The notes beneath the pieces are model-generated. The model saw nothing but the letters and a program-made list of their open reading frames with translations, did not search any database and was not told where the DNA came from. From the IMG/VR virus record IMGVR_UViG_3300024520_000066, positions 1,745 through 65,744 of that record: a stretch of DNA of 64,000 nt. One strand, given 5' to 3'. A program made the position numbers and the translations under genes. Every line of letters starts with the position of its first letter. The stretch's first letter is position 1. This document shows, in pieces, positions 1 through 64,000 of this stretch. This DNA comes from a virus (lineage: Duplodnaviria > Caudoviricetes).

Positions 1-67
1 CCACATTAACTACTCTCCCGTTGTTCTTTACAAGAACTTTAGGAGTGAGTATAGAAATCTATTTAAG

Positions 68-304
68 ATGGTTAATGATATTGCGGGTGAAAATAAGTGT
101 GAAGTAATATTTATGACAAACCACCCTTTGCAAATGGAAAAAGCTAGTGGAGAAGCGATGGAAGTAATGCAGTATTCTAACGAGGTTAAAAACAAATCAG
201 GAGTTATGAGATATCCGTTAGAATTAAAAAGAAAAGCAATAGGTATATTCAAAGAAGAATATTCCGAGTTGTTTGATGTAAAATCAATAAGATATATATT
301 TTAA
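68..304 (+). CDS. hypothetical phage protein, probably the 3' part of a gene starting before the window
   Basis: ORF at the window edge, co-oriented with downstream genes. Confidence 0.45.
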   Translation: MVNDIAGENKCEVIFMTNHPLQMEKASGEAMEVMQYSNEVKNKSGVMRYPLELKRKAIGIFKEEYSELFDVKSIRYIF

Positions 305-326
305 ATTAATTAAAAAAAAATAAATT

Positions 327-671
327 ATGGGAAGATATTATGACGGAGACATAAACGGAAAGTTTATGTTAGCAGTACAATCAAGTAGTGCAGCAGACAG
401 ATTTGGTTCAGAAGGACACAACAATTATTTAGAGTATTACTTTAACGAGGAACACCTACCTACAATAAAGGAAGAGTTATCAATATTAAAACCTGCATGG
501 GAAAAAGTAACAGAGTTTTTTAAGGATAGAAACTCATGGACTACTGAACAACAAGAAGAGGCAGGAATAAGTACTCAAGAAATGAGTGATTATGCTGATT
601 ACTGTTTAGGCAAGCAGATAAAAGAATGTGTCGAAGAATATGGGGAATGTCGTTTTAATGCAGAAATGTAA
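327..671 (+). CDS. hypothetical phage protein
   Basis: 114-aa ORF with A-rich leader; stop overlaps next start (TAATG). Confidence 0.7.
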   Translation: MGRYYDGDINGKFMLAVQSSSAADRFGSEGHNNYLEYYFNEEHLPTIKEELSILKPAWEKVTEFFKDRNSWTTEQQEEAGISTQEMSDYADYCLGKQIKECVEEYGECRFNAEM

Positions 672-1759
672 TGGCGATACAAGATCATAACCTAAAGTTA
701 ACGGAACAACAGTACAGAGACTTAGAGATACCATCTTATTCAATGCTGTCTAGTATAGACAAACAAGGATTAGATGTAGTTGGAGGAGTAAAGCAGAGTT
801 TTAATCTTAAATTTGGAAACTTAGTTGATGTAATGTGTTTTGAACCTGACAGAGTTGATGAAATATTTCATAAAGGAATATCTCCAAAACCACCAACAAC
901 AAATGTTAAGAATATTTGTGATCTTATATTAGGTCAATTGGACGGGAAAGAAGGTGAAATAGCCCCAAATGTTACCCCGTTCAGAAGAAAAGAAAAGAAA
1001 ATATCTTCTAAACTTTCTGATTATTCTGATGAAATACTAGCTGCAGCCATAAGATTGAAAGTCTATAAAGGATATACAGATCCAAAGACAATTGAAACAG
1101 TTGTTAGTACTGGTTCTGAATATTTTAAAGACAAAATTAAATCTAGAGGAAAGGTTTTAATAAAACCTGATATGTGGGATCACGCTACTATTACAGCAAA
1201 TACATTATTGTCACATCCATTTACTGCAAAATACTTTGCAAAAGGTGTTCCGGGAATTGAAATTATATATCAATATAAATTCGATACAAAGGTTGCAGGT
1301 ATGAGATGTAAAGGAATGCTTGATTGTGTTGTGATTAATCATAACCAGAAATTAATATTTCCAATAGATTTAAAGACAGGTGAACAACCCTGTAAAGATT
1401 TTCCAATGTTATATACTTTACTCAAGTATTACATTCAAGGTGGTCTTTATAGAGAAGCTCTAAAAACTATTGTTGATAATGATTTTGATCTCATGGGTTA
1501 TGACGTTAAACCATTTGAGTTTGTTTATATCTCTAAATTAAATCCAATGAAACCAATGAGGTTTTTAGTTACCGAGGAAATGCATACAGCATCTTTGAAT
1601 GGATTTGTTGATAGATATGGATATGCTCACACTGGAGTAATTGACCTTTTGGACAGTTACTATTATAGCGTCCAAAACAATAATGCAGAATACACTCAGA
1701 AAGAGATAGATTCTAAAGGATTAATTGAGCTTAAGTTTAATGAAATAACTGGAAAATAA
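671..1759 (+). CDS. PD-(D/E)XK family nuclease (RecB/ExoVIII-like)
   Basis: Motifs KGMLDCVV...PIDLKTG and YYIQGGLY (QxxxY). Confidence 0.8.
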   Translation: MAIQDHNLKLTEQQYRDLEIPSYSMLSSIDKQGLDVVGGVKQSFNLKFGNLVDVMCFEPDRVDEIFHKGISPKPPTTNVKNICDLILGQLDGKEGEIAPNVTPFRRKEKKISSKLSDYSDEILAAAIRLKVYKGYTDPKTIETVVSTGSEYFKDKIKSRGKVLIKPDMWDHATITANTLLSHPFTAKYFAKGVPGIEIIYQYKFDTKVAGMRCKGMLDCVVINHNQKLIFPIDLKTGEQPCKDFPMLYTLLKYYIQGGLYREALKTIVDNDFDLMGYDVKPFEFVYISKLNPMKPMRFLVTEEMHTASLNGFVDRYGYAHTGVIDLLDSYYYSVQNNNAEYTQKEIDSKGLIELKFNEITGK

Positions 1760-2310
1760 TGAAAGATACATATAAAGTTAATATTCTAAGAAATAAAAGC
1801 TTAACTTATATGCTGCCTCTTGTTGATGCCGAGCTTAAGCTTGATTTTGATAATTACTTATTAAACTGCTATGTTTCATTTGAGAAAAATGATGAAACAT
1901 TCTGTTTAATGTATTCCTGGTCTAGTAATCCTGCATTTCTAAAATACGAAGGTAAGCTCATGAGCCACCCTATGTATATTGGACATGCAGATTTCGGAGA
2001 AAAAGTTGTTTATAAGTTTCAATTAACTCATGTTATGAAATTAGAAAGACAGCTTTTTTTAGAAGGCAGGTATAAAGAGTTCTCAGAAAAACACAAAAAA
2101 ACAATACTTGATTATATTAAATCTAAAGGTTTTAATAATTATTCTAGGATAAATAAAATATTAGACAAGAATGATGAATTGAAATCTGATGCGCCAGATA
2201 GTATTGCTGAATGCGTTTCTGATCAGGTAAGTATATTAATAATTAATAGAGAAAACATATTCGATGAAAGTAATATTGAAACCAGTCCCAGGGAGAAAGG
2301 ATCATTTTAG
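1759..2310 (+). CDS. hypothetical phage protein
   Basis: 183-aa ORF coupled to the nuclease gene (TAATG). Confidence 0.7.
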   Translation: MKDTYKVNILRNKSLTYMLPLVDAELKLDFDNYLLNCYVSFEKNDETFCLMYSWSSNPAFLKYEGKLMSHPMYIGHADFGEKVVYKFQLTHVMKLERQLFLEGRYKEFSEKHKKTILDYIKSKGFNNYSRINKILDKNDELKSDAPDSIAECVSDQVSILIINRENIFDESNIETSPREKGSF

Positions 2311-2384
2311 TCTAAAAATTGGAAGACATGATTTGGGAATAAGAGAAAGAAGTGAATTACGTAAAATAATCCAAGACATAGATA

Positions 2385-2933
2385 ATGGAATCTAAGGTTG
2401 CAGAATTACGCATGATTTTAAATTTAATTGAAGATTTTTATGGATTTTCTTTAAAGAAATCAGGAAGAAGGCAAGACTTAATATATGCTAGAAAGGTTTA
2501 TGTTAAGATTGCAAGAGATAGAAATCACACATTTCAATCTATTGGAGATATGTTGGAAATGAATCACGCAACAATTCTCCATCACTACAATAGTTTTAAT
2601 GTTGTGCAAAAAGCTGATATAGATGCTTACAATAAGGCTATATATGTTCTTAAAAAATCTGAAAATGAGAATAGACTTATTCTAGGATTTAATCCAGATG
2701 AACAAAGAGATATGATAGATCTTATTGAGACAAAAATAGAGGCTAAATATGATTCTGAAATAAAAATTCTTAAATTTGAACTTGAACAACTAAGGAATGA
2801 GAAAAGAGATATTGGCAGATTAAAGCCAATGCTTGAACTTATTAAAAATTGGTCAGATGACGAGCTTAAAAATTGTATTGATTTTAGAATAAAACCATAC
2901 GCTCAAGCTTTAAAAAGCAGAGTATATATATAA
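2385..2933 (+). CDS. DnaA C-terminal (domain IV)-like HTH protein with coiled-coil tail
   Basis: ARKVYVKIAR...TFQSIGDMLEMNHATILHHY resembles the DnaA motif SLxxIGxxxxxDHxTVxH. Confidence 0.6.
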   Translation: MESKVAELRMILNLIEDFYGFSLKKSGRRQDLIYARKVYVKIARDRNHTFQSIGDMLEMNHATILHHYNSFNVVQKADIDAYNKAIYVLKKSENENRLILGFNPDEQRDMIDLIETKIEAKYDSEIKILKFELEQLRNEKRDIGRLKPMLELIKNWSDDELKNCIDFRIKPYAQALKSRVYI

Positions 2934-2946
2934 TTAGAAATAGGTG

Positions 2947-2977
2947 TGCAGTTTTGGAATATAATTCCGAAACTGTA
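2947..2977 (+). terminator. intergenic hairpin, possible terminator
   Basis: TGCAGTTTTGGAAT-ATA-ATTCCGAAACTGTA stem followed by T-rich sequence. Confidence 0.45.
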
Positions 2978-3011
2978 TATCTTTTATTATTAACATTAAA
3001 TTTTAAATCAC

Positions 3012-3479
3012 ATGATATTTAAAAGAAAAGATGCTAAGCCTGTTGGCGTTGGTACAATTTGTAAAATAAAAGAAAGTGTTATTTCAAAAATGACACAAGA
3101 AGAGAGTTATATAAATAACTCTGTTTCAAAAAAAATAGAAGATATTGACGGATTCATAAGCAGAAGAGATTTGAGAAAAAATTTATCTCAGAATCAAGTT
3201 ATGATTGAAGATGCAGAACTTGTATATGTTGGATTTAATAGTGTTTTTGGAAAAGATATAGTTGAAGTTGTTCCGTTAAAAATAAAAAGAGATTCTTATT
3301 CGCATGCAGTAAGGCATCTTCTTGGAAGTAGAAAAAAATTTTTAATGAAAAAAGACTCATTATCTTTGGTTAGTCATCAAGAAATTCTTAAATTTGTTGA
3401 AAACAATGATTATATTTTAAAAAATTTTATAACTAGAACTTTAATAGAAGACTATGGTTTAACTGATTTTTCTTTGTAA
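3012..3479 (+). CDS. hypothetical phage protein
   Basis: 155-aa ORF. Confidence 0.65.
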   Translation: MIFKRKDAKPVGVGTICKIKESVISKMTQEESYINNSVSKKIEDIDGFISRRDLRKNLSQNQVMIEDAELVYVGFNSVFGKDIVEVVPLKIKRDSYSHAVRHLLGSRKKFLMKKDSLSLVSHQEILKFVENNDYILKNFITRTLIEDYGLTDFSL

Positions 3480-3524
3480 TGGGACATCAAATAACATTAT
3501 TGGAGATGATAAAAAAATGCGAAG

Positions 3525-3845
3525 ATGAGCAACAAAATAAAATTAACTCCAAGACAAAGGCAAATACAGAAGCAGAAGGATGAATATGAGGTGCGTAGAA
3601 GATTCTACCACCGAAATTGGGACGCAATGAAATGGTGCAATAAACAGGGGTTAACAATTTATGCAGCATCTCAGTCCCATAATAGCTCCATGGTCAAAAT
3701 ATTTGTCCAAAAAGGAGTTCCTTTTAAACCTCTGAATAACATAGAATATGATCAAAATGAGCCAAATGATATAATCAGATATACTGCCGCAATAGATGCA
3801 GAGTATGAAAGATTATACCTTAAAATGAAGGATAGAGTAAAGTGA
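3525..3845 (+). CDS. hypothetical phage protein
   Basis: 106-aa ORF, last gene of the + strand block. Confidence 0.65.
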   Translation: MSNKIKLTPRQRQIQKQKDEYEVRRRFYHRNWDAMKWCNKQGLTIYAASQSHNSSMVKIFVQKGVPFKPLNNIEYDQNEPNDIIRYTAAIDAEYERLYLKMKDRVK

Positions 3846-3915
3846 ATTAATACAACGTAGATGCGATGTTAAAGAAATTAATTTGGTGATTTGAATTAAT
3901 GTTATGTTATGCAAC

Positions 3916-3952
3916 AAGCCCTTATCAGTATATCTGGTAAGGGCTTTTTTTT
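3916..3952 (+). terminator. intrinsic terminator where the two gene blocks converge
   Basis: GCCCTTATCAG-TATAT-CTGGTAAGGGC followed by T8. Confidence 0.8.
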
Positions 3953-3990
3953 GCTATCCTTCTTTAAGTTTTTTTTTACCTACGAAGGCT

Positions 3991-6900
3991 CTACATGTTC
4001 ATAGTTCTCAAGAAATCCAAAGACTCTCTAAAGTCTTCTATGTTTTTAAATCTAGGTAATAACTTTTTAGCTTTATGCTTAAGCTTAAGTTCATCTTTAT
4101 ATGGCCCAACTTTATATCTTTCTCCCCATGTCCAAGGAGTCATATAATTCATAGTCTTAAATATCTGTTTAAAGTTACCAACAGCAGCCGTAGGAGTTTG
4201 AGCAATTTTAAATGCTTCTACTGGATTTAAAAATGTTGTTAATTCTGATTGTTGTCTTCTCAACAAATACGCTAAGAATATATCTTCATCATCAATATCT
4301 CCATCTCCTTCTAGAATACCATAAGCAATTGTTATCATTGTCATAAACGCAACATCAGCTAATGTTTTTCTAACACCTGCGCGCTGCTTAGGAGTTAATT
4401 CTTTCCAACTTTTAGCAACATTAATGCCGTCTTCTCTAGCGTCATTTATAAGCTTAGATAAAAATCTTGCAGTAGATATATAATATCCTTCCATGTGTTC
4501 TTTTTGATCTGCAGAATAAAACAAATCTGCTTCAGAAAGTTCAGCATCGGATGGCTTAAATGAAGTTGTAATACCTCTGAATCTACGTAAATAACCTGGT
4601 ATCATCCATTTTCTTAAGAAGAATCCCATTTTACCTAACATATATCTTTGTGCATGAGCTTGAATATCATTGGTATATTGTCCGTGTAATTCATCAACTT
4701 TACTTCTGATAAGGTTTCTAGTTTCAAGAAGAATTGCTTCCTGTCCTCCACCAGTTGTGAATGATGTATTTTGAACTTTAGAATCTAATACCATTTCTTG
4801 ACCTCCTTTAGCATTTGTTTTAAATGAAATCATTTGGTCAAGAGAAGCTGCTTTGCTTTTGTTATCAACAACATTTCCTGCTGAGTCTATCCATTGTCCT
4901 TTATCATTTTGAGCTTTAATAGAACTCAATACAGAGTACATAACTTTTCCTTGCATCATGTGTTCGCCAGAGTTTGATAGTGGGCGTAATGAATCTTGAT
5001 TCATTAATCCCTCCATTCTAGTCCCTGCTTCAAATCTTGAATTAAGATTGCTTGGCCCCATTGTATTAAAGTTTGACATCAATAAATTAGTTCTTGATGT
5101 CTTAACATTAGCACCAAAATCAGCCATTATATTCTTAAGGTCAAAACTATAAAGCTGTTGCGCTCTTTTATAATCTTTAAGATTATAAATATCACCACCA
5201 ATTGCTTCTATAAGATTTGAAAATGTACCAGTAAATGTATTCACAATACTGTTAGCATAGTTAAATACAAGTGATACAGTACCAAAATACTTTAATCCAG
5301 CTTTTACTACTTGTTGAGTCTCTACAGTTTTACCTGCTACTTTAAAACCACCCGCTTGTTTTGTTGTAATACTATAAAGTCTATTCTCAATCATTGATAA
5401 AGCTTTTTCATACTCTTTAGATTTAGATCCGCTAGTCCATAAAGGCAATCCAGTTTGAGCATCAATTTTTTGCTTACCAGATACAGAATCTAATACAGGA
5501 TATTTCTTTTCAGCCATAGTCTCTGTTATAATTAAAAGAGTTGACTCTATTGATTTCTTTTCCTCAAAATTCTTAGCCATTATAGAATTTAAAAGCCCTA
5601 TTGTATGTAGGTCAAATGATTGGTCTGATTCATTAAGTTTAGCTCTATATGGTCTAGGAAGCCTTAATGTTTCACCTTCTTTAAAATTAGTGTATGTTTG
5701 GACATCAAAGTCATCTTTCTGAGTTTCAACCAATCTACTTATAGCATTCTTACCCATAGTTGCTATTGATTGACCTTCAGCAATTCTTGAAGCTCCACTT
5801 TTCATAATTCCAGGTAATCTCATAAATTCAGCAGCTCGGTAAGTTTCTATAATAGAATCATTTTTCTCATACCTTTTATCAGCAATTCTGTTATTTTCCA
5901 TTAATCTTTCAAGCTCAGCTTTCTTTTTAGGCTGAGTCTGTAATTTATCCCATACAGGATTTTTCCAAACTTTATGTGGAACACTTCTAGTTACAGTGTA
6001 TCCATTTTTATTTACATATTGCTGTTGTTCAGTATTTAATTTTAACCAGACATTCATCTCGCTTCTTGCAATTGCTTCATTTAATGATATTGTATTTCTC
6101 TTATTATTCTTCATTTTATAAGAGACATGCATTGGTCTTTCACCATCTTTTAAGCTATCAATACCCTCTATTTGAATTTCATTCCCTCCTGCAATTGTAA
6201 GTTTTCTTTTTGAAGTTTTACCAGTCACCGGGTCGGGAATTGTAGATTCATAATGAAAAGATACAACACCATTCTTATCTGTTACTTTCTCGACTTTGAC
6301 ATCTTTATATTTTTCATCATAAATATCTGAGTCCCCAGCTTCTCTTTGAAGTTCATTCTTTTTCTCTATGAATTCAGGCTTAAACTCAGTAGTATAATAA
6401 GCTATCCCGCTTTCAGATACAGTAAACATGTCTTCATATTTCTTCTTCATGTTTCTAGCATTAGATACATTTTCTCTAAATTCTTTATGAGCCTTATCTT
6501 CAGCAGTAGCTTCTTCAATTGAGTATTTTTCAATATTACTAGAAGCCTGGTCAAGCATTTTAGATATTAATTGAATATCTTTAGCTTTCATTTCTTTTTC
6601 TGACAAAAGTTGCATAGATAACCCACTCATTTTTGTAAGAGATGTTTCTGCTCTTTCTTCAGCTAGTTGTAATTTTCTATCTTCTATTTCATCTTTATTC
6701 TCTTGCATTTTAGCTAAGACATACTCTCCTTCTTGTCTTCCATCACCACCAATTTTTTGAAGATCCTCCCAGTCTTTTTTAAATCCAAGTTTGTATTGCT
6801 CTTCAGTTTCAGTATCATGCTTAGCTAGTAATTCAGAATATACTTTTCTTGAACCCTGTAAAAGCTTTGCATCTATATTTGCTTTAATACCATTAAGCTC

Positions 6901-8100
6901 AATCATTGAGTTTCTAAGAGTTTTAGACTCTTCTTCAGTGAGAAAATCTGAGTCTTTTATTTCCTCTGCCAACGCGCTTATATCTTCCAGTATAGTGAAT
7001 GAGGCTGCCCAGTCATAAGCTTTTCTTAAAGTATCTGCACCAAGTTCACCTTGTTCTGATCTTATATCAAGAGTTGATTCCATAAAATATAACTCTCCTC
7101 TGGCCCAATCAATATACTTGATAAATCCTAATTTTTTGTCAGTCTTATCAAACTCATTTAACTCATCTTGAAGCTCTTTAATAGATCCAAGTCTAGTTTT
7201 CTTTCCTATTTTACCTAACTTCCTTGCATTTACATTTTCTTTTTTCTGAGCAGCTTTTGATGTTATTTTAGAAGATTGATTTTTATATACCTTTGTTATG
7301 GTTGCTAATAATTTTTTATATTTATCTTCTACTTTTTGTTCTAAAGTTTTTAATCCTTTTGAAGCTTCAGTTTGATTTTCATCAGCTTTTTCTTTATTAA
7401 CAAATATAGGTTTTAATTGTTGAGCTATTTCTTCTATTTTTGTAACATCTACAGCTTTCACCTTATTGTTTAGAAGTTCTTTTGATAACAATACAACTTC
7501 GCTTCTTTCAAGACCAAATGTTCTTCTTATAAAATCTGCAAACCAAGCAATAAATGATTCCCAAGAATTTCTCTTTTGTTCATCTGCCCATATTTCAGAT
7601 CCTTCTCTACCTATTGCTGTAACGAGTATTTCTTTGTGAAGCATGTCTTCTGATAATTCAGGATACAAAGCTTCAACTTCCGCCCACAATTCAGTATCTC
7701 TTAATTCATTAAGAGCTTTTTGAATTCTCTTATTCTGAAGCCCTCCTGGAAACGAGTCTATGAATACGTGTCCAAATTCATGTATTGCAGTAGTTTTGAA
7801 TAACTGATTAGGGTTAATTACAATTACAGGTTTGCCAGCAGCTTTAGTTCTTGGATCATTTTTTCCTAGAACTCTTGAGCTTTCAATATTTTCGTCATAA
7901 ATAACCTCAACATTCATTGTTTTCTTAAGAGCTTCAACCTTTTGATCAAAAGTTGCTCTCTGTTCTCTCTCGTAATCAGTTCCTTCTCTCTCTTCCTGAG
8001 ACTTAAAAGACTCTACAAGTTCAATATTTGTTGATAATACTTGAATGAGTTGGGCCTCTGTTAAGACCATATCCTCATATTTATACATTTTACAATTCAT
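3991..8100 (-). CDS. large crAss-like virion cargo protein with N-terminal zincin-like HExxH motif
   Basis: 1369 aa, TAIHEFGHVF motif, directly downstream of the vRNAP gene as in crAss-like phages. Confidence 0.75.
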   Translation of the reverse strand: MNCKMYKYEDMVLTEAQLIQVLSTNIELVESFKSQEEREGTDYEREQRATFDQKVEALKKTMNVEVIYDENIESSRVLGKNDPRTKAAGKPVIVINPNQLFKTTAIHEFGHVFIDSFPGGLQNKRIQKALNELRDTELWAEVEALYPELSEDMLHKEILVTAIGREGSEIWADEQKRNSWESFIAWFADFIRRTFGLERSEVVLLSKELLNNKVKAVDVTKIEEIAQQLKPIFVNKEKADENQTEASKGLKTLEQKVEDKYKKLLATITKVYKNQSSKITSKAAQKKENVNARKLGKIGKKTRLGSIKELQDELNEFDKTDKKLGFIKYIDWARGELYFMESTLDIRSEQGELGADTLRKAYDWAASFTILEDISALAEEIKDSDFLTEEESKTLRNSMIELNGIKANIDAKLLQGSRKVYSELLAKHDTETEEQYKLGFKKDWEDLQKIGGDGRQEGEYVLAKMQENKDEIEDRKLQLAEERAETSLTKMSGLSMQLLSEKEMKAKDIQLISKMLDQASSNIEKYSIEEATAEDKAHKEFRENVSNARNMKKKYEDMFTVSESGIAYYTTEFKPEFIEKKNELQREAGDSDIYDEKYKDVKVEKVTDKNGVVSFHYESTIPDPVTGKTSKRKLTIAGGNEIQIEGIDSLKDGERPMHVSYKMKNNKRNTISLNEAIARSEMNVWLKLNTEQQQYVNKNGYTVTRSVPHKVWKNPVWDKLQTQPKKKAELERLMENNRIADKRYEKNDSIIETYRAAEFMRLPGIMKSGASRIAEGQSIATMGKNAISRLVETQKDDFDVQTYTNFKEGETLRLPRPYRAKLNESDQSFDLHTIGLLNSIMAKNFEEKKSIESTLLIITETMAEKKYPVLDSVSGKQKIDAQTGLPLWTSGSKSKEYEKALSMIENRLYSITTKQAGGFKVAGKTVETQQVVKAGLKYFGTVSLVFNYANSIVNTFTGTFSNLIEAIGGDIYNLKDYKRAQQLYSFDLKNIMADFGANVKTSRTNLLMSNFNTMGPSNLNSRFEAGTRMEGLMNQDSLRPLSNSGEHMMQGKVMYSVLSSIKAQNDKGQWIDSAGNVVDNKSKAASLDQMISFKTNAKGGQEMVLDSKVQNTSFTTGGGQEAILLETRNLIRSKVDELHGQYTNDIQAHAQRYMLGKMGFFLRKWMIPGYLRRFRGITTSFKPSDAELSEADLFYSADQKEHMEGYYISTARFLSKLINDAREDGINVAKSWKELTPKQRAGVRKTLADVAFMTMITIAYGILEGDGDIDDEDIFLAYLLRRQQSELTTFLNPVEAFKIAQTPTAAVGNFKQIFKTMNYMTPWTWGERYKVGPYKDELKLKHKAKKLLPRFKNIEDFRESLDFLRTMNM

Positions 8101-8106
8101 AATATC

Positions 8107-11100
8107 TTATTTACAGGATATCTTCTTATCCTCTATTATTTGACTTAGGTTTTGTTTGATTACATTGTAATCAGATAATTGAGCCTCTTTAGAAAGGTTA
8201 TATGCTACTGGGTCAAATTTCTTAGCATTGTTATCTTTAAAAGTCTCTTCCATTCTCATAATAGATTCAACTTTTTCCTGAACTTTTAATTTATCTAATA
8301 TAGGCACATTATTTGATTCAACCTTAGATTCAGTTATATTTACACCTTTTTCATATTCAAATGTCTTATATTTTCCTTCAGATGTTCCAAGCTTAAATGT
8401 TCTTGCATAAACTGGGACTCTCATCTTCTGTCCATTAGCATCTTCACGGGATACAGTTCCAACTCTTTCAAACAGAAAAGTATCTCTACCCCATCTACCA
8501 TTTACAAATTTAGGAAAAGTTCCGTCATCTGAGCCAAATTCTTGACTTTTATTTTTAGCAGGTTTGTAAATAAATGCATATTGGTCACCTTGCATCTTCT
8601 GAATTTTCAATGTCTTCACTACTTTCCCGTTATCAGAACTATGTCTTTGGAATTGATCGACGAAATATTCATCAGTGGTCATCTCGTCAGCCTTAGCAAT
8701 TGCATCTCTTATTTCTCCACTCATATTAAAGTCTTTTAATATTTGATGTGGAATATGAGTAAAAAATTGAGAAAGATTATTTTGGAATCCTGAACTTAAA
8801 AATGCATATCTTGCAAGATCTATTGCAAATTTTCTATCAGGATGTATGTTTTCCATATCTAATGAACCATCTTCTTTATAATTATAAGATTCATACAAAT
8901 CCATCCATCCTCTATAAATTTGATTTTGATAATACGTTGGTTTATTCTTATTATTTATGCCTACGTATTGCTTATTTTTATATGTACCAAACTCAAACTC
9001 CTCTATTAAGAAGTTTCTTTCTGCAGTTCCATCAGATATAGCTAATTGTCTTTTCTGTATTTCAAGAGGCACATTTGTTGTAAGAACATCATATCTTTTA
9101 TTGTTGTTTTTAAACAAAGTAATACCGGACATTATATAAGAATAAAAAGCTCCATTGACAGATCTTCCAAGCTCTTCATCTGTTAATAACTTTCCATTTG
9201 CTGTTTCATTTGAAATATTATTAAAAGTATCAATAGCTCCTTGAGTCCCTGATAAAAATAAATTAGAAGCTTTCACTACATCTCTTACAAAATTCAAAGT
9301 ATTGTCTCGATAAGTACCAAGCATAGTTCCTTCAAATTTAGCTTCATATCCTACAAGTTTCTTAGATTTATCTTTTTCTGTAAGTATTTTTGTGATTTTA
9401 TTCTCATTGATTTGTCTTTCAATATTGCTACCTCCCGCACCTGCAGTGTCTGATTTAGCAGCTATCACTCCTTCAGAGAATAATTTAGCTTTATCTTTAA
9501 GAAATATCCAAGCTTTTAAAACTTCATAATCTAAATTTGGATCTGTTTTATCTGCTCTTATATTTGCTTCTAATTCAGACTCAGTTAAAGCTGCTACATT
9601 CTTACCAGTTACATTATTTCCTATTGGAGGGAAGCCATATTTATCAAGTATTTTTTCTAATGGAGATGCTTTTTCACCTGAAACCTCAACTCCTTTAGCA
9701 GTAATACTCATTTGTTCTTGTTGCAATTGAACAAGTTCTTTTAATATTGGTTGACCTATAAATCTATTTACCCATTTCATATCAACACCTGCTCTTAATA
9801 ACATAAACGTTGTATTAGCAGTAATTGAATTATGATTTGCTCTAGCTATATAAGGGTCTTTTGCAATATCAACATACGCGTTTAAGAATGCAGATAGATT
9901 ATCAGCAATTGAATTAGATCCTGTTGTTTCACTATCAAAGAAAGTAACTAGTTTCTTTTCTCCTTTTCTTTTACCAGAGGTTATTTCAACTTCTTTCTGG
10001 TTTCCAATACCAATCCATGAATCAAATCTTACGTTAAGGGATTGATTCATTACATGGTCAACAAGGTGATTAGCTGTTTGTCCAACACCCATTTTACCAG
10101 ATAAGTACTCACTTTTAGTCTCAAGCTGAGTAAGAGGAGAGAATAATTCCATATTCTTCATTACAGGAGCTTCAAACAGTCCTTTAACTCCTTTCTTCTT
10201 ATTACCTACAATATCATCTTTTAATTGCGCTCCATCAATAGACCTCATCATAGAGTCATACGTTAATGGAGAGTTTAATACAGACTTGTATAATGACACA
10301 AGCTCGTTCTGAGCCAACATCTTTTCAATCTGGGCTTCTGATACCTGATTGCCATTATCGTCAACTGCTAAGTGTTTATTTTCAGCCGTGAGCTTTGTTA
10401 GACGCATTATCTCTGGGTCATATACCAGATTGTTTTGCATTGCAAATAATTTGTCAATATCAAAGTCACTACCTGTTTTAGCAGGAAGACCATCGTACAC
10501 CACAATACTATCTCCAACTCCAGGAGGTAACACACCAACAATCTGAAGGTAGTCATTAGATGACATCCCTTGGTTAGGAATACGATAAGTTATCAATTCT
10601 AATGCGCTAGGGTCTAATAAAGCCATTGCGGAAGCAAGATCTTTACCTTCTAAACTTATTTTATGCTTATCAAGAAGCTTCATTGCTTGAGTATGAGGTA
10701 TAAAAGCCTGTCCTGGTAATACTTTTCCATTCTCAATACGAGGAGGAAGTAAACCTTCATTATTATAAGCATCAGATACAATTGTTATTCCAGAATCCTC
10801 ACCTACTTTTTCTAATCCAAATGGAGATACCTGAATAAAACTACCACCTTGAGTGCTAATTTTAGTCATTTTTCTATTCATTATAGACATGAATATGCTT
10901 TCTACTTTTCCTTTTATTTGAGGAATAGCATCAAATGGCATTTGTTTCCTAAGAGCATCAATTACATTCTCATTTCCACCTCTATCAGTAAATTCTTCTA
11001 TTAATGCATTGTAAATGTATTGCTTATCACTAATGACATTATTTTCATCAATACCAAAAGCTTTCTTTATTTCATCTTTACCTAAATTAGACAACTTGGA

Positions 11101-14100
11101 TACAGTATTATGTATCCTTTCAGCTAATTCAAATCCTTTAGTAGGAACACCATCAACAGTATATTCACTAGTTAAATCTAATCCTTCAAAAATATTCTTT
11201 TGAATTTGAGATCCAACATTAGTTTCTTTCATGTTTTTAATAGGAAGGTCTTGTTGTAATTTCCAACCTCTATTAGAAAGAACTTGAGGATTTAATACAA
11301 TATCTTCTTCAGACAATAATTCAGTAGTTCCTGCTTTATTTATAGTTGTTGGTTCTACTGCGCCAACTTTAACACCGTCAATTGTTATTACTTCATGAAT
11401 TTCCTCATAAGCTTCAATTGTATATTCTACTTTTCCAGAAGGACTAGTTTTTGTTGGCCCTTGCATTTTATTTAACATAGACTCCATTGGAGTTCCTTTA
11501 ACGAGAGAAGGAATCAATACAGCTTGAGAGTATTTTAAATAAACGGGACGACCCTCATTTATCTCAAAATACACACCTTTTAAAGGCTGAGCTGCTAATT
11601 TCATTTCTTGAGGAGACATTGATTTGCCAGATATCATCTTTTCATAGACCTTATCATGTTGTGGCCCCCATTGTCCAAGTTTTTGTTTTAAAAATCTCCA
11701 TCTACGAGGAGTTATCCAAGCCTGAGCATCAGTAGTGTTTACTTTATCATAAGCGCCTGCAATAGACTTGTCTTTTAACGAGTCTTTTATCTTTTGAACA
11801 TACTTAGATGCAACTTCAACTCCAGATACAGTGGCTTGATTAAATATTATAGAATCACCATCCTCTAATCTTAATTGTAATCCATCAGTGTATGTTGCTG
11901 GAATACGCTTAATTAAATCAGCGTTATTTTTATAGTAAGCTGGGTCACCAGAGAATAACTTTGTATATTCTACTGAAGCTATTAATCCGTTCATGAAGTA
12001 ATCTCCTGCCATTCCTACTTCCCCGCCTTTGTTCTTGTATAAATCAACTATATCTTTGCTAATTCCGTCAATTTTAGAAAGCTTTTCTGCGTGTTCAGAA
12101 ACTCTGTCACGAATATCATTCTCTATAAATTTACGAACTATATTTTCCTGTTCTTTAGATAAACCATCGTATGTTGAATCTTCAAAAGTTTCACCATAAA
12201 TAGCTTCTCTTAGTTCTTTGTATTTTGGGTCAGTGCTATCTTTATTAAATTCAGGGAATATTTGTGACTTAAGACCATTTCCATTTTCACCGTGGTAATG
12301 AACTACTTTTTTAACAGTATCATCAGAGTTCTCACGATTAACTCTTTTCATCCTGTTATATTCATCGAGGAAGTATCCAAGAGCTACTTCGACAGCTTTT
12401 GGGGAAATATAAATAGAGTTATCGTTTGGATTCAACTGGATGTTAAATGCAATCGGATTAAATCCTTCAAATAAAATTCTTCGTGATTTGTCAGCAGCTA
12501 TAATAGTTGGAAACATTGATTTGGAAGATTTATTAATCAATCCATTCAACATTTGAACTATGTTAGCGTTAATCTGGTCATTTGTAGTAATAGATGTGTT
12601 ATCAACGCCATCATTTTTTCTTCTTGATTTGAATGAAGAGTCTAAACCGGCTTTTAATCCATCCAATCTCTCATTTCTTAATTTAGTTCTTTCTGCTCCT
12701 TTTGGAGTATCAAGAGCTAATAAATATCTTAGCCATACAGAATTCTGTTTAGACTTATCCATAGCCATATTCTCTAATGAAGATGGATCTTTCTTCCATT
12801 CATTTATCTTATTAGAAATATAAGTTGGATTAGATACAGTATATCCTGTTTTACCATCATTAAGTAATACAGACATATCAGCCATATCAGTCATTCTCAT
12901 ACCTACAGCTTCAGCAAAAGCTCTTGTAGAGTTTTCTCTGTTAAATATATTCTCAAATCCTGCATCTTTTGTTGAAAATTGAAAATCAGGTTGAAGAATA
13001 TCATTTAATAAAAAGCTTATTTGTTTATGAAGCAAATCTATTGTCTGCTCCATTTTTTTATCACCACCATTCATGGTAACAAGAGTGTTTATATCATCTG
13101 TAAAAATATCAGTAGCTCCTAATCTTTGAAGAATATCTAATAAATCTACTGCAGATAAGTTTACAGCATCAAGCAATGCATTTTGATATGCTTCAGACTC
13201 TCTATTTGTTCCTGCATTTTGTAGATCTTCATTCCATAATCTTTCAGCTTCTCTTGCGTCTTTAAATATTTGAGCTAATACACCTCTTTCTCTATCCTGT
13301 AATCTGCCATTTTGATCTAAAAATCTTGCAATGAATCCGTTATTCCACTTATTCATTAACTGACTTCTTCTACTGTTTGTAGATGTAGCATTTATAACGG
13401 TATATTTACCACTATCAACTTGTGTTACAAAATAATTTAAGTGAGTTTTATTAAAAGCCTGAACAAACTCAGTTATCTTGTTCTTATTGTTTGTCTTTAC
13501 ATAAAAATCAAGCTTATCTAATAAATCATGCATCCATGGTTTTGTATCCCTGAAATCATTGATTTTATTATACATGACATCAAATATATCAACAACATTT
13601 TCTCCGTGTCCGTATCCAATTTCATCAACTAAAATACTATTTAATGTATTCCAGACATCATCAAATTTTGCAAACATTGGCATTTCAAGAAATCCATCTT
13701 CAACTGGGACTGAAACTTCAATACCATCTTCATTTTCAGCAAATACTCTTTCTTCAATCTGAGATAAGAATATTTTTGTATTTACAGTTGCTGTTTCTTT
13801 AGAGTTAGTTTCAAAACTCTCTTTTATATTTACACCACCACCCCTGTCTTCTTCTGCAATTTCAGTGATTGGATTACCTTTTTCATCAGTAATTTTTTCA
13901 CGAATCTTAACTCCAAGTCTATCAATAGTTGATATTAACTCAGTTCTAAAGTCTTCTTTATTTTTTTCTACTAATTCAATTCTTTCTAAAAGCTCAGCTT
14001 CATTCTCACGACCTTTTATTTTCTCTTTATAAGAAGCTATTGTCTTTTCAATAGAATCCATAATCCTGCCTTTCTCAAGTTCAGATGGGTCATAATTATT

Positions 14101-14490
14101 ATAGGACTTCTTGCCACTCTGCAATACAAAATTGTATAGCAAGTGTTCAGTCACTTCTTCTACTTGTTGAGCTGTAAATTCGGAGAATTTGTATTTGTCG
14201 ATATAATCTCTATCTCCATTCTTATCCGTGAAGAACCACATTCCTGTAGTTAAGTCTTTTTTCAACAGAGGCTCCCCTGTTTTAGGGTTGACAAGACCTA
14301 TTTGTTCATTCTCGAAACCTTTTTCATTTCGATAAACTTTTTCCCAATTACCAAACCTTTGCATAAAACTATTGCCTAACACTTTCGCGTAGGCAATTTC
14401 AGCTAACTGTGCATCTTGAAAGATTGATAGAAATTGGTCGTGCAATTCGGATTTCTTCCCATTTGCAGGATTTTCTACATTACATTTCAT
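8107..14490 (-). CDS. virion-packaged RNA polymerase (crAss-like, phi14:2 gp66 type)
   Basis: 2127 aa; catalytic loop TGSDFDIDKLF (DFDIDK at 10450-10467) preceded by YRIPNQ; middle gene of a trio of giant genes. Confidence 0.92.
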   Translation of the reverse strand: MKCNVENPANGKKSELHDQFLSIFQDAQLAEIAYAKVLGNSFMQRFGNWEKVYRNEKGFENEQIGLVNPKTGEPLLKKDLTTGMWFFTDKNGDRDYIDKYKFSEFTAQQVEEVTEHLLYNFVLQSGKKSYNNYDPSELEKGRIMDSIEKTIASYKEKIKGRENEAELLERIELVEKNKEDFRTELISTIDRLGVKIREKITDEKGNPITEIAEEDRGGGVNIKESFETNSKETATVNTKIFLSQIEERVFAENEDGIEVSVPVEDGFLEMPMFAKFDDVWNTLNSILVDEIGYGHGENVVDIFDVMYNKINDFRDTKPWMHDLLDKLDFYVKTNNKNKITEFVQAFNKTHLNYFVTQVDSGKYTVINATSTNSRRSQLMNKWNNGFIARFLDQNGRLQDRERGVLAQIFKDAREAERLWNEDLQNAGTNRESEAYQNALLDAVNLSAVDLLDILQRLGATDIFTDDINTLVTMNGGDKKMEQTIDLLHKQISFLLNDILQPDFQFSTKDAGFENIFNRENSTRAFAEAVGMRMTDMADMSVLLNDGKTGYTVSNPTYISNKINEWKKDPSSLENMAMDKSKQNSVWLRYLLALDTPKGAERTKLRNERLDGLKAGLDSSFKSRRKNDGVDNTSITTNDQINANIVQMLNGLINKSSKSMFPTIIAADKSRRILFEGFNPIAFNIQLNPNDNSIYISPKAVEVALGYFLDEYNRMKRVNRENSDDTVKKVVHYHGENGNGLKSQIFPEFNKDSTDPKYKELREAIYGETFEDSTYDGLSKEQENIVRKFIENDIRDRVSEHAEKLSKIDGISKDIVDLYKNKGGEVGMAGDYFMNGLIASVEYTKLFSGDPAYYKNNADLIKRIPATYTDGLQLRLEDGDSIIFNQATVSGVEVASKYVQKIKDSLKDKSIAGAYDKVNTTDAQAWITPRRWRFLKQKLGQWGPQHDKVYEKMISGKSMSPQEMKLAAQPLKGVYFEINEGRPVYLKYSQAVLIPSLVKGTPMESMLNKMQGPTKTSPSGKVEYTIEAYEEIHEVITIDGVKVGAVEPTTINKAGTTELLSEEDIVLNPQVLSNRGWKLQQDLPIKNMKETNVGSQIQKNIFEGLDLTSEYTVDGVPTKGFELAERIHNTVSKLSNLGKDEIKKAFGIDENNVISDKQYIYNALIEEFTDRGGNENVIDALRKQMPFDAIPQIKGKVESIFMSIMNRKMTKISTQGGSFIQVSPFGLEKVGEDSGITIVSDAYNNEGLLPPRIENGKVLPGQAFIPHTQAMKLLDKHKISLEGKDLASAMALLDPSALELITYRIPNQGMSSNDYLQIVGVLPPGVGDSIVVYDGLPAKTGSDFDIDKLFAMQNNLVYDPEIMRLTKLTAENKHLAVDDNGNQVSEAQIEKMLAQNELVSLYKSVLNSPLTYDSMMRSIDGAQLKDDIVGNKKKGVKGLFEAPVMKNMELFSPLTQLETKSEYLSGKMGVGQTANHLVDHVMNQSLNVRFDSWIGIGNQKEVEITSGKRKGEKKLVTFFDSETTGSNSIADNLSAFLNAYVDIAKDPYIARANHNSITANTTFMLLRAGVDMKWVNRFIGQPILKELVQLQQEQMSITAKGVEVSGEKASPLEKILDKYGFPPIGNNVTGKNVAALTESELEANIRADKTDPNLDYEVLKAWIFLKDKAKLFSEGVIAAKSDTAGAGGSNIERQINENKITKILTEKDKSKKLVGYEAKFEGTMLGTYRDNTLNFVRDVVKASNLFLSGTQGAIDTFNNISNETANGKLLTDEELGRSVNGAFYSYIMSGITLFKNNNKRYDVLTTNVPLEIQKRQLAISDGTAERNFLIEEFEFGTYKNKQYVGINNKNKPTYYQNQIYRGWMDLYESYNYKEDGSLDMENIHPDRKFAIDLARYAFLSSGFQNNLSQFFTHIPHQILKDFNMSGEIRDAIAKADEMTTDEYFVDQFQRHSSDNGKVVKTLKIQKMQGDQYAFIYKPAKNKSQEFGSDDGTFPKFVNGRWGRDTFLFERVGTVSREDANGQKMRVPVYARTFKLGTSEGKYKTFEYEKGVNITESKVESNNVPILDKLKVQEKVESIMRMEETFKDNNAKKFDPVAYNLSKEAQLSDYNVIKQNLSQIIEDKKISCK

Positions 14491-14505
14491 TATAATATGT
14501 ATTAA

Positions 14506-17500
14506 TTATTTTTTCTTAGAGCATCTAGGTTGTTTTGTGTCATCTTCCTTATTGACTTTATCGTCTGATTGAGTCCTTGTTCTAGGTTTTGATGTTGTTG
14601 AACCTGAGCCTATTTTTCTTCCTCTAGTACGAATAGTTCTAGTTGGGACGGAAGGTACGTCTTTTTCTTTAGAATCACTAATTTTAGTATCATCATTTTT
14701 TGTTACATCAGTAGTATCCTCATCAATAGTAATTTTTTTTGCATCAAATTTAGTCTGCATGTCATCCTTAATCTTGTTGATAGCATCAACATCTTCTTTA
14801 GAGACTAGTTTTCCACCAACCTTTGTTACGGCAGTTCCATCAGGCTTAACTGTAATACCATACTGATACATCTTACCTGGAAATGCTTTTGCAACAGCAG
14901 CGTTAATTTCAACCAGACTTGGCCCAGTTGCTTCAGTTATTACATTCTCTGCTCCAATAACAGGCTCTACAACTTTTTTAACTGGAGCTGTTTTCTTTAT
15001 TTTAGCCTGTTTTGCAGGAACTTTGCTGTCAACAGGTTTAGTACGGACTTGAACTCTTCTTAAGTCTCTTCCAGAAGCCTCACCTCCTGATTTCTCGTAT
15101 TGTTCTCTAGTCTCAGTTTGAAATTCAGGTTGACCTACAACAACATTAGTATTAATGATTCTATTATCTATTATAAAATCTCTGTAACCAGGATAGTTCT
15201 CTTGGTCATTCCACATATTTAGATTAACCTGTCTTCTCTTGACATCTCTTAAGTAGTCAATTAGTTCTTGTTTTTTAGACTCTCTATTTCCTGGATTTAC
15301 ATGATTATTCCCATCTCCGAAATACAGATTAACACCACTCATGTATAATTGAGATGTTAATCCTTCAGTTTTAGGGCTAACATAAACAAACATGTTTATA
15401 ATATCTTTTAGTATAGGATCACTATTCTTTTTCTTAAGTAATTCTACCTCTGGCCCTAATTGTTCTTCAACTCTTTTCTTTAAATCTGGGTCTAATAATG
15501 ATAGAGGTGTTGATAATGTATATTTCTTTGGAGTTCCTTTCTCTTTTGATGTAGGAACTGCAATATCTACTAATAAATCAGCTAATACTTCAGCCTGTTC
15601 ATTTGTATTCTTTAAGAAATTAAGTCTAACAGGAAATGGAGTCCCATCTGCTTTTCTTATAATTAAGAATAAACCACCACGATAAGGTTGAGGAGTTCCA
15701 TCCTCATTCTCTCCAACAGATAATTGTTTATTTCTAAACTCTGCATTTCGAGTTTTCTTATCCATTTCTATTAAATTCCCGTCAAGATCTGAAAATACAA
15801 TATGTGGTTCTTTCCCACTATCTTTTATTTGCTTAAGGTCTTTAATATTATTCTCTGCAACAGTACCAGATTCACTTGGCTGAAGTTGTAATTGTCCTCC
15901 AGAAGAGTTTGCAATTACAGTTTCAACTTTCTCACCTCTTGCTAACGCGTCAATTATATTTCTTCTCTCAGTGGCGTAATTCTCTTCGTATCTTTTCTTT
16001 TTAACAGCACTTCCTTCACCTGCAGAAGCATCTGGCAAGAATGTATTAATTTTATCACCATCACCAACAAATGCTTGTATTGGAAAATAGTCATATACAC
16101 TTTGAGGTATTTCTCTTTTATTTTTTACAGCAGCATTAAAAGCACTTACAGCTTTAGCTGAAGGATGTTCAGGATTTCCTCTCCAAGATCCTCTTTTAGA
16201 TAGTTCAAATCTTACAGGAACACCTTCTTTAGGTTGTCCGTTATGAATCCATTCTCTATAACCTGCGCTAGTTACACTATCTGCATCAAGTAATGCTATT
16301 GATTTACCAGTTCCAACTTTTACTTCATAAGCTTTATCTTGCTCTTGAGCAATCTCTTCTTCAAAATATCTTTCTTCATCTACATTTTCATCTTCAATAG
16401 CTTCTTGAACCGGAACATTAACCACACTATTTGGTGGATTTTTAGGATTTTTAGCTCTAGTTTTGGCATCTTGTTTTATTTCAGCTTCAGCCTTTTTGTT
16501 GATTTGTTTAGCTCTAGCTTCTGCTTCTTCTTTCTCGATGGCTTTCAGCCTTGAATCTATTTGATCTAATACTTTTTGCTTCTCACTTGATCTTGAATAT
16601 CCAGCGACCTCACCTTTTTCAACTCTTTGCTTAAAAGTATTCAACATATCTTTATCAGTAGTTGAGTCAATCAAAGCTTTTGTTTGTTTATTTATTAGAG
16701 CTTGTTGAAATTCTTTGTCATTTAGTTTAGTAAGTTGAGCTTGATTCTCAGTTATTGCGTCATTATATTCTAATTGCTCAACATATCCATCAGCTATTTC
16801 AAACTGGACATCCTTATTATATACCTTAGCGGCTAATTCATCACCTTTTTTTTGGTCACGACTTTGCTCATCTTGAGGTTTACTTAATTCTTTAAACTCT
16901 TCTTTTAATCTTGAAAGGTTGTAATTGTGATTTTTAATAATATCACTTTTTGTCTTCTTAACATCCTTGTCTATTGTTTTTTCAAGAGCTGCAGTTTGTC
17001 TTTTTATAATTTCTTGAGTAGCAAGTATCCTAGACTCTACATCTTTCTTAGTTTTAAAGTTATCACTAGGCTTTCTAATACCGTCATATCTTATACTATC
17101 TATTCTTTCTTGCTGTTCTTTCTCAGATTGTTTTGATTTTTCAGAGTATTTTTTATTTTGATACTCAATAGCAGTCATTGCTTTGATAATATTATCTTGA
17201 ACATTTCTGTTCTTAGCCTTATTGAGGTTTTTGAAATGAATTTCTTTTACCTCTTGTGCTATCTTTAATGCTCTGTTTGCATTTGACTTAGCTAATTCTG
17301 AGTTCCACTCATATCCATTGTCTTCTTCAAATTTAGTTTTTTCTTCAGAAGACATCTCTGGACCATCTTTGATAGAAGTCATTACCATCTCAAGATTGTC
17401 ATTGTTTATACCGTCAAGAATCATTGATAGCATTATATCATCTTGAGCAGCTTCTATTTCTCTTTGAGTACCTAACTGGTCAGCTTTATTTTTTTCTATT

Positions 17501-18840
17501 TGAAGTGCAGCTAATACTTTGTTTCTATCTGCTAATGCAGAATTAAAATTCTCTGCTGCATTTGCTTCAAATTCTTTTCTATCTTTAGATTGAAATGCTT
17601 TATTTACTTTTGGCCCAATCATTTGAAATACAGAACCACCAAGACCACCAAATAACATAGATGTCTTAGCTTCATCAGAAGACATTACTTCTGATAACTG
17701 ATTATTGTATTCTTCTTGAGAAATAAGACCTGCCTGTAAATCAGTTTTTAATTTAGCACGAGATGATATATAATGTTGATATCCTTCTTCAAACCCTTCT
17801 GATGCAAAAGTTCCTAAAGCTCCTGCTCCTTTTTTAACCCAACTAGGGACATCTAAAGAAGTTGTCATCTTTCTTGCAACTTCCATTTGTCTGGTAACTG
17901 GATTAAATACTTTTCCAATAGATAGGTATTGAACCATATCTTGAGCTAACATAGCCCAGCCATGTTTATAATTATCTGCAGCCCCTTCAGCAGCTAAAGC
18001 TTTTGCTTCTTCATCCGTGAAATACACCCCTGTCTTAGGGTTTATTTGCATCATTTTTTCATTATATATATCCTGAAATGTTCCTGAAGACTCCATTGAA
18101 TTTTCAATATGTCTTGAAACAACAGCTTGACTGATACCCTCAGTCATCCAATTTGCTTTTATTCCCATTTGAGAAGCTACATCAAAAGCTTCTTTTGATA
18201 TTTCTCTTCCTAATGATTTACCAACACTTTTACCAGCGCGTCCAGCAATTTTTGAAACCCCTCTTCCAATCATTCCTAATCCTTTAGTTGCCGCCATAGA
18301 TGGAATCATCATTGAAAGAGTAGATGCAACAGATACAGAGTTTTTAAACCAATATCCCGGATCAGATAAATTCATTTCACCAGGAGTTTCTTCATATATT
18401 TGTGTAGCTTCTTGAGTCTTCTCTCTTATAGATTTACCTATATCTGAAAACCAGTTAGTAAATTCTTTTTCATTACCAGCAACTAAATTACCTATACCCT
18501 GCCAATCCATTAGATATCCTAAACCCTCAATAGTTCCTCCTACTATTTCTCCAACTACAGCTTGAGTAATAGCATTCCCTAATTGATCTTGCCAAGGTTG
18601 TAATGCAGCTCTCTTTTTATTAAGGCCACCTTCCTTATCAATTTCTTCTATTGTAGCAGTCTTATCCCATTGAGAATCTCCAAGACCTGTATTACCTACA
18701 TCTCTTCTTTTTTCCCAAATAGCTTTTTTGCCAGGATCTCCAGGTAATACATCAGCAAACTCTTCTTCAGAAAATAACAGATCTGAAGGCTGTTCTACTA
18801 TCTCAAGACTTGAGTCTAATAATTCATCTAATTCATCCAT
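14506..18840 (-). CDS. large crAss-like virion cargo protein
   Basis: 1444 aa, helical/coiled-coil rich, first of the giant-gene trio. Confidence 0.7.
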   Translation of the reverse strand: MDELDELLDSSLEIVEQPSDLLFSEEEFADVLPGDPGKKAIWEKRRDVGNTGLGDSQWDKTATIEEIDKEGGLNKKRAALQPWQDQLGNAITQAVVGEIVGGTIEGLGYLMDWQGIGNLVAGNEKEFTNWFSDIGKSIREKTQEATQIYEETPGEMNLSDPGYWFKNSVSVASTLSMMIPSMAATKGLGMIGRGVSKIAGRAGKSVGKSLGREISKEAFDVASQMGIKANWMTEGISQAVVSRHIENSMESSGTFQDIYNEKMMQINPKTGVYFTDEEAKALAAEGAADNYKHGWAMLAQDMVQYLSIGKVFNPVTRQMEVARKMTTSLDVPSWVKKGAGALGTFASEGFEEGYQHYISSRAKLKTDLQAGLISQEEYNNQLSEVMSSDEAKTSMLFGGLGGSVFQMIGPKVNKAFQSKDRKEFEANAAENFNSALADRNKVLAALQIEKNKADQLGTQREIEAAQDDIMLSMILDGINNDNLEMVMTSIKDGPEMSSEEKTKFEEDNGYEWNSELAKSNANRALKIAQEVKEIHFKNLNKAKNRNVQDNIIKAMTAIEYQNKKYSEKSKQSEKEQQERIDSIRYDGIRKPSDNFKTKKDVESRILATQEIIKRQTAALEKTIDKDVKKTKSDIIKNHNYNLSRLKEEFKELSKPQDEQSRDQKKGDELAAKVYNKDVQFEIADGYVEQLEYNDAITENQAQLTKLNDKEFQQALINKQTKALIDSTTDKDMLNTFKQRVEKGEVAGYSRSSEKQKVLDQIDSRLKAIEKEEAEARAKQINKKAEAEIKQDAKTRAKNPKNPPNSVVNVPVQEAIEDENVDEERYFEEEIAQEQDKAYEVKVGTGKSIALLDADSVTSAGYREWIHNGQPKEGVPVRFELSKRGSWRGNPEHPSAKAVSAFNAAVKNKREIPQSVYDYFPIQAFVGDGDKINTFLPDASAGEGSAVKKKRYEENYATERRNIIDALARGEKVETVIANSSGGQLQLQPSESGTVAENNIKDLKQIKDSGKEPHIVFSDLDGNLIEMDKKTRNAEFRNKQLSVGENEDGTPQPYRGGLFLIIRKADGTPFPVRLNFLKNTNEQAEVLADLLVDIAVPTSKEKGTPKKYTLSTPLSLLDPDLKKRVEEQLGPEVELLKKKNSDPILKDIINMFVYVSPKTEGLTSQLYMSGVNLYFGDGNNHVNPGNRESKKQELIDYLRDVKRRQVNLNMWNDQENYPGYRDFIIDNRIINTNVVVGQPEFQTETREQYEKSGGEASGRDLRRVQVRTKPVDSKVPAKQAKIKKTAPVKKVVEPVIGAENVITEATGPSLVEINAAVAKAFPGKMYQYGITVKPDGTAVTKVGGKLVSKEDVDAINKIKDDMQTKFDAKKITIDEDTTDVTKNDDTKISDSKEKDVPSVPTRTIRTRGRKIGSGSTTSKPRTRTQSDDKVNKEDDTKQPRCSKKK

Positions 18841-18842
18841 AT

Positions 18843-20840
18843 TTATTCTTTTGAAAAGCCTGTTTTCTTATCTGCTATTTGATCGTAATACGAAGTAACT
18901 TGATTAATACTTCTTTGCATTTCTTCATCGTAAAAGAATTTGAATACTTTTGGTTCAATAGTAGTACCATCATCATTAACAGCAACTAGTGCTGTTGCTC
19001 CACTTTCAGTTGTAGCTCTTTTAAACTGCATTTTATCTAATTCATCTTTTGTGTATTCAGTTTTACTTCTTATAACTGCAGCTTCGTATCCTTTTGTTTG
19101 TGGATTAAGTTCAGTAATAACCATTTCATTTATAACGTCATTACTTACATTTGAACGCCTCTTAGTATTCATATAGTTTTTACCAGTCTTTATAGCTTCA
19201 TTCATTTTAGATATACTTCCAAGCATATCTTTAGGTTTCCCGTCATTTTGCATATAAATAACTGGAGTAGAACCATCTTCTAATTCAATTTGAACTGCAA
19301 AAGCTCCTGGCATTTCAATATGTCCAGGTGCAAATCCAAGTACTCGTCCAGTTTTTCTTACTATTGCATTAAATTCTTGAGGCTTAAGATCTAATTGTTC
19401 TGCTATAACCTCTTTACTTCCTCCTTCATGTCCAGCAATCTTCATATATTTCGTAGCAAAAGTACCATTAGCATCTCCAGATCCTATTAATTCTTTACCA
19501 AGAGCAACAAAAGTGCTTGATGGATTTTGAGGCTTGATAATCATAGACATACTCTTTTCTGCATTTTTTGCTCCATTCATGTAAATATCATAAACCTCTT
19601 TATCAGTCCAAGGTCTTGAAGGCTCTACTACATTTCCAGCTTCATCCTTTACTTCAGGTTTAAAAGAATTCAATACAGGACTATTTTTTCTTAATTCATC
19701 TAATGATGCTTTTAATTCAGCTTGCTCTTTATTTAATTGTTGGTATGTTTTATTGTTCATATCATAAGACAGCAATTCTAAATTTTTATCTTTCCAAGAA
19801 ATAGGTGATTTTTTAATTAATTCTCTTTCTTGAGCTATCTTTAATTCTCTTGCTTCATCATATTTTGGGCTTTGTTCAGGAAGCATGCCATTAACAAACC
19901 ATTCATTAGTTTTTTCTTGAGATGGTAAATTAAATGTTTCATTCCAAACGCCTTCAGTATATGTAACATTCATTGTATCCCAAACATTTTCAGTATTAAT
20001 CATTCCTTTGTTAGGATCAATTTTGTTTGATTGCATATTTGCAGGAAGTAAGTCAAATCTTCTACTTCTATCTTTTACTTGGAATACATTACCTGCTGAT
20101 TGAGCTGCTTTTGCTATTTCTTCAGATGCGTTTGCAATACCAAGCCTATCAACTTCACTAGCATAAGCCATTAAATCTAAATCACTCTCAAGTGCTTGTT
20201 TTATAACTTTTTCAATATGCTCTGCAGGCAAATCTTTATAGACATAAGACTCGTCTCTGTAAAATCCATCCTTATCCATAGTAATACCTGTTGCATCTGC
20301 AATTTGCTGAGGTGTCATTTTATCAGCAATATCATAAGCTTTATTAAGTATATCAATATGAGCTGTTCCTATATAATCTTGATATTGACCACCAGATGCA
20401 ACTCCTTGATAATTTGTAAGAGCCTCTTGTAATCCTAATTTTTTTTGTTCAGCAGTTAGATCCTTACGAGACATAATAGCTTTTTCATTTTCTTTGTACT
20501 GATTATACGCTGCGGCAGCTTGACCAGTTTTACCTGATAAGCTTAATTCATTAGTCTTTTTATTTCTTAGAGTTTTTACCTTATTAACAAGATTTCTGTC
20601 AACTCCTTGATTAAGTAATTGGTCAGTAAGTGAACTTGCCTCTTGTTTAAACGCGCCTATTTGTCCAGCAACATATTCTTTGTCTGGGCCTAGTGATTGA
20701 GACTCTAATGCTGCGAATTCATCTAATGCTAATTGTGCTTTATCCTCTTGCTCTTGTTTAGCTAGAGGAACCATAAGTATCTCATCAAGAGATAATGGTT
20801 TAAAAGATGATGTGCTTATATCTGGTGTTATTCCTGCCAT
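18843..20840 (-). CDS. putative virion cargo protein
   Basis: 665 aa, no Cys seen, between tail genes and the giant trio. Confidence 0.6.
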   Translation of the reverse strand: MAGITPDISTSSFKPLSLDEILMVPLAKQEQEDKAQLALDEFAALESQSLGPDKEYVAGQIGAFKQEASSLTDQLLNQGVDRNLVNKVKTLRNKKTNELSLSGKTGQAAAAYNQYKENEKAIMSRKDLTAEQKKLGLQEALTNYQGVASGGQYQDYIGTAHIDILNKAYDIADKMTPQQIADATGITMDKDGFYRDESYVYKDLPAEHIEKVIKQALESDLDLMAYASEVDRLGIANASEEIAKAAQSAGNVFQVKDRSRRFDLLPANMQSNKIDPNKGMINTENVWDTMNVTYTEGVWNETFNLPSQEKTNEWFVNGMLPEQSPKYDEARELKIAQERELIKKSPISWKDKNLELLSYDMNNKTYQQLNKEQAELKASLDELRKNSPVLNSFKPEVKDEAGNVVEPSRPWTDKEVYDIYMNGAKNAEKSMSMIIKPQNPSSTFVALGKELIGSGDANGTFATKYMKIAGHEGGSKEVIAEQLDLKPQEFNAIVRKTGRVLGFAPGHIEMPGAFAVQIELEDGSTPVIYMQNDGKPKDMLGSISKMNEAIKTGKNYMNTKRRSNVSNDVINEMVITELNPQTKGYEAAVIRSKTEYTKDELDKMQFKRATTESGATALVAVNDDGTTIEPKVFKFFYDEEMQRSINQVTSYYDQIADKKTGFSKE

Positions 20841-20878
20841 TGCGTAAATATATTATTTTTTCTAATTACTTGCTAATT

Positions 20879-22468
20879 TTAAGCTTTCTTTTTTTTCTTA
20901 GAAGCTAAATGTTCCCCTCTTGATCCGTAAGATAATCCCATTAATTCAGGATATCTTTTAAACAACTCCTCTTTTCCTACTCCACCGAAGTCATCCCCTA
21001 GTTGAGAAAGTAATTTAGATTTGTTTGTTTGATAAGCTGCTTGTAATTGAAGATTAGTATCTGTTTCTTTATTTGATTGACCTAAGTTAGCTGAGTCAAC
21101 TCCTAAATTAAATTCTTGAGCTTTTCTTTTTTCTTGTCTATTCTCAGCACCAGCTCCCATGTATGCTTGAGATAATACCTTACCTCCTTGAAGTTGAGAA
21201 GCTAATAAGTTTGCTCTAGCTGTTGAACCTGAACCACCTGAAGATCCTAATATAGCGTCTCTAGTATTTAATACAGATTCTTGAGCCATATTCTGTAATC
21301 CTCTTTCATCAACAAGTTGCTCATTATATCTATTACCTAATTTATCATAACCAACCTGTTCTGGTTTTTTAAGATTTGCAAGTTGAGCTATATTCATAGC
21401 CGCAGGTGCATATCTTAATAATTCTCCTGGATTAAATTTTGTTGCTGGTTTTTCATTAGTGTCTCTAGTAATTGATCCTTGCTCAATTGAATTAGCTACT
21501 TCAGCTCCTATTTCAGCATTTCTATAATCAGGCATTGTATTTGAAAAAGCATCAAGTTCTGCAATTTTATCATTTATTGCTTCAGCATCTAATGTAGCAT
21601 CATCTACGCCTATTTTTGCAAATTTACCTTGATTAGAAGCTCTTCTCATTTCAGCAATTAAATTTTCAGTTTCAGCATAAGGATCTGTATTATGTTCTCC
21701 ACCGTGAACAAACATATTAGCTAAGATATGTCCACCTGATTTATAATCATTAGTTGCTTTATTATGTAAGTTTTCATCATAAGCAACTGATGCTTTATTT
21801 GCTTCATTTTGAGCTTTCTTTCCTCCTACTAGCCCTGAAACACCACCAACTACGCCACCAATAGCAGCACCCCATGGTCCAAATGCCATACCTGCTTGCG
21901 CACCTTTCATTGCACCACTAGCTGCTGCTGCTCCTTGAGAAGGAACTGCTGGTGCAGCTTGTCTGCCACTAGTGTCAATTCCTGTTGGGCCAAATGCAGT
22001 TTTTGCTAAATCAATAGCTGTTGTTGCCGCACCTACATAGCCACCAGCTCCAGCACCTGCTGCTCCAGCTCCACTACCAAGTAAAGATCCAATACCACCT
22101 CCAGCAGCACCTCCAGCGCCTGCAGCAGCTCCACCTGCAGCTCCACCTGCAGCAGCAGCACCACCACCTAACATACTTGTTAAGCCACCAAGAAAGAATT
22201 GGTTGGACGCAGGTTCAGAGCCTGTCGGCTCTGCACCAAATCCAGCGTTGGCTGGATTTTTTGCCACCTGCTGTGGCTTTGTTCTTTTCTCTTGTTCAGC
22301 CTTAACAAACTCTTGAGCTTGTTGAAGTCTTCCTTGCAACTCATTTAATGTTTGCTCATCTTCTGGACTACTTCTGCCCTCAAACTTCTTAGCTATTAAT
22401 GCGCTTGCCTCTGAAAAGGACTTTCCTTTCAAATACGATGGCAGGTTAAATTGTTTAATTATATCCAT
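20879..22468 (-). CDS. putative ejected cargo protein with Gly/Ala-rich membrane-inserting segments
   Basis: Long GA-rich tract and glycine-zipper GPWGAAIGGVVGGVSGLVGG. Confidence 0.65.
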   Translation of the reverse strand: MDIIKQFNLPSYLKGKSFSEASALIAKKFEGRSSPEDEQTLNELQGRLQQAQEFVKAEQEKRTKPQQVAKNPANAGFGAEPTGSEPASNQFFLGGLTSMLGGGAAAAGGAAGGAAAGAGGAAGGGIGSLLGSGAGAAGAGAGGYVGAATTAIDLAKTAFGPTGIDTSGRQAAPAVPSQGAAAASGAMKGAQAGMAFGPWGAAIGGVVGGVSGLVGGKKAQNEANKASVAYDENLHNKATNDYKSGGHILANMFVHGGEHNTDPYAETENLIAEMRRASNQGKFAKIGVDDATLDAEAINDKIAELDAFSNTMPDYRNAEIGAEVANSIEQGSITRDTNEKPATKFNPGELLRYAPAAMNIAQLANLKKPEQVGYDKLGNRYNEQLVDERGLQNMAQESVLNTRDAILGSSGGSGSTARANLLASQLQGGKVLSQAYMGAGAENRQEKRKAQEFNLGVDSANLGQSNKETDTNLQLQAAYQTNKSKLLSQLGDDFGGVGKEELFKRYPELMGLSYGSRGEHLASKKKKKA

Positions 22469-22478
22469 GATAATTTTA

Positions 22479-25013
22479 TTATGCTAATTTATAATCATCA
22501 ATACTACCACCAAGATTAGTATCTTCGTATGCAATAGTATTAAGTGCTTTTACTATATTTTCATCATTAAAAGCACGATAGAAGTTCTCCATACTTGCTC
22601 CTGATTTTTTCACTCTCTTTTTTAATTCCTCAACATCTATCTTTTCCCCTGGTTTTAATCCTATTTTATCTCTAAACTCGACAAAATTTCCATAAGCTTC
22701 ATGTGGTCGACTTAAGTATCTTAATGCATCTGGATCCATATTCTTAAGGAGACTTCTTCCTTCTTGTTGAAATGCGCTACCTAGTGTATCAAGTAAATTT
22801 ATTCCTTGAACAGCGTCAAATCCTGAAGCATGAACTCTTTCATGTGATTCAACATTTTTATCATCAGCATATTCATCACCAATAAATATTTTATGTTTAT
22901 CTCTATCGTAAGATGCTTTTGAGTTTGAAACATTACCTCCTACTTGCTTAGATGCTAATAAGCCTCTTAATATCATATTGTCAATATCATAGTCAGTAAG
23001 ATTTGTTTGACCTTTCATCATCTCTCTTGTTGCAGGATCGTTATATCTGTTTAAAAAAGCTTTAGATCCTTCATCTTTTACTGCTAATTCAAAATTAACA
23101 GAATCATCATTTTCATCAAACATCACTGGAGGACGACTACCAACATAATTTTTTCTTATATCTTCAATTTCAATATCCATTCCTGTCTTATGAAACCTAG
23201 ATTGTGTCTTTGTAAATTTAAGTGGATATTTTGAAGATTCATCTAAAACTGACCCAGCAACTCCTTTTGATAACATACTAGGTATTACAGGCTCTTCTTT
23301 ATTTTTCTTATTATCTTTGTCAGCATCTAAATCACCTCCATCTTCAAATGAATTAATAAAGTCTTTACCTTTTTCGTATAAATCTTTCTTTATTTTACTG
23401 AATTTTTCTGTAACTTTCTTGATTGATCCGTAATCAATATCTAATGCGTCAATAGGATTTAATACATTATTTAATACATCCATAAATCCAACATCATCAG
23501 GATTATCATTCATATTGAATTCACCTATAAGTTTTGGTGTTGAATCGAGTCTTTCTTCACTTGCCTCACCTGCAGCACTTCTTATTCTTGCATAAGCACC
23601 TCCCCTGTTTGGTGTCTTATTGAAATCATAAGTGTCATATATTTTTACATTACCAGTCTCTGGGTCAACATCATATGAAACTCTACCATAAGTTGTAGCA
23701 GCTTCTAATTCTGGAGACAATGCACTACCTAATAACATGTCTTCAGCGTTCATTCTTAATGAATTAACATCCCTTTCTACTGCACTACTGTAATCTCTAT
23801 ACTCAGTACCGCCTTTATTGTTTCCAGTTCTTTTTACCGCATTCCTTACGCTTCTGTATAGATGTTTATTAGCCTTATCTCCACCGTCAGCTGTAGTATA
23901 TTTACTATCTTTAGTAACCATAGATGCAACTAATTGAGCTGCATTTTGTGGAATAGGCAATACATCTCTTATAAATTTTGTAGCAATATTAGAACCGCCA
24001 ACTTCTTTCTTGTCTTTATCTATATTGCCGCCTTTTTCAAATATATTCATTGAATTACCGTCCTTACCAGTATAGGTGCCATCTAACGAAAAAGAATTAG
24101 AAAAGATGTAATCATTCCACTTTGTTTCTCCTTCTTCAACGAGATTAATTTTACCATTATTTCCTACTCCTTGTGGAATACCACCGAGAGAATTCTCTTC
24201 GTGAGTTCCTCCATTTTCAAATAGAGTGACTAATTCGTTTGCACCACCTACCTGACCACTCATTTGACCACCTTCCTTAAATTCATTATTTCTGAACTCT
24301 AATGAAAATGCATCAGAAGATAATTGAGGTGTATCTAATTCTTGAGATTGAGGTTTATTTGTTGTTGATAAATCTAAGAAATCTAGACTAGTTTTATTTA
24401 ATTCTTTTGGCTCTTGACTTGCTACAGCAGTATTATCCACCGCTACTTTTCTTAATTCTTTTTCTGAGTCACTATTTTTTAAAGCAACTCTTTCTCCATT
24501 TTCAGTAGAATATTGATTTAAATGCTTTCTAAATTTTGATAAGTAATCATCAGTCCTCATGTTCAATGCTCCAGGTACGACAAAATTTTCAGGGTCTTTA
24601 AGAAATTTTCTAGCATTACCTGCACCTACAAAATGTATTAATGCCGTTAAATCTGTTACATCGTAATCAGACCCGAATTCATTCTTAAGCTTTTTTGCGT
24701 ATTCTACACCGTAAGTATAGCCTGCTAGTTTTCCTTCAAGAGCCTTATCCATTATTCTTTCCTGAAGTTCAGGATTATTCATAAAGTCTCTCTTTGTAAT
24801 ACCACTCATTTCCGGGTCATTCTTTATTGAATCATAAAGAAAATGATACTTACCTGCTGCTGAGGAATAATGCTTACCAGTTTTAGGATTAATCCCAGTC
24901 TCTAAATATTTTCCACCAGAAGACTCAATCATTGCTATTGCATGCTTGTAAGCTTCTTTGTTGAATTTATTAGGATCTCTTTTTGTATCCTTTCCGTAAG
25001 TTTCTAACCCCAT
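22479..25013 (-). CDS. multidomain virion protein: N-terminal lysozyme/transglycosylase-like domain, C-terminal HExxH domain
   Basis: AIAMIESSGG...SSAAGKYHF (catalytic Glu-Ser pattern); GGTHEENxxGG.PQG segment; HERVH near the C-terminus. Confidence 0.65.
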   Translation of the reverse strand: MGLETYGKDTKRDPNKFNKEAYKHAIAMIESSGGKYLETGINPKTGKHYSSAAGKYHFLYDSIKNDPEMSGITKRDFMNNPELQERIMDKALEGKLAGYTYGVEYAKKLKNEFGSDYDVTDLTALIHFVGAGNARKFLKDPENFVVPGALNMRTDDYLSKFRKHLNQYSTENGERVALKNSDSEKELRKVAVDNTAVASQEPKELNKTSLDFLDLSTTNKPQSQELDTPQLSSDAFSLEFRNNEFKEGGQMSGQVGGANELVTLFENGGTHEENSLGGIPQGVGNNGKINLVEEGETKWNDYIFSNSFSLDGTYTGKDGNSMNIFEKGGNIDKDKKEVGGSNIATKFIRDVLPIPQNAAQLVASMVTKDSKYTTADGGDKANKHLYRSVRNAVKRTGNNKGGTEYRDYSSAVERDVNSLRMNAEDMLLGSALSPELEAATTYGRVSYDVDPETGNVKIYDTYDFNKTPNRGGAYARIRSAAGEASEERLDSTPKLIGEFNMNDNPDDVGFMDVLNNVLNPIDALDIDYGSIKKVTEKFSKIKKDLYEKGKDFINSFEDGGDLDADKDNKKNKEEPVIPSMLSKGVAGSVLDESSKYPLKFTKTQSRFHKTGMDIEIEDIRKNYVGSRPPVMFDENDDSVNFELAVKDEGSKAFLNRYNDPATREMMKGQTNLTDYDIDNMILRGLLASKQVGGNVSNSKASYDRDKHKIFIGDEYADDKNVESHERVHASGFDAVQGINLLDTLGSAFQQEGRSLLKNMDPDALRYLSRPHEAYGNFVEFRDKIGLKPGEKIDVEELKKRVKKSGASMENFYRAFNDENIVKALNTIAYEDTNLGGSIDDYKLA

Positions 25014-25720
25014 GGTTTTATAGGTTGATGTTTAATTGTTGCTAAATACGACATATTGCCATATCCAAGTTTTAATGTCCTCCATCCTTTCCATATTCTA
25101 ATACCGAATATTTTGTATTCTACTATTTTGCAATGACTATATCTAAACATTAAATCTTTTTTGCCAGTTGGTCTAAACCACATCATCCCTTCTCCAAGAA
25201 TAGATGTATAGTATGATATAGTGTCACCACCATTAACTTGCCAAGGATCTAAATCTGGGCTTAATGGAACATATTTTAATCCAGCATCAATTATCCATAT
25301 ACCATCTTGAGGTAGAAGTGTTTTACTTCCGTCCTCATTAAATTTAAAATAATTATCAGTTACTATCTTGACAACTTCAATATTATTGTTACCTACTTCA
25401 GCAGGTGTAGAATTAACCAGGAATTTGCTTCTTCTAAGGTTCCATACAGAATTCCTGTTATGCCAGTTATAAGCAATACGAAATGTCTCTTTTGTTCCTC
25501 CTTTTAGTTTGATATATGCCGCATAGTCTGGAGCATAAGACCCATTTTCTAGGATTCTTTCATCATCCATCCACCACCAAAACCAACTTTTTTTTCCTTT
25601 GTGTCTAAATACCCAAGCTAATGGGAATATAGCCCAGGCCGTGATAATACCAAAAGCTCCAACTAAGGAGCCTTTGATCCAATGCCTAATTGAGGCTTTT
25701 TGTTCTTTGTTATAACGCAT
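25004..25720 (-). CDS. hypothetical Trp-rich membrane-anchored protein
   Basis: 238 aa, N-terminal hydrophobic helix, own upstream promoter. Confidence 0.6.
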   Translation of the reverse strand: MRYNKEQKASIRHWIKGSLVGAFGIITAWAIFPLAWVFRHKGKKSWFWWWMDDERILENGSYAPDYAAYIKLKGGTKETFRIAYNWHNRNSVWNLRRSKFLVNSTPAEVGNNNIEVVKIVTDNYFKFNEDGSKTLLPQDGIWIIDAGLKYVPLSPDLDPWQVNGGDTISYYTSILGEGMMWFRPTGKKDLMFRYSHCKIVEYKIFGIRIWKGWRTLKLGYGNMSYLATIKHQPIKPWG

Positions 25721-25724
25721 CTTA

Positions 25725-25755
25725 CAAATATAGGTAAAGTAACATTATTTGTCAA
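25725..25755 (-). promoter_or_regulatory. Bacteroidetes primary-sigma promoter
   Basis: TTG-N20-TATATTTG matches the -33/-7 consensus TTG...TAnnTTTG; ends 4 nt before the ATG. Confidence 0.7.
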
Positions 25756-25774
25756 TATTATGTATCACACACAT

Positions 25775-28700
25775 TTAGTGTTGTGTATAAAATATTGTTA
25801 TGTCATGTAAAATTAATTTTTTGCCATCAGTGTTGTTAAATTGGAATTCAGCAAAGCCCCAAGCACTACGAACTCTTTCTCTTGTATTCCTTTGTCTAGG
25901 GAAGTTTATCTTCCAGTTTCTAAACTTTTTAAATACATTCTGTCTTAACACAAGTGGTACTAATCCAGAATCTTGATAATCATTATACACTCTAACACCA
26001 GTCAATCCTTCTAATGGTAGTTCAACACCATTCTTTGTCATTTCTAACTTATAAGATGCGCCATTAAGAATTATCTCATTTCCTTGTGGAGCAATATGTA
26101 GTGTAATAGAACTAGGATATGAAGTTCCATAAAAACTATTTGGATTTCCTTTAAAGTGTTCCCAAACAGATGTATTTGCTGGATTTGTTGATATAAGTAC
26201 AGATCCCTTATTTATGTACCAAGCAGGAACATAATCATAATAAGATACAAATGCACTTATTTTCTCATTAAACGACAATGTAAACTTATCATTTGACTGA
26301 ACGAATGAAAAGTAAACGTCTGAGTTTACAGGATTGTATCCTAACGATACACCATTATTTAATACAGGATTGTCTTGAACTAGTGATTCATAATCCATTC
26401 TGTTTAAAAGTTCATGGTGGAATCCCTGAGCATCTGACAATCTTCCAACCTTAGCCCCATCAAATACCATTATACCTCTGTTTATAAGATCTATGAAGTA
26501 AAATGCATTCTCTGAAGTTACAACACCCCATTTATTCAAACATCCAATTGTTGTGCTTTTGTATGTATAGTCATGTAATATTCCACCTGTTCCAAGCTCA
26601 AGAGAAACTCCATCATTTCCAGGAACTTGTACTCTAGGATTAACAGCAATATGAGCTACAGCTGTATCTTGCAAGCAAAATATTTCATCTTTAAGATTTA
26701 CAACAGCGTTAATTGGCCCGTATTTTCCATCAAGATCCATTGTCTCATTCTCTAAGAAATCAGTCCAAGAGTCTATAAATTCTCCAGGTATTTTTTCTTT
26801 TGAAGCCATTAATCTTCCGTCAAATTCCTGAATCTTCTTAACCTTAGACCCTAGCCCAACAGATTTAAGTAATGTTGGTTGTTGAGAATAAACTCTATTA
26901 TATTCTTGATATTCTTCATATCTAGGTTGCCATCTATTGTCCCAGTCTCCTAATGAAAGGTCGTTTCTATTTTTTAAATCTACACTAGTCTCTACTCTTA
27001 TTGATACTATTTCAGCAAGTAGATTGACATCCACACTTTGTATTTCAGTGTTGTCTTTTACTAATTTTGTAAATGTAAATGTATTTACAAATGTATCTCC
27101 GGGTGAATCCACAAATACAGATGTTGTATCAATATTTGTAAATAAACCTATCTCAATGTAACTTGAGTTTGATTTTGACTCATAAGACATACCTCCATAA
27201 ATACCACCAATGTATGGTGTATTTTTATCTTTAACAAACTCTGCTATCAATACACCATCATTTTGACCTGGCGCAGCTAACTGATGAATTTGCTCTATAC
27301 TTTTTCGAGAAGCTATTGGTGCTGTTTGTAAATCATCTCCTTCAGCAAATGTTATACATTTTGCTCCAATTGTATTGCAACCACTTATTCTTTGTTCTGC
27401 ATCTGTATTTACATCTTTAGACTCTACCCAATTATCCATACGCATTGTCTTAAGATTATTTGAGTATCTTAATTTAGCGTCATTATTATATCGTGTAAAA
27501 TCAGCTCCTTCTTGAGTAAGCTCTGGAGTTCCATATATTTCAAAGATTTTTTGTCCAGTTGAAGAATGAAAGGTTCCATTAAACTCTCTATAAACTTGAT
27601 GTCTAGCATGATGATTCTTATTATTAACAGGGCCAAAAAAACCATTATCCGATAAATAATTAGCGTTATTTATCATTGGTTGAGGAGTAACTCCTGGCGT
27701 CAATCCAGTTATACCATTTAAGAATTTTGCCGCAACACTATTTACTGAATTTACAGGATTTGTTTCTGTTGACCAACAAGCTACATAACTTTGTCTTATT
27801 AATCCAACTATGTTTAATTTATAACTTGCATCAATTGGGTTTTCTCTAAATAACACTTCAGGACTATAAAACTGCATAAGTCTATTGTGCTGGAAATTTT
27901 GCGCTCTCCAATCTTTAGGATCAGCAGCTTTAAATCCTTCATAATTCTTACCTTCTCCTAACTCAGGAAAACTTGAATTATTTTCACTATCCCAAGCTAA
28001 GCAATGGTAATCTTTACATTTTACAAATGGAACTATAGTTTGAAACATTCTAGTCATTGATGGAATTATATCTGGCTTAACTGATTTCTCATGGTTTACA
28101 GCATCAACCCTATCAGCTCTTGTTGCATACTTGGTTGTATGAACAAAATTTGCTACCATAGGATTTATGAATCCTTGAGCAAATATTGTTTGATCCACTA
28201 ATGTTCTATCAGCTCTTAATATCTTGTACCCAACAGGTTTGTCATCTTCAGATAAAAAATTACTTGAAGTATTAAGCCATGCATAAAATTCAGATGTTAA
28301 TGTAACGCGTAATTGATTATAGTTACCAGACACATTTCCTTCTGGAGCTTTTAAGTCCATTATCCATTTAGGATCTGATGTTTGTCCTCTTCTGTTGTAA
28401 AATTTAATACCTAATCTATATATTTCTCTATCTTTGAAAAATTGTAATTCCTCAGCAATATCATCAGATAATTGTGATTGAACTATTTCTACATTTACAT
28501 ATTTTCCACTAGCACCATAAGTAGATCCATTTAATTGATACTTATAAGTATCGTAATTTTTGTTTATAGAATCATGGTTTGGAGGAACAATAAAATCAGG
28601 AGATGTTACTGTTGTTGTAGTTCCGGTTACATTTCCACTAGAATTAACATAAGCTCCATTTAATATTTGACATAAACCACCAGCATTAAATGAATAAGCC

Positions 28701-29839
28701 CTCATATCAAGGTCTATCAAGAAATTACTTTCTGTTATATTAACAGGAAATAATCTATTATCTTTTGTTACTATGTGTTGTGGAACTATCGGATTAGAAC
28801 CAAGAAATATAAATGATTCTAATGAAATTTTCTCTTGACTAGTCCCATCATCTGTAATACTCATAGATACATAGTCATCTATCTGTTGATCTGTTACAAT
28901 TGATATTTCAGGATTTTCATTAAGAGATGTGTATTTTATAGAATACAGCTTAATATTAGTAAATTTAGGGTCTATATTTGGTATTGAAATCTGAACTGAT
29001 TTACCAAGAACTTCATTCACTGCTCCTCCACCGAGTCCATCACCCTTGTCTATTGGAACCAATTCAGATACAGGAGATACAGTAGTTTGCGCTCCATTAA
29101 GTATGTAAAGACCATAAGCGTATTGAACCATGCCAGACGTATGACTTCCACCAGCAATCACTCCATCTATAACTGGTTGCGATAATACAAATGTACTTAC
29201 AGTATCAATTGAACTTGCACTTAAGTCAATAAGATTGTCCCTATCTCCATTTACTGTACTTTGGCGTATGTTGAAGAATCTTAATTGATGTTTGCCATCA
29301 ACAAAATATATTTTTTGTATAATTGAGTTTTCGTAATTAAATAAAACCTGAACTAGGTTATTTTTTGACAAACCTAAATTATTCATGTATAGCAACTCTA
29401 AATCAAATGAACCATTATTTAGGTTTTTCAGTTCCCAGAAACAATCAAATCCAGCATCATCAGTTGTTATTATTAATGCAGAATCTCTAAGTTCTTTTGT
29501 TCCTATGATTATCTGTTGTCCAGATGTATTGAATGAAGCTCCATTCCAATATGTTGATTCAAGCTCACAACCAGGAACACTAGATTCTTTTCTATTGTAT
29601 TTCAAAGATCTTGCTGTTGTTCCAACCGTGTAGTCAATAGTAGTTGTTGTGCTGTTTATCGAAGGAGTAGGGATAGTGAACACTAGTTCATTGCCTACCT
29701 CATTTGTTACAGCAAATGAACTTTTTTGATCTGTTGCTAATATGCGTATATTTTTCGCGTCAAAATACTTGTCAGACTGTAAATCTGCAGACAAGTCTTT
29801 GGACATACCAGAGTAATTAACTTCATGTTTTTTTATCAT
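25775..29839 (-). CDS. tail stabilization/muzzle protein (P22 gp10-like, crAss-like)
   Basis: 1354 aa, beta-rich; C-terminal DSWTDFLENETMDLDGKYGPI and KKFRNWKINFPR segments; synteny after ring and IHF genes. Confidence 0.75.
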   Translation of the reverse strand: MIKKHEVNYSGMSKDLSADLQSDKYFDAKNIRILATDQKSSFAVTNEVGNELVFTIPTPSINSTTTTIDYTVGTTARSLKYNRKESSVPGCELESTYWNGASFNTSGQQIIIGTKELRDSALIITTDDAGFDCFWELKNLNNGSFDLELLYMNNLGLSKNNLVQVLFNYENSIIQKIYFVDGKHQLRFFNIRQSTVNGDRDNLIDLSASSIDTVSTFVLSQPVIDGVIAGGSHTSGMVQYAYGLYILNGAQTTVSPVSELVPIDKGDGLGGGAVNEVLGKSVQISIPNIDPKFTNIKLYSIKYTSLNENPEISIVTDQQIDDYVSMSITDDGTSQEKISLESFIFLGSNPIVPQHIVTKDNRLFPVNITESNFLIDLDMRAYSFNAGGLCQILNGAYVNSSGNVTGTTTTVTSPDFIVPPNHDSINKNYDTYKYQLNGSTYGASGKYVNVEIVQSQLSDDIAEELQFFKDREIYRLGIKFYNRRGQTSDPKWIMDLKAPEGNVSGNYNQLRVTLTSEFYAWLNTSSNFLSEDDKPVGYKILRADRTLVDQTIFAQGFINPMVANFVHTTKYATRADRVDAVNHEKSVKPDIIPSMTRMFQTIVPFVKCKDYHCLAWDSENNSSFPELGEGKNYEGFKAADPKDWRAQNFQHNRLMQFYSPEVLFRENPIDASYKLNIVGLIRQSYVACWSTETNPVNSVNSVAAKFLNGITGLTPGVTPQPMINNANYLSDNGFFGPVNNKNHHARHQVYREFNGTFHSSTGQKIFEIYGTPELTQEGADFTRYNNDAKLRYSNNLKTMRMDNWVESKDVNTDAEQRISGCNTIGAKCITFAEGDDLQTAPIASRKSIEQIHQLAAPGQNDGVLIAEFVKDKNTPYIGGIYGGMSYESKSNSSYIEIGLFTNIDTTSVFVDSPGDTFVNTFTFTKLVKDNTEIQSVDVNLLAEIVSIRVETSVDLKNRNDLSLGDWDNRWQPRYEEYQEYNRVYSQQPTLLKSVGLGSKVKKIQEFDGRLMASKEKIPGEFIDSWTDFLENETMDLDGKYGPINAVVNLKDEIFCLQDTAVAHIAVNPRVQVPGNDGVSLELGTGGILHDYTYKSTTIGCLNKWGVVTSENAFYFIDLINRGIMVFDGAKVGRLSDAQGFHHELLNRMDYESLVQDNPVLNNGVSLGYNPVNSDVYFSFVQSNDKFTLSFNEKISAFVSYYDYVPAWYINKGSVLISTNPANTSVWEHFKGNPNSFYGTSYPSSITLHIAPQGNEIILNGASYKLEMTKNGVELPLEGLTGVRVYNDYQDSGLVPLVLRQNVFKKFRNWKINFPRQRNTRERVRSAWGFAEFQFNNTDGKKLILHDITIFYTQH

Positions 29840-30546
29840 TACTGTATCCTCATTTGTTCCTGAGCGCCTAAGAATTCAAATCTTCTTTTAAATTCTGTTG
29901 TACTAGGAAGTATTTGTGTAATCATGTTTGTTAAAGTCTCCATTTCATCTTGAGATGGCATCTTTAATCTTGAGTCTGCTTGACCAACATTGAACATATA
30001 ATCAACCTCAGCTTTGTTTAATTTTCTATCTGATATCATATCCATGTCATTCATTATGTCATACCATTTCCATTTGATGTAAGACTCAATACATCTTAAC
30101 AGTGTTTCATCATCTAATACAAGAGGATAGCATTCTTCATCTACAGCTATTGCTTTGTATATTATATCAATAGTGCCTGTCTCAAAATTAACACTTACAT
30201 ACTTACTGTTTAGTGAATAAGTGTAATCCCTTCTGCTAGGGGTAGAACCCCCAGCATGAAAGAATTCCTGAGATATATCTTCACTTGAAGATAATGCTAT
30301 TGGACGACCAGTATCTGTTCTAGATATACCGTCTATTTTTATCATATCAATAGGCTTAAGTGTACGGAAATTAACAACATTTAACCTCTCTCTTTTTATT
30401 ACATAGATAGAAGGCGCATCAAGTATTCTTAATACTTGAATTGCATTGTCAACAATAAACTCATAGTTTAAATCCTTCATTATAGGATTTCTCATCAACC
30501 TATCAGCTACCATTTTAATACTAACTAAATTCCCTGTACTTGCCAT
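29839..30546 (-). CDS. tail ring / tail tubular protein
   Basis: 235 aa, ends in the ring-protein-like YKAIAVDEECYPLV; crAss synteny. Confidence 0.65.
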   Translation of the reverse strand: MASTGNLVSIKMVADRLMRNPIMKDLNYEFIVDNAIQVLRILDAPSIYVIKRERLNVVNFRTLKPIDMIKIDGISRTDTGRPIALSSSEDISQEFFHAGGSTPSRRDYTYSLNSKYVSVNFETGTIDIIYKAIAVDEECYPLVLDDETLLRCIESYIKWKWYDIMNDMDMISDRKLNKAEVDYMFNVGQADSRLKMPSQDEMETLTNMITQILPSTTEFKRRFEFLGAQEQMRIQ

Positions 30547-30552
30547 AATTTT

Positions 30553-31071
30553 TTATCTTAAAAAGGCATCAATCTTTCCTGCAAATATTGCCTGAGATAA
30601 TTGACGCTTTAATTGTCTATTGAAACGAATTTTATAAATGCTCTTATTTTTGTAATTAGCTTTAGATCTTCTGTAAAAAATCCTGAAGGTGTGTCCCTCA
30701 GTATGTTCATTAGTATATCTTATTTTTGTTTTTTTCCGTCTAGCACTTTCACTTTTAGCCCAAAGTTCCCTTGAGGCTTTCCAATTGATAGGAAGGTTAT
30801 TTATTATGTTCCCATCATTATCTATCTTGACTTCCTTTTTTACTTTTCTTAATTCAATTTTACCGGTTCGGCATGGCATAAAATATTCAGCTCCTTTGGT
30901 TGAAATCCTGTCCCTAACAAAGCCATTAAACTCTCTCATTATTTTACCGAACAAAACTCTAGATATTTCCGTATGGCCAGTGGTTTTTATGAAATGATTA
31001 TAATAATCACCACTACCAAAATCTGCTGTTATACGATGAATTCTTTTATCTTCTTCCATCAGCAGCGTCAT
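30553..31071 (-). CDS. IHF/HU-like DNA-binding protein (crAss-like); start may be 31059
   Basis: Basic protein, MPCRTGKIELRK and YKIRFNRQLKRQL segments; synteny between ring genes. Confidence 0.65.
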   Translation of the reverse strand: MTLLMEEDKRIHRITADFGSGDYYNHFIKTTGHTEISRVLFGKIMREFNGFVRDRISTKGAEYFMPCRTGKIELRKVKKEVKIDNDGNIINNLPINWKASRELWAKSESARRKKTKIRYTNEHTEGHTFRIFYRRSKANYKNKSIYKIRFNRQLKRQLSQAIFAGKIDAFLR

Positions 31072-31717
31072 TATCTTTATCTACGGGAATAGCCATAGCT
31101 CTTATCATGTCTTTTACAACTAAATCAACAACTGTATCAGCCATTGCTGATTCAATTGGATAATCAACATCCCAAGCTTCTTTAGTTGAATCTACTCCAC
31201 AAACTAGTTCTCTTGCAACATCTGGAGACTCAAAAACATCAGTTACTTTTATTTGTTTAAGAAACCTATGCTTATTATCTTTTGATATCAAGAATAATTT
31301 TCCATTGAAATCAATGGAACAATACGTTAAGTGTTGTGTGAATTTATTTTCAAACAAGAAAGGTAATCTTTCTAAAGCAACTGGATTTATAGCCAGTGCA
31401 GTGCCATCATATAATCTAACATTTAATGGGCCTTCTTTTCCTTTTATTCTAATTGATCTAGGAATAGTAACTGTAGATGCTAATATTTTACCAGCGCAAG
31501 AATAGCCGTCAACTTTGTCAATTAACTCCAATGGAACACAAAGCTCTTGCTTTACTTCTCTTGGTAGGTACCATCCATTTGTTGCGTACTGTTGTTTTAA
31601 CAACATTGCTCTCTTTGTGTCTATAAGACTTGAAACCAAATCCTCACTGACATTGGTATCATCAGTAAGGATGTTCAACTTCTCAAAAACTGTATAGATT
31701 ATTTCTCTCTTGGTCAT
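31046..31717 (-). CDS. tail ring protein
   Basis: ATG at 31717 (MTKREIIY) avoids overlap with the upstream gene; similar size to the other ring proteins. Confidence 0.6.
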   Translation of the reverse strand: MTKREIIYTVFEKLNILTDDTNVSEDLVSSLIDTKRAMLLKQQYATNGWYLPREVKQELCVPLELIDKVDGYSCAGKILASTVTIPRSIRIKGKEGPLNVRLYDGTALAINPVALERLPFLFENKFTQHLTYCSIDFNGKLFLISKDNKHRFLKQIKVTDVFESPDVARELVCGVDSTKEAWDVDYPIESAMADTVVDLVVKDMIRAMAIPVDKDNDAADGRR

Positions 31718-31728
31718 TGTGTTTATTG

Positions 31729-32850
31729 TTAATATCTTTTTCCTCCAAACCAAAAGTGGCCAAGTGGATCAACTTGTATTTGAGTGACATTACTCCTTCC
31801 AGAATCATCAACCATATTTATAGCAAATCCATTTGCCCATTGTGATTTCATTGGTCTAGTAGCGTAATTAAAAGCTCTAGCATTAAAGTCTGCACAAGCT
31901 CCAATATTATATCCAGACATTTGCCCTTCTTGATAATGCTGTATTCTATGTGTATGAACATAAGCACAACTTCTTCTTAGTTTATCCAAGTGAGCTTTAG
32001 CATTGTGAACGTTAAAATATATCCCGTGAAATATATCGAAATCATTACCTATTGTAATAAAGTCATCTTTCCAACTTGTCTTAACATTATATCCTCTTTG
32101 CCATAATCTTAATCCTTCTTCTGGAGATATAAGTGGAGTTTTTGCATTATCCATTACACTCATCCATCTGTTATACCTATCCTCATGGTTTCCATACAAG
32201 TATGTCTTCCAACAATCTTTAGGTAATACGTGGTCAAAATCGTAAAGTAAATCACTACCAATTTGGTACTCATCATTTAGAGTTAATCCAGGTACTGCAG
32301 TAAATCTACCTTTATCGTGACTTGATAAAGGATTCAAATCTAAGAAATCACCTAATAAATGAAAACCTTTTATTTTATCCTTATGGTCTTTTATTAATTC
32401 AATTATCCCTCTATGTAATTGCTTATGATGAAATGGAACATGGTTACATCCTAGTAATATGTGCATTCCAACTTGATCTTTAATTTCAGGAACGTGAAAG
32501 CCTTTAACAGCTTGTTTTCTTTGTAGAATTGAATCTACTTTATCTTCTTCTGAAATAGGCACTTCTAAGCCTTTTAATCCTAGTTGCTTGGCTATCTCAT
32601 TAAATTTCTCTAAAAGTTCAGGAGTGACTTTGATTTTAGGCTCAACTATCTTTATTTCCTTTCCTTTTACTTCTTCGTTTAAAAGATTTTTAAATTCTTT
32701 TTTTACTTCCTTTTTTGCAACCTTGATTGCATTTAAATCTAATTTTTGATTATACAGTCCATAAAGGATTGTTTGAATTTTTAAGTTCCCACATTTTAAA
32801 TATCCAGGGCGTTTTCTTAAAAATTCTTTTACAATTTCTAAATCTCTCAT
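31729..32850 (-). CDS. calcineurin-like metallophosphoesterase
   Basis: Motifs GDFLD, GNHEDR, FHG, HTHR; first motif is atypical (GCNH). Confidence 0.8.
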   Translation of the reverse strand: MRDLEIVKEFLRKRPGYLKCGNLKIQTILYGLYNQKLDLNAIKVAKKEVKKEFKNLLNEEVKGKEIKIVEPKIKVTPELLEKFNEIAKQLGLKGLEVPISEEDKVDSILQRKQAVKGFHVPEIKDQVGMHILLGCNHVPFHHKQLHRGIIELIKDHKDKIKGFHLLGDFLDLNPLSSHDKGRFTAVPGLTLNDEYQIGSDLLYDFDHVLPKDCWKTYLYGNHEDRYNRWMSVMDNAKTPLISPEEGLRLWQRGYNVKTSWKDDFITIGNDFDIFHGIYFNVHNAKAHLDKLRRSCAYVHTHRIQHYQEGQMSGYNIGACADFNARAFNYATRPMKSQWANGFAINMVDDSGRSNVTQIQVDPLGHFWFGGKRY

Positions 32851-32885
32851 TAAGTCTTTTTAAAGTTAAAAATATATCTCAAAAG

Positions 32886-32916
32886 CAAATATAATGAAAA
32901 TATAAATACTAGTCAA
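32886..32916 (-). promoter_or_regulatory. Bacteroidetes primary-sigma promoter
   Basis: TTG-N20-TATATTTG, same architecture as 25725-25755. Confidence 0.7.
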
Positions 32917-32943
32917 GTATTTCTATCACTATTTTTTGATACA

Positions 32944-33330
32944 CTAGCAAAAAAGTTGCGAGTGAAAATGCGTAATCACCTCAGTATCAATCAACGTGCC
33001 TCCTTGAGAATCGTATAAATTAATAGTTAGCGTTGATGTTTGAGTGTTTAAAGTTGCATTTGGAGATATATATCCATGAAATTCAACAATCCATTCTGTT
33101 TCTGTAGGATTAATTGATTCTTCATAAACAAAAGGCCCTGTTGGACTTGTCTTAAATATTGTCATTTCAGGTTGAGCCGATGCAACAAATTCAATCCATG
33201 CAGTTACACTAACCTTAGCTCCAATAAAATATCTTTTAAAACAGTTTGTGTTTGTAAGTTCTGAAGAACTAACTCTTCCTAATGTATATTCATTAGGTTT
33301 TCTCAATATAGTTATACCTATTTGTCCCAT
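32944..33330 (-). CDS. hypothetical beta-rich virion protein
   Basis: 128-aa ORF in the structural operon. Confidence 0.55.
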   Translation of the reverse strand: MGQIGITILRKPNEYTLGRVSSSELTNTNCFKRYFIGAKVSVTAWIEFVASAQPEMTIFKTSPTGPFVYEESINPTETEWIVEFHGYISPNATLNTQTSTLTINLYDSQGGTLIDTEVITHFHSQLFC

Positions 33331-33331
33331 A

Positions 33332-34057
33332 TTATGTAGAGTGTTGTCCAGAACCTGAATCTGCTACTGAAAAAGTAAACGACAGGGACTGTAATGTTTC
33401 TATTAATAAATTTGGCTCATATACTAAATATCCTGCAGCAATTTCTGATACTGTCATCTCTTGATTAACAAGAACATTTACACCATTAAACTTTAATAAT
33501 CCATTTGCAGGTAAAGTAAGTATTTTTATTTTTGACGCAGGATCTCCTTCAGGGTCATTATATGCTGGTGTAGTACCAGTGGTGAAATCTGCAACTGTGA
33601 ATACTTTAGTGTCTCCATGGTTTAATACAAATGCATTATCACCTACAACGTCTGGAGGTAAATTTACTGCTACAGCAACAACCATATTAATAAGTCCAGA
33701 GCTTAATCCACTTAATGAATTAGATCCTGCATCTGCAACGTCAAATTGAAATGAAAAACTTCCAGATCCATTTGAAATATATGTAAAGTTGTTTGTTGTA
33801 ATATTAGCTACAGTAATTATTTGATTAAGTGTAACATCAACTCCATTGACCTGCAATGTCCCAGTTGAAGGCAATGATAATATCTTTATAAAAGATAGAG
33901 CATCATCTTCAGGGTCTGAATACACTGGTGTTGTTTCAGTCGTAAAATTTGCTACTGTAAAAGTATAAGTAGCTCCGAAAGCTATATTTATCGTATTAGC
34001 TCCAATTTGAGTGGGCCTCCCATTTTGAAGCCCACTATTGGTTATTGTGTATAACAT
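33332..34057 (-). CDS. virion protein with two cadherin/Ig-like repeats
   Basis: Internal duplication FTVA(N/D)FT..TTP.Y.DPE.D...IKIL.LP..G.L..NGV. Confidence 0.65.
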   Translation of the reverse strand: MLYTITNSGLQNGRPTQIGANTINIAFGATYTFTVANFTTETTPVYSDPEDDALSFIKILSLPSTGTLQVNGVDVTLNQIITVANITTNNFTYISNGSGSFSFQFDVADAGSNSLSGLSSGLINMVVAVAVNLPPDVVGDNAFVLNHGDTKVFTVADFTTGTTPAYNDPEGDPASKIKILTLPANGLLKFNGVNVLVNQEMTVSEIAAGYLVYEPNLLIETLQSLSFTFSVADSGSGQHST

Positions 34058-34103
34058 ATATGTTCATTATTTTTATTTGTTCAGTGACACTGAACAATAG
34101 TTA

Positions 34104-35063
34104 TTATTGAACCCAAATCATTGATCCAGTATCTCGAACACTCGCATTAAAGGAGTCAGTTGTAATTCCATTTGCATCTGCTGCTATATGGTAGAACGCT
34201 CCATCTGCTAATTCTGACGCTGTAATTACTTGCCCCTCTATTACTGGAGATCCAAGATAATAATACACACCAGTATTTGCTGTTGATACCTCGTCTATTC
34301 TTATTGCGTCCAAATCATTTGCTTCTGGATCAAAATAAGGTGCTATTGTTTGAGTTGTAAAGTCTGCTACTGTAAATATTGTAACAGCTCTGTTACCTGC
34401 ATATTGCGCTCTATCTCCCACTGTTGCTGGTTCATTTGATTGTACTAAAGCAGTTACAGTTATAGTCATTACCGCAGTATTAGATTCTAATGGTAATTGT
34501 GTATCTGTATCAAATACAGCCCAAGAGAATGTATCTCCATAACCACCTGTACCACTTCTAGTGTATGTTAATAATGTAGGGTTAGCATATAAAGTATCCA
34601 CAACTGCATTTATTCCATTATACTTAAGAGTACCTGTTGCAGGAAGAGTTTTTATTACAAAATTCCCTGCAGGAGTAAGTTCAGTATCAGTATATCCATT
34701 ATAGATATTTACCGTCGTAAATGTATAAACTGAAGTTGTGTCATCTAATGTAACGCTAGTTCCTGTTATTGTTGGAGGATTGTTTTCTCCTTGACCTATA
34801 ATTATGATAGGCACTGTTATAGAGCTGTCAACATAAGCCTGTACTGCGTTTATCTCAAGACATATATGAGGACTTGTTCTTTGTAATTCAGCAACCATAA
34901 CATCTAATCTTTTAAGGACAGAGTATTGTGTAGAATAACAAGCGTACTTATATATTAGCTTCAGAAGATTAACCTGGCTTAAATCAACATCACCATACAT
35001 TTCAAGTTTTTTTGAAATGCTGTTTACTGCCGACACAAATATTCTTGCATTTTTATCTTCCAT
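34104..35063 (-). CDS. virion/tail-hub-like protein with cadherin/Ig-like repeats
   Basis: Shares the FTVADFT...PYFDPEAND repeat with the downstream gene. Confidence 0.6.
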   Translation of the reverse strand: MEDKNARIFVSAVNSISKKLEMYGDVDLSQVNLLKLIYKYACYSTQYSVLKRLDVMVAELQRTSPHICLEINAVQAYVDSSITVPIIIIGQGENNPPTITGTSVTLDDTTSVYTFTTVNIYNGYTDTELTPAGNFVIKTLPATGTLKYNGINAVVDTLYANPTLLTYTRSGTGGYGDTFSWAVFDTDTQLPLESNTAVMTITVTALVQSNEPATVGDRAQYAGNRAVTIFTVADFTTQTIAPYFDPEANDLDAIRIDEVSTANTGVYYYLGSPVIEGQVITASELADGAFYHIAADANGITTDSFNASVRDTGSMIWVQ

Positions 35064-35641
35064 TATACAACTGTTAATTGGCAGTCAATAACTCCAACAG
35101 AAACTATGTTACCTGCAGTTGAAACTACTGGCTCTATATTTTTACATGAGTCACAATCAGATGTCTCAACTGTTATTATTAACTTGCTTAAGTTAGATAT
35201 AGCATCCTGGTATCTTCCCAGAATAAGTGAATTTTTTGTTGCTTCAAGATACAAGTCAAATAACAATGCATTTTGAAAATTAGTATTACAATTCAAACAT
35301 GATAAATCAACATTTGCTATCAGTTTTGCTTGAATTATATAGTATTGTGTTAAATTTACAGTGGCCACAACAGCAGCTTCAGGCTCACTAGTTGTTATCT
35401 GTAAAAAGTATATCCCAGAAAAGGAAGTGACACCAGCATCAGACGCTGTAATTGTGATACTTTCTACTTCGCTTGTTCCAGCAAGTAATGCTGATAAATC
35501 AACCGAACTAGATGGGTCTTTATAAGTTTCATCAGTCCATAGCAATAATTGTGTAACAGTCTGTCCGATAGTTACGTTAACGTCTAAATCTATCGTCAAT
35601 AGATTATTTGCTACTAAAAATTTTGTTACATTTATAGCCAT
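35063..35641 (-). CDS. putative tail hub/fibre-attachment protein
   Basis: 192 aa with CxxC-like pairs; crAss synteny after the auxiliary capsid gene. Confidence 0.5.
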   Translation of the reverse strand: MAINVTKFLVANNLLTIDLDVNVTIGQTVTQLLLWTDETYKDPSSSVDLSALLAGTSEVESITITASDAGVTSFSGIYFLQITTSEPEAAVVATVNLTQYYIIQAKLIANVDLSCLNCNTNFQNALLFDLYLEATKNSLILGRYQDAISNLSKLIITVETSDCDSCKNIEPVVSTAGNIVSVGVIDCQLTVV

Positions 35642-35668
35642 TGCTTTTTTTGTAATTTTTAAGTTAAT

Positions 35669-35706
35669 AAAAAAGGGACTGGGAAATAAGATTCTCCAGT
35701 CCCTTT
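35669..35706 (-). terminator. intrinsic terminator
   Basis: Minus strand AAAGGGACTGG...CCAGTCCC-TTTTTT. Confidence 0.8.
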
Positions 35707-35727
35707 GCTTCTAAATTATATAGACTA

Positions 35728-36702
35728 CTATACTGCTTTAATAACAGCTACAGTTCCTGCGCCTAATATAGTGTTTAAATCTCCAATAACGCCATTAACA
35801 TTAGCATTTGGTACTGCTGCAGTTGGAAGAGCAATTGTTAAAGATTTTTTAGACTTTTTAGCCTCATCTCTTCCTTCATCGAAATAAGAGATTTCTATAA
35901 TGTCATAAGTTCCATCTTTAGTTGCAGCTAAACCTGGGCCAACAATGTTGTGAGGATATCCAGACTCTCTGTAAGTATCGCCTCTTTCTCCTAATAAGAA
36001 GAATTCCATTTCCATAACTTGGTATCCAGTTCCAACACCAGCACTGAATGCTTGAGTTACTGTTACAACTGGGTAAGTAACACAAGAGATATCAACAGAG
36101 AAATCATCATAAACTTTGATTTTTTTGTTTCCATCAAATCCATTAGCATCTAATTTACCAGTTACCACTAAAGCAGCACTTGCTCCAGTTCCTGTTTTTG
36201 TGAAAGTAAAACTACGGTTAGCTGTTGCAGTTGCTCCAACTTCACGAGAGAAATTACGATTTAATGACGCAATAAGTCCATCAACGATAGCTTCTTGATC
36301 GTCACCAGCAGAAGCTTTGTAGTATCCTTGTTTAAGGTAAGTATCTTCTGGAGACAAAGAACCATGTCCTTGAATCTCAATATTTACAGTGTAAAGACTG
36401 TTAGTATCCACAGTTAAAGCAGAAATAGTAACTGCTTTTGGAGTTGCGGCAGTATAAGCTACAGAATGAACATCTAATACATTACCAGGTTTGATGGTAT
36501 CACTAGAGGTAATGTTTCCTAGTGCATCCTTTACGTAAAGTTTAAAAGCTTTTCCAGCAGCAACAGCAGCTCCATCGGCTCCTAAAAGAACCATATCGTT
36601 TGCTACTCCTGCAGATTTCAAAGTTGCTAAATTTGTTACTGTTGCAGCAGGTGCATTACCTACGTACATGTGTCTAACTTGGTTTTGACCAGCTAATCCC
36701 AT
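35728..36702 (-). CDS. auxiliary capsid protein (crAss-like)
   Basis: 324 aa, N-terminal QNQVRHMYV, third gene after the MCP, followed by a terminator. Confidence 0.65.
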   Translation of the reverse strand: MGLAGQNQVRHMYVGNAPAATVTNLATLKSAGVANDMVLLGADGAAVAAGKAFKLYVKDALGNITSSDTIKPGNVLDVHSVAYTAATPKAVTISALTVDTNSLYTVNIEIQGHGSLSPEDTYLKQGYYKASAGDDQEAIVDGLIASLNRNFSREVGATATANRSFTFTKTGTGASAALVVTGKLDANGFDGNKKIKVYDDFSVDISCVTYPVVTVTQAFSAGVGTGYQVMEMEFFLLGERGDTYRESGYPHNIVGPGLAATKDGTYDIIEISYFDEGRDEAKKSKKSLTIALPTAAVPNANVNGVIGDLNTILGAGTVAVIKAV

Positions 36703-36731
36703 AATAAAATTGTTTTTTAATTAAAATAAAT

Positions 36732-36779
36732 TTTTAGATACTTTATCTGTTTTCAAATGTAAGGATAAAGTATCTAAAA
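36732..36779. repeat. perfect 16-bp inverted repeat enclosing a -7 promoter-like element
   Basis: TTTTAGATACTTTATC-N16-GATAAAGTATCTAAAA; loop holds TACATTTG on the minus strand. Confidence 0.8.
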
Positions 36780-36805
36780 TCCTAACATTTATTATTTTTT
36801 TTTTT

Positions 36806-37546
36806 TTAAACCCTAGAATCAAGCGTCATTCTTGCTTGTAATGTTCCGTCTCTATAATCTAAGACTGCATTCTCTACGGCTATATTAATTATATCTCTAT
36901 GCGCTAATTCTGCTAATTTACATGTAGCTTGAGCTGTTTTACCTTGAATTGATAATCCAAGTCCTGCTACATCACTTGTCAATGTAAGATCTCCAACTAT
37001 AATTGGAGAAGGATACGCAATGTACCTTAAATTATATCGTGAAAGATTCTCTTCTGAGACTATTTCCACGGTAGTTTTTGAATTCTGTTTAGAAAGATCC
37101 ACTCGCCAAGCTTTATTTTTATTAGGCTTCCTAAATGGGTTTCTATAACTTATCATGAACTCATCATGTGTAGTTGGGATAACCGGAATTACTTTCCCGT
37201 GTATTGCCAGATTAGTCGGATTGTTTATTGTTGCAGTCTCTAATACAATATACATTGCAGTAGTACTGATTTCAAAAAACTTAGATTCACTCACAAGCCC
37301 TCTAGTTGAGCTGACTTGTGAGGTTATCTTTTCATCCTTTACTAATTCGTTAAGTACCCTTCTTGCTTTCTCATTAAGTTCAAAAGAAGAAGTTGGATCC
37401 TTGGTGGCATCATACATGTTCTTAACATATTGCTCTTGAGCAATCGTAAGATACGAACTAATTTCAAATGTATCTAATCCTGGCGCTCCTTCAAGAGCGT
37501 TATTGTATCTTAGATTAAACTCTTCTTTTAGTTCTGATGCAGTCAT
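36806..37546 (-). CDS. tail ring protein (crAss-like)
   Basis: EFNLRYNN...APGLDTFEISSYLTIAQEQYV N-terminus; second gene after the MCP. Confidence 0.7.
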   Translation of the reverse strand: MTASELKEEFNLRYNNALEGAPGLDTFEISSYLTIAQEQYVKNMYDATKDPTSSFELNEKARRVLNELVKDEKITSQVSSTRGLVSESKFFEISTTAMYIVLETATINNPTNLAIHGKVIPVIPTTHDEFMISYRNPFRKPNKNKAWRVDLSKQNSKTTVEIVSEENLSRYNLRYIAYPSPIIVGDLTLTSDVAGLGLSIQGKTAQATCKLAELAHRDIINIAVENAVLDYRDGTLQARMTLDSRV

Positions 37547-37550
37547 TATC

Positions 37551-38465
37551 CTACTTTAAATTATGTTTAAGCTTTGCTTCTAGTGCTAATCTCATTTCCT
37601 GACCCAAGTTTGATGCTAAATATTCAGCAGCTACTTGTAAATATGGTGCATCACCATCAGAAATAGGTTCATCATCTAAAGTGTAAAACTTTTTATCTAC
37701 TTTATTTACTGCTCCAAATTCATAACAAGTCTCTAATAACACTTTAGTTTTTAAATACTCATCACCCATTATAGAACATAGTAAGCTTGGATTCTTTTCA
37801 AGCTCTTTATGTAATTCAGATTGCAAGAAGTCAAGTTTGTGAGATCTGTTTGTATTTCTACCTAAGTTTCTCAAAGCGTATCTTAATACTTCTTTGTCAT
37901 CCTCATACTTAACATACAACTTGTATGCTTGTACTTTGTTACCAACTTTATCAATTTCTTTGGCCATTTCCTCAGAAGATGAAGTTAGTACCCATCTATT
38001 TGTGGCTCTATGTTTGATTTCATCAAGACTATTTGCCACGATAGGACAAGCCATCAATACCTTAATTTTAATGTAGTCGTAAGGATCTGACATATCTAGC
38101 CTTAATTCATCCTTACCAAGATAGATAGGAAGAATGCCCATTTCATAAGCTCCTCCACTTTCTTTCCAGAACGGGCCGTATATTGATAAGTCAACACCTC
38201 TTAAGATGCTTTCTAATCCAGCCTTCTCTACATTAGTTAAAAGATTTTTCATCTTTCCATTGTCCATTGTTGGTGCTGGTATTGCAACTTCTGCTCCATT
38301 CAGCAACCCACCATAGGCAACGTGTTTTATATCTTTAATCCCGTTTCTTTCGTTAGGGATATACTTTACTGACACAATTTTGTCAACTAAGAAGTCAGTA
38401 CGAACTACTTCTTTTTTTTCTTCTAGCACAACATCTTGTGCTACATTTTTTTTAGCTACTGCCAT
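37551..38465 (-). CDS. conserved crAss-like protein following the MCP
   Basis: 304 aa, LDMSDPYDYIKIKVL segment; synteny. Confidence 0.6.
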   Translation of the reverse strand: MAVAKKNVAQDVVLEEKKEVVRTDFLVDKIVSVKYIPNERNGIKDIKHVAYGGLLNGAEVAIPAPTMDNGKMKNLLTNVEKAGLESILRGVDLSIYGPFWKESGGAYEMGILPIYLGKDELRLDMSDPYDYIKIKVLMACPIVANSLDEIKHRATNRWVLTSSSEEMAKEIDKVGNKVQAYKLYVKYEDDKEVLRYALRNLGRNTNRSHKLDFLQSELHKELEKNPSLLCSIMGDEYLKTKVLLETCYEFGAVNKVDKKFYTLDDEPISDGDAPYLQVAAEYLASNLGQEMRLALEAKLKHNLK

Positions 38466-38548
38466 TTTTAAACTATTTTTAATGATTCTTCCTTCCTTAT
38501 CTTCGGGGGTTTTATGAAGAACTCCCCAAAACTTTATTTTTAAAATAC

Positions 38549-38575
38549 TTACCCTCGTCGAACAAACGAGGGTAA
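38549..38575 (-). terminator. hairpin downstream of the crAss-like MCP
   Basis: TTACCCTCGT-N7-ACGAGGGTAA. Confidence 0.6.
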
Positions 38576-38588
38576 ATAAGTCACTATA

Positions 38589-40088
38589 TTACGCTAATAC
38601 GTAAGGGATAATTGATGCAGTACGAGATGGGTCATAAACCACTACTCCTAATTGACACCATTTGGTGATAGTACCACTATCTTCCAAAGTTCCCATATTC
38701 TCATTGTTGATAGCACCTGTGAAAGGATTTCTGAAACCATATTGGTATCCACGAATCTCTTCAGCACCTTTAACTTGCACTTTTTGTATGTTTGGCTCTT
38801 CTGGAGTTCCAACATAGAAAATATCAAATCTGTAAGACTCAGCAACACCACTAGATCCAGGGATTTTGATAGTGTTACGGATTTTGTCATCATAGAAGTC
38901 ATCAACTTCTAATTTAACAGTTACTCCGTTTGGAGCCATATACTCTGTAAACTGGAATCCAGCAGCCATTGCATTTGAATGCAATTCAGAGTTAGTGTTC
39001 TTAATTGTAGCTGGGTTAGTTCCAGGAGTTGACACATTTGCAGACCAACCTGAAGTTGTAGATAATACAGCTTTGTGGAACTCAGCAGCTCCTCTTTCAC
39101 CTGTACGCAAGATAAATACTCGGTTGTTGAAACCTAATTTACCTTCTGACAATCCGAAAAGGATTTCTTCTAATAGCTCAATAGAGAACTCATTGTAGAA
39201 GTAAGTGTTAGACTGCTCCATTTGCTCACGGATACCAGAACCAATTTTAATGCTTCGTCCAGAAACATCTTTGTTGTGGTATTGACCATCAGCAGTACGG
39301 TTAGTTTTACCATACATTAAGAACTTGTTTTTGTAAAGAGAAAATTCTTGCTCTACTAACCAGTCTTCGTATAATGCTAAAGCACCAAATACTTTTTTGT
39401 TACCATCTTTATCGACAACAGGAATACCCATTACAACTTTCTTGTTGGTAGCATCACCAGGTAATTTGTGGTCGATACGAATAGTAGTCAACTCACCTCT
39501 CATAGAAACTGGAGTTACTCTACGAACACCACCAACTTCTCTAGAAAGACCTTTACCTACAGGAGCAAACTCTTCACTGAATCTTTTTCCAGCTACTAAT
39601 TCAGAACCAGGAATACCTGATCTATCTGAACCTGCAATCTCTGCAGTGTGAACCCACTGAGATCCTGATGGATAACCATCATCCAATAATCTAATTGGAT
39701 ATACTTCATTTTTCTCACCTACGATGATTTCGCCTTTGAAGAACCATTGCTCACCAAAAGTTACTTGAAATTCTTGACCACCTTCACCGATGTTATTGTC
39801 ACTACCTGTAACAGTTGAACCTTTGAAAGAAGCTTCCACTAAAGGAATGTTTCTGCGCGAACTACCAATAAGTTCCCAATAGAACTCATTATCGTTGTCC
39901 ACCATTTTTGTCTCAAATTTAGCCAACATATTCTCCAAAGATTTACCTCTGTTGATGGCTAACAATTTGATCATAGCATCATTAATCTTTGTTGGAGATG
40001 TCTTCCAGATAGCACCTAGAGTGTTCTCAGGATTAATCATACCAGCAAAGGCTTTTGCGTCAGTTACTTGGAACCTACCTAATTGCAT
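38589..40088 (-). CDS. major capsid protein, crAss-like type
   Basis: 499 aa; WELIGSSRRNIPL, IKIGSGIREQM, LRTGERGAAEFHKA, FTEYMAPNGVTV segments typical of crAss-like MCPs; synteny. Confidence 0.85.
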   Translation of the reverse strand: MQLGRFQVTDAKAFAGMINPENTLGAIWKTSPTKINDAMIKLLAINRGKSLENMLAKFETKMVDNDNEFYWELIGSSRRNIPLVEASFKGSTVTGSDNNIGEGGQEFQVTFGEQWFFKGEIIVGEKNEVYPIRLLDDGYPSGSQWVHTAEIAGSDRSGIPGSELVAGKRFSEEFAPVGKGLSREVGGVRRVTPVSMRGELTTIRIDHKLPGDATNKKVVMGIPVVDKDGNKKVFGALALYEDWLVEQEFSLYKNKFLMYGKTNRTADGQYHNKDVSGRSIKIGSGIREQMEQSNTYFYNEFSIELLEEILFGLSEGKLGFNNRVFILRTGERGAAEFHKAVLSTTSGWSANVSTPGTNPATIKNTNSELHSNAMAAGFQFTEYMAPNGVTVKLEVDDFYDDKIRNTIKIPGSSGVAESYRFDIFYVGTPEEPNIQKVQVKGAEEIRGYQYGFRNPFTGAINNENMGTLEDSGTITKWCQLGVVVYDPSRTASIIPYVLA

Positions 40089-40141
40089 AATTTTTAATTG
40101 TTTTGTGTGTCCTTTTTACTGACACAAAGTTAATAAAGTTG

Positions 40142-41263
40142 TTATTCTATTTCAAAATCCTTGAGATCTGACAACTTAAAATTAGAGTTGGTATCTTGAC
40201 TACTTGTGTCAACAGTTCCAGACTCTGTAAAGTTAGCACCTCTCAGTAAATTTTCTATGTTATTAGTGATCTTACTTTCAGCTCTACTTCCAAATACGCT
40301 GAAATCTTTAAGACCCTTAGTTAAGTAAAATAAAGCCTCCAATTTAATTCTAGATCCAATTGGGTCTGCCTTTTGTGCTTTTATAAAGGCATTCTCTTTA
40401 TTTCCTAAATCCGTAGTAATTTGTTTGTATAACTCATCTTTTTGAGAATCTGTTAATTCAATACTAGGGATTATTTCAGGAGTAGTAGAAATGAAGTTCT
40501 TAATATCATCAATACTTTTCTTCTCCTTATTTTTAGCTTCGTCTATGATTGCTTTCAATCTAGCTTCTTCTGATTTAATAAGACTATCTAATGCAAATTC
40601 AGCATCTTCAATATCTGTACCAGCATCTACGCTTCGTTGAGCCATAGCCTCAGCTCTTTCTTTATTGTATCCTTTTTCAAGGAAATCCTGTGCAATTGCA
40701 GTTAACCTGAATTTCACATTCTTTTCATCTTTGATAAACTCAGGCGTTACAGATTTAAGTTTATCAATAGTGTTTACTTTTTCAGCAACCTCAGCAACTG
40801 GCGCACCAGATTGTTGAGCTTCTTCAATTAATTTCTGTCTTTCAGTTAATTGTGAATCAACTTGCTTTTTAATTGCTGCATTAAGATCCTCAAGTGAACG
40901 GATCGTTGTTACATCATCAAGTTCAGGTAAAACTCCTTTGGCTTTAAACTCGGCAGCTAGTTTAGAATAAAGCTGTTCAGTCTCATTCAGTTTAGGAGAG
41001 GAAGAATCACTGCCTTCTTTTCCATCAGCAGTTTTACCTGCCTGAACTTGATTTTTATCCTTATTCTGATTAGCTACGCTCTCTTGATCCTCTTTTTTGG
41101 AATCATCACCATCAGTAATTTTTTTGTCGTTTGCATCATCAGATGCTGAAGGAGTACCTTCTTTTTCAGCCTTCTCTTCTGGTTTCTCAATATCAACACC
41201 TTCATCAAAAAGATCAAGGGACGATGTGTCAAAATCCAAATCAGCTAGATTTAATTCTTCCAT
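40142..41263 (-). CDS. acidic scaffold-like protein upstream of the MCP
   Basis: 373 aa, acidic disordered N-terminus then helical; position. Confidence 0.6.
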   Translation of the reverse strand: MEELNLADLDFDTSSLDLFDEGVDIEKPEEKAEKEGTPSASDDANDKKITDGDDSKKEDQESVANQNKDKNQVQAGKTADGKEGSDSSSPKLNETEQLYSKLAAEFKAKGVLPELDDVTTIRSLEDLNAAIKKQVDSQLTERQKLIEEAQQSGAPVAEVAEKVNTIDKLKSVTPEFIKDEKNVKFRLTAIAQDFLEKGYNKERAEAMAQRSVDAGTDIEDAEFALDSLIKSEEARLKAIIDEAKNKEKKSIDDIKNFISTTPEIIPSIELTDSQKDELYKQITTDLGNKENAFIKAQKADPIGSRIKLEALFYLTKGLKDFSVFGSRAESKITNNIENLLRGANFTESGTVDTSSQDTNSNFKLSDLKDFEIE

Positions 41264-41292
41264 TGTTAAATAATTTTAATTCTCCTATCTTA

Positions 41293-41323
41293 CAAATCTA
41301 CGGAATTACCGCAAAAAAGTCCA
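41293..41323 (-). promoter_or_regulatory. putative promoter of the capsid operon
   Basis: TGG-N20-TAGATTTG (TAnnTTTG). Confidence 0.55.
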
Positions 41324-41349
41324 TTTAGTATTATAGCTAAAGAATGTAT

Positions 41350-42000
41350 TTATTTAAACAATTTTAATGTTTTATAGTATCCAATTGTTACAAATTTCTC
41401 AGAGTTTACACCTAATGTAACAATGCTTCCTTTTTTATTTTGTATCCCAAGAGACACTCCTATTACAGGTGCTTGAGGGATTACTTGTTGTGCTGGTAAT
41501 CCTAATTCTAATCCATAAACTAAAGATGCTTTTGGATATCTATACACAACCTCTGGAATGTATTTGAATTCTTTTTCTTTTATATTATAGTCAATACGGT
41601 ATGCTAATAATGATCCGCGAGTTTTTGCATATAAATCAACTTTTACTATATCATTATCAATAGCCACTTCATTATATTCTTTAATCTGAATAGACTCTAA
41701 ATAAAGATTACGAGCGGAAATGCTGTCTTTTTCTTTAATAACTTGATCATACTTATTCTTATATTCTTGATCAACTACAATCTCTACATCTCCTTTTATA
41801 TAAACAGGAACCTCAATTATTTCTGGATCATAAATAGAATCATTATTATTATCAATAATAACCACTCCGCTTGACTCCGTTGAGCCTGGTATAGAAATAG
41901 TTTTATCATCATAAATTGGTTTTGGCCTTGTGTTAAAATAAATCATAAATCCTAAAGAAACAGATAATCCTAATATTATATAATTTTTTATCTTTTCCAT
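41350..42000 (-). CDS. membrane-anchored protein, spanin-like candidate
   Basis: N-terminal TM helix, central helical part, C-terminal amphipathic beta-strands; next to a holin-like gene. Confidence 0.5.
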   Translation of the reverse strand: MEKIKNYIILGLSVSLGFMIYFNTRPKPIYDDKTISIPGSTESSGVVIIDNNNDSIYDPEIIEVPVYIKGDVEIVVDQEYKNKYDQVIKEKDSISARNLYLESIQIKEYNEVAIDNDIVKVDLYAKTRGSLLAYRIDYNIKEKEFKYIPEVVYRYPKASLVYGLELGLPAQQVIPQAPVIGVSLGIQNKKGSIVTLGVNSEKFVTIGYYKTLKLFK

Positions 42001-42087
42001 TATTTTTTTTTTAAAAGATTCAATAAATGTATTCGTAATTACGTAAATAAATTTATTTAATCTTTTTTATTTATTCAATTCATTTTA

Positions 42088-42330
42088 CTACTTCTCTACT
42101 TTACCAAACAGTTTGTTTATTCCTGCGGTGAAAAATGTCTTAACCATATCTATTGCCTTATCTTCACTTATAGCAAAAATTACACCTGTATAAATAAGTA
42201 AACCTATCTGCCAAAGGCTTATTTCTCGTTTTAAGTCGATGAATAAATACATGAATATTAGTACTATTCCTGCGGCAAAAAGTATCAATCCTAATACTGT
42301 ACTTATTTTGTTTGTTTTAAAATTATTCAT
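42088..42330 (-). CDS. holin-like small membrane protein
   Basis: 80 aa, two TM helices, charged C-terminus. Confidence 0.55.
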   Translation of the reverse strand: MNNFKTNKISTVLGLILFAAGIVLIFMYLFIDLKREISLWQIGLLIYTGVIFAISEDKAIDMVKTFFTAGINKLFGKVEK

Positions 42331-42366
42331 AATTTATATGTGTTATTGACCATTTAAAGTAGGTAT

Positions 42367-43050
42367 TTATATTATTTTAATTTTCAAAACAGATGTTATT
42401 AAGATATTTCCACTAGAGTCTTTGCCTGATGTTGTTAAATTATAATTTCCAACAGTAAAAGGATACGGCTCTGGTATTAAATTAGTATCCCCATTTACTG
42501 AATAGGGTTTTATTTTTTCTGTTCTTTCATGGACAACTAAACCACCTGTTTCTAATTTAAAATCGAAACTTGTACATTGAGAGCATTCTTCAGTAGTCTT
42601 TAACCTTATATCGCTATCATTTGATAAGCTAAATGTTTTTTCAAATAAAAACCTATCAATTTCCAAACCTAAACTGTCTGTTTGTATAATTGCAACAGGA
42701 TTTGGGTAAAGACTATTATAATCAATAACGAGGTCTTTTAAATCAACTCCCATATAAGCGTTTACAACAAGTATTTCAGTATCCTTTATAGCTATAGTGT
42801 CATTAATAGCTTTAGGTACAACACCTGTTATTGCAACTTCAACATAATCTGGGAATAATATTACATAAGAATCTATATCATTTGCTAAACAGTAGTTTAT
42901 CCCGTCATCTTTAGCCTTTCTTTCAGTAGTTCTGTTTGGAAGTATACTATCTCCTACTTTTGCTCTAAAGTAACCTTTCTGTACACTTTCTATTTGCTGT
43001 GAAAATGTGTACTGTGTAAGTAATAATAATAGTAATAATAGTTTTTTCAT
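42367..43050 (-). CDS. hypothetical protein with Sec signal peptide
   Basis: MKKLLLLLLLLTQYTFS/QQ. Confidence 0.6.
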   Translation of the reverse strand: MKKLLLLLLLLTQYTFSQQIESVQKGYFRAKVGDSILPNRTTERKAKDDGINYCLANDIDSYVILFPDYVEVAITGVVPKAINDTIAIKDTEILVVNAYMGVDLKDLVIDYNSLYPNPVAIIQTDSLGLEIDRFLFEKTFSLSNDSDIRLKTTEECSQCTSFDFKLETGGLVVHERTEKIKPYSVNGDTNLIPEPYPFTVGNYNLTTSGKDSSGNILITSVLKIKII

Positions 43051-43080
43051 TATTCTGTTGCGTTTTTATTTTAATTGTTA

Positions 43081-45399
43081 TTAATAAATTGAATAAATAG
43101 CATTTAACGCGTTTTGATAATCTACCATCTCTGTGGGTGTCATATAACTTGGGATAATGTGTAATGCTTTTATTTTAGATGTAAAAAATATACTACTCCC
43201 ATATTGTCTTTTACCAATATAAAGCTCCCCAAAATTACCTCCAGCAAAAGCCGCTGTTTTGTTAATTTTGTCCGTTGCCCACGTACCCCCAGAAATACTA
43301 GCGGGCGCGCCTCTATTAACCCCGTTTTTAAAATTATATATTGCGTTTGCCGAATTATCATAAGTAGCTGCTAAAATATAATTATTAGTAGTTGTTAAAT
43401 CGCCCCAACCCGATGAAATATAACACGCTCCAACCGTTAACCCCTCCGTTGAAAAGCTCCAATCTGGAGCGTTTATATCATTTGCCACTGGAGTTCCAAC
43501 GGATTTAGAGCAAATACGAAGTCCCGATGTTGACTGTAAATTTTCTATAACTACAAAAATTGAAAATCCAGCTGTAAGATTTAAACTTTCATGATGCGTA
43601 ACTCTTAAAAAACTTGCACCATCAAATTGTATTCCTCCGCTTACCCAATTAGGTTTTGCTGCGTTGTTTGCAATTCTTAAAAAAGGACTATTAAAATTAA
43701 TACTTTGGTCATGTATTATAGAAATTCCGTTAACATCTTCAAATCTTTGTGAATTTTCATCTATAATCAAACCCCCGTCAATATAATTTATAGGTGTTAA
43801 GCTTCTAAAGCCCGTTATTTTAGACAAAGTTATTAAATCAGCATTGTGCCAGTCGACCGCGTCCGCGGTTGCTAGTCTTGTAGCAAATAAAATATCATTC
43901 CCATCTATTATAAAAGATGGGTATTGCGCGCCGTATTGTAAAACTTCTGACTCCCAGCTTAAAGTAGGCGTAAATCCAACGACTTTTTTTAATATATCCC
44001 ACGTAATACCATCGTCATCACTGGATATTAAATATCCCTCCATTCTTTGGTCTGAAAAATCTTTAAATCTATTTACATTCGTTATAGAATATAATTTGTC
44101 TGATGTTGAATCGTAAGTAACTTGGTATTTTACATTTCCACCGTGTAATTTTACTATATTCTGAGTGCTTGATATGGTAGAAGTCGACGGATTTAAAGGA
44201 ACCCATGTAACATCCATATATACACCGTGGTTTGAAGCTGGCGTCTGTTCTAATCTCATAAACAAACGTAAGTTCCCAGAGCTTAACTCCACGATAGACG
44301 CCTCTAAAAAACCTTTACTTACAGATTGCCCCGCCGCTGGAGGGTATTTTGTATTTGGTGTATTAGAATATATTTCAGAATTTGAAAAAGTAGTTCCATT
44401 AAATGCAACTTTATTACTAAAAGACCAGTTCCCAGCGTCCTCTAAATCTGTTAAATCTGCGAAAACTAGACAAGCCTCGTAAATACCACCAAAAGACCCA
44501 CTACTTTTTACAGCCTCAATCCCAGCGACTAAAAAACCATCCTTTATAATAACATTATTTGGTGATTTGCTCCAGCCAATATATGCGCCTGCGGGCGCAG
44601 CCAAAACAGTTGTAACGGCACTCCATGTTAATCCATCATCTGTTGATTTTGAAAGTGTAATATTTCCGTTTTCTTTATCCGTACCTAATAAATATATGTT
44701 TCCATTATATTCAAAAATAGAAGCCCAAAACATATCCACAACATCCGCCGCTTTTGTAAAATTATTTGTTTCTAAAGGAGCATCTGTGTAATATATAGAT
44801 GTAGTTCCCGAAACTGCATAATCAGAACCAGCCCCATAATAATCATGGGCTACTAAATACCTTCCTGTACTTGTTTTGAATATAACTGGCGAACCTAAAA
44901 AGATATTTGATGGATTTGCTGATTCTACAACTGTAATACCAAAAGGCAAGGCTGTTAAATCTACAAATGGATTTATATGTATTTGTTTAACCCAATATTC
45001 AATTCTGCCATTGCTATTCTCAACCTCTAAATAAATATCTGTATTAGCCTGAAAATCTTCTCCTTTTATATTTATTGCGCCTGTTATTTCTGGCAAACTT
45101 GGAGCGTTAACAAGTAGACGAGCCTTTCCGCCGTTAATAGAACCCGTTACCGTGTAAATTAAACTGGTGTTTGGCGTTGTCATGTTGCAATATGTAACCA
45201 AAGGATTATTTAAAGGTATTTCTGTTCCTGTGTAAATTGATGAACCGCCACTGTTTACTTGAGATAAAGGAACGCCGTTTATATTAACTGCCCCTAAAAA
45301 ATCAACAGTACCTAGATAATCATAATCAGAGTACATTTTCTTTTGGGAAAAAGAAATTGTTGTTATAAGTATCGTTATTAATGGAATTATTTTTTTCAT
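43081..45399 (-). CDS. sialidase-like beta-propeller plus LamG-like domain protein with signal peptide (receptor binding/depolymerase candidate)
   Basis: Asp-boxes SKSTDDGLTWS and SSDDDGITWD; C-terminal GIQFDGASFL...LYIGKR concanavalin-like region. Confidence 0.7.
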   Translation of the reverse strand: MKKIIPLITILITTISFSQKKMYSDYDYLGTVDFLGAVNINGVPLSQVNSGGSSIYTGTEIPLNNPLVTYCNMTTPNTSLIYTVTGSINGGKARLLVNAPSLPEITGAINIKGEDFQANTDIYLEVENSNGRIEYWVKQIHINPFVDLTALPFGITVVESANPSNIFLGSPVIFKTSTGRYLVAHDYYGAGSDYAVSGTTSIYYTDAPLETNNFTKAADVVDMFWASIFEYNGNIYLLGTDKENGNITLSKSTDDGLTWSAVTTVLAAPAGAYIGWSKSPNNVIIKDGFLVAGIEAVKSSGSFGGIYEACLVFADLTDLEDAGNWSFSNKVAFNGTTFSNSEIYSNTPNTKYPPAAGQSVSKGFLEASIVELSSGNLRLFMRLEQTPASNHGVYMDVTWVPLNPSTSTISSTQNIVKLHGGNVKYQVTYDSTSDKLYSITNVNRFKDFSDQRMEGYLISSDDDGITWDILKKVVGFTPTLSWESEVLQYGAQYPSFIIDGNDILFATRLATADAVDWHNADLITLSKITGFRSLTPINYIDGGLIIDENSQRFEDVNGISIIHDQSINFNSPFLRIANNAAKPNWVSGGIQFDGASFLRVTHHESLNLTAGFSIFVVIENLQSTSGLRICSKSVGTPVANDINAPDWSFSTEGLTVGACYISSGWGDLTTTNNYILAATYDNSANAIYNFKNGVNRGAPASISGGTWATDKINKTAAFAGGNFGELYIGKRQYGSSIFFTSKIKALHIIPSYMTPTEMVDYQNALNAIYSIY

Positions 45400-45412
45400 T
45401 TTAATTGTATTA

Positions 45413-47701
45413 TTAATTATTTAAAGTGTGTTTAACAAAAAATTGAGGGTAAGGGTTTACAGGCGCATCAATAATGGTAGCTTTAACATTGTTTGTCATG
45501 TTTACAAACAACTTACTTAATGTAGCATCTTGCGTAAAATTGCTATTAATATACATGCCATCGTTACGAGTTAATCCACCACCTAAAGCACCAGATATTG
45601 TTGAGTTTAAAATATACTGACTTTGTGAAATTTGCGTAACAGGTGAGCATAGTGATACATTATCTAAAAAATTTGAGCCTTCAGCATAAATAGTTTTAGC
45701 ATCAAAAATATAGTTAGCAGTATTGTTATTAAAATAACCGTTGTATATAGAAATCTGGTCACCTGTTAATACAGAGCCATCAATAGCTGTACCTGTGTTA
45801 TTTGTAAAATCACAATTAGCAAAAAATGCAAAATTATTTCCTGTAACATCACCACAAGAATCGTTATTATCAAAATTACAATCTATCCAACAATTCAAAT
45901 TATTACCTCTATCCGCTCTCATTAACATAGAAATCCCACAGTTAATAAATTGGCATCTGTAAAATGTAGTTTTATCTATGTAAGAAGTATCATCAAAATT
46001 ACTAGGTGATGTTCTTGGTAGTCTTGGTTCTTGATGCACTCCTATACCACAATCTACAAAACTTACATTATCTAAAAAATTATTGTCAAATCCGTAAATC
46101 CAATAAAAATGAATACCCTTTGCTTGGTTTCTGAAAACTACATTTTTCCATGTGTTACCATTAACTAAATTAACGTCTAAGGCTAAATAAAACCCTACAC
46201 TTCCACCTTGTAAAGTGATGTTAGATAAATGATACCTTAGTGTTTGGTCCTGCGTTGTAGTAGCTGTTATTAAAGGGAAATCGTCTGTTAATCCTACAAT
46301 AGCAGTTTTGCCAGAACCTTGCCCTATAATGCCCTGTGTGTTTCCTACATTACCATTAATAAATAAAGTTGAACTTATATAAAAAACACCTTCTGGCAAT
46401 TCAGCAATTCTATCAGTATCAATCAAATTTTGAATATAAGCAGTACTATCTGGTTTACCTATTCTTTCGGTTGCCCAATTACTCCCTGTTGGATTTGGTA
46501 CAGATTCAAAAGTTACTCTAGGGTATGGCTGATATTCTGGTCTAAGAATCTGACTTGTTAAAGTGTTAAGCAATCCCGCATCTACAATAGTTGAAGCTTG
46601 TGTAACATTGTTTATTCTAGTTTCAAAGTTTGGAATCCCTGTTGTGTTTGAATCACCGTTATAATGCCCTTGTAAATCAATACCCGTACTTCCTGCTTCC
46701 ATTTCGTAAACCTCTCTAAGTAAAAGCGATTTAACACCAAAAACATTAGCGTTTGCTCTTGCTATACTAGGGTTTACTAAAGGGTTATCTGTTTCTTGTG
46801 ATGTCACATGACCTATACCCTTATTAAGAAACATAATATTATCTGCTTCAATATCCCATGCCCTTGTTTCGTTTGCTGCTTGATAACCATTTGCACCACC
46901 AAAATCTGTAATAATAACTTCACCCATGTTTCTAGCATAAAACATAGCGTTTACAGTTTCTTCATTTCTTAAATTCCAACCCTCGGAATCTAAACCTATA
47001 AAAGTAAAATTACCTAAATTATCAATTAAAACAGCATCACCATTAGGTGTTAAGTAATTACCCCAAACAAATAAGTTTCCATCACTAGGCGTTGTATTAT
47101 TACCATTTAATATTAATTGTGGTGATATTGTACTTACAGCTTGTCGATATACTCTATTGTTTCTTAAATAACCAGAAACGCCACAATCAAAATAAATTCT
47201 AGCGTTAATATCTATAAACAAATTATCTTCTAAACTACCACCTAAACTATATAATCTTGTACCGCCAATATGCTTTAAAGTCCAATTTGTAATAGGTGCG
47301 CCAGCTTCAAAAGTTATATCTTGACTTGTTAAAATTTTTACAGATTCTAACCTGCCACCTGTACTACCTGCTGCAATAGTAATTGGTGAAACTGTGGTAA
47401 CTTCTGGATGCCCGTATAAACTTTGGTTTGATGTCATGGTTATTGGCACACCACTATAATCTCCTTTATCCAATCTTACACTACCGTAGGTATTTAAAGC
47501 TGTTTGAATGTTTGCCTTTTCTGAAATGGGCAAAAAATGGGATGCAAAGTACGCCTGTTCCTCAATTAAATTATTGGTTGTTGGCGGTGGCGGTGGTTGC
47601 GACACATTTCGTCTTTTGCTTTGGCTTACTAAACTCGGTAATATTTGGGCATTGCCAAACACGCAAGCCAAAAGCAATAGGTATGTGATTAGTTTTTTCA
47701 T
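45413..47701 (-). CDS. pectin-lyase-like parallel beta-helix protein with signal peptide (depolymerase candidate)
   Basis: DSTAYIQNLID...LPEGVFYISSTL...IIGQGSGKT start motif, an earlier partial copy, Asn/Cys ladders. Confidence 0.7.
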   Translation of the reverse strand: MKKLITYLLLLACVFGNAQILPSLVSQSKRRNVSQPPPPPTTNNLIEEQAYFASHFLPISEKANIQTALNTYGSVRLDKGDYSGVPITMTSNQSLYGHPEVTTVSPITIAAGSTGGRLESVKILTSQDITFEAGAPITNWTLKHIGGTRLYSLGGSLEDNLFIDINARIYFDCGVSGYLRNNRVYRQAVSTISPQLILNGNNTTPSDGNLFVWGNYLTPNGDAVLIDNLGNFTFIGLDSEGWNLRNEETVNAMFYARNMGEVIITDFGGANGYQAANETRAWDIEADNIMFLNKGIGHVTSQETDNPLVNPSIARANANVFGVKSLLLREVYEMEAGSTGIDLQGHYNGDSNTTGIPNFETRINNVTQASTIVDAGLLNTLTSQILRPEYQPYPRVTFESVPNPTGSNWATERIGKPDSTAYIQNLIDTDRIAELPEGVFYISSTLFINGNVGNTQGIIGQGSGKTAIVGLTDDFPLITATTTQDQTLRYHLSNITLQGGSVGFYLALDVNLVNGNTWKNVVFRNQAKGIHFYWIYGFDNNFLDNVSFVDCGIGVHQEPRLPRTSPSNFDDTSYIDKTTFYRCQFINCGISMLMRADRGNNLNCWIDCNFDNNDSCGDVTGNNFAFFANCDFTNNTGTAIDGSVLTGDQISIYNGYFNNNTANYIFDAKTIYAEGSNFLDNVSLCSPVTQISQSQYILNSTISGALGGGLTRNDGMYINSNFTQDATLSKLFVNMTNNVKATIIDAPVNPYPQFFVKHTLNN

Positions 47702-47702
47702 A

Positions 47703-50261
47703 TTATAAAGCTTGCTTTGCTGTTATTAGATAATTTATTGCGTTGGTATAAACAGCTATTTCAGCATCTGTTAAACCTAAACCTATACCAAAAGCACCCA
47801 ATTTTATAGAACTTGCATTTACAGAAGAACCATTGTTGTTTACAGCTAATAGATATGTAGTAAGATTAGGGTGTGTGTTTTGTGAAGTTGCATTACTTGC
47901 TAATAAAACTCCATCTTCCCAAAGTTCATTACTTGTTGCATTTTCCCTGTTTCCTATAAACAAACCACCCGCATCGGTAGTGTTAAAAGCAACCCTTCCA
48001 GATCCAAAGCCATAAGCATCAAAATTAGTATTGCCAGCACCACCTTCTTCAATATCAAACATTATTCTATTTGTGCCATCATTAGCACCAAACTCTACAT
48101 GACCAGATGAAGAAGTTGTTGTTAAACTATAAAAAGCAATATGTAAGTTATTTGCAGTACCGTTAACAAAAAAATTATAATTTGTATCTAAATAATTTGA
48201 CGAACCAGCACCACCTCTTATAACACCAACTGCATCCCTAGTATAAGATGTACCTACACTTGTTAACCTAAAAGCTGCATTGGTATCAGCAGGGTTAAGT
48301 AAGTTAAGTTTTTGGTTGGGTTCTGTTGTTCCAATTAAAGGGTAAAAAACATGAATTTTACTTATTAATGTGGGTGATAATTCTAGGCTATCAACAAAAT
48401 TTTGTATAATGGTTTGTTCGCTTGCGCTAAAACTTCCTGCTGCAATAAAAGCCGCTGCATAATCTATTGTTGGTGCGCTAGTAGTTACATTAACAGTATT
48501 TGAATTTATACTTTCGTTTCCAGCTGCATCTAAAGCCCTAACATTAAAATCATAACTTGTTGAGCCTGTAAGCCCTGTTACTTGATAATTTAAAACATTA
48601 CCTAAAGTAGTTTCTAAAATACCACCTACATATACCTTATACCCTGTAACCGCTACGTTATCGGTAGCACCACTCCATGATAAATCAACCGTTGTTTCAG
48701 CTACTGTTCCAGATGCTAAAGTGGGTGCTGTTGGGTTTTCAACATCTACCCCAGCCACTAAAGTATAATCTAAGAAATCTTCATCTAGTTCAAAATCAAC
48801 TCCGTTCCAAAATAGGTTTATTACATCGGTATCGTTTGCACCTATGCTTAATGTTGGTAAAGTACCACTTGGCACATAAATATCATTACCCCAAGTTACT
48901 GTTCTGCTTCCTACACCATCTTGCGTTAATTTTAATCTTAACCTTTCAGGATATGTAGGCGGTGTCATTGTAATAATTTCATTAAAAGCACCAAAAGTAA
49001 AATCCATAAAAGGTGAAACAGTCCAATTAATATTAGTTGCACCATCACCTGTTGCTGTTTGTACTGCTACTGCACCACTACCACCGCTATTTTCATCTTG
49101 ATACCATGTTAAATTATCATCTTTATCAACTAAAAAATAAACTACTTTTAAATCACCACTTACAGGAACTACTAAAGTACTCGCATCTGTATTATTTAAA
49201 GTTGCTGTTCCTGTGCCATATAAATACCATAATCCAGTATCACCACTTACACCACCTGTAACTGTTATATCAGAATTACCTGCTAATGTGATGTGTCTAT
49301 TAGGTTGTGCGCTTGTGTAAGCATCGCTAACTGTTGCGTTGTATGCTACTAAAGTTGATGCTGTGTTTACTGATGTTGGTATAGTTGCTGCAACTGCATC
49401 TAGTTGCGCTTTATTTACAGCTTCATCAGAAGCCGTTCCGTTTGCAACACCTGTTAATGTATTATTGCCAAAATCTGGTGATGATGTAAAATTCACAAAA
49501 TCTAAAGCAACCGCACCATTAAAAATCCAATCTCCTGTTATGGTTTGGTTTAATGAGGGATCAAAACCAGAACCAACTATTCCTGTTAAACCACTTCCAT
49601 CACCAATAAAAGAATTAGCAGTAACAACTCCTGTTTTGCTAACGGTAAAGGTGTTTGTGCCATTATTTTTACCTACATAAATATTACCCGTTGAATCATT
49701 ATCACCATTTGAAACAATACCATCTCCAGTACCGCTAATATTTGAATATATACCTGTACCAGAAAAAGAACTTTGTGAAAAAATAGCATTACCTGTATTG
49801 CTAGAATTTGATGCAAAAAGAGCATTACCATTGGTTGTAGCGTTATTATAAACATTAATACCACTTTTATCATCAACACCATTGCCTATATACATACCAT
49901 GATTAGTACCACTATTAAGTAGATACAAACCATATCCTGCATCTGTGTTAGTTATTACTATATTTGAACCTCCACCAGAAACGTTAAAATTTTTAGTGCC
50001 TGTAATAGTTTGAGAACCATCTAAAGTAACGTAGTTTGATAAGTCTGAACCACTACCGAAACTTTCCCAACTATCACCATCCCAATATTCATAACGGTTA
50101 TTAGTAATATTATAAATTAACGGATAGCGATCTACAGGAACTATTAACGCATTACGCTGTGTTGTGGTAACTTCTCCAAAAAAAACAGCATCAACATATT
50201 GTTTTTGAGAGTAACTTAAAAAGGATATTAAGCTTATTAGTATTATAAATATTTTTTTCAT
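47703..50261 (-). CDS. tail fibre-like protein with signal peptide, YadA-stalk-like motif, FN3 domain and C-terminal lectin-like domain
   Basis: LTGVANGTASDEAVNKAQL; FN3 PTAPTL...LSWSGATDNVAVTGYKVY...VRALDAAGNES. Confidence 0.7.
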   Translation of the reverse strand: MKKIFIILISLISFLSYSQKQYVDAVFFGEVTTTQRNALIVPVDRYPLIYNITNNRYEYWDGDSWESFGSGSDLSNYVTLDGSQTITGTKNFNVSGGGSNIVITNTDAGYGLYLLNSGTNHGMYIGNGVDDKSGINVYNNATTNGNALFASNSSNTGNAIFSQSSFSGTGIYSNISGTGDGIVSNGDNDSTGNIYVGKNNGTNTFTVSKTGVVTANSFIGDGSGLTGIVGSGFDPSLNQTITGDWIFNGAVALDFVNFTSSPDFGNNTLTGVANGTASDEAVNKAQLDAVAATIPTSVNTASTLVAYNATVSDAYTSAQPNRHITLAGNSDITVTGGVSGDTGLWYLYGTGTATLNNTDASTLVVPVSGDLKVVYFLVDKDDNLTWYQDENSGGSGAVAVQTATGDGATNINWTVSPFMDFTFGAFNEIITMTPPTYPERLRLKLTQDGVGSRTVTWGNDIYVPSGTLPTLSIGANDTDVINLFWNGVDFELDEDFLDYTLVAGVDVENPTAPTLASGTVAETTVDLSWSGATDNVAVTGYKVYVGGILETTLGNVLNYQVTGLTGSTSYDFNVRALDAAGNESINSNTVNVTTSAPTIDYAAAFIAAGSFSASEQTIIQNFVDSLELSPTLISKIHVFYPLIGTTEPNQKLNLLNPADTNAAFRLTSVGTSYTRDAVGVIRGGAGSSNYLDTNYNFFVNGTANNLHIAFYSLTTTSSSGHVEFGANDGTNRIMFDIEEGGAGNTNFDAYGFGSGRVAFNTTDAGGLFIGNRENATSNELWEDGVLLASNATSQNTHPNLTTYLLAVNNNGSSVNASSIKLGAFGIGLGLTDAEIAVYTNAINYLITAKQAL

Positions 50262-50263
50262 GT

Positions 50264-50533
50264 TTACTGTGTTTGTATATAAAATTTTAAATTACTTTCT
50301 GTAGTATATGGTAAGGCGGTTACTTCAGCAATTATATATCTACCATTTAAAACCCCTCTAATAATATTACCAACCGCAATAGTTGCACTAGCAACTCCTT
50401 TTTGATCTACTAAAAAACCATCAATACGCGCTTCTAAACCTAATACAGAAGTACCAACTGTAATATTAATTGGTAATTGAGATCCAGATTCAAACATTAT
50501 ATTTTCTGAACTACTTATTGTTATTGTTGCCAT
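50264..50533 (-). CDS. small tail-associated protein
   Basis: 89 aa; C-terminal half resembles that of the 50869-51186 protein. Confidence 0.55.
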   Translation of the reverse strand: MATITISSSENIMFESGSQLPINITVGTSVLGLEARIDGFLVDQKGVASATIAVGNIIRGVLNGRYIIAEVTALPYTTESNLKFYIQTQ

Positions 50534-50535
50534 AA

Positions 50536-50865
50536 TTAACTAAAAGATTTATTTACATTAATTCGACCATAAAAATCTCTTTGGCCATTAGCAACTCTTA
50601 TTAATGTAGCATCATAAACCACACTTCTATTACCCCAATCATCCGGATTAAAACGCCAGGTAATACTTTGACCATCTATTGTTAAACCATCACCAACTGT
50701 ATATTCTTTTAATGTGGTATAATCGTAATTAACACCTAGTTTAACAACACCATTAATACTCCAGGTATCACCTTCTGATAAGGTGAATGTGATACTGCAA
50801 ATTTGGTTTTGATGCGCTACTATATTTATTTCTTGAGCATCATCTAAATTTATTGTGGTTTCCAT
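50536..50865 (-). CDS. small baseplate/adaptor-like protein
   Basis: 109 aa, beta-rich, in the tail operon. Confidence 0.5.
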   Translation of the reverse strand: METTINLDDAQEINIVAHQNQICSITFTLSEGDTWSINGVVKLGVNYDYTTLKEYTVGDGLTIDGQSITWRFNPDDWGNRSVVYDATLIRVANGQRDFYGRINVNKSFS

Positions 50866-50868
50866 ATT

Positions 50869-51186
50869 TTATATATAAGCGTTTACTGCTAATTGCACTT
50901 TTGTACTATCATTAATATCAAAAGGTAAGGCTATAACCTTACCTACTACATAACGGGTATCTGTATCTAACCATGCTTCAAATTTATCTCCTACCTCTAA
51001 AGCTAAAAGGTCTATATTACCAGAAGCTTTTTCAACAAAATATAAACCTATCTGTATTTTTTTATAAGCTAAAATTAAACCTTCTAAATACGCAAAATTA
51101 GCGTTGGTTTTTCCAGCCCATGTTCTTGCATCATCACCTGTTTCTGAATTTGGTGAAACACCTAAATCTATATTTTGTATTGCCAT
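50869..51186 (-). CDS. tail/baseplate protein with fibre-attachment N-terminal motif
   Basis: IDLGVSPNSETGDDARTWAGKTNANF resembles the GxxPNDGTGDxxRxxxxKxNxNF motif of T4 gp9/gp10-like proteins. Confidence 0.6.
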   Translation of the reverse strand: MAIQNIDLGVSPNSETGDDARTWAGKTNANFAYLEGLILAYKKIQIGLYFVEKASGNIDLLALEVGDKFEAWLDTDTRYVVGKVIALPFDINDSTKVQLAVNAYI

Positions 51187-51191
51187 GTCTA

Positions 51192-51332
51192 TTATTTTGT
51201 TTCATCTGCAAAACGCGTAGTGCTATCTGCAAATATTAATGTACTATCAGCTGTAAAAGCATTATTATTAACACTAGGCAACTGCAACTCATTTATAAGT
51301 ATTTTAAAACCTATTTTATGTTTTTCTGCCAT
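51192..51332 (-). CDS. 46-aa tail-associated peptide with (T/F)AD(S/E)T repeats
   Basis: ATG at 51332 just after the upstream stop; FTADST-LIFADST-TRFADET. Confidence 0.55.
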   Translation of the reverse strand: MAEKHKIGFKILINELQLPSVNNNAFTADSTLIFADSTTRFADETK

Positions 51333-51333
51333 G

Positions 51334-54111
51334 TTATCCTTGCGCGTTTGTTGATGCTGTAAAAGCAAATGGTACATTAACAACATTACCAGTACCTTGC
51401 TCAAAAACCACTTCTGTTATAATACAACTTATATCTGCTGATGTTTCTCCTTGACCAGAAGTAGAAATACTTTCAACATCTAAATAATATTTAAATTGGT
51501 CTGTACTGATATGCAATAATTCAACATTTACAGAAAAATTTTCTGTACCATTGATACTTTTATTATAAACAACTGTGTTATTTTTATAAATAGTTAATAC
51601 AGCTCTACTATTACCACCGTTTGCATGATTAACAACCACTATATTTATAGTATGTTTTAACCTTAAAATAAAATCTGTTGGAAGCAAAGGCGTAATTACT
51701 AAAGTATCTTCTATAGTTTCCGCTTGCCCATCTGCATCACTGTTAGTTATTAATGTGATGTTATTTTTAGAAAAACTATAATCTAAAACCCTAATAACTT
51801 CTACAACATCACTAGCTGTTAAACCACCATTATCTGTTACTGTTATTTGAAATTGCCAAATATTACCAGTCATGTTTGTAATATTAGTTGCTAATAACGT
51901 TGGACTCGATACCACCGCTGCACCTTGTATTACTTGCCAAATACGAGAAACAATAAAGCCATCTGGATCACTTTCTGTAGCTAATAAATTTGTGGTATTT
52001 GCATTATCTGAAATTGAAAAATCTGGTCCCGCATAAACTACAGGCGGTATATTATTTGCAATAGCTACATTATAAAAAGATTCACTATAAAAAGCTTTTG
52101 TAATACCTTGTGTTATATTCCACTCTAAATTTAATGGATACCAGATTCTAGAACCATTAAATTTATAATCTATTAATTGACTAAATTTAAATAAGCCATT
52201 AAACTCACCTTCTATATTATAGTGCGCTTGTTTATGTAATGCTAAATAAATAGAAGCTAATACCTCGCCATAACGTTTTGCAGTAATAGGATATACAGCA
52301 TCACCCCAATTTTGCCATGTTGTTCTATCTACGTTTGGATGATAGATGTTTTTTACATTAACACGTATTACATCATTATCATCTATAACAAAACCTAAAG
52401 CATTTGCATCATAACTAAATACAAATTGCTCACCATTAAAATAATTATAAACAACTTCAACATCTGTTAAGGCGATATAAGCACCAACACCATTTTGCTG
52501 CACTTCAACATTATTACTATTATCTTTTATAGTGATGATTTCCTCTAGGCTAACTTGTATTAAATTTTTACCTAAAGATTGAAATATATATATAGGGTTG
52601 ATTATTTTTACATGATTAAGTGCATTAAGTTCATTAAGTTGCTCTAACCTTATAACATTTGTATAATTACCAACCGCATCTGTTAAATCTAAATCTATAT
52701 CTTTTACTGAAGAAAAAGAACCCTCGTTTACAGCAGTAAACAACTCATCAATTTCATCATTTATTTTTTTAAAGGTGATGTTTTTAAATAAAAAACCTGA
52801 TGCTTTATTTAATAAATAATTGTATGCAGGTTGATAAAATTTAATATCTAAATACCCATTATTTTCTACAATAAATTCAATTTGAATTTCTGCGTTTCTA
52901 GTATTATCAAAATCGAATCTATAATCCGGACCTTTACTATTAGAAAATATAACCGTATCATTAATTAAAACTTCATATTTTAATAAATTATACCAGGATC
53001 CGTTACTTGAAAAAGTTTCGTTATCTGCTGCTGTTATTGTTAAATCATAAAGCAACTCTAAAGCAAAAGTAGCTTCAAATTTTGATCCAGCTAATACATA
53101 AGGCTTACGTTTTAAACTGATAAAATTTAAAGGATTTTCAGCAGCTAAACTTGTAAATATTTTTACAGCATTATCAGAGGTGTTTACTTGCGCAAAATAG
53201 CCATTGTTTTCAATCCAATGTCTGCTTTTAAAATAAGCGTTTTCATTATTTACATCTACCCAACCATCACTAACTTCTTTATAAAGCTGGCTTTCCCAAT
53301 AAAAAGAACTATTGGTTTGGGCCACTTCAACCTGTTTTAATGGTGCTGTTATACTAATTAAAGGCGTTGCATAAGCAACAACACTGGTGTAATTTCTAGT
53401 TACCGCTATATCTTCTATAAAATTACCTAGATAATTATATTTACTTAATGTGTAAACACTTAAAGCCCGCTTATTATAACCTACTACATAAAACTCACCA
53501 TCTTCTTGATAAACTGTACACCCAATATTTTTTAAAACTAATTCTAAAATACCGTAAGCCGATTTCTTTTTCCCTGAAGATGATTTAAAAATAGAAGTGT
53601 CTAACCATTTAGTTTCCCAACTAGGTTCGGCTAAATTTACTAAAGCAGGTGTGAAATAAAAATTAGTATTTAAACCTGTTAACTCTAAGCATTTTGCTAT
53701 TATTTCTATAATAGTATGCTCATTAGTGTAAAAAGATTCTGGTAAAAAATACCCTTTTAAAGATGCTAAACCACAATTAGCTTCAAATTGAATAAAAAGC
53801 ACACCATTTGTATATGGTTCTTTATATTGATCTGGTATAATAAAACCCTTCCATAAAATAATATTAGTATCTTCATCTACCAATTCTACTTTATATCTAC
53901 GCTCATCATTAGTGTATAAGTGTACAAAATGCGCATCAGAACGAATAGGTGCTAACATTGAATAATTTAAAGCAGAACCTATGATGTTTTTATCCTTATC
54001 ATCTCCACCAAAATACTTTAAAGAAATGGTGTTATTTTCTGCAGCTTCTAAAATAGTTACAGCGTTTAAATCTTGCGTGTCGTATATTTTAATTGCATAG
54101 TTTAGTTCCAT
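51334..54111 (-). CDS. siphovirus tail tip/hub protein with PKD-like domain
   Basis: 925 aa, coupled to the tape measure (TAATG); NIPPVVYAGPD...SDPDGFIVS PKD-like motif. Confidence 0.65.
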   Translation of the reverse strand: MELNYAIKIYDTQDLNAVTILEAAENNTISLKYFGGDDKDKNIIGSALNYSMLAPIRSDAHFVHLYTNDERRYKVELVDEDTNIILWKGFIIPDQYKEPYTNGVLFIQFEANCGLASLKGYFLPESFYTNEHTIIEIIAKCLELTGLNTNFYFTPALVNLAEPSWETKWLDTSIFKSSSGKKKSAYGILELVLKNIGCTVYQEDGEFYVVGYNKRALSVYTLSKYNYLGNFIEDIAVTRNYTSVVAYATPLISITAPLKQVEVAQTNSSFYWESQLYKEVSDGWVDVNNENAYFKSRHWIENNGYFAQVNTSDNAVKIFTSLAAENPLNFISLKRKPYVLAGSKFEATFALELLYDLTITAADNETFSSNGSWYNLLKYEVLINDTVIFSNSKGPDYRFDFDNTRNAEIQIEFIVENNGYLDIKFYQPAYNYLLNKASGFLFKNITFKKINDEIDELFTAVNEGSFSSVKDIDLDLTDAVGNYTNVIRLEQLNELNALNHVKIINPIYIFQSLGKNLIQVSLEEIITIKDNSNNVEVQQNGVGAYIALTDVEVVYNYFNGEQFVFSYDANALGFVIDDNDVIRVNVKNIYHPNVDRTTWQNWGDAVYPITAKRYGEVLASIYLALHKQAHYNIEGEFNGLFKFSQLIDYKFNGSRIWYPLNLEWNITQGITKAFYSESFYNVAIANNIPPVVYAGPDFSISDNANTTNLLATESDPDGFIVSRIWQVIQGAAVVSSPTLLATNITNMTGNIWQFQITVTDNGGLTASDVVEVIRVLDYSFSKNNITLITNSDADGQAETIEDTLVITPLLPTDFILRLKHTINIVVVNHANGGNSRAVLTIYKNNTVVYNKSINGTENFSVNVELLHISTDQFKYYLDVESISTSGQGETSADISCIITEVVFEQGTGNVVNVPFAFTASTNAQG

Positions 54112-56225
54112 TACGATTGCCTTAATTGTTCTTTTAAACTACGCTCATAACTTATTACAATATCGCTACCACGTAAAACTGTTTGAGGGATAAATACCTG
54201 TGGCTGCGAACTACCCTCACCCATTAAACCATATAACTTTTTTTGTTGCGCCTGGTTTAAAACCAACTCGCCAGAATTTACACGCGCTAATATTTTATCT
54301 CCAAAAAAAGAAGAACCACCAACTACACCACCATCTGCAAAAGCAGGTAAATTACCACCACCTCCAAAATTAGATGCTAAACCTTTTAACAAACTACCTA
54401 CCACTACCAAACCAACACCAGCCGCTATAGCAGCCAAAGGATTTGTAAAAGATAGTTTTACAGCCTTCATTGTAATACCTATTTTTATAGCTGCTTTTCC
54501 TAACTGTGTAGCTAAATCTCCTAGGGTAGATAAAAGCAAACCACCTACCGCACCAAAACCAATATTACCCTGCGCTATACCAGCTATAACATTAGCAAAA
54601 CCATCAATAAAACTATTACCAATGTTTTGTAATATACCTGAAGAAGCATCTTGAAAATCTAACAACCTAGATTGAAATGCGATTAAATTTGCATCTATTA
54701 TTTCATTCTCAACGGGCAAAGATTCTGAAATACCAGCTAAAGGTGATGTTGTTAAAACTGTACCACCTTGCGCTAAACCCGTTGTGTTTAAAGCAGATAC
54801 TTGTTTACGACCTGTTAACCCTTGTTTTTTAGCTTTTTCAATTGCGTTGGTTATTGCTGAAGCATCTACATTTTCTTCTAAAAAAGCTATTTTTTTTCGT
54901 TGTGTAACATTATCAATAGCATCGTTAAAATTTTTATCAATACCATTAGTTAAATTTTTCCAGTCGTTACTAATATTATCTGTAAAAGTTGAAAAATTAC
55001 TAAAACCCTCTGAACTTGCTTTTTTAATGATAGCTGGCAACTCTGAAATATTACCAGTAAGCACTGCTTTAAAAACACTTCCTATAGTTTTAAAACCAGT
55101 TACAAAATTATCTACAAAACCTTGAATGATGCTTTTAAGGGCTTCAAAAGCAAATTTACCTATCTCAAAAAGGTTTTTAAATTGCTGCACAACCAACTCA
55201 ACTGCAGTTCTAAAAAGAGTGCTTTCATTATATAAATCAATAAAATAGTTTGCTATATTTATTAAGGTTTGTTTTATAGGTGCCCAATTTTTATAAATTA
55301 CAACACCAACCGCTGTTAAACCGGCTACTATTAACCCTATTGGCCCCGTAAGTAATGCTAAACCTGTACCAATTGCCGGTAATATAGTTCCTGCCAATGC
55401 TAATAATGGACCAATAGCAGCGGCAACACCACCGAGTATTACGATCCATTTTTTGGTTTCTGGAGATAGCGATTGAAATCTTTGCAAAATACCATTTAAG
55501 CTTTCAAATAAAGGGGTTATATATGGAATAATAATATCTCCAATAGATGCAAAAGCTTGTTGAATATTATCGCGCAAGGTACTCATCCTACCACTAAAAG
55601 TATTTGCTTGTCGCTCTATGCTTCCTGCAAAATTAGTATTACCTATGTTTTGTAAGTATTGCGAAATTTCTTCCGAATTTTTTTTAACAGTAGTTGTTAC
55701 TCCTTGAAACGTAAAAGAAACATTATCGCCTTGCGATTTTGCTTTAATACCAAACTCTTTTAAACGCTCGAACTCACCTACTGCAGCATCAGCTACAGCT
55801 TCAATCATTTGGTCTAAACTTTTACCTAATGCGCTTGCTGTATTACCATAACTTGTTAGTGATGCTATTGATGGATCTAAACCTAAGTTTTTTAATTTTA
55901 TAAAAGCACTTGCAACTTCTTCCATTTGAAATGGGGTTGTAGCTGCAAATTCTTTTATTTGAGCAAAAGCAGAAGATGAAGATGCCGAATTACCTTGAAA
56001 AACCGTATCTAAAGAAGTTTTAAGAGTTTCCATATCAGCAGCAGCACTTATAGCTTGCGCACCTATACCCAATAAAGGCAATGTTACACCAATACTTAAA
56101 CCTGCACCAATTTTTTGCATACCAGCACCTACTTTAGTTAACTGCCTATTAGCGTTATCCATTTGGGTGCTAAAGCTTTTTAAATCGGCTTTAAATAGAA
56201 TATTTATTTGACTTAAACTTGCCCT
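54111..56225 (-). CDS. tail tape measure protein; proposed non-canonical AGG start at 56225 (first in-frame ATG at 56162)
   Basis: FAATTPFQMEEV and AVADAAVGEFERLKEFGI tape-measure motifs; frame is open 21 codons upstream of the ATG: TGA-AGG-GCA-AGT-TTA... = (M)ASLSQINILFKADLKSFSTQMDNA. Confidence 0.85.
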   Translation of the reverse strand, partial: RASLSQINILFKADLKSFSTQMDNANRQLTKVGAGMQKIGAGLSIGVTLPLLGIGAQAISAAADMETLKTSLDTVFQGNSASSSSAFAQIKEFAATTPFQMEEVASAFIKLKNLGLDPSIASLTSYGNTASALGKSLDQMIEAVADAAVGEFERLKEFGIKAKSQGDNVSFTFQGVTTTVKKNSEEISQYLQNIGNTNFAGSIERQANTFSGRMSTLRDNIQQAFASIGDIIIPYITPLFESLNGILQRFQSLSPETKKWIVILGGVAAAIGPLLALAGTILPAIGTGLALLTGPIGLIVAGLTAVGVVIYKNWAPIKQTLINIANYFIDLYNESTLFRTAVELVVQQFKNLFEIGKFAFEALKSIIQGFVDNFVTGFKTIGSVFKAVLTGNISELPAIIKKASSEGFSNFSTFTDNISNDWKNLTNGIDKNFNDAIDNVTQRKKIAFLEENVDASAITNAIEKAKKQGLTGRKQVSALNTTGLAQGGTVLTTSPLAGISESLPVENEIIDANLIAFQSRLLDFQDASSGILQNIGNSFIDGFANVIAGIAQGNIGFGAVGGLLLSTLGDLATQLGKAAIKIGITMKAVKLSFTNPLAAIAAGVGLVVVGSLLKGLASNFGGGGNLPAFADGGVVGGSSFFGDKILARVNSGELVLNQAQQKKLYGLMGEGSSQPQVFIPQTVLRGSDIVISYERSLKEQLRQS

Positions 56226-56265
56226 TCAGTTTTGGTTTTAGGATTAATACTTTATCTTTACTTTT

Positions 56266-56358
56266 ATGATTGAATGGTATTACATTCCTGCTTTTATTAT
56301 TATTGGTTTTTTAGGATTTGTTTTTAACGACTACATCCGTAAGAACCGTTTTAAGTAG
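56266..56358 (+). CDS. 30-aa single-pass membrane peptide, antisense to the tail operon (moron-like)
   Basis: MIEWYYIPAFIIIGFLGFVFNDYIRKNRFK*; weak TATCTTTA -7-like element at 56253-56260. Confidence 0.5.
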   Translation: MIEWYYIPAFIIIGFLGFVFNDYIRKNRFK

Positions 56359-56430
56359 CGTTGGTAGGATTCGAACCTACGACCTCGAGAAAAGGATTCT
56401 CGCGAGCTAACCAAACTGCTCTACAACGCG
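56356..56430 (-). tRNA. initiator (fMet)-like tRNA with CCU anticodon
   Basis: CGCGTTG TA GAGC AGTTTGGTTA GCTC G CGAGA ATCCTTT TCTCG AGGTC GTAGG TTCGAAT CCTAC CAACGCT A; full cloverleaf, C1xU72 mismatch, A11-U24, no encoded CCA. Confidence 0.88.
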
Positions 56431-56774
56431 ATTTTATTTTTTTTATCTAAGGCATCAAATTCGGCTTTAAGTTGCTCTTGTGTTTTTTTAGGTTGTTTTA
56501 AATCTTTTTTCTCCCAATCAAAAGGATACCATTTTTCTACGGTTAAATTTTTATCTTTAGATTCAAAATTAAAAGCTGATGTAAAAGCTATTAATCTTAT
56601 TTGTGTCCATTTTTCTCGTTTTTTGGTTTCATAACCTCTGGTTATATTATCTAATTGCCGCCAATCTAAAGAATCAAAAGTTTTAATAGTTAACCCAATT
56701 TCTCCACAAACAAAGGCTTCTAAATCATCGAACGTTAGCGAAGTATTATTTACTCCGCTTGGTTCGACTTTCCC
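56421..56774 (-). CDS. -1 frameshift extension of the tail assembly chaperone (lambda gpGT-like)
   Basis: Open -1 frame from the slippery site: VEPSGVNNTSLTFDDLEAFVCGEIGL...WTQIRLIAF...WYPFDWE...KIAL*. Confidence 0.8.
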   Translation of the reverse strand, partial: GKVEPSGVNNTSLTFDDLEAFVCGEIGLTIKTFDSLDWRQLDNITRGYETKKREKWTQIRLIAFTSAFNFESKDKNLTVEKWYPFDWEKKDLKQPKKTQEQLKAEFDALDKKNKIAL

Positions 56775-57112
56775 ACAGCTTGGGTATCTTCTTCTGTATT
56801 TGGTTGTGCGCCTTTAAAAACATCAAACATAGGTTGCAATATAGATTCGCCATTTATGTTTAAATGATCTACAATATCATCCGGATCTATGTTAATAGAT
56901 TTTTTACTTGCTGCACGAATGGCACTTAAAATAAATACACCAATAACTTCTTGACTTTCTAAAGTGCCAGCATCTATAACCGCAATCTTTTTTTGAAAGT
57001 CTGCTATAAGTTTGAGTTTATAATGATTCATAAACTCCCTCTGAAACTTAATTCCAAATCTAAATGGATATTCTTTATTAAATAAAATAATACTTTTTGC
57101 TGTGGTACTCAT
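56750..57112 (-). CDS. tail assembly chaperone (gpG-like)
   Basis: 120 aa between the tail tube and tape measure genes, with slippery site. Confidence 0.8.
   Translation of the reverse strand: MSTTAKSIILFNKEYPFRFGIKFQREFMNHYKLKLIADFQKKIAVIDAGTLESQEVIGVFILSAIRAASKKSINIDPDDIVDHLNINGESILQPMFDVFKGAQPNTEEDTQAVGKSNQAE
56768..56774 (-). other. programmed -1 frameshift slippery site GGGAAAG
   Basis: G GGA AAG near the 3' end of the chaperone gene; same heptamer as lambda G-T. Confidence 0.85.
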
Positions 57113-57129
57113 TTTTTTATTCTTTTATA

Positions 57130-57534
57130 TTAAGCTACTCTAGCTACTGTTAAATCTCCATTACCCTTAAAGCTAAAACTACAAGTTACGTACTCATCGT
57201 TTGTTGCATTGGTATTAAATGATTCGATATAAGCATTACCACTGTAAACAACATCACCAGAAACACCTGTAGTTAGAGTAACTGCCACTTCTGTTTTGTT
57301 TATCGCCAGGGTTGATAATGTAAATAAATCTTCTTGGGTAGTACCATCGTTATCATATAATGCTTCTACTGGAATATTCCAAGATGAAGAACCAGGTGAT
57401 ACTAATTTACCAGAAGTATCTTTTGATGCTACTTCTTTAAAGTCTGTTTGGAATGATAAATCTGCAGATACTTCGTGAAATATCTCTTTACCACCCACTG
57501 TAATACGCATATTTACGCCTTCTTTTAATGCCAT
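57130..57534 (-). CDS. major tail tube protein
   Basis: 134 aa; KEVASKDTSG, YSGNAYIESFN, CSFSFKGNGDL motifs. Confidence 0.85.
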   Translation of the reverse strand: MALKEGVNMRITVGGKEIFHEVSADLSFQTDFKEVASKDTSGKLVSPGSSSWNIPVEALYDNDGTTQEDLFTLSTLAINKTEVAVTLTTGVSGDVVYSGNAYIESFNTNATNDEYVTCSFSFKGNGDLTVARVA

Positions 57535-57540
57535 GATTTC

Positions 57541-57906
57541 TTATTTTTTTATGTTAAATGTTTGTTCTATGTAAAATTCGTCTTGATCGTTAAATACAGG
57601 CTTCCCACCTTGTATTAAATAAATATTATTACTTGCCTTAATAGCATCTGTTACTTTATCTGCTATTGCTATCGCTTTATTATAAGTTGAAGCAAAAGCG
57701 TTTATTACTACTGTAAACTCATAAATACCATCTTTACTAGGTTTTGTTTCATAACTTGTATAATAATTTATAAAAGAATCTCCTTCATTTGGTGTTGCAA
57801 TTAATGGGTAAATACTATCTGGTCCATGAGATAACAATGTAGTAAGAGGTGTGTGTAATGCTAAATCTGCATAAACCAATTCTGATATTTGTAACCACTT
57901 ACTCAT
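57541..57906 (-). CDS. tail completion/terminator protein
   Basis: 121 aa, IYPLIA motif, directly upstream of the tail tube gene. Confidence 0.7.
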   Translation of the reverse strand: MSKWLQISELVYADLALHTPLTTLLSHGPDSIYPLIATPNEGDSFINYYTSYETKPSKDGIYEFTVVINAFASTYNKAIAIADKVTDAIKASNNIYLIQGGKPVFNDQDEFYIEQTFNIKK

Positions 57907-58364
57907 TTGCTTAATCTGTTTATTTGTTTTTGCACGTATGCTGATACTTTAGCTTCTGCATCGGCTGTTACTTTTCCTTTTGTTTGTTTGTAAGCTCTAT
58001 TCATAAAAGGATTTGGTTTTTGATTTATGGTTCCACCCTCTACAAAAGCACCATACCAACCATCATGTTTCCCTTTTACCCTAGGTCCTACAACTAACAC
58101 TGCATCAACTTTATTACGTTTAGCTACTATTTTGCCAATTGATTTTTTTAAGTTTCCCGGCTGTATTAATTTCCTGGTACGTTTACCACTTTGTAAATGT
58201 GGTTTTTTACTTACCGGAACTGTACCTCTTGCTGCTTTAACCGTTGGTTCTGCTACTACACGTAATACCTTTAAAAGTTCTGAACGTTTTACCTTATCTG
58301 GTAACTGCTTTATTTTTGCTCGTAATAGATTAAAACCTTGTATTTCTATTAAGTCTTTTGCCAT
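57903..58364 (-). CDS. HK97 gp10-like neck protein
   Basis: GNLKKSI...WYGAFVEGGT...PNPFMNRAY. Confidence 0.85.
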   Translation of the reverse strand: MAKDLIEIQGFNLLRAKIKQLPDKVKRSELLKVLRVVAEPTVKAARGTVPVSKKPHLQSGKRTRKLIQPGNLKKSIGKIVAKRNKVDAVLVVGPRVKGKHDGWYGAFVEGGTINQKPNPFMNRAYKQTKGKVTADAEAKVSAYVQKQINRLSK

Positions 58365-58702
58365 TACTCGCGTTTACTACATTTTAATTGGATGTATTCT
58401 TTATGTCCTACATACCCTACACTATAAATATTATAAGTTTCACCTAAATGATTTATATATAAATCCTGTATTTGTTTTAACACCAAAGCCGGATTATACT
58501 TTATAGTGTATCGCCTAACATTTAAGGCTAAAATTTTACCATCTTCTTCTTCATTACCACTTACATCTTCAACTTTTGCCCATACTTCATTAAACAGTAT
58601 TTCTTGATATGTTTTTTCACCGGTACTACTATTAGTGCGTTGGCGTTCTATAATCCGAATACGTTGGTTTAACTGCCCTGTATAAACTTTTATATTTGCC
58701 AT
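58364..58702 (-). CDS. head-tail adaptor / head closure protein
   Basis: GQLNQRIRI...VWAKVEDVSGNE. Confidence 0.8.
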   Translation of the reverse strand: MANIKVYTGQLNQRIRIIERQRTNSSTGEKTYQEILFNEVWAKVEDVSGNEEEDGKILALNVRRYTIKYNPALVLKQIQDLYINHLGETYNIYSVGYVGHKEYIQLKCSKRE

Positions 58703-58724
58703 TTAACAAATTACGGTTTTGTTT

Positions 58725-59351
58725 TTAAATTGTTTTACGATAATATTTATAAGGCTCTAACTTTATTTTAGCTGCAGTTAAATAACCTTTACTTTCCATA
58801 TTATTACGTATGTTATAGTTTTCGTGCATTAAAAGTTTAATACCTTGCAATAAACCTTTTGGCACTTTATTTTCTGGATAACCTACAGTAACCTCAAAAG
58901 CTACCGCATCTGTTTTGGTTTCAATTAATTCTGGTAAATCTGAAATATCTTCTATGTTTTTATAATGAATTACAGTTGCATATTTATCTACTGGTAACAA
59001 TTCTAAAAAGTCTGATAAATCAGTTATTTCTTCTACTTCATTAGTTGCAGCTACATCTTGTAAAATAATAGTTTCTGAAGCGGTTTTATAAGTTAGTTTT
59101 GAAACTTCTGTTATAATTTGCTCTCTAAATTCAAAATCTTGATCTAACCATTTATTACTTTTTACTATGTATTTTCGCTGGCGTATATTTGTGCTGGTAT
59201 AACTTTCTGCTTCATCAATAGCTGCTTCAATACAATCTAAAATTATATCATCATCAAAAGTGCCTAAATCTTCCATTTTAAGCTGCTTTTTTGCTGCTTC
59301 TAACGATAATATTTCTGGGGATGTATGTGCTACTGGAATATAAAAGTCCAT
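58725..59351 (-). CDS. head-tail connector (HK97 gp6-like, long form)
   Basis: LSLEAAKKQLK...DDDII...AAIDEAESYT; VPKGLLQGIKLLMHENYNIR. Confidence 0.8.
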   Translation of the reverse strand: MDFYIPVAHTSPEILSLEAAKKQLKMEDLGTFDDDIILDCIEAAIDEAESYTSTNIRQRKYIVKSNKWLDQDFEFREQIITEVSKLTYKTASETIILQDVAATNEVEEITDLSDFLELLPVDKYATVIHYKNIEDISDLPELIETKTDAVAFEVTVGYPENKVPKGLLQGIKLLMHENYNIRNNMESKGYLTAAKIKLEPYKYYRKTI

Positions 59352-59355
59352 GTTT

Positions 59356-59523
59356 CTATTTTACAAATTCTGCATAATGCGATTCTACTAACTCTTTAGC
59401 TATAAGCTCATCAAATTCTGCTTCATCACCTATACTATATCCTAAGTTAAAACTACCTGTTGGTGATAACAGAAATTTAATTTTAAGTGTTTTAGGTGTT
59501 TTTACAGTTTGTTTTTTTGCCAT
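59356..59523 (-). CDS. 55-aa protein following the capsid gene (absent from the ORF track)
   Basis: MAKKQTVKTPKTLKIKFLLSPTGSFNLGYSIGDEAEFDELIAKELVESHYAEFVK* fills the gap. Confidence 0.7.
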   Translation of the reverse strand: MAKKQTVKTPKTLKIKFLLSPTGSFNLGYSIGDEAEFDELIAKELVESHYAEFVK

Positions 59524-59535
59524 CGTTTTTGTTTT

Positions 59536-59577
59536 AAAAAAAAAGGGGGTTTGGCTTTCAACTCAAAACCCCTTTTT
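59536..59577 (-). terminator. intrinsic terminator after the HK97-type capsid gene
   Basis: Minus strand AGGGGTTTTGAG-TTGAAA-GCCAAACCCCC-T9. Confidence 0.7.
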
Positions 59578-59601
59578 ACAATTAACCAACCAAACTAATT
59601 A

Positions 59602-60912
59602 TTAAACTATGAAATCTTTAGATACTGCAAAGCCTGCGCCTTGACGTATCAATATATCTAAGAACTGGTTTACTGTAATTTCAATTAAACCAGCTTTCTT
59701 TTGAGTGATATTATCTACTACCATATCATAGAATCCCCACTCACCAATTAAGACATTAGAGAAATCTCCGAAAATAGCAGCATGTAAATTTGTACCAGAA
59801 CCTTTTGTTAAGTTTCCAGGAACCATTGTATTTGCAGTTGCAGCATAGCTATTAATTGTACCATCTGCAGCCATTAGGTAATTCCAGTTACCAGAACCTG
59901 CATGTGTGGTTTGTTTTAAGAAACCTTTTAAACCTGGTGTGATTAAATAATTCATATTTGCACCACCAGCGTTAGCAGCTAATACAGCAGTTTCCATTTC
60001 TACAAGTTGTGCCCAAGTTGGTGCAATACCATTAGTAGCACCTGTTAAAACATAAACATCTGAATTGTTTAATATACCTTCTGGTTGCCCTGAAGCACCA
60101 GATCCATTTATTACAGCTGTATCAATAGCTATTTCAGTGATTTTTTTAATATCTGCAGCAGTTAAAGCTTCTAAATCTGGTGTAGATTGTAGGATATTTT
60201 GTAAAGAAATTGGCACTGTAGCTGATAATCTTTTAGGGCTCATAGTTTTTGTACCATAAGCAGTTTTAGAAGGGCTTACAGTAGCAATTTCAGTTTCCCA
60301 AGTAGCAGCAATACCACCACCATTAGTAACCATTTTAATATCTCCTGTTAAACCTCTCATGTATCTAGCACCTAAACGCTCTGCAACCGGCATTGGTCTT
60401 AACGCATCAATAATACCACCATAGTTAGTATCTACTAAATTAGCACCATAGTTACCAGAATCTTGTGATACTGTTTGCCCTGCTGCTCTTTTTTCTTTGT
60501 TTGCACCGTTTGGCACAGCAATACCTTCTATAGCTACACCAGCGTTACGCGCTTCTTTTAGCATTTCTTGGTGATATTCTAACTCTACACCTTCTAGATT
60601 ACCATTTGGTAATTGTGAGCGTAATGCTTTATGCAAAGAGTATGATGCAACCATTTTTTGTTGCTCTCTTTTTTCTGAAGTACCTAAGCTTTCGCCAGAT
60701 AAGGAAGCTATACGTAATTCTGCAGCTTCATCAGCTACTGCGTTACGTATTTGATTATCTAAATCTTCAATTTCTGAAGTTAGGGTGTTGAATTTTGAGC
60801 GTTCTTCAGTAGAAAACTCTTTAGTTTCAGAAGCCTTACGTACTTCTAACATTGTTTTTTGAGCTTCGATTTTCTCTGTTTTCGCTGCTCTTAATTCATC
60901 AGATTTTTTCAT
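59602..60912 (-). CDS. major capsid protein, HK97 family
   Basis: Coiled-coil delta domain; MSPKRLSA, GSGASGQPEGILN, IFGDFS motifs. Confidence 0.92.
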   Translation of the reverse strand: MKKSDELRAAKTEKIEAQKTMLEVRKASETKEFSTEERSKFNTLTSEIEDLDNQIRNAVADEAAELRIASLSGESLGTSEKREQQKMVASYSLHKALRSQLPNGNLEGVELEYHQEMLKEARNAGVAIEGIAVPNGANKEKRAAGQTVSQDSGNYGANLVDTNYGGIIDALRPMPVAERLGARYMRGLTGDIKMVTNGGGIAATWETEIATVSPSKTAYGTKTMSPKRLSATVPISLQNILQSTPDLEALTAADIKKITEIAIDTAVINGSGASGQPEGILNNSDVYVLTGATNGIAPTWAQLVEMETAVLAANAGGANMNYLITPGLKGFLKQTTHAGSGNWNYLMAADGTINSYAATANTMVPGNLTKGSGTNLHAAIFGDFSNVLIGEWGFYDMVVDNITQKKAGLIEITVNQFLDILIRQGAGFAVSKDFIV

Positions 60913-60913
60913 T

Positions 60914-61570
60914 TTATTTGTTTTTATTTATTAGGAATTGAGCTTCATAAACATCGAGTGTTTCTGCTCGGTTTTCATTAATTATAATGGCTCGTTTTAC
61001 TTCAATTTCGTTGGTTTTAAAAGCATCTAAACTGCGTTTCGCTACGCTTGTATCTTGGTACGCTGGATAGGTTACTGGCGATACATCGTAAAGGCGTTTT
61101 AGTTTTGTTATTTGGCGTAATGGTAGTTCCCCATCACGCTCAATCCAATTTTGTTCATCTATAGAAAAACCAAATGAAGATTGTGATACGTTGCCTAAGC
61201 GTATGTTTTCTTCTAAGTCTTTTGCATACGATACGTTTGGTGTTTCGTAACGGTATTTTAAACCAGTTTCATCTACAGATAGTTTTAAAGTTCCTGTACC
61301 GTTTACAGATCGTGCTAATACCATATCTGGGTTGTGGTTAAAAAGGCATCTAACATCATCGTTTAAAACACCATCTAAAGCACCTGGTAATATTTCTTCA
61401 CGAAACCAATCGCCTATACTGGTTGTTTTATTAAATTTTAACGCATAACCTTCTATTCCTGAATTTGCATCTGCGCTTCCTTCTGCACGCTCTTGTATTG
61501 CTACTGGTGCTTCAACAAAACGACGTTCTGCACCATCAATTTTTAGTATATAATCTTTTTCTTCAGCCAT
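60914..61570 (-). CDS. HK97-family prohead protease
   Basis: IEGYALKFN, LFNHN, SSFGF, LYDVSPVTYPAY. Confidence 0.93.
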   Translation of the reverse strand: MAEEKDYILKIDGAERRFVEAPVAIQERAEGSADANSGIEGYALKFNKTTSIGDWFREEILPGALDGVLNDDVRCLFNHNPDMVLARSVNGTGTLKLSVDETGLKYRYETPNVSYAKDLEENIRLGNVSQSSFGFSIDEQNWIERDGELPLRQITKLKRLYDVSPVTYPAYQDTSVAKRSLDAFKTNEIEVKRAIIINENRAETLDVYEAQFLINKNK

Positions 61571-61571
61571 T

Positions 61572-62798
61572 TTATTGTTGTGTATTAATTTCTTTTATTT
61601 TAGCATCTATTTGCTCTAAAGTTTGGGTGTTTACAGGTGTAAGCGGCTCATCTAAACCTGTTATATTATTTCTATCTAATAATTGACGTACTTCATTACG
61701 TGTTAAAACCCCTGCAAAAATTAGTTTACTCCAATAATCTGCTTGTGAAACTTTATCGGCACTTAAAAGCGATTCTGTATTATATTTTGTGTAGATGCGT
61801 TTAGCTTTTTCGGATGTAGAAAATAACTTTCGATCGCATTCTTGCTGGAACTTTATAGCCCAAGGTAATATAGAATCGCTTACGTGCTGACGTTCTAAAC
61901 TTTCTGAAATTGAGTTATTTATATCTTTATTGTTTTTTAGTTTTTGAGGGCTTATGTTTAAAAACCTTGCAACCTCATTAATACCATGTTCTGATGCTAA
62001 AAGGAATTGCGCTTCTTGTGGGGTTATTTTTAAGTGCTCAAATTTTGAAGCTTCATCTATAACCGGTACGGTCCATTTAGATTTTTGCGCAAACATTTCT
62101 GATAAGGCTTTACTGTAACGTGCTTTTGCATCTGGATCCATACTTTTAGAGGTGGTTAATACACCTGTACCAACACCTTTACCATCATAATATTCGCTTG
62201 CAAATTCTTGGGATGCTAAACTTACACCTAAGCTTTTTGCTGCGTGTGTAACTACTCCAACACCTACTAAACCATTAAATGAAAACCCTGGAACATGCAA
62301 CACATCATCAGCCGGATAAACAATACCATCTATTTTATAGAATAATTTTTCTGAAGATTTTAATACTTCTACCGGGGTTTTATCTTGGTTTACATATTGT
62401 AATGCTTTTGGTTTTGCTGTTATAGTATTACGTTCTATAATCGCATAAGCGTTACCTTTTAAAATAGCATCTTGAAGCATCATTGTATCATAAACAAAAG
62501 CTGTCATGTACTGGTTTGGCTCTTTATCTATTAAATGTTTAACCGGATGGTTGGATAAGGCTTCTCGACCTTTACCATCTAAAGTTTTTTGATATACGCC
62601 TTTAGGTAGTTTTGCATAATCGTTACAGATTATGGTAATGCCATTATAAAAAGCAGATAATGTTAATACATTATCTTTATTCGCACTGGTGCCAATACCT
62701 TTTAATCCTAATAAGGATTGAAATATATTAACACCACCCGTTACATTTTGGGCGTTTCTTTTTATAAATAATGGTTGCGCTAAGGCTTGCGTTATCAT
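61572..62798 (-). CDS. HK97-family portal protein (ATG 62798 preferred over TTG 62822)
   Basis: EPNQYMTAF, GNAYAII, DVLHV, EAQFL, LTRNEVR motifs. Confidence 0.92.
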   Translation of the reverse strand: MITQALAQPLFIKRNAQNVTGGVNIFQSLLGLKGIGTSANKDNVLTLSAFYNGITIICNDYAKLPKGVYQKTLDGKGREALSNHPVKHLIDKEPNQYMTAFVYDTMMLQDAILKGNAYAIIERNTITAKPKALQYVNQDKTPVEVLKSSEKLFYKIDGIVYPADDVLHVPGFSFNGLVGVGVVTHAAKSLGVSLASQEFASEYYDGKGVGTGVLTTSKSMDPDAKARYSKALSEMFAQKSKWTVPVIDEASKFEHLKITPQEAQFLLASEHGINEVARFLNISPQKLKNNKDINNSISESLERQHVSDSILPWAIKFQQECDRKLFSTSEKAKRIYTKYNTESLLSADKVSQADYWSKLIFAGVLTRNEVRQLLDRNNITGLDEPLTPVNTQTLEQIDAKIKEINTQQ

Positions 62799-62875
62799 AT
62801 CTGTACGTAATGAATTGTACAAATATGAAGCGGTTTAAGGGGTTATTTGTGCCTTTTTGGGGCATTTAATCGATT

Positions 62876-63064
62876 TTAATTTTTATTTATAAAATATTTT
62901 ACTAATAAAAATCCGATTATAAATTGTATTACTATAGCTATATAAATAATTATTTCCCTTACAATTTGTTTTTGCACAATTTGTAGATCTAGAAGCAAGG
63001 AAGTTGCAAACATTAAAAATAAGGTGATTATAATAGTTATTAATAATTTTATATCTGTGTTCAT
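62876..63064 (-). CDS. small two-TM membrane protein
   Basis: 62 aa, hydrophobic. Confidence 0.55.
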   Translation of the reverse strand: MNTDIKLLITIIITLFLMFATSLLLDLQIVQKQIVREIIIYIAIVIQFIIGFLLVKYFINKN

Positions 63065-63324
63065 TTTTTTGGTTTTAGATAGGTTGTTACTTGTTTTCTG
63101 AAGCTATTATAATCTGAATATTTATACTCACTAAATATTGAGAAATGTAATTCATTTACTGCATAAAAACAATCTGTTTGTGTTTTGAAATTAGGTAAAT
63201 TGTTAAAATAAAATTCAAAAAAACCTATTCTGGTGCCTAGTTTTTTTGCTAATTGTAGTTTTTCATTAGCTTGCTTGGTTTCATAATTGCGAGCAAGTTT
63301 TAATTGTTTTTCATGGTTACTCAT
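63061..63324 (-). CDS. hypothetical phage protein
   Basis: 87-aa ORF overlapping the next gene (ATGA). Confidence 0.6.
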   Translation of the reverse strand: MSNHEKQLKLARNYETKQANEKLQLAKKLGTRIGFFEFYFNNLPNFKTQTDCFYAVNELHFSIFSEYKYSDYNSFRKQVTTYLKPKK

Positions 63325-63353
63325 AGGAAAATAATTTTTATGATGGTTTTTAT

Positions 63354-63572
63354 TTACTTAAACGGGCAAATTTCGTTGTTTGGGATTTTTTCAATCATTG
63401 CGTTTAAGTCTTTACGTTTATAATATTTGCCATTAATAAAAAAACCTCTTTGATTATAAGTTAATAATCTAGATTTTTTACAGTCTATTATTTTTTTATC
63501 TTTTGTGATTTTTAAGTGCGGATATTCTTTAAAACGCCAAATAACTTTAAATGTTAAATTTACTTGTTCCAT
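63354..63572 (-). CDS. hypothetical basic protein
   Basis: 72-aa ORF. Confidence 0.55.
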   Translation of the reverse strand: MEQVNLTFKVIWRFKEYPHLKITKDKKIIDCKKSRLLTYNQRGFFINGKYYKRKDLNAMIEKIPNNEICPFK

Positions 63573-63620
63573 GTTGATTTATAGTTTATTAGTTGATTTA
63601 TTAGTGAATATATAGACTTG

Positions 63621-63881
63621 TTAGCCACAATTAAAATTTATTACAGCTTCTAGTATTTTAATACGTTTTTCACATTGTTTATAATCTCTGTTATTCTTGC
63701 AATTTTCTTTTTGCGTTTCTAGTTTTTTGAGTTCTTCCATTATTTCGTTTGCATCTTTATTGTTTATTGCTGTGCAAATTTCTTCGTGCAAATAAAGGAG
63801 GTTGTTTAAGTTCAGTTTAAAAATAAATTCGTGTTTCATATCCATAAATTTTAACAGATGGCTAACACTGTGTAAAAACAA
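63621..63881 (-). CDS. hypothetical protein, start uncertain
   Basis: ORF with coiled-coil-like C-terminus. Confidence 0.45.
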   Translation of the reverse strand: MFLHSVSHLLKFMDMKHEFIFKLNLNNLLYLHEEICTAINNKDANEIMEELKKLETQKENCKNNRDYKQCEKRIKILEAVINFNCG

Positions 63882-64000
63882 AAGCTTTTAAGTGCTTTGC
63901 TATTGTTGGGTTAATATTTGTTTAATTTTGTTCTAATTTCTAAACTATTAGTTTAGTTATACGCTTCAATTTTTACACGTTCACGTTGTGGTAAACTTTT

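Follow-up and report, generated by a model that had tools for sequence, protein, structure and literature searches.

Facing terminal cysteines in three giant cargo proteins of a crAss-like phage, and the disulfide chain they may form

Three giant cargo genes and their cysteines

The window, i.e. the whole stretch of DNA that was analyzed, comprises 64,000 nucleotides (IMGVR_UViG_3300024520_000066:1745-65744) of a crAss-like phage (Crassvirales); a near-identical DNA search in the phage collection returned no match to it. Three giant genes on its minus strand were considered, whose open reading frames and coordinates are as given in the initial annotation. The first encodes the first giant cargo protein, A (14506-18840, 1444 aa), in which the sole cysteine is residue 1440 (codon TGC, 14521-14523), 4 residues from the C-end in the peptide PRCSKKK. 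By BLASTP, A matches p-crAssphage gp45 (2e-16), crAss001 gp47 (4e-6) and the N-terminal part of a fused protein from a related locus, L084 (1e-29). The second gene encodes the virion RNA polymerase, V (8107-14490, 2127 aa), with cysteines at residues 3 (MKC; codon TGT, 14482-14484) and 2126 only, the latter being the penultimate residue (ISCK; codon TGT, 8113-8115). V matches the DNA-dependent RNA polymerase of phi14:2 (PDB 6vr4_A, phmmer E 8.3e-207) and is 30% identical to its phi14:2 counterpart at 96% coverage. Its catalytic motif DFDID (residues 1342-1346; 10453-10467) has D1342, F1343, D1344 and D1346 invariant in a 6-sequence vRNAP alignment (A1), in which C3 is also an invariant column. 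The third gene encodes the third giant cargo protein, C (3991-8100, 1369 aa), whose sole cysteine is residue 3 (MNC; codon TGT, 8092-8094) and which carries a zincin-like N-terminal HExxH (HEFGH, residues 107-111; 7768-7782). C matches phi14:2 gp076 (4.5e-76) and crAss001 gp49 (2.5e-42) by BLASTP, and its first ATG (MNCKM...) is backed by relatives whose starts, MSCTT, MSCKL or MSCKT, lack a Met at position 5. PHROGs and Pfam searches gave little for A and C.

The surroundings are those of a Crassvirales vRNAP block: V is a giant DFDID protein homologous to phi14:2 gp66 (PDB 6VR4), it lies between two giant partners, and genes for cargo protein 1 and the muzzle lie ahead. Three smaller proteins of 665, 529 and 844 aa (18843-25013, minus strand) contain 0 Cys and stand outside the Cys-tipped proteins; the 844-aa protein carries a crassvirus cargo protein 1 domain (Pfam PF25725 crAss_CARG1, 1.4e-18). 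The muzzle protein (25775-29839, minus strand; Pfam PF25731 crAss_MUZ, 2.9e-205) has 10 Cys, and the proximity of its gene indicates that the block belongs to the crassvirus tail/cargo module. Mass spectrometry of virions, as given in the phi14:2 record notes and the available text of the crAss001 study (PMC10172136), detected the phi14:2 trio and crAss001 gp47, gp50 and gp49, from which A, V and C are presumably also packed in the virion and ejected.

The initial annotation had counted four cysteines in about 4940 residues of the trio, with none at the outer ends or in the three smaller neighbours, and our census agrees at every point: 4 Cys in 4,940 residues, at A-1440, V-3, V-2126 and C-3, and none in the first 12 residues of A or the last 12 of C. 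The remaining ORFs of the window contain 86 Cys in 13,331 aa (0.645%). At this background about 32 would be expected in the trio (Poisson P 7e-10), and the probability that 4 random Cys fall one in each inner 5-residue end window is about 2.5e-11, so the pattern is not due to chance.

Conservation of the terminal cysteines and their tie to gene splits

To describe the conservation of this pattern we used 90 loci: the window, 85 IMG/VR loci, phi14:2, crAss001, p-crAssphage and crAss002. A junction was defined by consecutive ORFs of at least 1000 aa, and Cys was scored in the last 16 residues upstream and the first 12 downstream. Cysteine was present on both sides at 103 of 109 giant-ORF junctions, which represent 84 distinct junction peptide pairs; in background ORFs the C-terminal 16 residues contain Cys in 24 of 270 cases and the N-terminal 12 residues in 42 of 270. 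The upstream small-cargo ORFs of the relatives have an N-terminal Cys in 0/83 and a C-terminal Cys in 3/83 cases. In six closely related loci (59-70% identity) the Cys is found at the C-end of V (6/6), at the N-end of C (6/6), at the N-end of V (5/5 among loci holding that end) and at the C-end of A (4/5, the exception being L005, where the A ORF is truncated). In alignments of 49 sequences, Cys is the sole invariant column in the last 200 residues of V (C199, Cys2126 in the window) and in the first 780 residues of C (C3), for a mean column identity of 11-12%.

Depletion elsewhere in the proteins is less uniform. Of 69 chains with both outer ends, 27 contain two Cys for each junction and none besides; in gut lineages the giant ORFs have as many as about 20 internal Cys, so strict absence of internal Cys is not universal. 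The 6 junctions that fail are of several kinds: one true orphan, with a C-terminal Cys and no N-terminal partner (L087); two loci in which V is broken without Cys (L035 and L036); an A protein with its Cys 31 residues from the end (L019); a junction that passes only with a later start codon, MSC being at residues 33-35 (L010); and one in which the 1050-aa ORF codes for an upstream cargo protein rather than for A (L038). Flavobacterium phage Fpv3 (L011), whose V was missed by the motif regex, stands outside these automated counts; inspected manually, its gp32 (4287 aa) is free of Cys except at residue 4286, and gp33 begins with MAC.

In most cases the Cys lies 0-3 residues from the C-end of the upstream protein and at positions 3-5 of the next one. 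In a split intein, tens of residues of each half separate the Cys from the chain end, and the spacing seen here leaves no room for such halves; protein trans-splicing was therefore rejected.

The cultured crassviruses phi14:2 and crAss001 encode homologues of the window trio with the same terminal pattern. In the phi14:2 trio gp078-gp077-gp076 (vRNAP structure PDB 6VR4), gp078 ends in its sole Cys, gp077 contains just two, at residues 3 and 2179, and gp076 just one, at residue 3. The crAss001 proteins have cysteines at residue 2339 of 2341 in gp47, where it is the sole one, at residues 5, 1334 and 2404 in gp50, and at residue 5 in gp49. In crAss001 the counterpart of gene A, gp47, is encoded at a distance from gp50 and on the opposite strand, and it has kept its C-terminal Cys; the pattern is therefore not a DNA signal of gene junctions, and the Cys rule follows the proteins rather than gene adjacency. 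This has a bearing on a reading in which the terminal Cys would be a by-product of DNA or mRNA signals at junctions (start/stop context, translational coupling), of wrong starts or of chance. That V and C of the window both start with ATGAAWTGTAA, and that certain first-ATG calls are wrong (L004-L006, L010, L088), speak for it. We nevertheless regard it as hardly credible: besides the displaced gp47, the residues and spacing around the N-terminal Cys vary (MKC, MSC, MKEC, MKYC, MSKRC), both codons are used (TGT 209, TGC 16), Cys is lacking at the outer ends and at the junctions of the small cargo genes, and chance is excluded by the two probabilities obtained in the window.

The pair goes with natural gene fusions and splits: it is absent where genes are fused, and present at extra or shifted splits. 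A+V fusions such as those of L022, L024, L026, L032, L038 and L072 have a single Cys in 3,500-5,300 aa, at the C-end, and the next ORF, C, has an N-terminal Cys, so that only the pair between the end of V and the start of C is left. Reciprocally, V+C fusions retain only the pair between the end of A and the start of V: in L073 the fusion has one Cys, at residue 3, and the preceding A ends with ...KYCNK. A fully fused form is devoid of Cys, and in L068 V and C are fused over at least 3,998 aa (5' end open) with 0 Cys. An extra split in L022 comes with an extra Cys pair, and in L033, where the split has moved by about 600 aa, the pair is at the new site. On the vRNAP tree, which was built with FastTree only and has 19 of 81 inner branches unsupported, the A|V state changed at least 7 times. 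Of n=5 independent pairs, about 4.7 show the N-terminal Cys changing with the split and 0 show the reverse; the sign test gives p 0.0625, the best that 5 pairs allow, and does not reach 0.05.

A zincin HExxH occurs near the junctions in several lineages, and a cysteine switch, as in zincin zymogens, would require the Cys to go with the HExxH domain that it blocks. Here the pair tracks the split instead: in L079 and L084 the split is about 900 residues or more downstream of HExxH, and no HExxH is found near the A|V junction of the window. The cysteine switch was consequently rejected.

A candidate disulfide chain

The reading that we consider probable is that, in the finished particle, the terminal cysteines make two inter-chain disulfides, A-Cys1440 with V-Cys3 and V-Cys2126 with C-Cys3, giving one chain A-S-S-V-S-S-C that could be ejected as a thread and opened by reduction. 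For crassviruses in general this disulfide chain is well supported, if unproven, by comparison; we infer the bond itself from the sequences. A, V and C would be kept free of Cys save one, at most 5 residues from each end that faces the next protein. As the links would be at the very ends, the covalent product would be topologically equivalent to one unbranched polypeptide of about 4,900 residues, and relatives do encode a polypeptide of this kind as a natural fusion. Such a linear, end-linked chain could leave the capsid as one thread: partly unfolded, it would pass the narrow portal and tail, each protein pulling the next, and the absence of internal Cys would prevent loops and stray oxidation en route. 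The reducing cytoplasm would then open the links and free the polymerase and its partners. Threading through the tail and cytoplasmic release by reduction are conjectural parts of the proposal. Against the chain stands the reducing cytoplasm in which the particles are assembled, as it would allow the bond to form at a late stage only.

The initial annotation had proposed that the C-terminal Cys of each protein pairs with the N-terminal Cys of the next one in gene order, and had called for a census across Crassvirales including fused and split genes. The pairing fits the fusions and the splits and has a structural precedent in cyanophage A4; the reference to gene order needs correcting, given the position and strand of gp47 in crAss001.

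Predicted structures of the terminal peptides, also suggested there, lend weak support to a contact between the tail of V and the head of C. Their complex prediction scored 0.32, the best control being at 0.00; this mark was attained by 58 of 80 solved complexes and by 2 of 110 mismatched pairs, and those of them at 0.60 or under include 7 of the 80 solved complexes and both mismatches. Contact agreement between runs was at least 38% and partner pLDDT at least 69. AF2 models of C had a pLDDT of 81.2 for residues 1-780 and 79.4 for residues 620-1369, and the first 13 residues form short strands in the modelled N-terminal domain (pLDDT 74-90). With these long, multi-domain models, Foldseek against the PDB returned nothing at E <=0.001; the weak top rows for C 1-780 were zincin-type proteases (E 0.15-0.23), and a wide VIA search with C 620-1369 gave a best Z of 4.3. 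By fold, the C models could be linked neither to A4 gp26 nor to any ejection protein of solved structure, which does not imply a difference of fold.

Both the modelled strands and the weak V-tail/C-head prediction would suit another reading, in which the facing ends dock non-covalently, the C-terminal helix of one protein lying in a cleft of the next as in A4. The Cys pair would then merely lock packaging or the assembly of a pre-ejectosome in the head (stoichiometric co-packaging, stability), with neither threading nor timed release. The A4 disulfide favours it too: in the text of that study available to us, gp27 and gp26 form a folded pentameric ring about the portal axis, and the bond stabilises this ring (PMC12002296). 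A mere lock leaves unexplained why the links are 0-5 residues from the chain ends at differently placed splits and why full fusions are tolerated as equivalents, and we hold it to be unlikely; it is compatible with the disulfide chain and does not exclude it.

The comparison of sequences shows pairing, not chemistry, and with the zincin HExxH near junctions this leaves some room for a pair that bridges a metal ion (e.g. Zn), or for other thiol chemistry between the ends, with no disulfide. A metal site made of only two thiols is weak, the terminal Cys has no conserved His, Asp or further Cys beside it, the pair tracks the split and not the zincin motif (L079, L084, A|V junction of the window), and the A4 structure with the same signature is described as a disulfide (PMC12002296, available text). 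A metal bridge therefore seems very improbable.

The crAss001 study reports that virions contain disulfides, located in tail and portal-vertex proteins, and that the cargo RNAP proteins are not resolved in the maps; its available text has "cysteine" 0 times and "disulfide" 7 times, always for tail or portal-vertex proteins (PMC10172136). The preprint text of the phi14:2 paper has "cysteine", "Cys" or "disulfide" 0 times. Our literature search, with most subscription journals and all supplements outside its scope, gave no report of terminal Cys or disulfide links in crassvirus RNAP cargo proteins.

Results obtained here touch the question of how an RNA polymerase cargo of about 0.5-0.7 MDa passes the narrow tail of crassviruses, which are the most abundant phages of the human gut. 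If the disulfide chain is real, its covalent linear form would account for delivery in order and in full, for the free fusion and splitting of the three genes in evolution, and for a polymerase held inactive and then released. It also provides a simple sequence rule for spotting ejected chains in uncultured phages, and it is directly testable, phi14:2 and crAss001 both being in culture. More tentatively, and with somewhat less than even confidence, terminal disulfides may replace peptide bonds in giant ejected polyproteins by links that are redox-cleavable: a split would be allowed only with a Cys clasp, the virion would always eject one linear covalent thread, the host cytoplasm would cut it by reduction, and the adjoining zincin may cut the fused forms. 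This would apply to crAss-like phages, to the related Fpv3 and, independently, to A4-like cyanophages.

Comparison with known ejection systems

What we show here is how the Cys are placed, that this placement is conserved and that it goes with gene splits; a disulfide of the same signature has been shown in A4 virions (PMC12002296). In this cyanopodophage (Anabaena phage A-4L, Saffermanviridae), cryo-EM revealed a disulfide between Cys1715 of gp27 and Cys5 of gp26 in the pre-ejectosome (PNAS 2025, PMC12002296). Neither protein, of 1717 aa and 1114 aa respectively in the A-4L record, has any other Cys, and the pair is retained in 3 of 3 further Saffermanviridae checked. As in the window, two consecutive giant internal/ejection proteins are nearly free of Cys and carry Cys at their facing ends: counted from the C-end and N-end, the positions are -2/5 in A4 and -4/3 and -1/3 in the window, where the A4-type signature is thus found. 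BLASTP of A4 gp26 and gp27 against A, V and C gave nothing significant (best E 0.028, 0.37 and 1.1), so the A4 precedent is an analogy. The A4 chain differs by the absence of a vRNAP and by having one link rather than two, and what the available text of the A4 paper describes is a single bond within a folded ring, with no chain, split/fusion rule or reductive release (PMC12002296).

N4-like phages (Schitoviridae: N4 gp50, DEV gp71-gp73) also have a giant ejected vRNAP and strong suppression of Cys. The initial annotation had stated that N4 vRNAP is Cys-free in connection with passage through the periplasm; this is indeed stated for N4-type vRNAPs in the available text of PMC11445570, where envelope passage is given as the reason. 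The window trio shares the strong suppression and departs from N4 in that four terminal Cys are conserved. The N4-type vRNAP, from a different polymerase family than V, is a single protein of about 3,400-3,500 aa, essentially Cys-free, with no terminal pairs reported. Cys is absent from T7 gp15 and gp16, and so is a terminal pair, which indicates that the clasp is not general to podophages. Finally, in disulfide-linked two-chain toxins an unfolded chain crosses a membrane while one inter-chain disulfide ties it to its partner, and the bond is then reduced in the cytosol, which releases the chain. These toxins are unrelated to the window trio and use another delivery route; the analogy is one of logic only, that of a covalent tie opened by reduction.

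Cysteine positions in the giant cargo proteins

The crassvirus tail and cargo module spans 3991-29839 on the minus strand of the window. Its first member is the muzzle protein (25775-29839, -; Pfam crAss_MUZ, 2.9e-205), followed by a protein of 844 aa that carries a crassvirus cargo protein 1 domain (22479-25013, -). Two smaller ORFs (529 and 665 aa, -) lie between the latter and the three giant ORFs A (1444 aa), V (2127 aa) and C (1369 aa), which come last in module order, also on the minus strand. The virion RNA polymerase is V, with a match to the phi14:2 polymerase (PDB 6VR4, E 8.3e-207) and a DFDID motif. Other crassvirus genes, that of the major capsid protein among them, are found further along the window.

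The cysteine positions reported for this trio in the initial annotation proved correct to the base, and the observation is confirmed. The sole Cys of A is residue 1440 (PRCSKKK), V contains two, at residue 3 (MKC) and residue 2126 (ISCK), and the sole Cys of C is residue 3 (MNC); the 665, 529 and 844-aa neighbours contain none. Given the Cys content of the remaining window ORFs (0.645%), about 32 would be expected in the trio versus 4 observed (P 7e-10), and the probability that four randomly placed Cys occupy the four inner end windows of 5 residues, one apiece, is 2.5e-11. Cys is also absent from a 683-aa ORF matching the Pfam tape-measure family TMP_3 (54111-56162, -), adjoined by a tRNA-Arg of anticodon CCT (56355-56430, -), and from several other large window ORFs (47703-50261, 59602-60912).

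Cysteine pairs at junctions in related phages

The same pattern was observed in six IMG/VR loci with polymerases 59-70% identical, the exception being L005, in which the A ORF is truncated and Cys-free. In phi14:2, whose polymerase is 30% identical, Cys occurs in gp078 solely as the last residue, in gp077 solely at residues 3 and 2179, and in gp076 solely at residue 3. In crAss001, gp50 has Cys 5, 1334 and 2404, gp49 has Cys 5, and the sole Cys of gp47 is residue 2339 of 2341. The gp47 gene keeps this Cys on the opposite strand, away from gp50 and gp49; a DNA signal in neighbouring genes is therefore ruled out.

From 473 confirmed relatives obtained by a polymerase-alignment search, 80 further loci were retained. 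At each junction between consecutive giant ORFs (at least 1000 aa), Cys was looked for among the 16 final residues of the upstream ORF and the 12 initial residues of the downstream ORF. The proposal that the C-terminal Cys of one giant protein faces an N-terminal Cys of the next is borne out by this count over crAss-like loci, fused and split genes included: 103 of 109 junctions carry Cys on both sides (90 loci in all). Of 270 background ORFs of the same loci, 24 carry Cys within the N-terminal 12 residues and 42 within the C-terminal 16; for small upstream cargo ORFs (n=83), the counts are 0 and 3. At the N-end, residues 3-5 are preferred, and at the C-end positions 0-2 residues from the terminus; in alignments of the V tail and the C head (49 sequences each) no column other than Cys is invariant. 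Of the 69 chains with both outer ends present, 27, the window included, contain exactly two Cys for each junction and none besides. In 25 of the 80 further loci, within L044-L089 (e.g. L048, L066, L086), the giant ORFs are intact only with TAG as a sense codon (26-79 in-frame TAG per polymerase-bearing ORF); read in this way, they carry the same Cys clasp at the junction between fused A+V and C.

The six failing junctions belong to L010, L019, L035, L036, L038 and L087. They correspond respectively to a wrong start call, a Cys 31 residues from the end, a broken V with an inserted gene (L035 and L036), an upstream cargo protein counted by the size rule, and a true orphan Cys. The latter, the only clear one in the sample, is found at L087:2942-18310, where the polymerase is split 143 residues ahead of the DFD motif; Cys is the last residue of the upstream ORF (...YTQC), and the downstream ORF (MLTKEAV...) has no N-terminal Cys. 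The extra gene located between the polymerase pieces and C in L035 (13185-16670, 1161 aa) and L036 (15807-17528, 573 aa) carries a CxxxxxxC pair, and in L036 the clasp seems to skip it. Lone Cys near the C-end were also observed in smaller cargo-region proteins, namely p-crAssphage (L009) gp47 (...KQSCR) and gp48 and crAss002 (L010) gp30 (both RCGG...), the next protein having no N-terminal partner Cys.

Behaviour of the pairs at gene splits and fusions

The strongest argument for a pairing of facing ends is the behaviour of the Cys when genes are split or fused. Where A+V form one ORF (3,500-5,300 aa), a single Cys is often found, at the C-end (L022, L024, L026, L032, L038, L072), and C keeps its N-terminal Cys. 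In L073, V+C is one ORF whose sole Cys is residue 3, and its A retains the end ...KYCNK; in L068, with an open 5' end, V+C is fused with about 740 residues ahead of V, and 3,998 residues contain no Cys. One additional split in L022 comes with one additional pair. The A|V split of L033 lies about 600 residues further upstream, and in L079 and L084 the split falls after the zincin motif instead of before; the pair is present at each new site. No Cys pair was found at the former junction position in any fused form examined. A FastTree tree built from 87 rows of the polymerase core shows at least 7 changes of the A|V state, and over 5 independent contrasts Cys tracks the split in about 4.7 and goes the opposite way in 0 (p 0.0625, the limit for 5 pairs).

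A loop between the start and the end of V does not fit these patterns, nor does a pair between the end of A and the start of C. The pairs originally put forward, A end with V start and V end with C start, are the only ones that match. Pairing of the facing termini is supported by these comparisons, and disulfide chemistry between them is plausible.

Zincin motifs (HExxH) are found near the junctions or their equivalents in the window, L009, L010, L022, L026, L048, L068, L073, L079 and L084. They are located at the start of C in the window (residue 107; 7768-7782, -), near the A end in p-crAssphage and crAss002, and elsewhere within fused ORFs; two are present in each of L068 and L048. Zincin domains might serve to cut the fused forms, in the role that a reducible link would have in split forms.

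A putative covalent chain and related observations in other phages

In the best reading, two inter-chain disulfides would link the three proteins covalently, A to V and V to C, giving a single chain without branches, the equivalent of a natural fusion. A-V-C may be threaded as a single chain, and reduction would open the links and free the proteins. Weak support for the suggested contact between termini comes from a predicted complex of the V tail and the C head, which scored 0.32 versus 0.00 for the best control. Of 80 solved complexes, 58 reached this mark, as did 2 of 110 mismatches; 7 of the 80 solved complexes and both of these mismatches did so with scores no higher than 0.60. Agreement between runs covers at least 38% of contacts, and the partner pLDDT is at least 69. 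No solved relative was found for the predicted models of C.

PMC10172136 describes disulfides elsewhere in crAss001 virions and an RNAP cargo thought to be partly unfolded when passing the tail. Suppression of Cys in ejected proteins is documented for N4-like phages in PMC11445570. The phi14:2 authors proposed in a preprint that the packaged polymerase is self-inhibited and needs activation on entry, a picture which a reducible link fits, and that fused forms are probably cleaved. The literature searched, apart from supplements and the phi14:2 journal version, contained no conserved two-link chain around a crassvirus polymerase and no rule tying the clasp to gene fission or fusion.

The same rule was observed outside the order in the Flavobacterium phage Fpv3 (L011; Fipvunavirus, not classified in Crassvirales): the sole Cys of the polymerase-bearing gp32 (4287 aa) is residue 4286, gp33 starts MAC, and the lone Cys of gp30 (598 aa) is residue 5. 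In T7 (L092, genes 14-16), gp15 and gp16 are Cys-free, and the one Cys of gp14 is residue 2, a case of Cys suppression without terminal clasps.

This type of link is already known from one structure, that of the cyanopodophage A4 (Anabaena phage A-4L, Saffermanviridae). According to PMC12002296, the C-terminal helix of the pre-ejectosome protein gp27 enters a cleft of gp26, and cryo-EM reveals a Cys1715-Cys5 disulfide between them. In the A-4L record, gp27 (1717 residues) has its sole Cys at 1715 and gp26 (1114 residues) at 5; the pair is kept in three other Saffermanviridae, 23-27% identical. The Cys signature of the window is therefore that of a proven head-to-tail disulfide. The A4 proteins and the window trio have no detectable sequence similarity.

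Follow-up and report, generated by a model that had tools for sequence, protein, structure and literature searches.

A candidate private start codon for the tail tape measure gene of a marine phage

To our knowledge, all bacteria and their viruses are held to initiate translation at AUG, GUG or UUG with one and the same methionine initiator tRNA, and we know of initiators with altered anticodons solely as laboratory tools. Some phages recode a stop codon by means of their own suppressor tRNA; as at the locus described here, a phage tRNA then alters the reading of one codon in late structural genes, but these systems act in elongation, at stop codons and in many genes, whereas the present case concerns initiation at a sense codon in one gene. 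Engineered E. coli initiators with mutated anticodons (CUA amber, GAC, AAC and others) start at the complementary non-AUG codon (available parts of PMC11744186 and 10.1101/2021.05.25.445580), and likewise combine an initiator body with an altered anticodon, the new anticodon setting the amino acid. Such initiators are laboratory-made and retain the three G-C pairs as well as A37/A38, whereas the tRNA considered here is natural and phage-encoded, appears to serve one gene, has the anticodon CCU (GCU in relatives), and carries a remodelled anticodon arm (G30-C40 only; U37 and U38). With bacterial tRNA-fMet it has in common the 1:72 mismatch, purine11:pyrimidine24, A73, G2-C71, C3-G70 and the variable loop AGGUC, but it is without CAU and the run of three G-C pairs, and has U37. 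No natural non-CAU initiator tRNA was found in the literature searched, which was that outside subscription journals.

The window, that is, the whole 64,000-nt stretch of DNA analysed, is part of a 65,744-bp phage genome. Its features are collected in Table 1. The reading preferred here, to which a probability of roughly 0.8 was assigned, is that an initiator-derived CCU tRNA starts the tape measure gene at AGG, acting in trans as a second initiator owned by the phage. The tRNA would have arisen from a Flavobacteriaceae-type initiator by the anticodon change CAU to CCU, would be excised from the late transcript and charged, and would then enter the ribosomal P site on AGG, for the tape measure gene alone.

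Table 1. Coordinates of the features in the window, with the basis of each assignment
Feature	Coordinates	Strand	Basis
Tape measure gene of the tail; 704 codons counted from AGG, then stop	54111..56225	-	Pfam TMP_3, tblastn, homologues
First ATG of tape measure frame (codon 22), rival start	56160..56162	-	Where a gene caller would begin the gene
AGG, proposed tape measure start codon	56223..56225	-	Aligns with homologue ATG/GTG starts
In-frame TGA directly before AGG	56226..56228	-	Sequence reading
Hydrophobic ORF, 30 codons, within the spacer between tRNA and AGG	56266..56358	+	Opposite strand
Initiator-type phage tRNA, anticodon CCU	56355..56430	-	ARAGORN, Rfam, feature table, cloverleaf covariation
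T frame of G/GT chaperone, 130 codons	56421..56774	-	Start-less; reached via slip site
gpG-like tail assembly chaperone ORF, 120 aa, ATG start	56750..57112	-	Position and slip site
GGGAAAG slippery heptamer, -1 shift into T frame	56768..56774	-	Sequence reading

A single tRNA was called by ARAGORN in the window (anticodon CCT at 56395-56393), and no other was found in the 65,744-bp genome; it scored 52.6 bits against the Rfam tRNA model (cut-off 29), and its gene is without a CCA end. As an initial annotation of the sequence had described, the acceptor end has C1xU72 unpaired, followed by G2-C71 and C3-G70, with A73 as discriminator, and the D stem (GAGC/GCTC) contains A11-U24. Two initiator traits are thus present, the unpaired 1:72 (a formylation determinant that also bars elongation) and purine11:pyrimidine24, and the corresponding elongator traits (paired 1:72, pyrimidine11:purine24) are absent. 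Two further initiator traits are missing: the three consecutive G-C pairs (29-41, 30-40, 31-39) are cut to one in the anticodon stem CGAGA/UCUCG (au/GC/au, G30-C40 kept), and the CAU anticodon is replaced by CCU. The anticodon loop reads AUCCUUU, with U37 and U38, and the variable loop AGGUC; U at position 37 is unusual in any tRNA.

The 704-codon tape measure frame is intact, and its product matched Pfam TMP_3 (PF20155) marginally (41.1 bits, cut-off 41, residues 57-229), a domain carried by most of the 120 listed tape measure homologues; tblastn matches of the protein landed on genes annotated as tape measure, and 5094 homologues were obtained at E <= 1e-20. The frame opens after the TGA with AGG GCA AGT TTA AGT CAA ATA AAT ATT (xASLSQINILFKADLKSFSTQ), and its first ATG lies 21 codons further on, both as first annotated; the 3' end of the tRNA is 129 nt away from AGG. 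With the TGA read as Trp, the frame ran back a mere four codons, to a TAA, and gained no ATG. The nearest homologue among the matches listed (P0001; 85% identity over 296 columns; ATG start) begins MASLSQINILFKADLKSF, so that AGG occupies the start codon of the family, and the suggestion in the initial annotation that M-ASLSQINI is the usual N-terminus proved correct. Met at this conserved N-terminus was called as the start in 107 of the 120 listed homologues, many of them with M-A-S/G-L. The same annotation had named, as an outcome that would speak against its proposal, homologues that start at the MDNA Met with nothing conserved upstream; homologues instead align through residue 2 of the AGG-started protein, with ATG (L001, L004, L007, L008/9, L481, L482) or GTG (L003, L005/6) at the AGG position.

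Tape measure loci (245) were scanned for the codon at this position and for upstream tRNAs, and in 50 rows the alignment reached residue 10 or earlier. A canonical start and no tRNA were found in 42 rows. In the other 8 (four distinct places), no ATG, GTG or TTG lay in the interval from the upstream stop to the N-terminus, and every one had, upstream and on the same strand, a tRNA whose anticodon complements the first codon; no additional tRNAs were found by ARAGORN in the 245 loci. The four places comprise a prophage in genome G491 (L483), with an AGG start and a CCU tRNA, and L002, L399 and L400, with an AGC start and a GCU tRNA. With the window included, anticodon and codon match in 5/5 loci, AGG/CCU twice and AGC/GCU three times. 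The matched changes CAU>CCU and ATG>AGG that had first been suspected therefore have counterparts at all related tRNA-bearing loci, no tRNA stands beside canonical starts, and in the alignment of N-termini that had been proposed as a check the codon tracks both the presence of the tRNA and its anticodon. Since the five loci are related, this covariation may come down to only two changes (ATG>AGG and AGG>AGC). In the tree (quick method, SH-aLRT support only), 10 of 15 'non-ATG' rows were inferred solely from truncated gene calls. The phage collection held no DNA-level relatives of this region, the GCU-arm pattern occurred in viral contigs in the L002 contig only, and the metagenome scan gave no further CCU/GCU members among the matches listed; a search for the GCU/CCU family gave 3 matches in 401 genomes of the family of G001 and 2 in 101 genomes of its genus.

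The window is probably a seawater metagenome assembly as opposed to a cultured phage, a change of ATG to AGG takes one mutation, and P0001, the nearest relative among the matches listed, starts with ATG. On these grounds AGG could be a sequencing or assembly mistake, or a mutation that inactivated the gene of a defective or dead-end phage, with the tRNA unrelated to it. This explanation was judged very improbable: four further loci have a non-canonical codon at the same position, each accompanied by the matching tRNA, and the tape measure frames of these relatives (454-763 codons, that of L399 ending at the contig edge) are intact, as is that of the window. An assembly slip is excluded. A 13,060-nt contig from run X1, possibly the source sample, had zero differences from the window, and a 174-nt contig from run X4 (depth 2.7; different year and study), spanning 56120-56293, has TGA and AGG unchanged, with no differences listed there; as AGG is also present in this independent low-depth contig, it is not an assembly error.

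For comparison with host tRNAs, the 52 tRNAs of G491, in which the L483 prophage resides, were used. Overall identity was tried as a criterion and set aside; it placed the host initiator top for the window and L400 only, with tRNA-Pro and tRNA-Thr within 1-3 points of it, and ranking above it for L483, L002 and L399. Positional features were used instead, since overall identity was not decisive. Only two of the 52 combined the 1:72 mismatch with purine11:pyrimidine24: the prophage tRNA, and the host initiator with its C1xU72, A11-U24 and GGG/CCC; all 50 elongators had pyrimidine11:purine24, and none had a 1:72 mismatch. All five phage tRNAs have a 1:72 mismatch, purine11:pyrimidine24 and A73. 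The mismatched bases vary among them (C.U three times, A.C once, C.A once), as do the 11-24 pair (A11-U24 in the window and L400; G11-C24 in L483, L002 and L399) and the anticodon stem (au/GC/au in the window and L483; cg/GC/au in L002, L399 and L400), and G30-C40 is invariant in the 6/6 aligned tRNAs. The cloverleaf is maintained by compensatory changes, with 120/120 cells paired, compensatory changes in 10/20 pairs, and 0/500 shuffles equal. The GCU tRNAs of L002, L399 and L400 are 73-76 nt long with the 5-nt variable loop AGGUC and no long arm, and are therefore not class II serine tRNAs; the Ser(GCU) tRNAs of G491 are 85 and 88 nt. A pattern scan of viral contigs gave 21 ARAGORN tRNA-Met(CAU) calls, of which only a few had initiator-like features.

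These comparisons bear on the possibility that the CCU tRNA is an ordinary codon-supplement tRNA-Arg, with the protein made from ATG 56162 or, by the host initiator, from ATA (codon 7) or ATT (codon 9), both possible weak starts, and with the AGG match due to coincidence or hitch-hiking. AGG makes up 81 of the 690 Arg codons in the long ORFs of the phage, and this use inside genes is compatible with an elongator role. In addition, internal Met codons were chosen by gene callers in 13 of the 120 listed homologues, which begin at the Met22 equivalent or later. The tRNA-Arg determinants C35, U/G36 and A/G73, given in Table 1 of PMC9976931 (as far as available), are present in the window tRNA, C35 and U36 also counting as ArgRS determinants in favour of this explanation, and an E. 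coli initiator re-engineered to carry CCU is described as working 'quite poorly' in vitro (available part of PMC11744186). However, A20, described in the accessible text of PMC9976931 as the main bacterial ArgRS determinant, is absent: the tRNAs of the window, L002, L399 and L400 have U at position 20 and that of L483 has C, whereas the host Arg tRNAs have A20, among them G491's own tRNA-Arg(CCU). Against an elongator also stand the 1:72 mismatch with purine11:pyrimidine24, found in 0/50 G491 elongators, and the anticodon following the codon in 5/5 loci, including AGC/GCU with a non-serine tRNA. Initiation at the internal ATG is opposed by the 20 codons after AGG, which are under protein-level constraint (5-9 synonymous and 4-10 non-synonymous changes per 20 for codons 2-21, pairwise among the five loci, with no stop), and by the frame stop 0-4 codons upstream of AGN in the AGN-start loci (n = 5). 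On balance this explanation was considered improbable, if less so than a mutation or error.

Spacers between tRNA and start in the five loci measured 27, 28, 94, 129 (window) and 1181 nt, and the tRNA of L002 is separated from AGC by two ORFs with ATG starts, of which one encodes an AntA/KilAC antirepressor. The spacer is an insertion hot spot; its 30-codon ORF in the window probably lies outside the tRNA/AGG system. A tRNA-shaped element acting in cis in the mRNA, as an IRES-like mimic of tRNA and codon with no free charged tRNA, would fit the placement of tRNA and gene on one strand, the lack of a terminator-like site between them in our scan, and the spacers of merely 27-28 nt in L483 and L400. 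Such an element is hardly likely, given spacing from 27 to 1181 nt, two whole genes intervening in L002, and conservation of cloverleaf, acceptor stem and discriminator with compensatory changes, as for a processed and charged tRNA. We propose that the variation in spacing and the intervening L002 genes favour action in trans, as in the preferred reading of a second initiator.

Positions -2/-1 before the start were GA (in the window, the last two bases of TGA) in 5/5 AGN loci and 0/8 canonical-start loci; ATG starts here, too, are often preceded by A at -1, which leaves G at -2 as the one distinctive base. U37/U38 of the tRNA could pair with this conserved GA (the L399 tRNA has A38), and these putative fourth and fifth base pairs may compensate for the lost flanking G-C pairs. 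In a described quadruplet pairing (available part of PMC10018350), tRNA position 37 pairs with mRNA position -1, the A37U variant included. The two cases would be alike in that the nucleotide flanking the anticodon on its 3' side pairs with the one just ahead of the start codon, and the A37U variant of that study preferred mRNAs with the complementary base; here, by contrast, U37 and U38 are natural and lie opposite a conserved GA, a putative pairing suggested by five loci.

Initiation at AGG is what we infer from the sequence comparisons above. Formylation of the phage tRNA would be expected from the 1:72 mismatch and purine11:pyrimidine24, and IF2-dependent binding in the P site is suggested by the way the anticodon covaries with the start-position codon. 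As a first guess the amino acid would be Arg, since A73, G2-C71, C3-G70, C35 and U36 are bacterial Arg determinants (with A20 missing). Charging with Met is possible, among the phage tRNAs, for the CCU tRNAs only; mischarging of tRNA-Arg(CCU) by E. coli MetRS, which the initial annotation had cited, is repeated in a review (PMC9976931, as far as available). No complete synthetase identity set is present in the window tRNA, which is without A20 for ArgRS and without CAU for MetRS. This incomplete identity was counted against initiation at AGG, together with the reduction of three G-C pairs to one, U37, and the poor CCU construct; the middle G-C pair of the anticodon stem was sufficient in E. 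coli according to the accessible part of PMC5389676.

A wider reading, to which we give somewhat less than an even chance, is that tailed phages of marine Flavobacteriaceae own a re-programmable private start, the anticodon drifting CAU > CCU > GCU with the first codon of one essential virion gene. The P site would be held by a five-base-pair helix (U38 U37 and anticodon against GA and AGN) and not by three G-C pairs, the start would be non-Met, probably formyl-arginine, and the cassette would often be gained, lost and exchanged among close relatives. Initiator-like tRNAs with anticodon GAC, found at no fewer than 28 metagenome loci (>=28), would be the same invention elsewhere; no convincing GTC start was found near them in pieces of <=14 kb, and megablast of one such locus against the phage collection gave no match. 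As to benefit, our leading guess, weakly held, is that a protein of which each tail needs few copies is thereby made at a fixed low level or in dependence on the tRNA. Timing, stoichiometry and resistance to hijacking, which the initial annotation had suggested, may also play a part; escape from tRNA-fMet nucleases, likewise suggested there, fits poorly, since one gene alone uses the codon.

If the preferred reading is true, start-codon identity is evolvable and can be privatised by a mobile element, and a class of mis-called phage genes is accounted for (13/120 listed homologues, about 21 or more residues short). The locus would also offer ready-made orthogonal initiation parts for Bacteroidota ribosomes, which use no Shine-Dalgarno pairing. 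It would serve, too, as a natural experiment on what an initiator requires, with the 1:72 mismatch and G30-C40 retained but A37 and the G-C pairs on either side lost. It would raise the question of what a phage gains from tying one structural gene to its own initiator.

Promoter-like sites were at chance level (the scan model excludes Bacteroidota promoters). Upstream of the tRNA, the gpG-like ORF gave no Pfam match, and the arrangement typical of a G/GT chaperone is present, with a heptamer near the end of G leading into a start-less T frame upstream of the tape measure gene; GGGAAAG is presumably the same heptamer as in lambda G/GT. The last codons of the T frame and its TAG stop (56423-56421) fall within tRNA nucleotides 1-10, an overlap repeated in L002, L399, L400 and L483. 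That the other head-tail genes start with ATG, as initially annotated, held for the remaining long ORFs of the block, in which no more than a few codons lie between the previous stop and an ATG, but not for the T frame, from which ATG is absent. Further AGG starts were sought in all stop-to-stop frames of >=80 codons in the whole genome. Two frames with AGG at codon 3 (genome positions 36807-37454 and 27519-31619) have a plausible ATG at codons 24 and 13, respectively, and were rejected for want of evidence. The only other frame with AGG first and no ATG was the chaperone T frame, which needs no AGG start, since the GGGAAAG slip accounts for its opening.

The window spans positions 1745-65744 of one 65,744-bp virus record, whose G+C content is 32.8%. 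Its tape measure frame opens 129 nt downstream of the tRNA gene, where a TGA is followed by AGG GCA AGT TTA (AGG at 56225-56223, minus strand), and its first ATG lies 21 codons after the AGG. The product matches Pfam TMP_3 at the cut-off (41.1 vs 41 bits), and in named phages its homologues carry a tape measure annotation. Its first 260 residues were used as the query of a protein search, which returned 5094 proteins at E ≤ 1e-20, and the best 120 of these 5094 were examined. The conserved N-terminal Met is the called start in 107 of the 120 listed homologues, many of them reading M-A-S/G-L-(S/A)-x-I-N-I, and the nearest, P0001, reads MASLSQINILFKADLKSF and agrees with the window after residue 1. 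In the other 13, the called start is a Met aligned with window codon 22 or one further downstream, as is expected of a gene caller if the true start is not ATG, GTG or TTG. In related viral contigs, the AGG aligns with ATG (L001, L004, L007, L008/9) or GTG (L003, L005/6), with a stop codon 0-10 codons upstream of these canonical starts. As judged from these alignments, AGG occupies the start-codon position of the family, and P0001 bears out the M-ASLSQINI N-terminus that the initial annotation had given as usual. Among sequencing-run contigs matching the window, that of X1 (perhaps the source sample) matches in full, that of X4 (another year and study, depth only 2.7) spans TGA-AGG with no change listed there, and over the tRNA those of X3 and X5 show no change.

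All 245 tape measure loci fetched were surveyed, giving 50 rows with an alignment reaching residue 10 or earlier. Eight rows, from four places, had no canonical start, and each of the eight was preceded, on the same strand, by a complementary tRNA; the other 42 started canonically and lacked a tRNA. No further tRNA was detected by ARAGORN in any of the 245 loci. A prophage (L483) in the complete 4.1-Mb bacterial genome G491 reads TGA AGG GCC, preceded at a distance of 27 nt by a CCU tRNA whose anticodon loop, AUCCUUU, is that of the window. AGC stands at the start position, with a GCU tRNA upstream, in a 30.8-kb viral contig (L002; tRNA of 73 nt, at the chaperone T-frame end), a Bacteroidota MAG contig (L399) and a 240-kb contig of an Allomuricauda MAG of the same genus as G491 (L400). 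Including the window, codon and anticodon match in five of five places (AGG/CCU, AGC/GCU), which is the covariation that the proposed pairing called for; the places are related, and independent changes may be as few as two (ATG to AGG, AGG to AGC). In these five loci, an in-frame stop precedes the AGG or AGC by 0-4 codons. Codons 2-21 contain no stop and keep the motif I-x-I-(R/L)-F-x-x-D-L-x-x-F-S; of these 20 codons, 5-9 differ synonymously and 4-10 non-synonymously between loci, and the segment from AGG to the first ATG appears to be translated.

The window tRNA scores 52.6 bits with the Rfam tRNA model (cut-off 29), and the initiator-type features first described alongside its CCU anticodon are all present: an acceptor stem CGCGUUG/CAACGCU with C1 and U72 unpaired, followed by G2-C71 and C3-G70, a D stem GAGC/GCUC (A11-U24) and discriminator A73. 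Its variable loop is AGGUC, its anticodon stem CGAGA/UCUCG and its anticodon loop A-U-CCU-U-U. For comparison, all 52 tRNAs of G491 were used, of which only the host initiator (CGCGGGG...CCCCGCU-A; C1xU72, A11-U24, GGG/CCC) and the prophage tRNA combine an unpaired 1:72 with purine11:pyrimidine24, all 50 elongators having a paired 1:72 and pyrimidine11:purine24. Unpaired 1:72, purine11:pyrimidine24 and A73 are common to all five phage tRNAs, and the mismatch (C.U three times, A.C, C.A) is kept while the bases differ, suggesting that non-pairing itself is selected. Given their 5-nt variable loop, the GCU tRNAs are not serine tRNAs. When the five phage tRNAs and the host initiator were aligned as cloverleafs, pairing held in 120/120 cells with both-side changes in 10/20 pairs, a result reached by none of 500 shuffles. 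By these comparisons, the phage tRNAs are of initiator type and under selection as tRNAs. Their three-G-C run is not kept (au/GC/au or cg/GC/au), and G30-C40 is invariant in the six aligned tRNAs; Shetty et al. (PMC5389676) report for E. coli that the middle G-C pair, and in a specific context even G30 by itself, is both sufficient and essential.

The window tRNA is flanked by two tail genes. The 120-codon ORF upstream and an ATG-less frame opened by its heptamer are read as a G/GT-type tail chaperone made via a -1 slip, and the TAG of the window T frame falls within tRNA nucleotides 8-10. In each of the five loci the T frame runs into the 5' part of the tRNA, where its last codons and its stop lie, so that tRNA excision would deprive the GT message of its stop codon. 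The tRNA-to-start spacers measure 27, 28, 94, 129 and 1181 nt, and a length that differs in every locus makes the spacer look like an insertion hot spot. This range, together with the two ORFs within the L002 spacer, speaks against an IRES-like fixed fold in cis that sets the start at AGG or AGC; the phage tRNA would act in trans.

Features of the window and of the loci compared with it
Feature	Location	Strand	Remarks
tRNA, anticodon CCT	56355-56430	-	sole tRNA in window
ORF, 120 codons	56750-57112	-	upstream of tRNA; with GGGAAAG heptamer
GGGAAAG heptamer	56768-56774	-	opens 130-codon frame without any ATG
Hydrophobic 30-codon ORF (MIEWYYIPAF...)	56266-56358	+	in tRNA-to-AGG spacer; stop overlaps tRNA 3' end
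T-frame end inside tRNA	window 56421-56430; L002:1744-1753; L399:3768-3777; L400:3833-3852; L483 near 3870-3890		
Two ATG-start ORFs	L002:1852-2992		between tRNA and tape measure; 136 aa without Pfam match, 245-aa AntA/KilAC antirepressor
tRNA(GAC), initiator-type body	L213:8458-8532; L269; L266; L200:2073-2146; L202:457-530; about 25 more		C1xA72, GAGC/GCUC, AGGUC
U37 U38 tRNAs, C1xU72, initiator-type body	L220:1047 region (UAC); L236, L250 (GAC)		
U37 U38 tRNAs with CAU	L201; L205; L217		L201 at least: paired U1-A72
11 tRNA genes within about 1 kb	L499 (G491:C1:2620270-2621265)		Flagellimonas-type genome

The bases before the start are GA in all five AGG or AGC loci and in none of eight canonical-start relatives, and the phage tRNAs carry U37 (five of five) and U38 (four). 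Initiator position 37 is reported to pair with mRNA -1, with A37U among the initiators tested (Höllerer and Jeschek, PMC10018350). Taken together, U37:A(-1) and U38.G(-2) could possibly lengthen the helix to five pairs, within the limits that A at -1 is common here anyway and that L399 has A38. As to the amino acid, Table 1 of a review (PMC9976931) gives the bacterial Arg determinants as A/G73, G2-C71, C3-G70, A20, C35 and U/G36, all of which the phage tRNAs carry except A20, a base present in the tRNA-Arg(CCU) that G491 itself encodes. The review also states, as the initial annotation had, that E. coli MetRS mischarges tRNA-Arg(CCU) via the anticodon. Arg would fit both CCU and GCU, and Met CCU only.

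Very probably, the phage starts its tape measure protein at AGG with an initiator-type tRNA of its own, the proposed tRNA(CCU)/AGG pair being supported on comparative grounds by the codon-anticodon matches, the initiator features and the family start position. This reading is weakened by the poor performance of an engineered CCU initiator in E. coli (PMC11744186), the broken three-G-C rule, the use of AGG as an internal codon (81/690 Arg codons), and possible weak starts at codons 7 (ATA) and 9 (ATT). A full-text literature search found engineered non-AUG initiators and no natural one.

A quick tree was built from 81 rows with the first 30 residues removed; the rows were the window, L400, the 76 nearer homologues of the 120 listed and those of the remainder that were short-called. 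It placed the window as sister to ATG-start P0001 (SH-aLRT 97). With the label 'non-ATG' given to 5 verified rows and 10 inferred from short gene calls, the tree required 11 changes of state, of which well-supported branches force at least 8. Some proteins that are almost identical are in different states, P0034 having ATG (M-ASFADISI) and P0076 and P0065 being called from a later Met, from either a very recent start-type switch or a contig-edge effect. Since the tRNAs are homologous and at one site, the arrangement is read as having arisen once and then been exchanged or repeatedly lost.

A widespread initiator-like phage tRNA(GAC), characterised by C1xA72 or C1xU72, by A11-U24 and by a UUGACUU loop, came up in pattern scans of metagenomes (at least 28 loci) and of viral contigs (2); no GTC start was found near it in the contig pieces examined. 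Several of these contigs are titled human gut metagenome, and in several different contigs the tRNA is directly followed by a small ORF that starts with MEILNLIIKQKFFDEIL or a similar sequence. U37 U38 may mark a broader group of initiator-like tRNAs in phages. The tRNA sequences of L499 are atypical relative to the host's other copies, suggesting a tRNA array of another mobile element.
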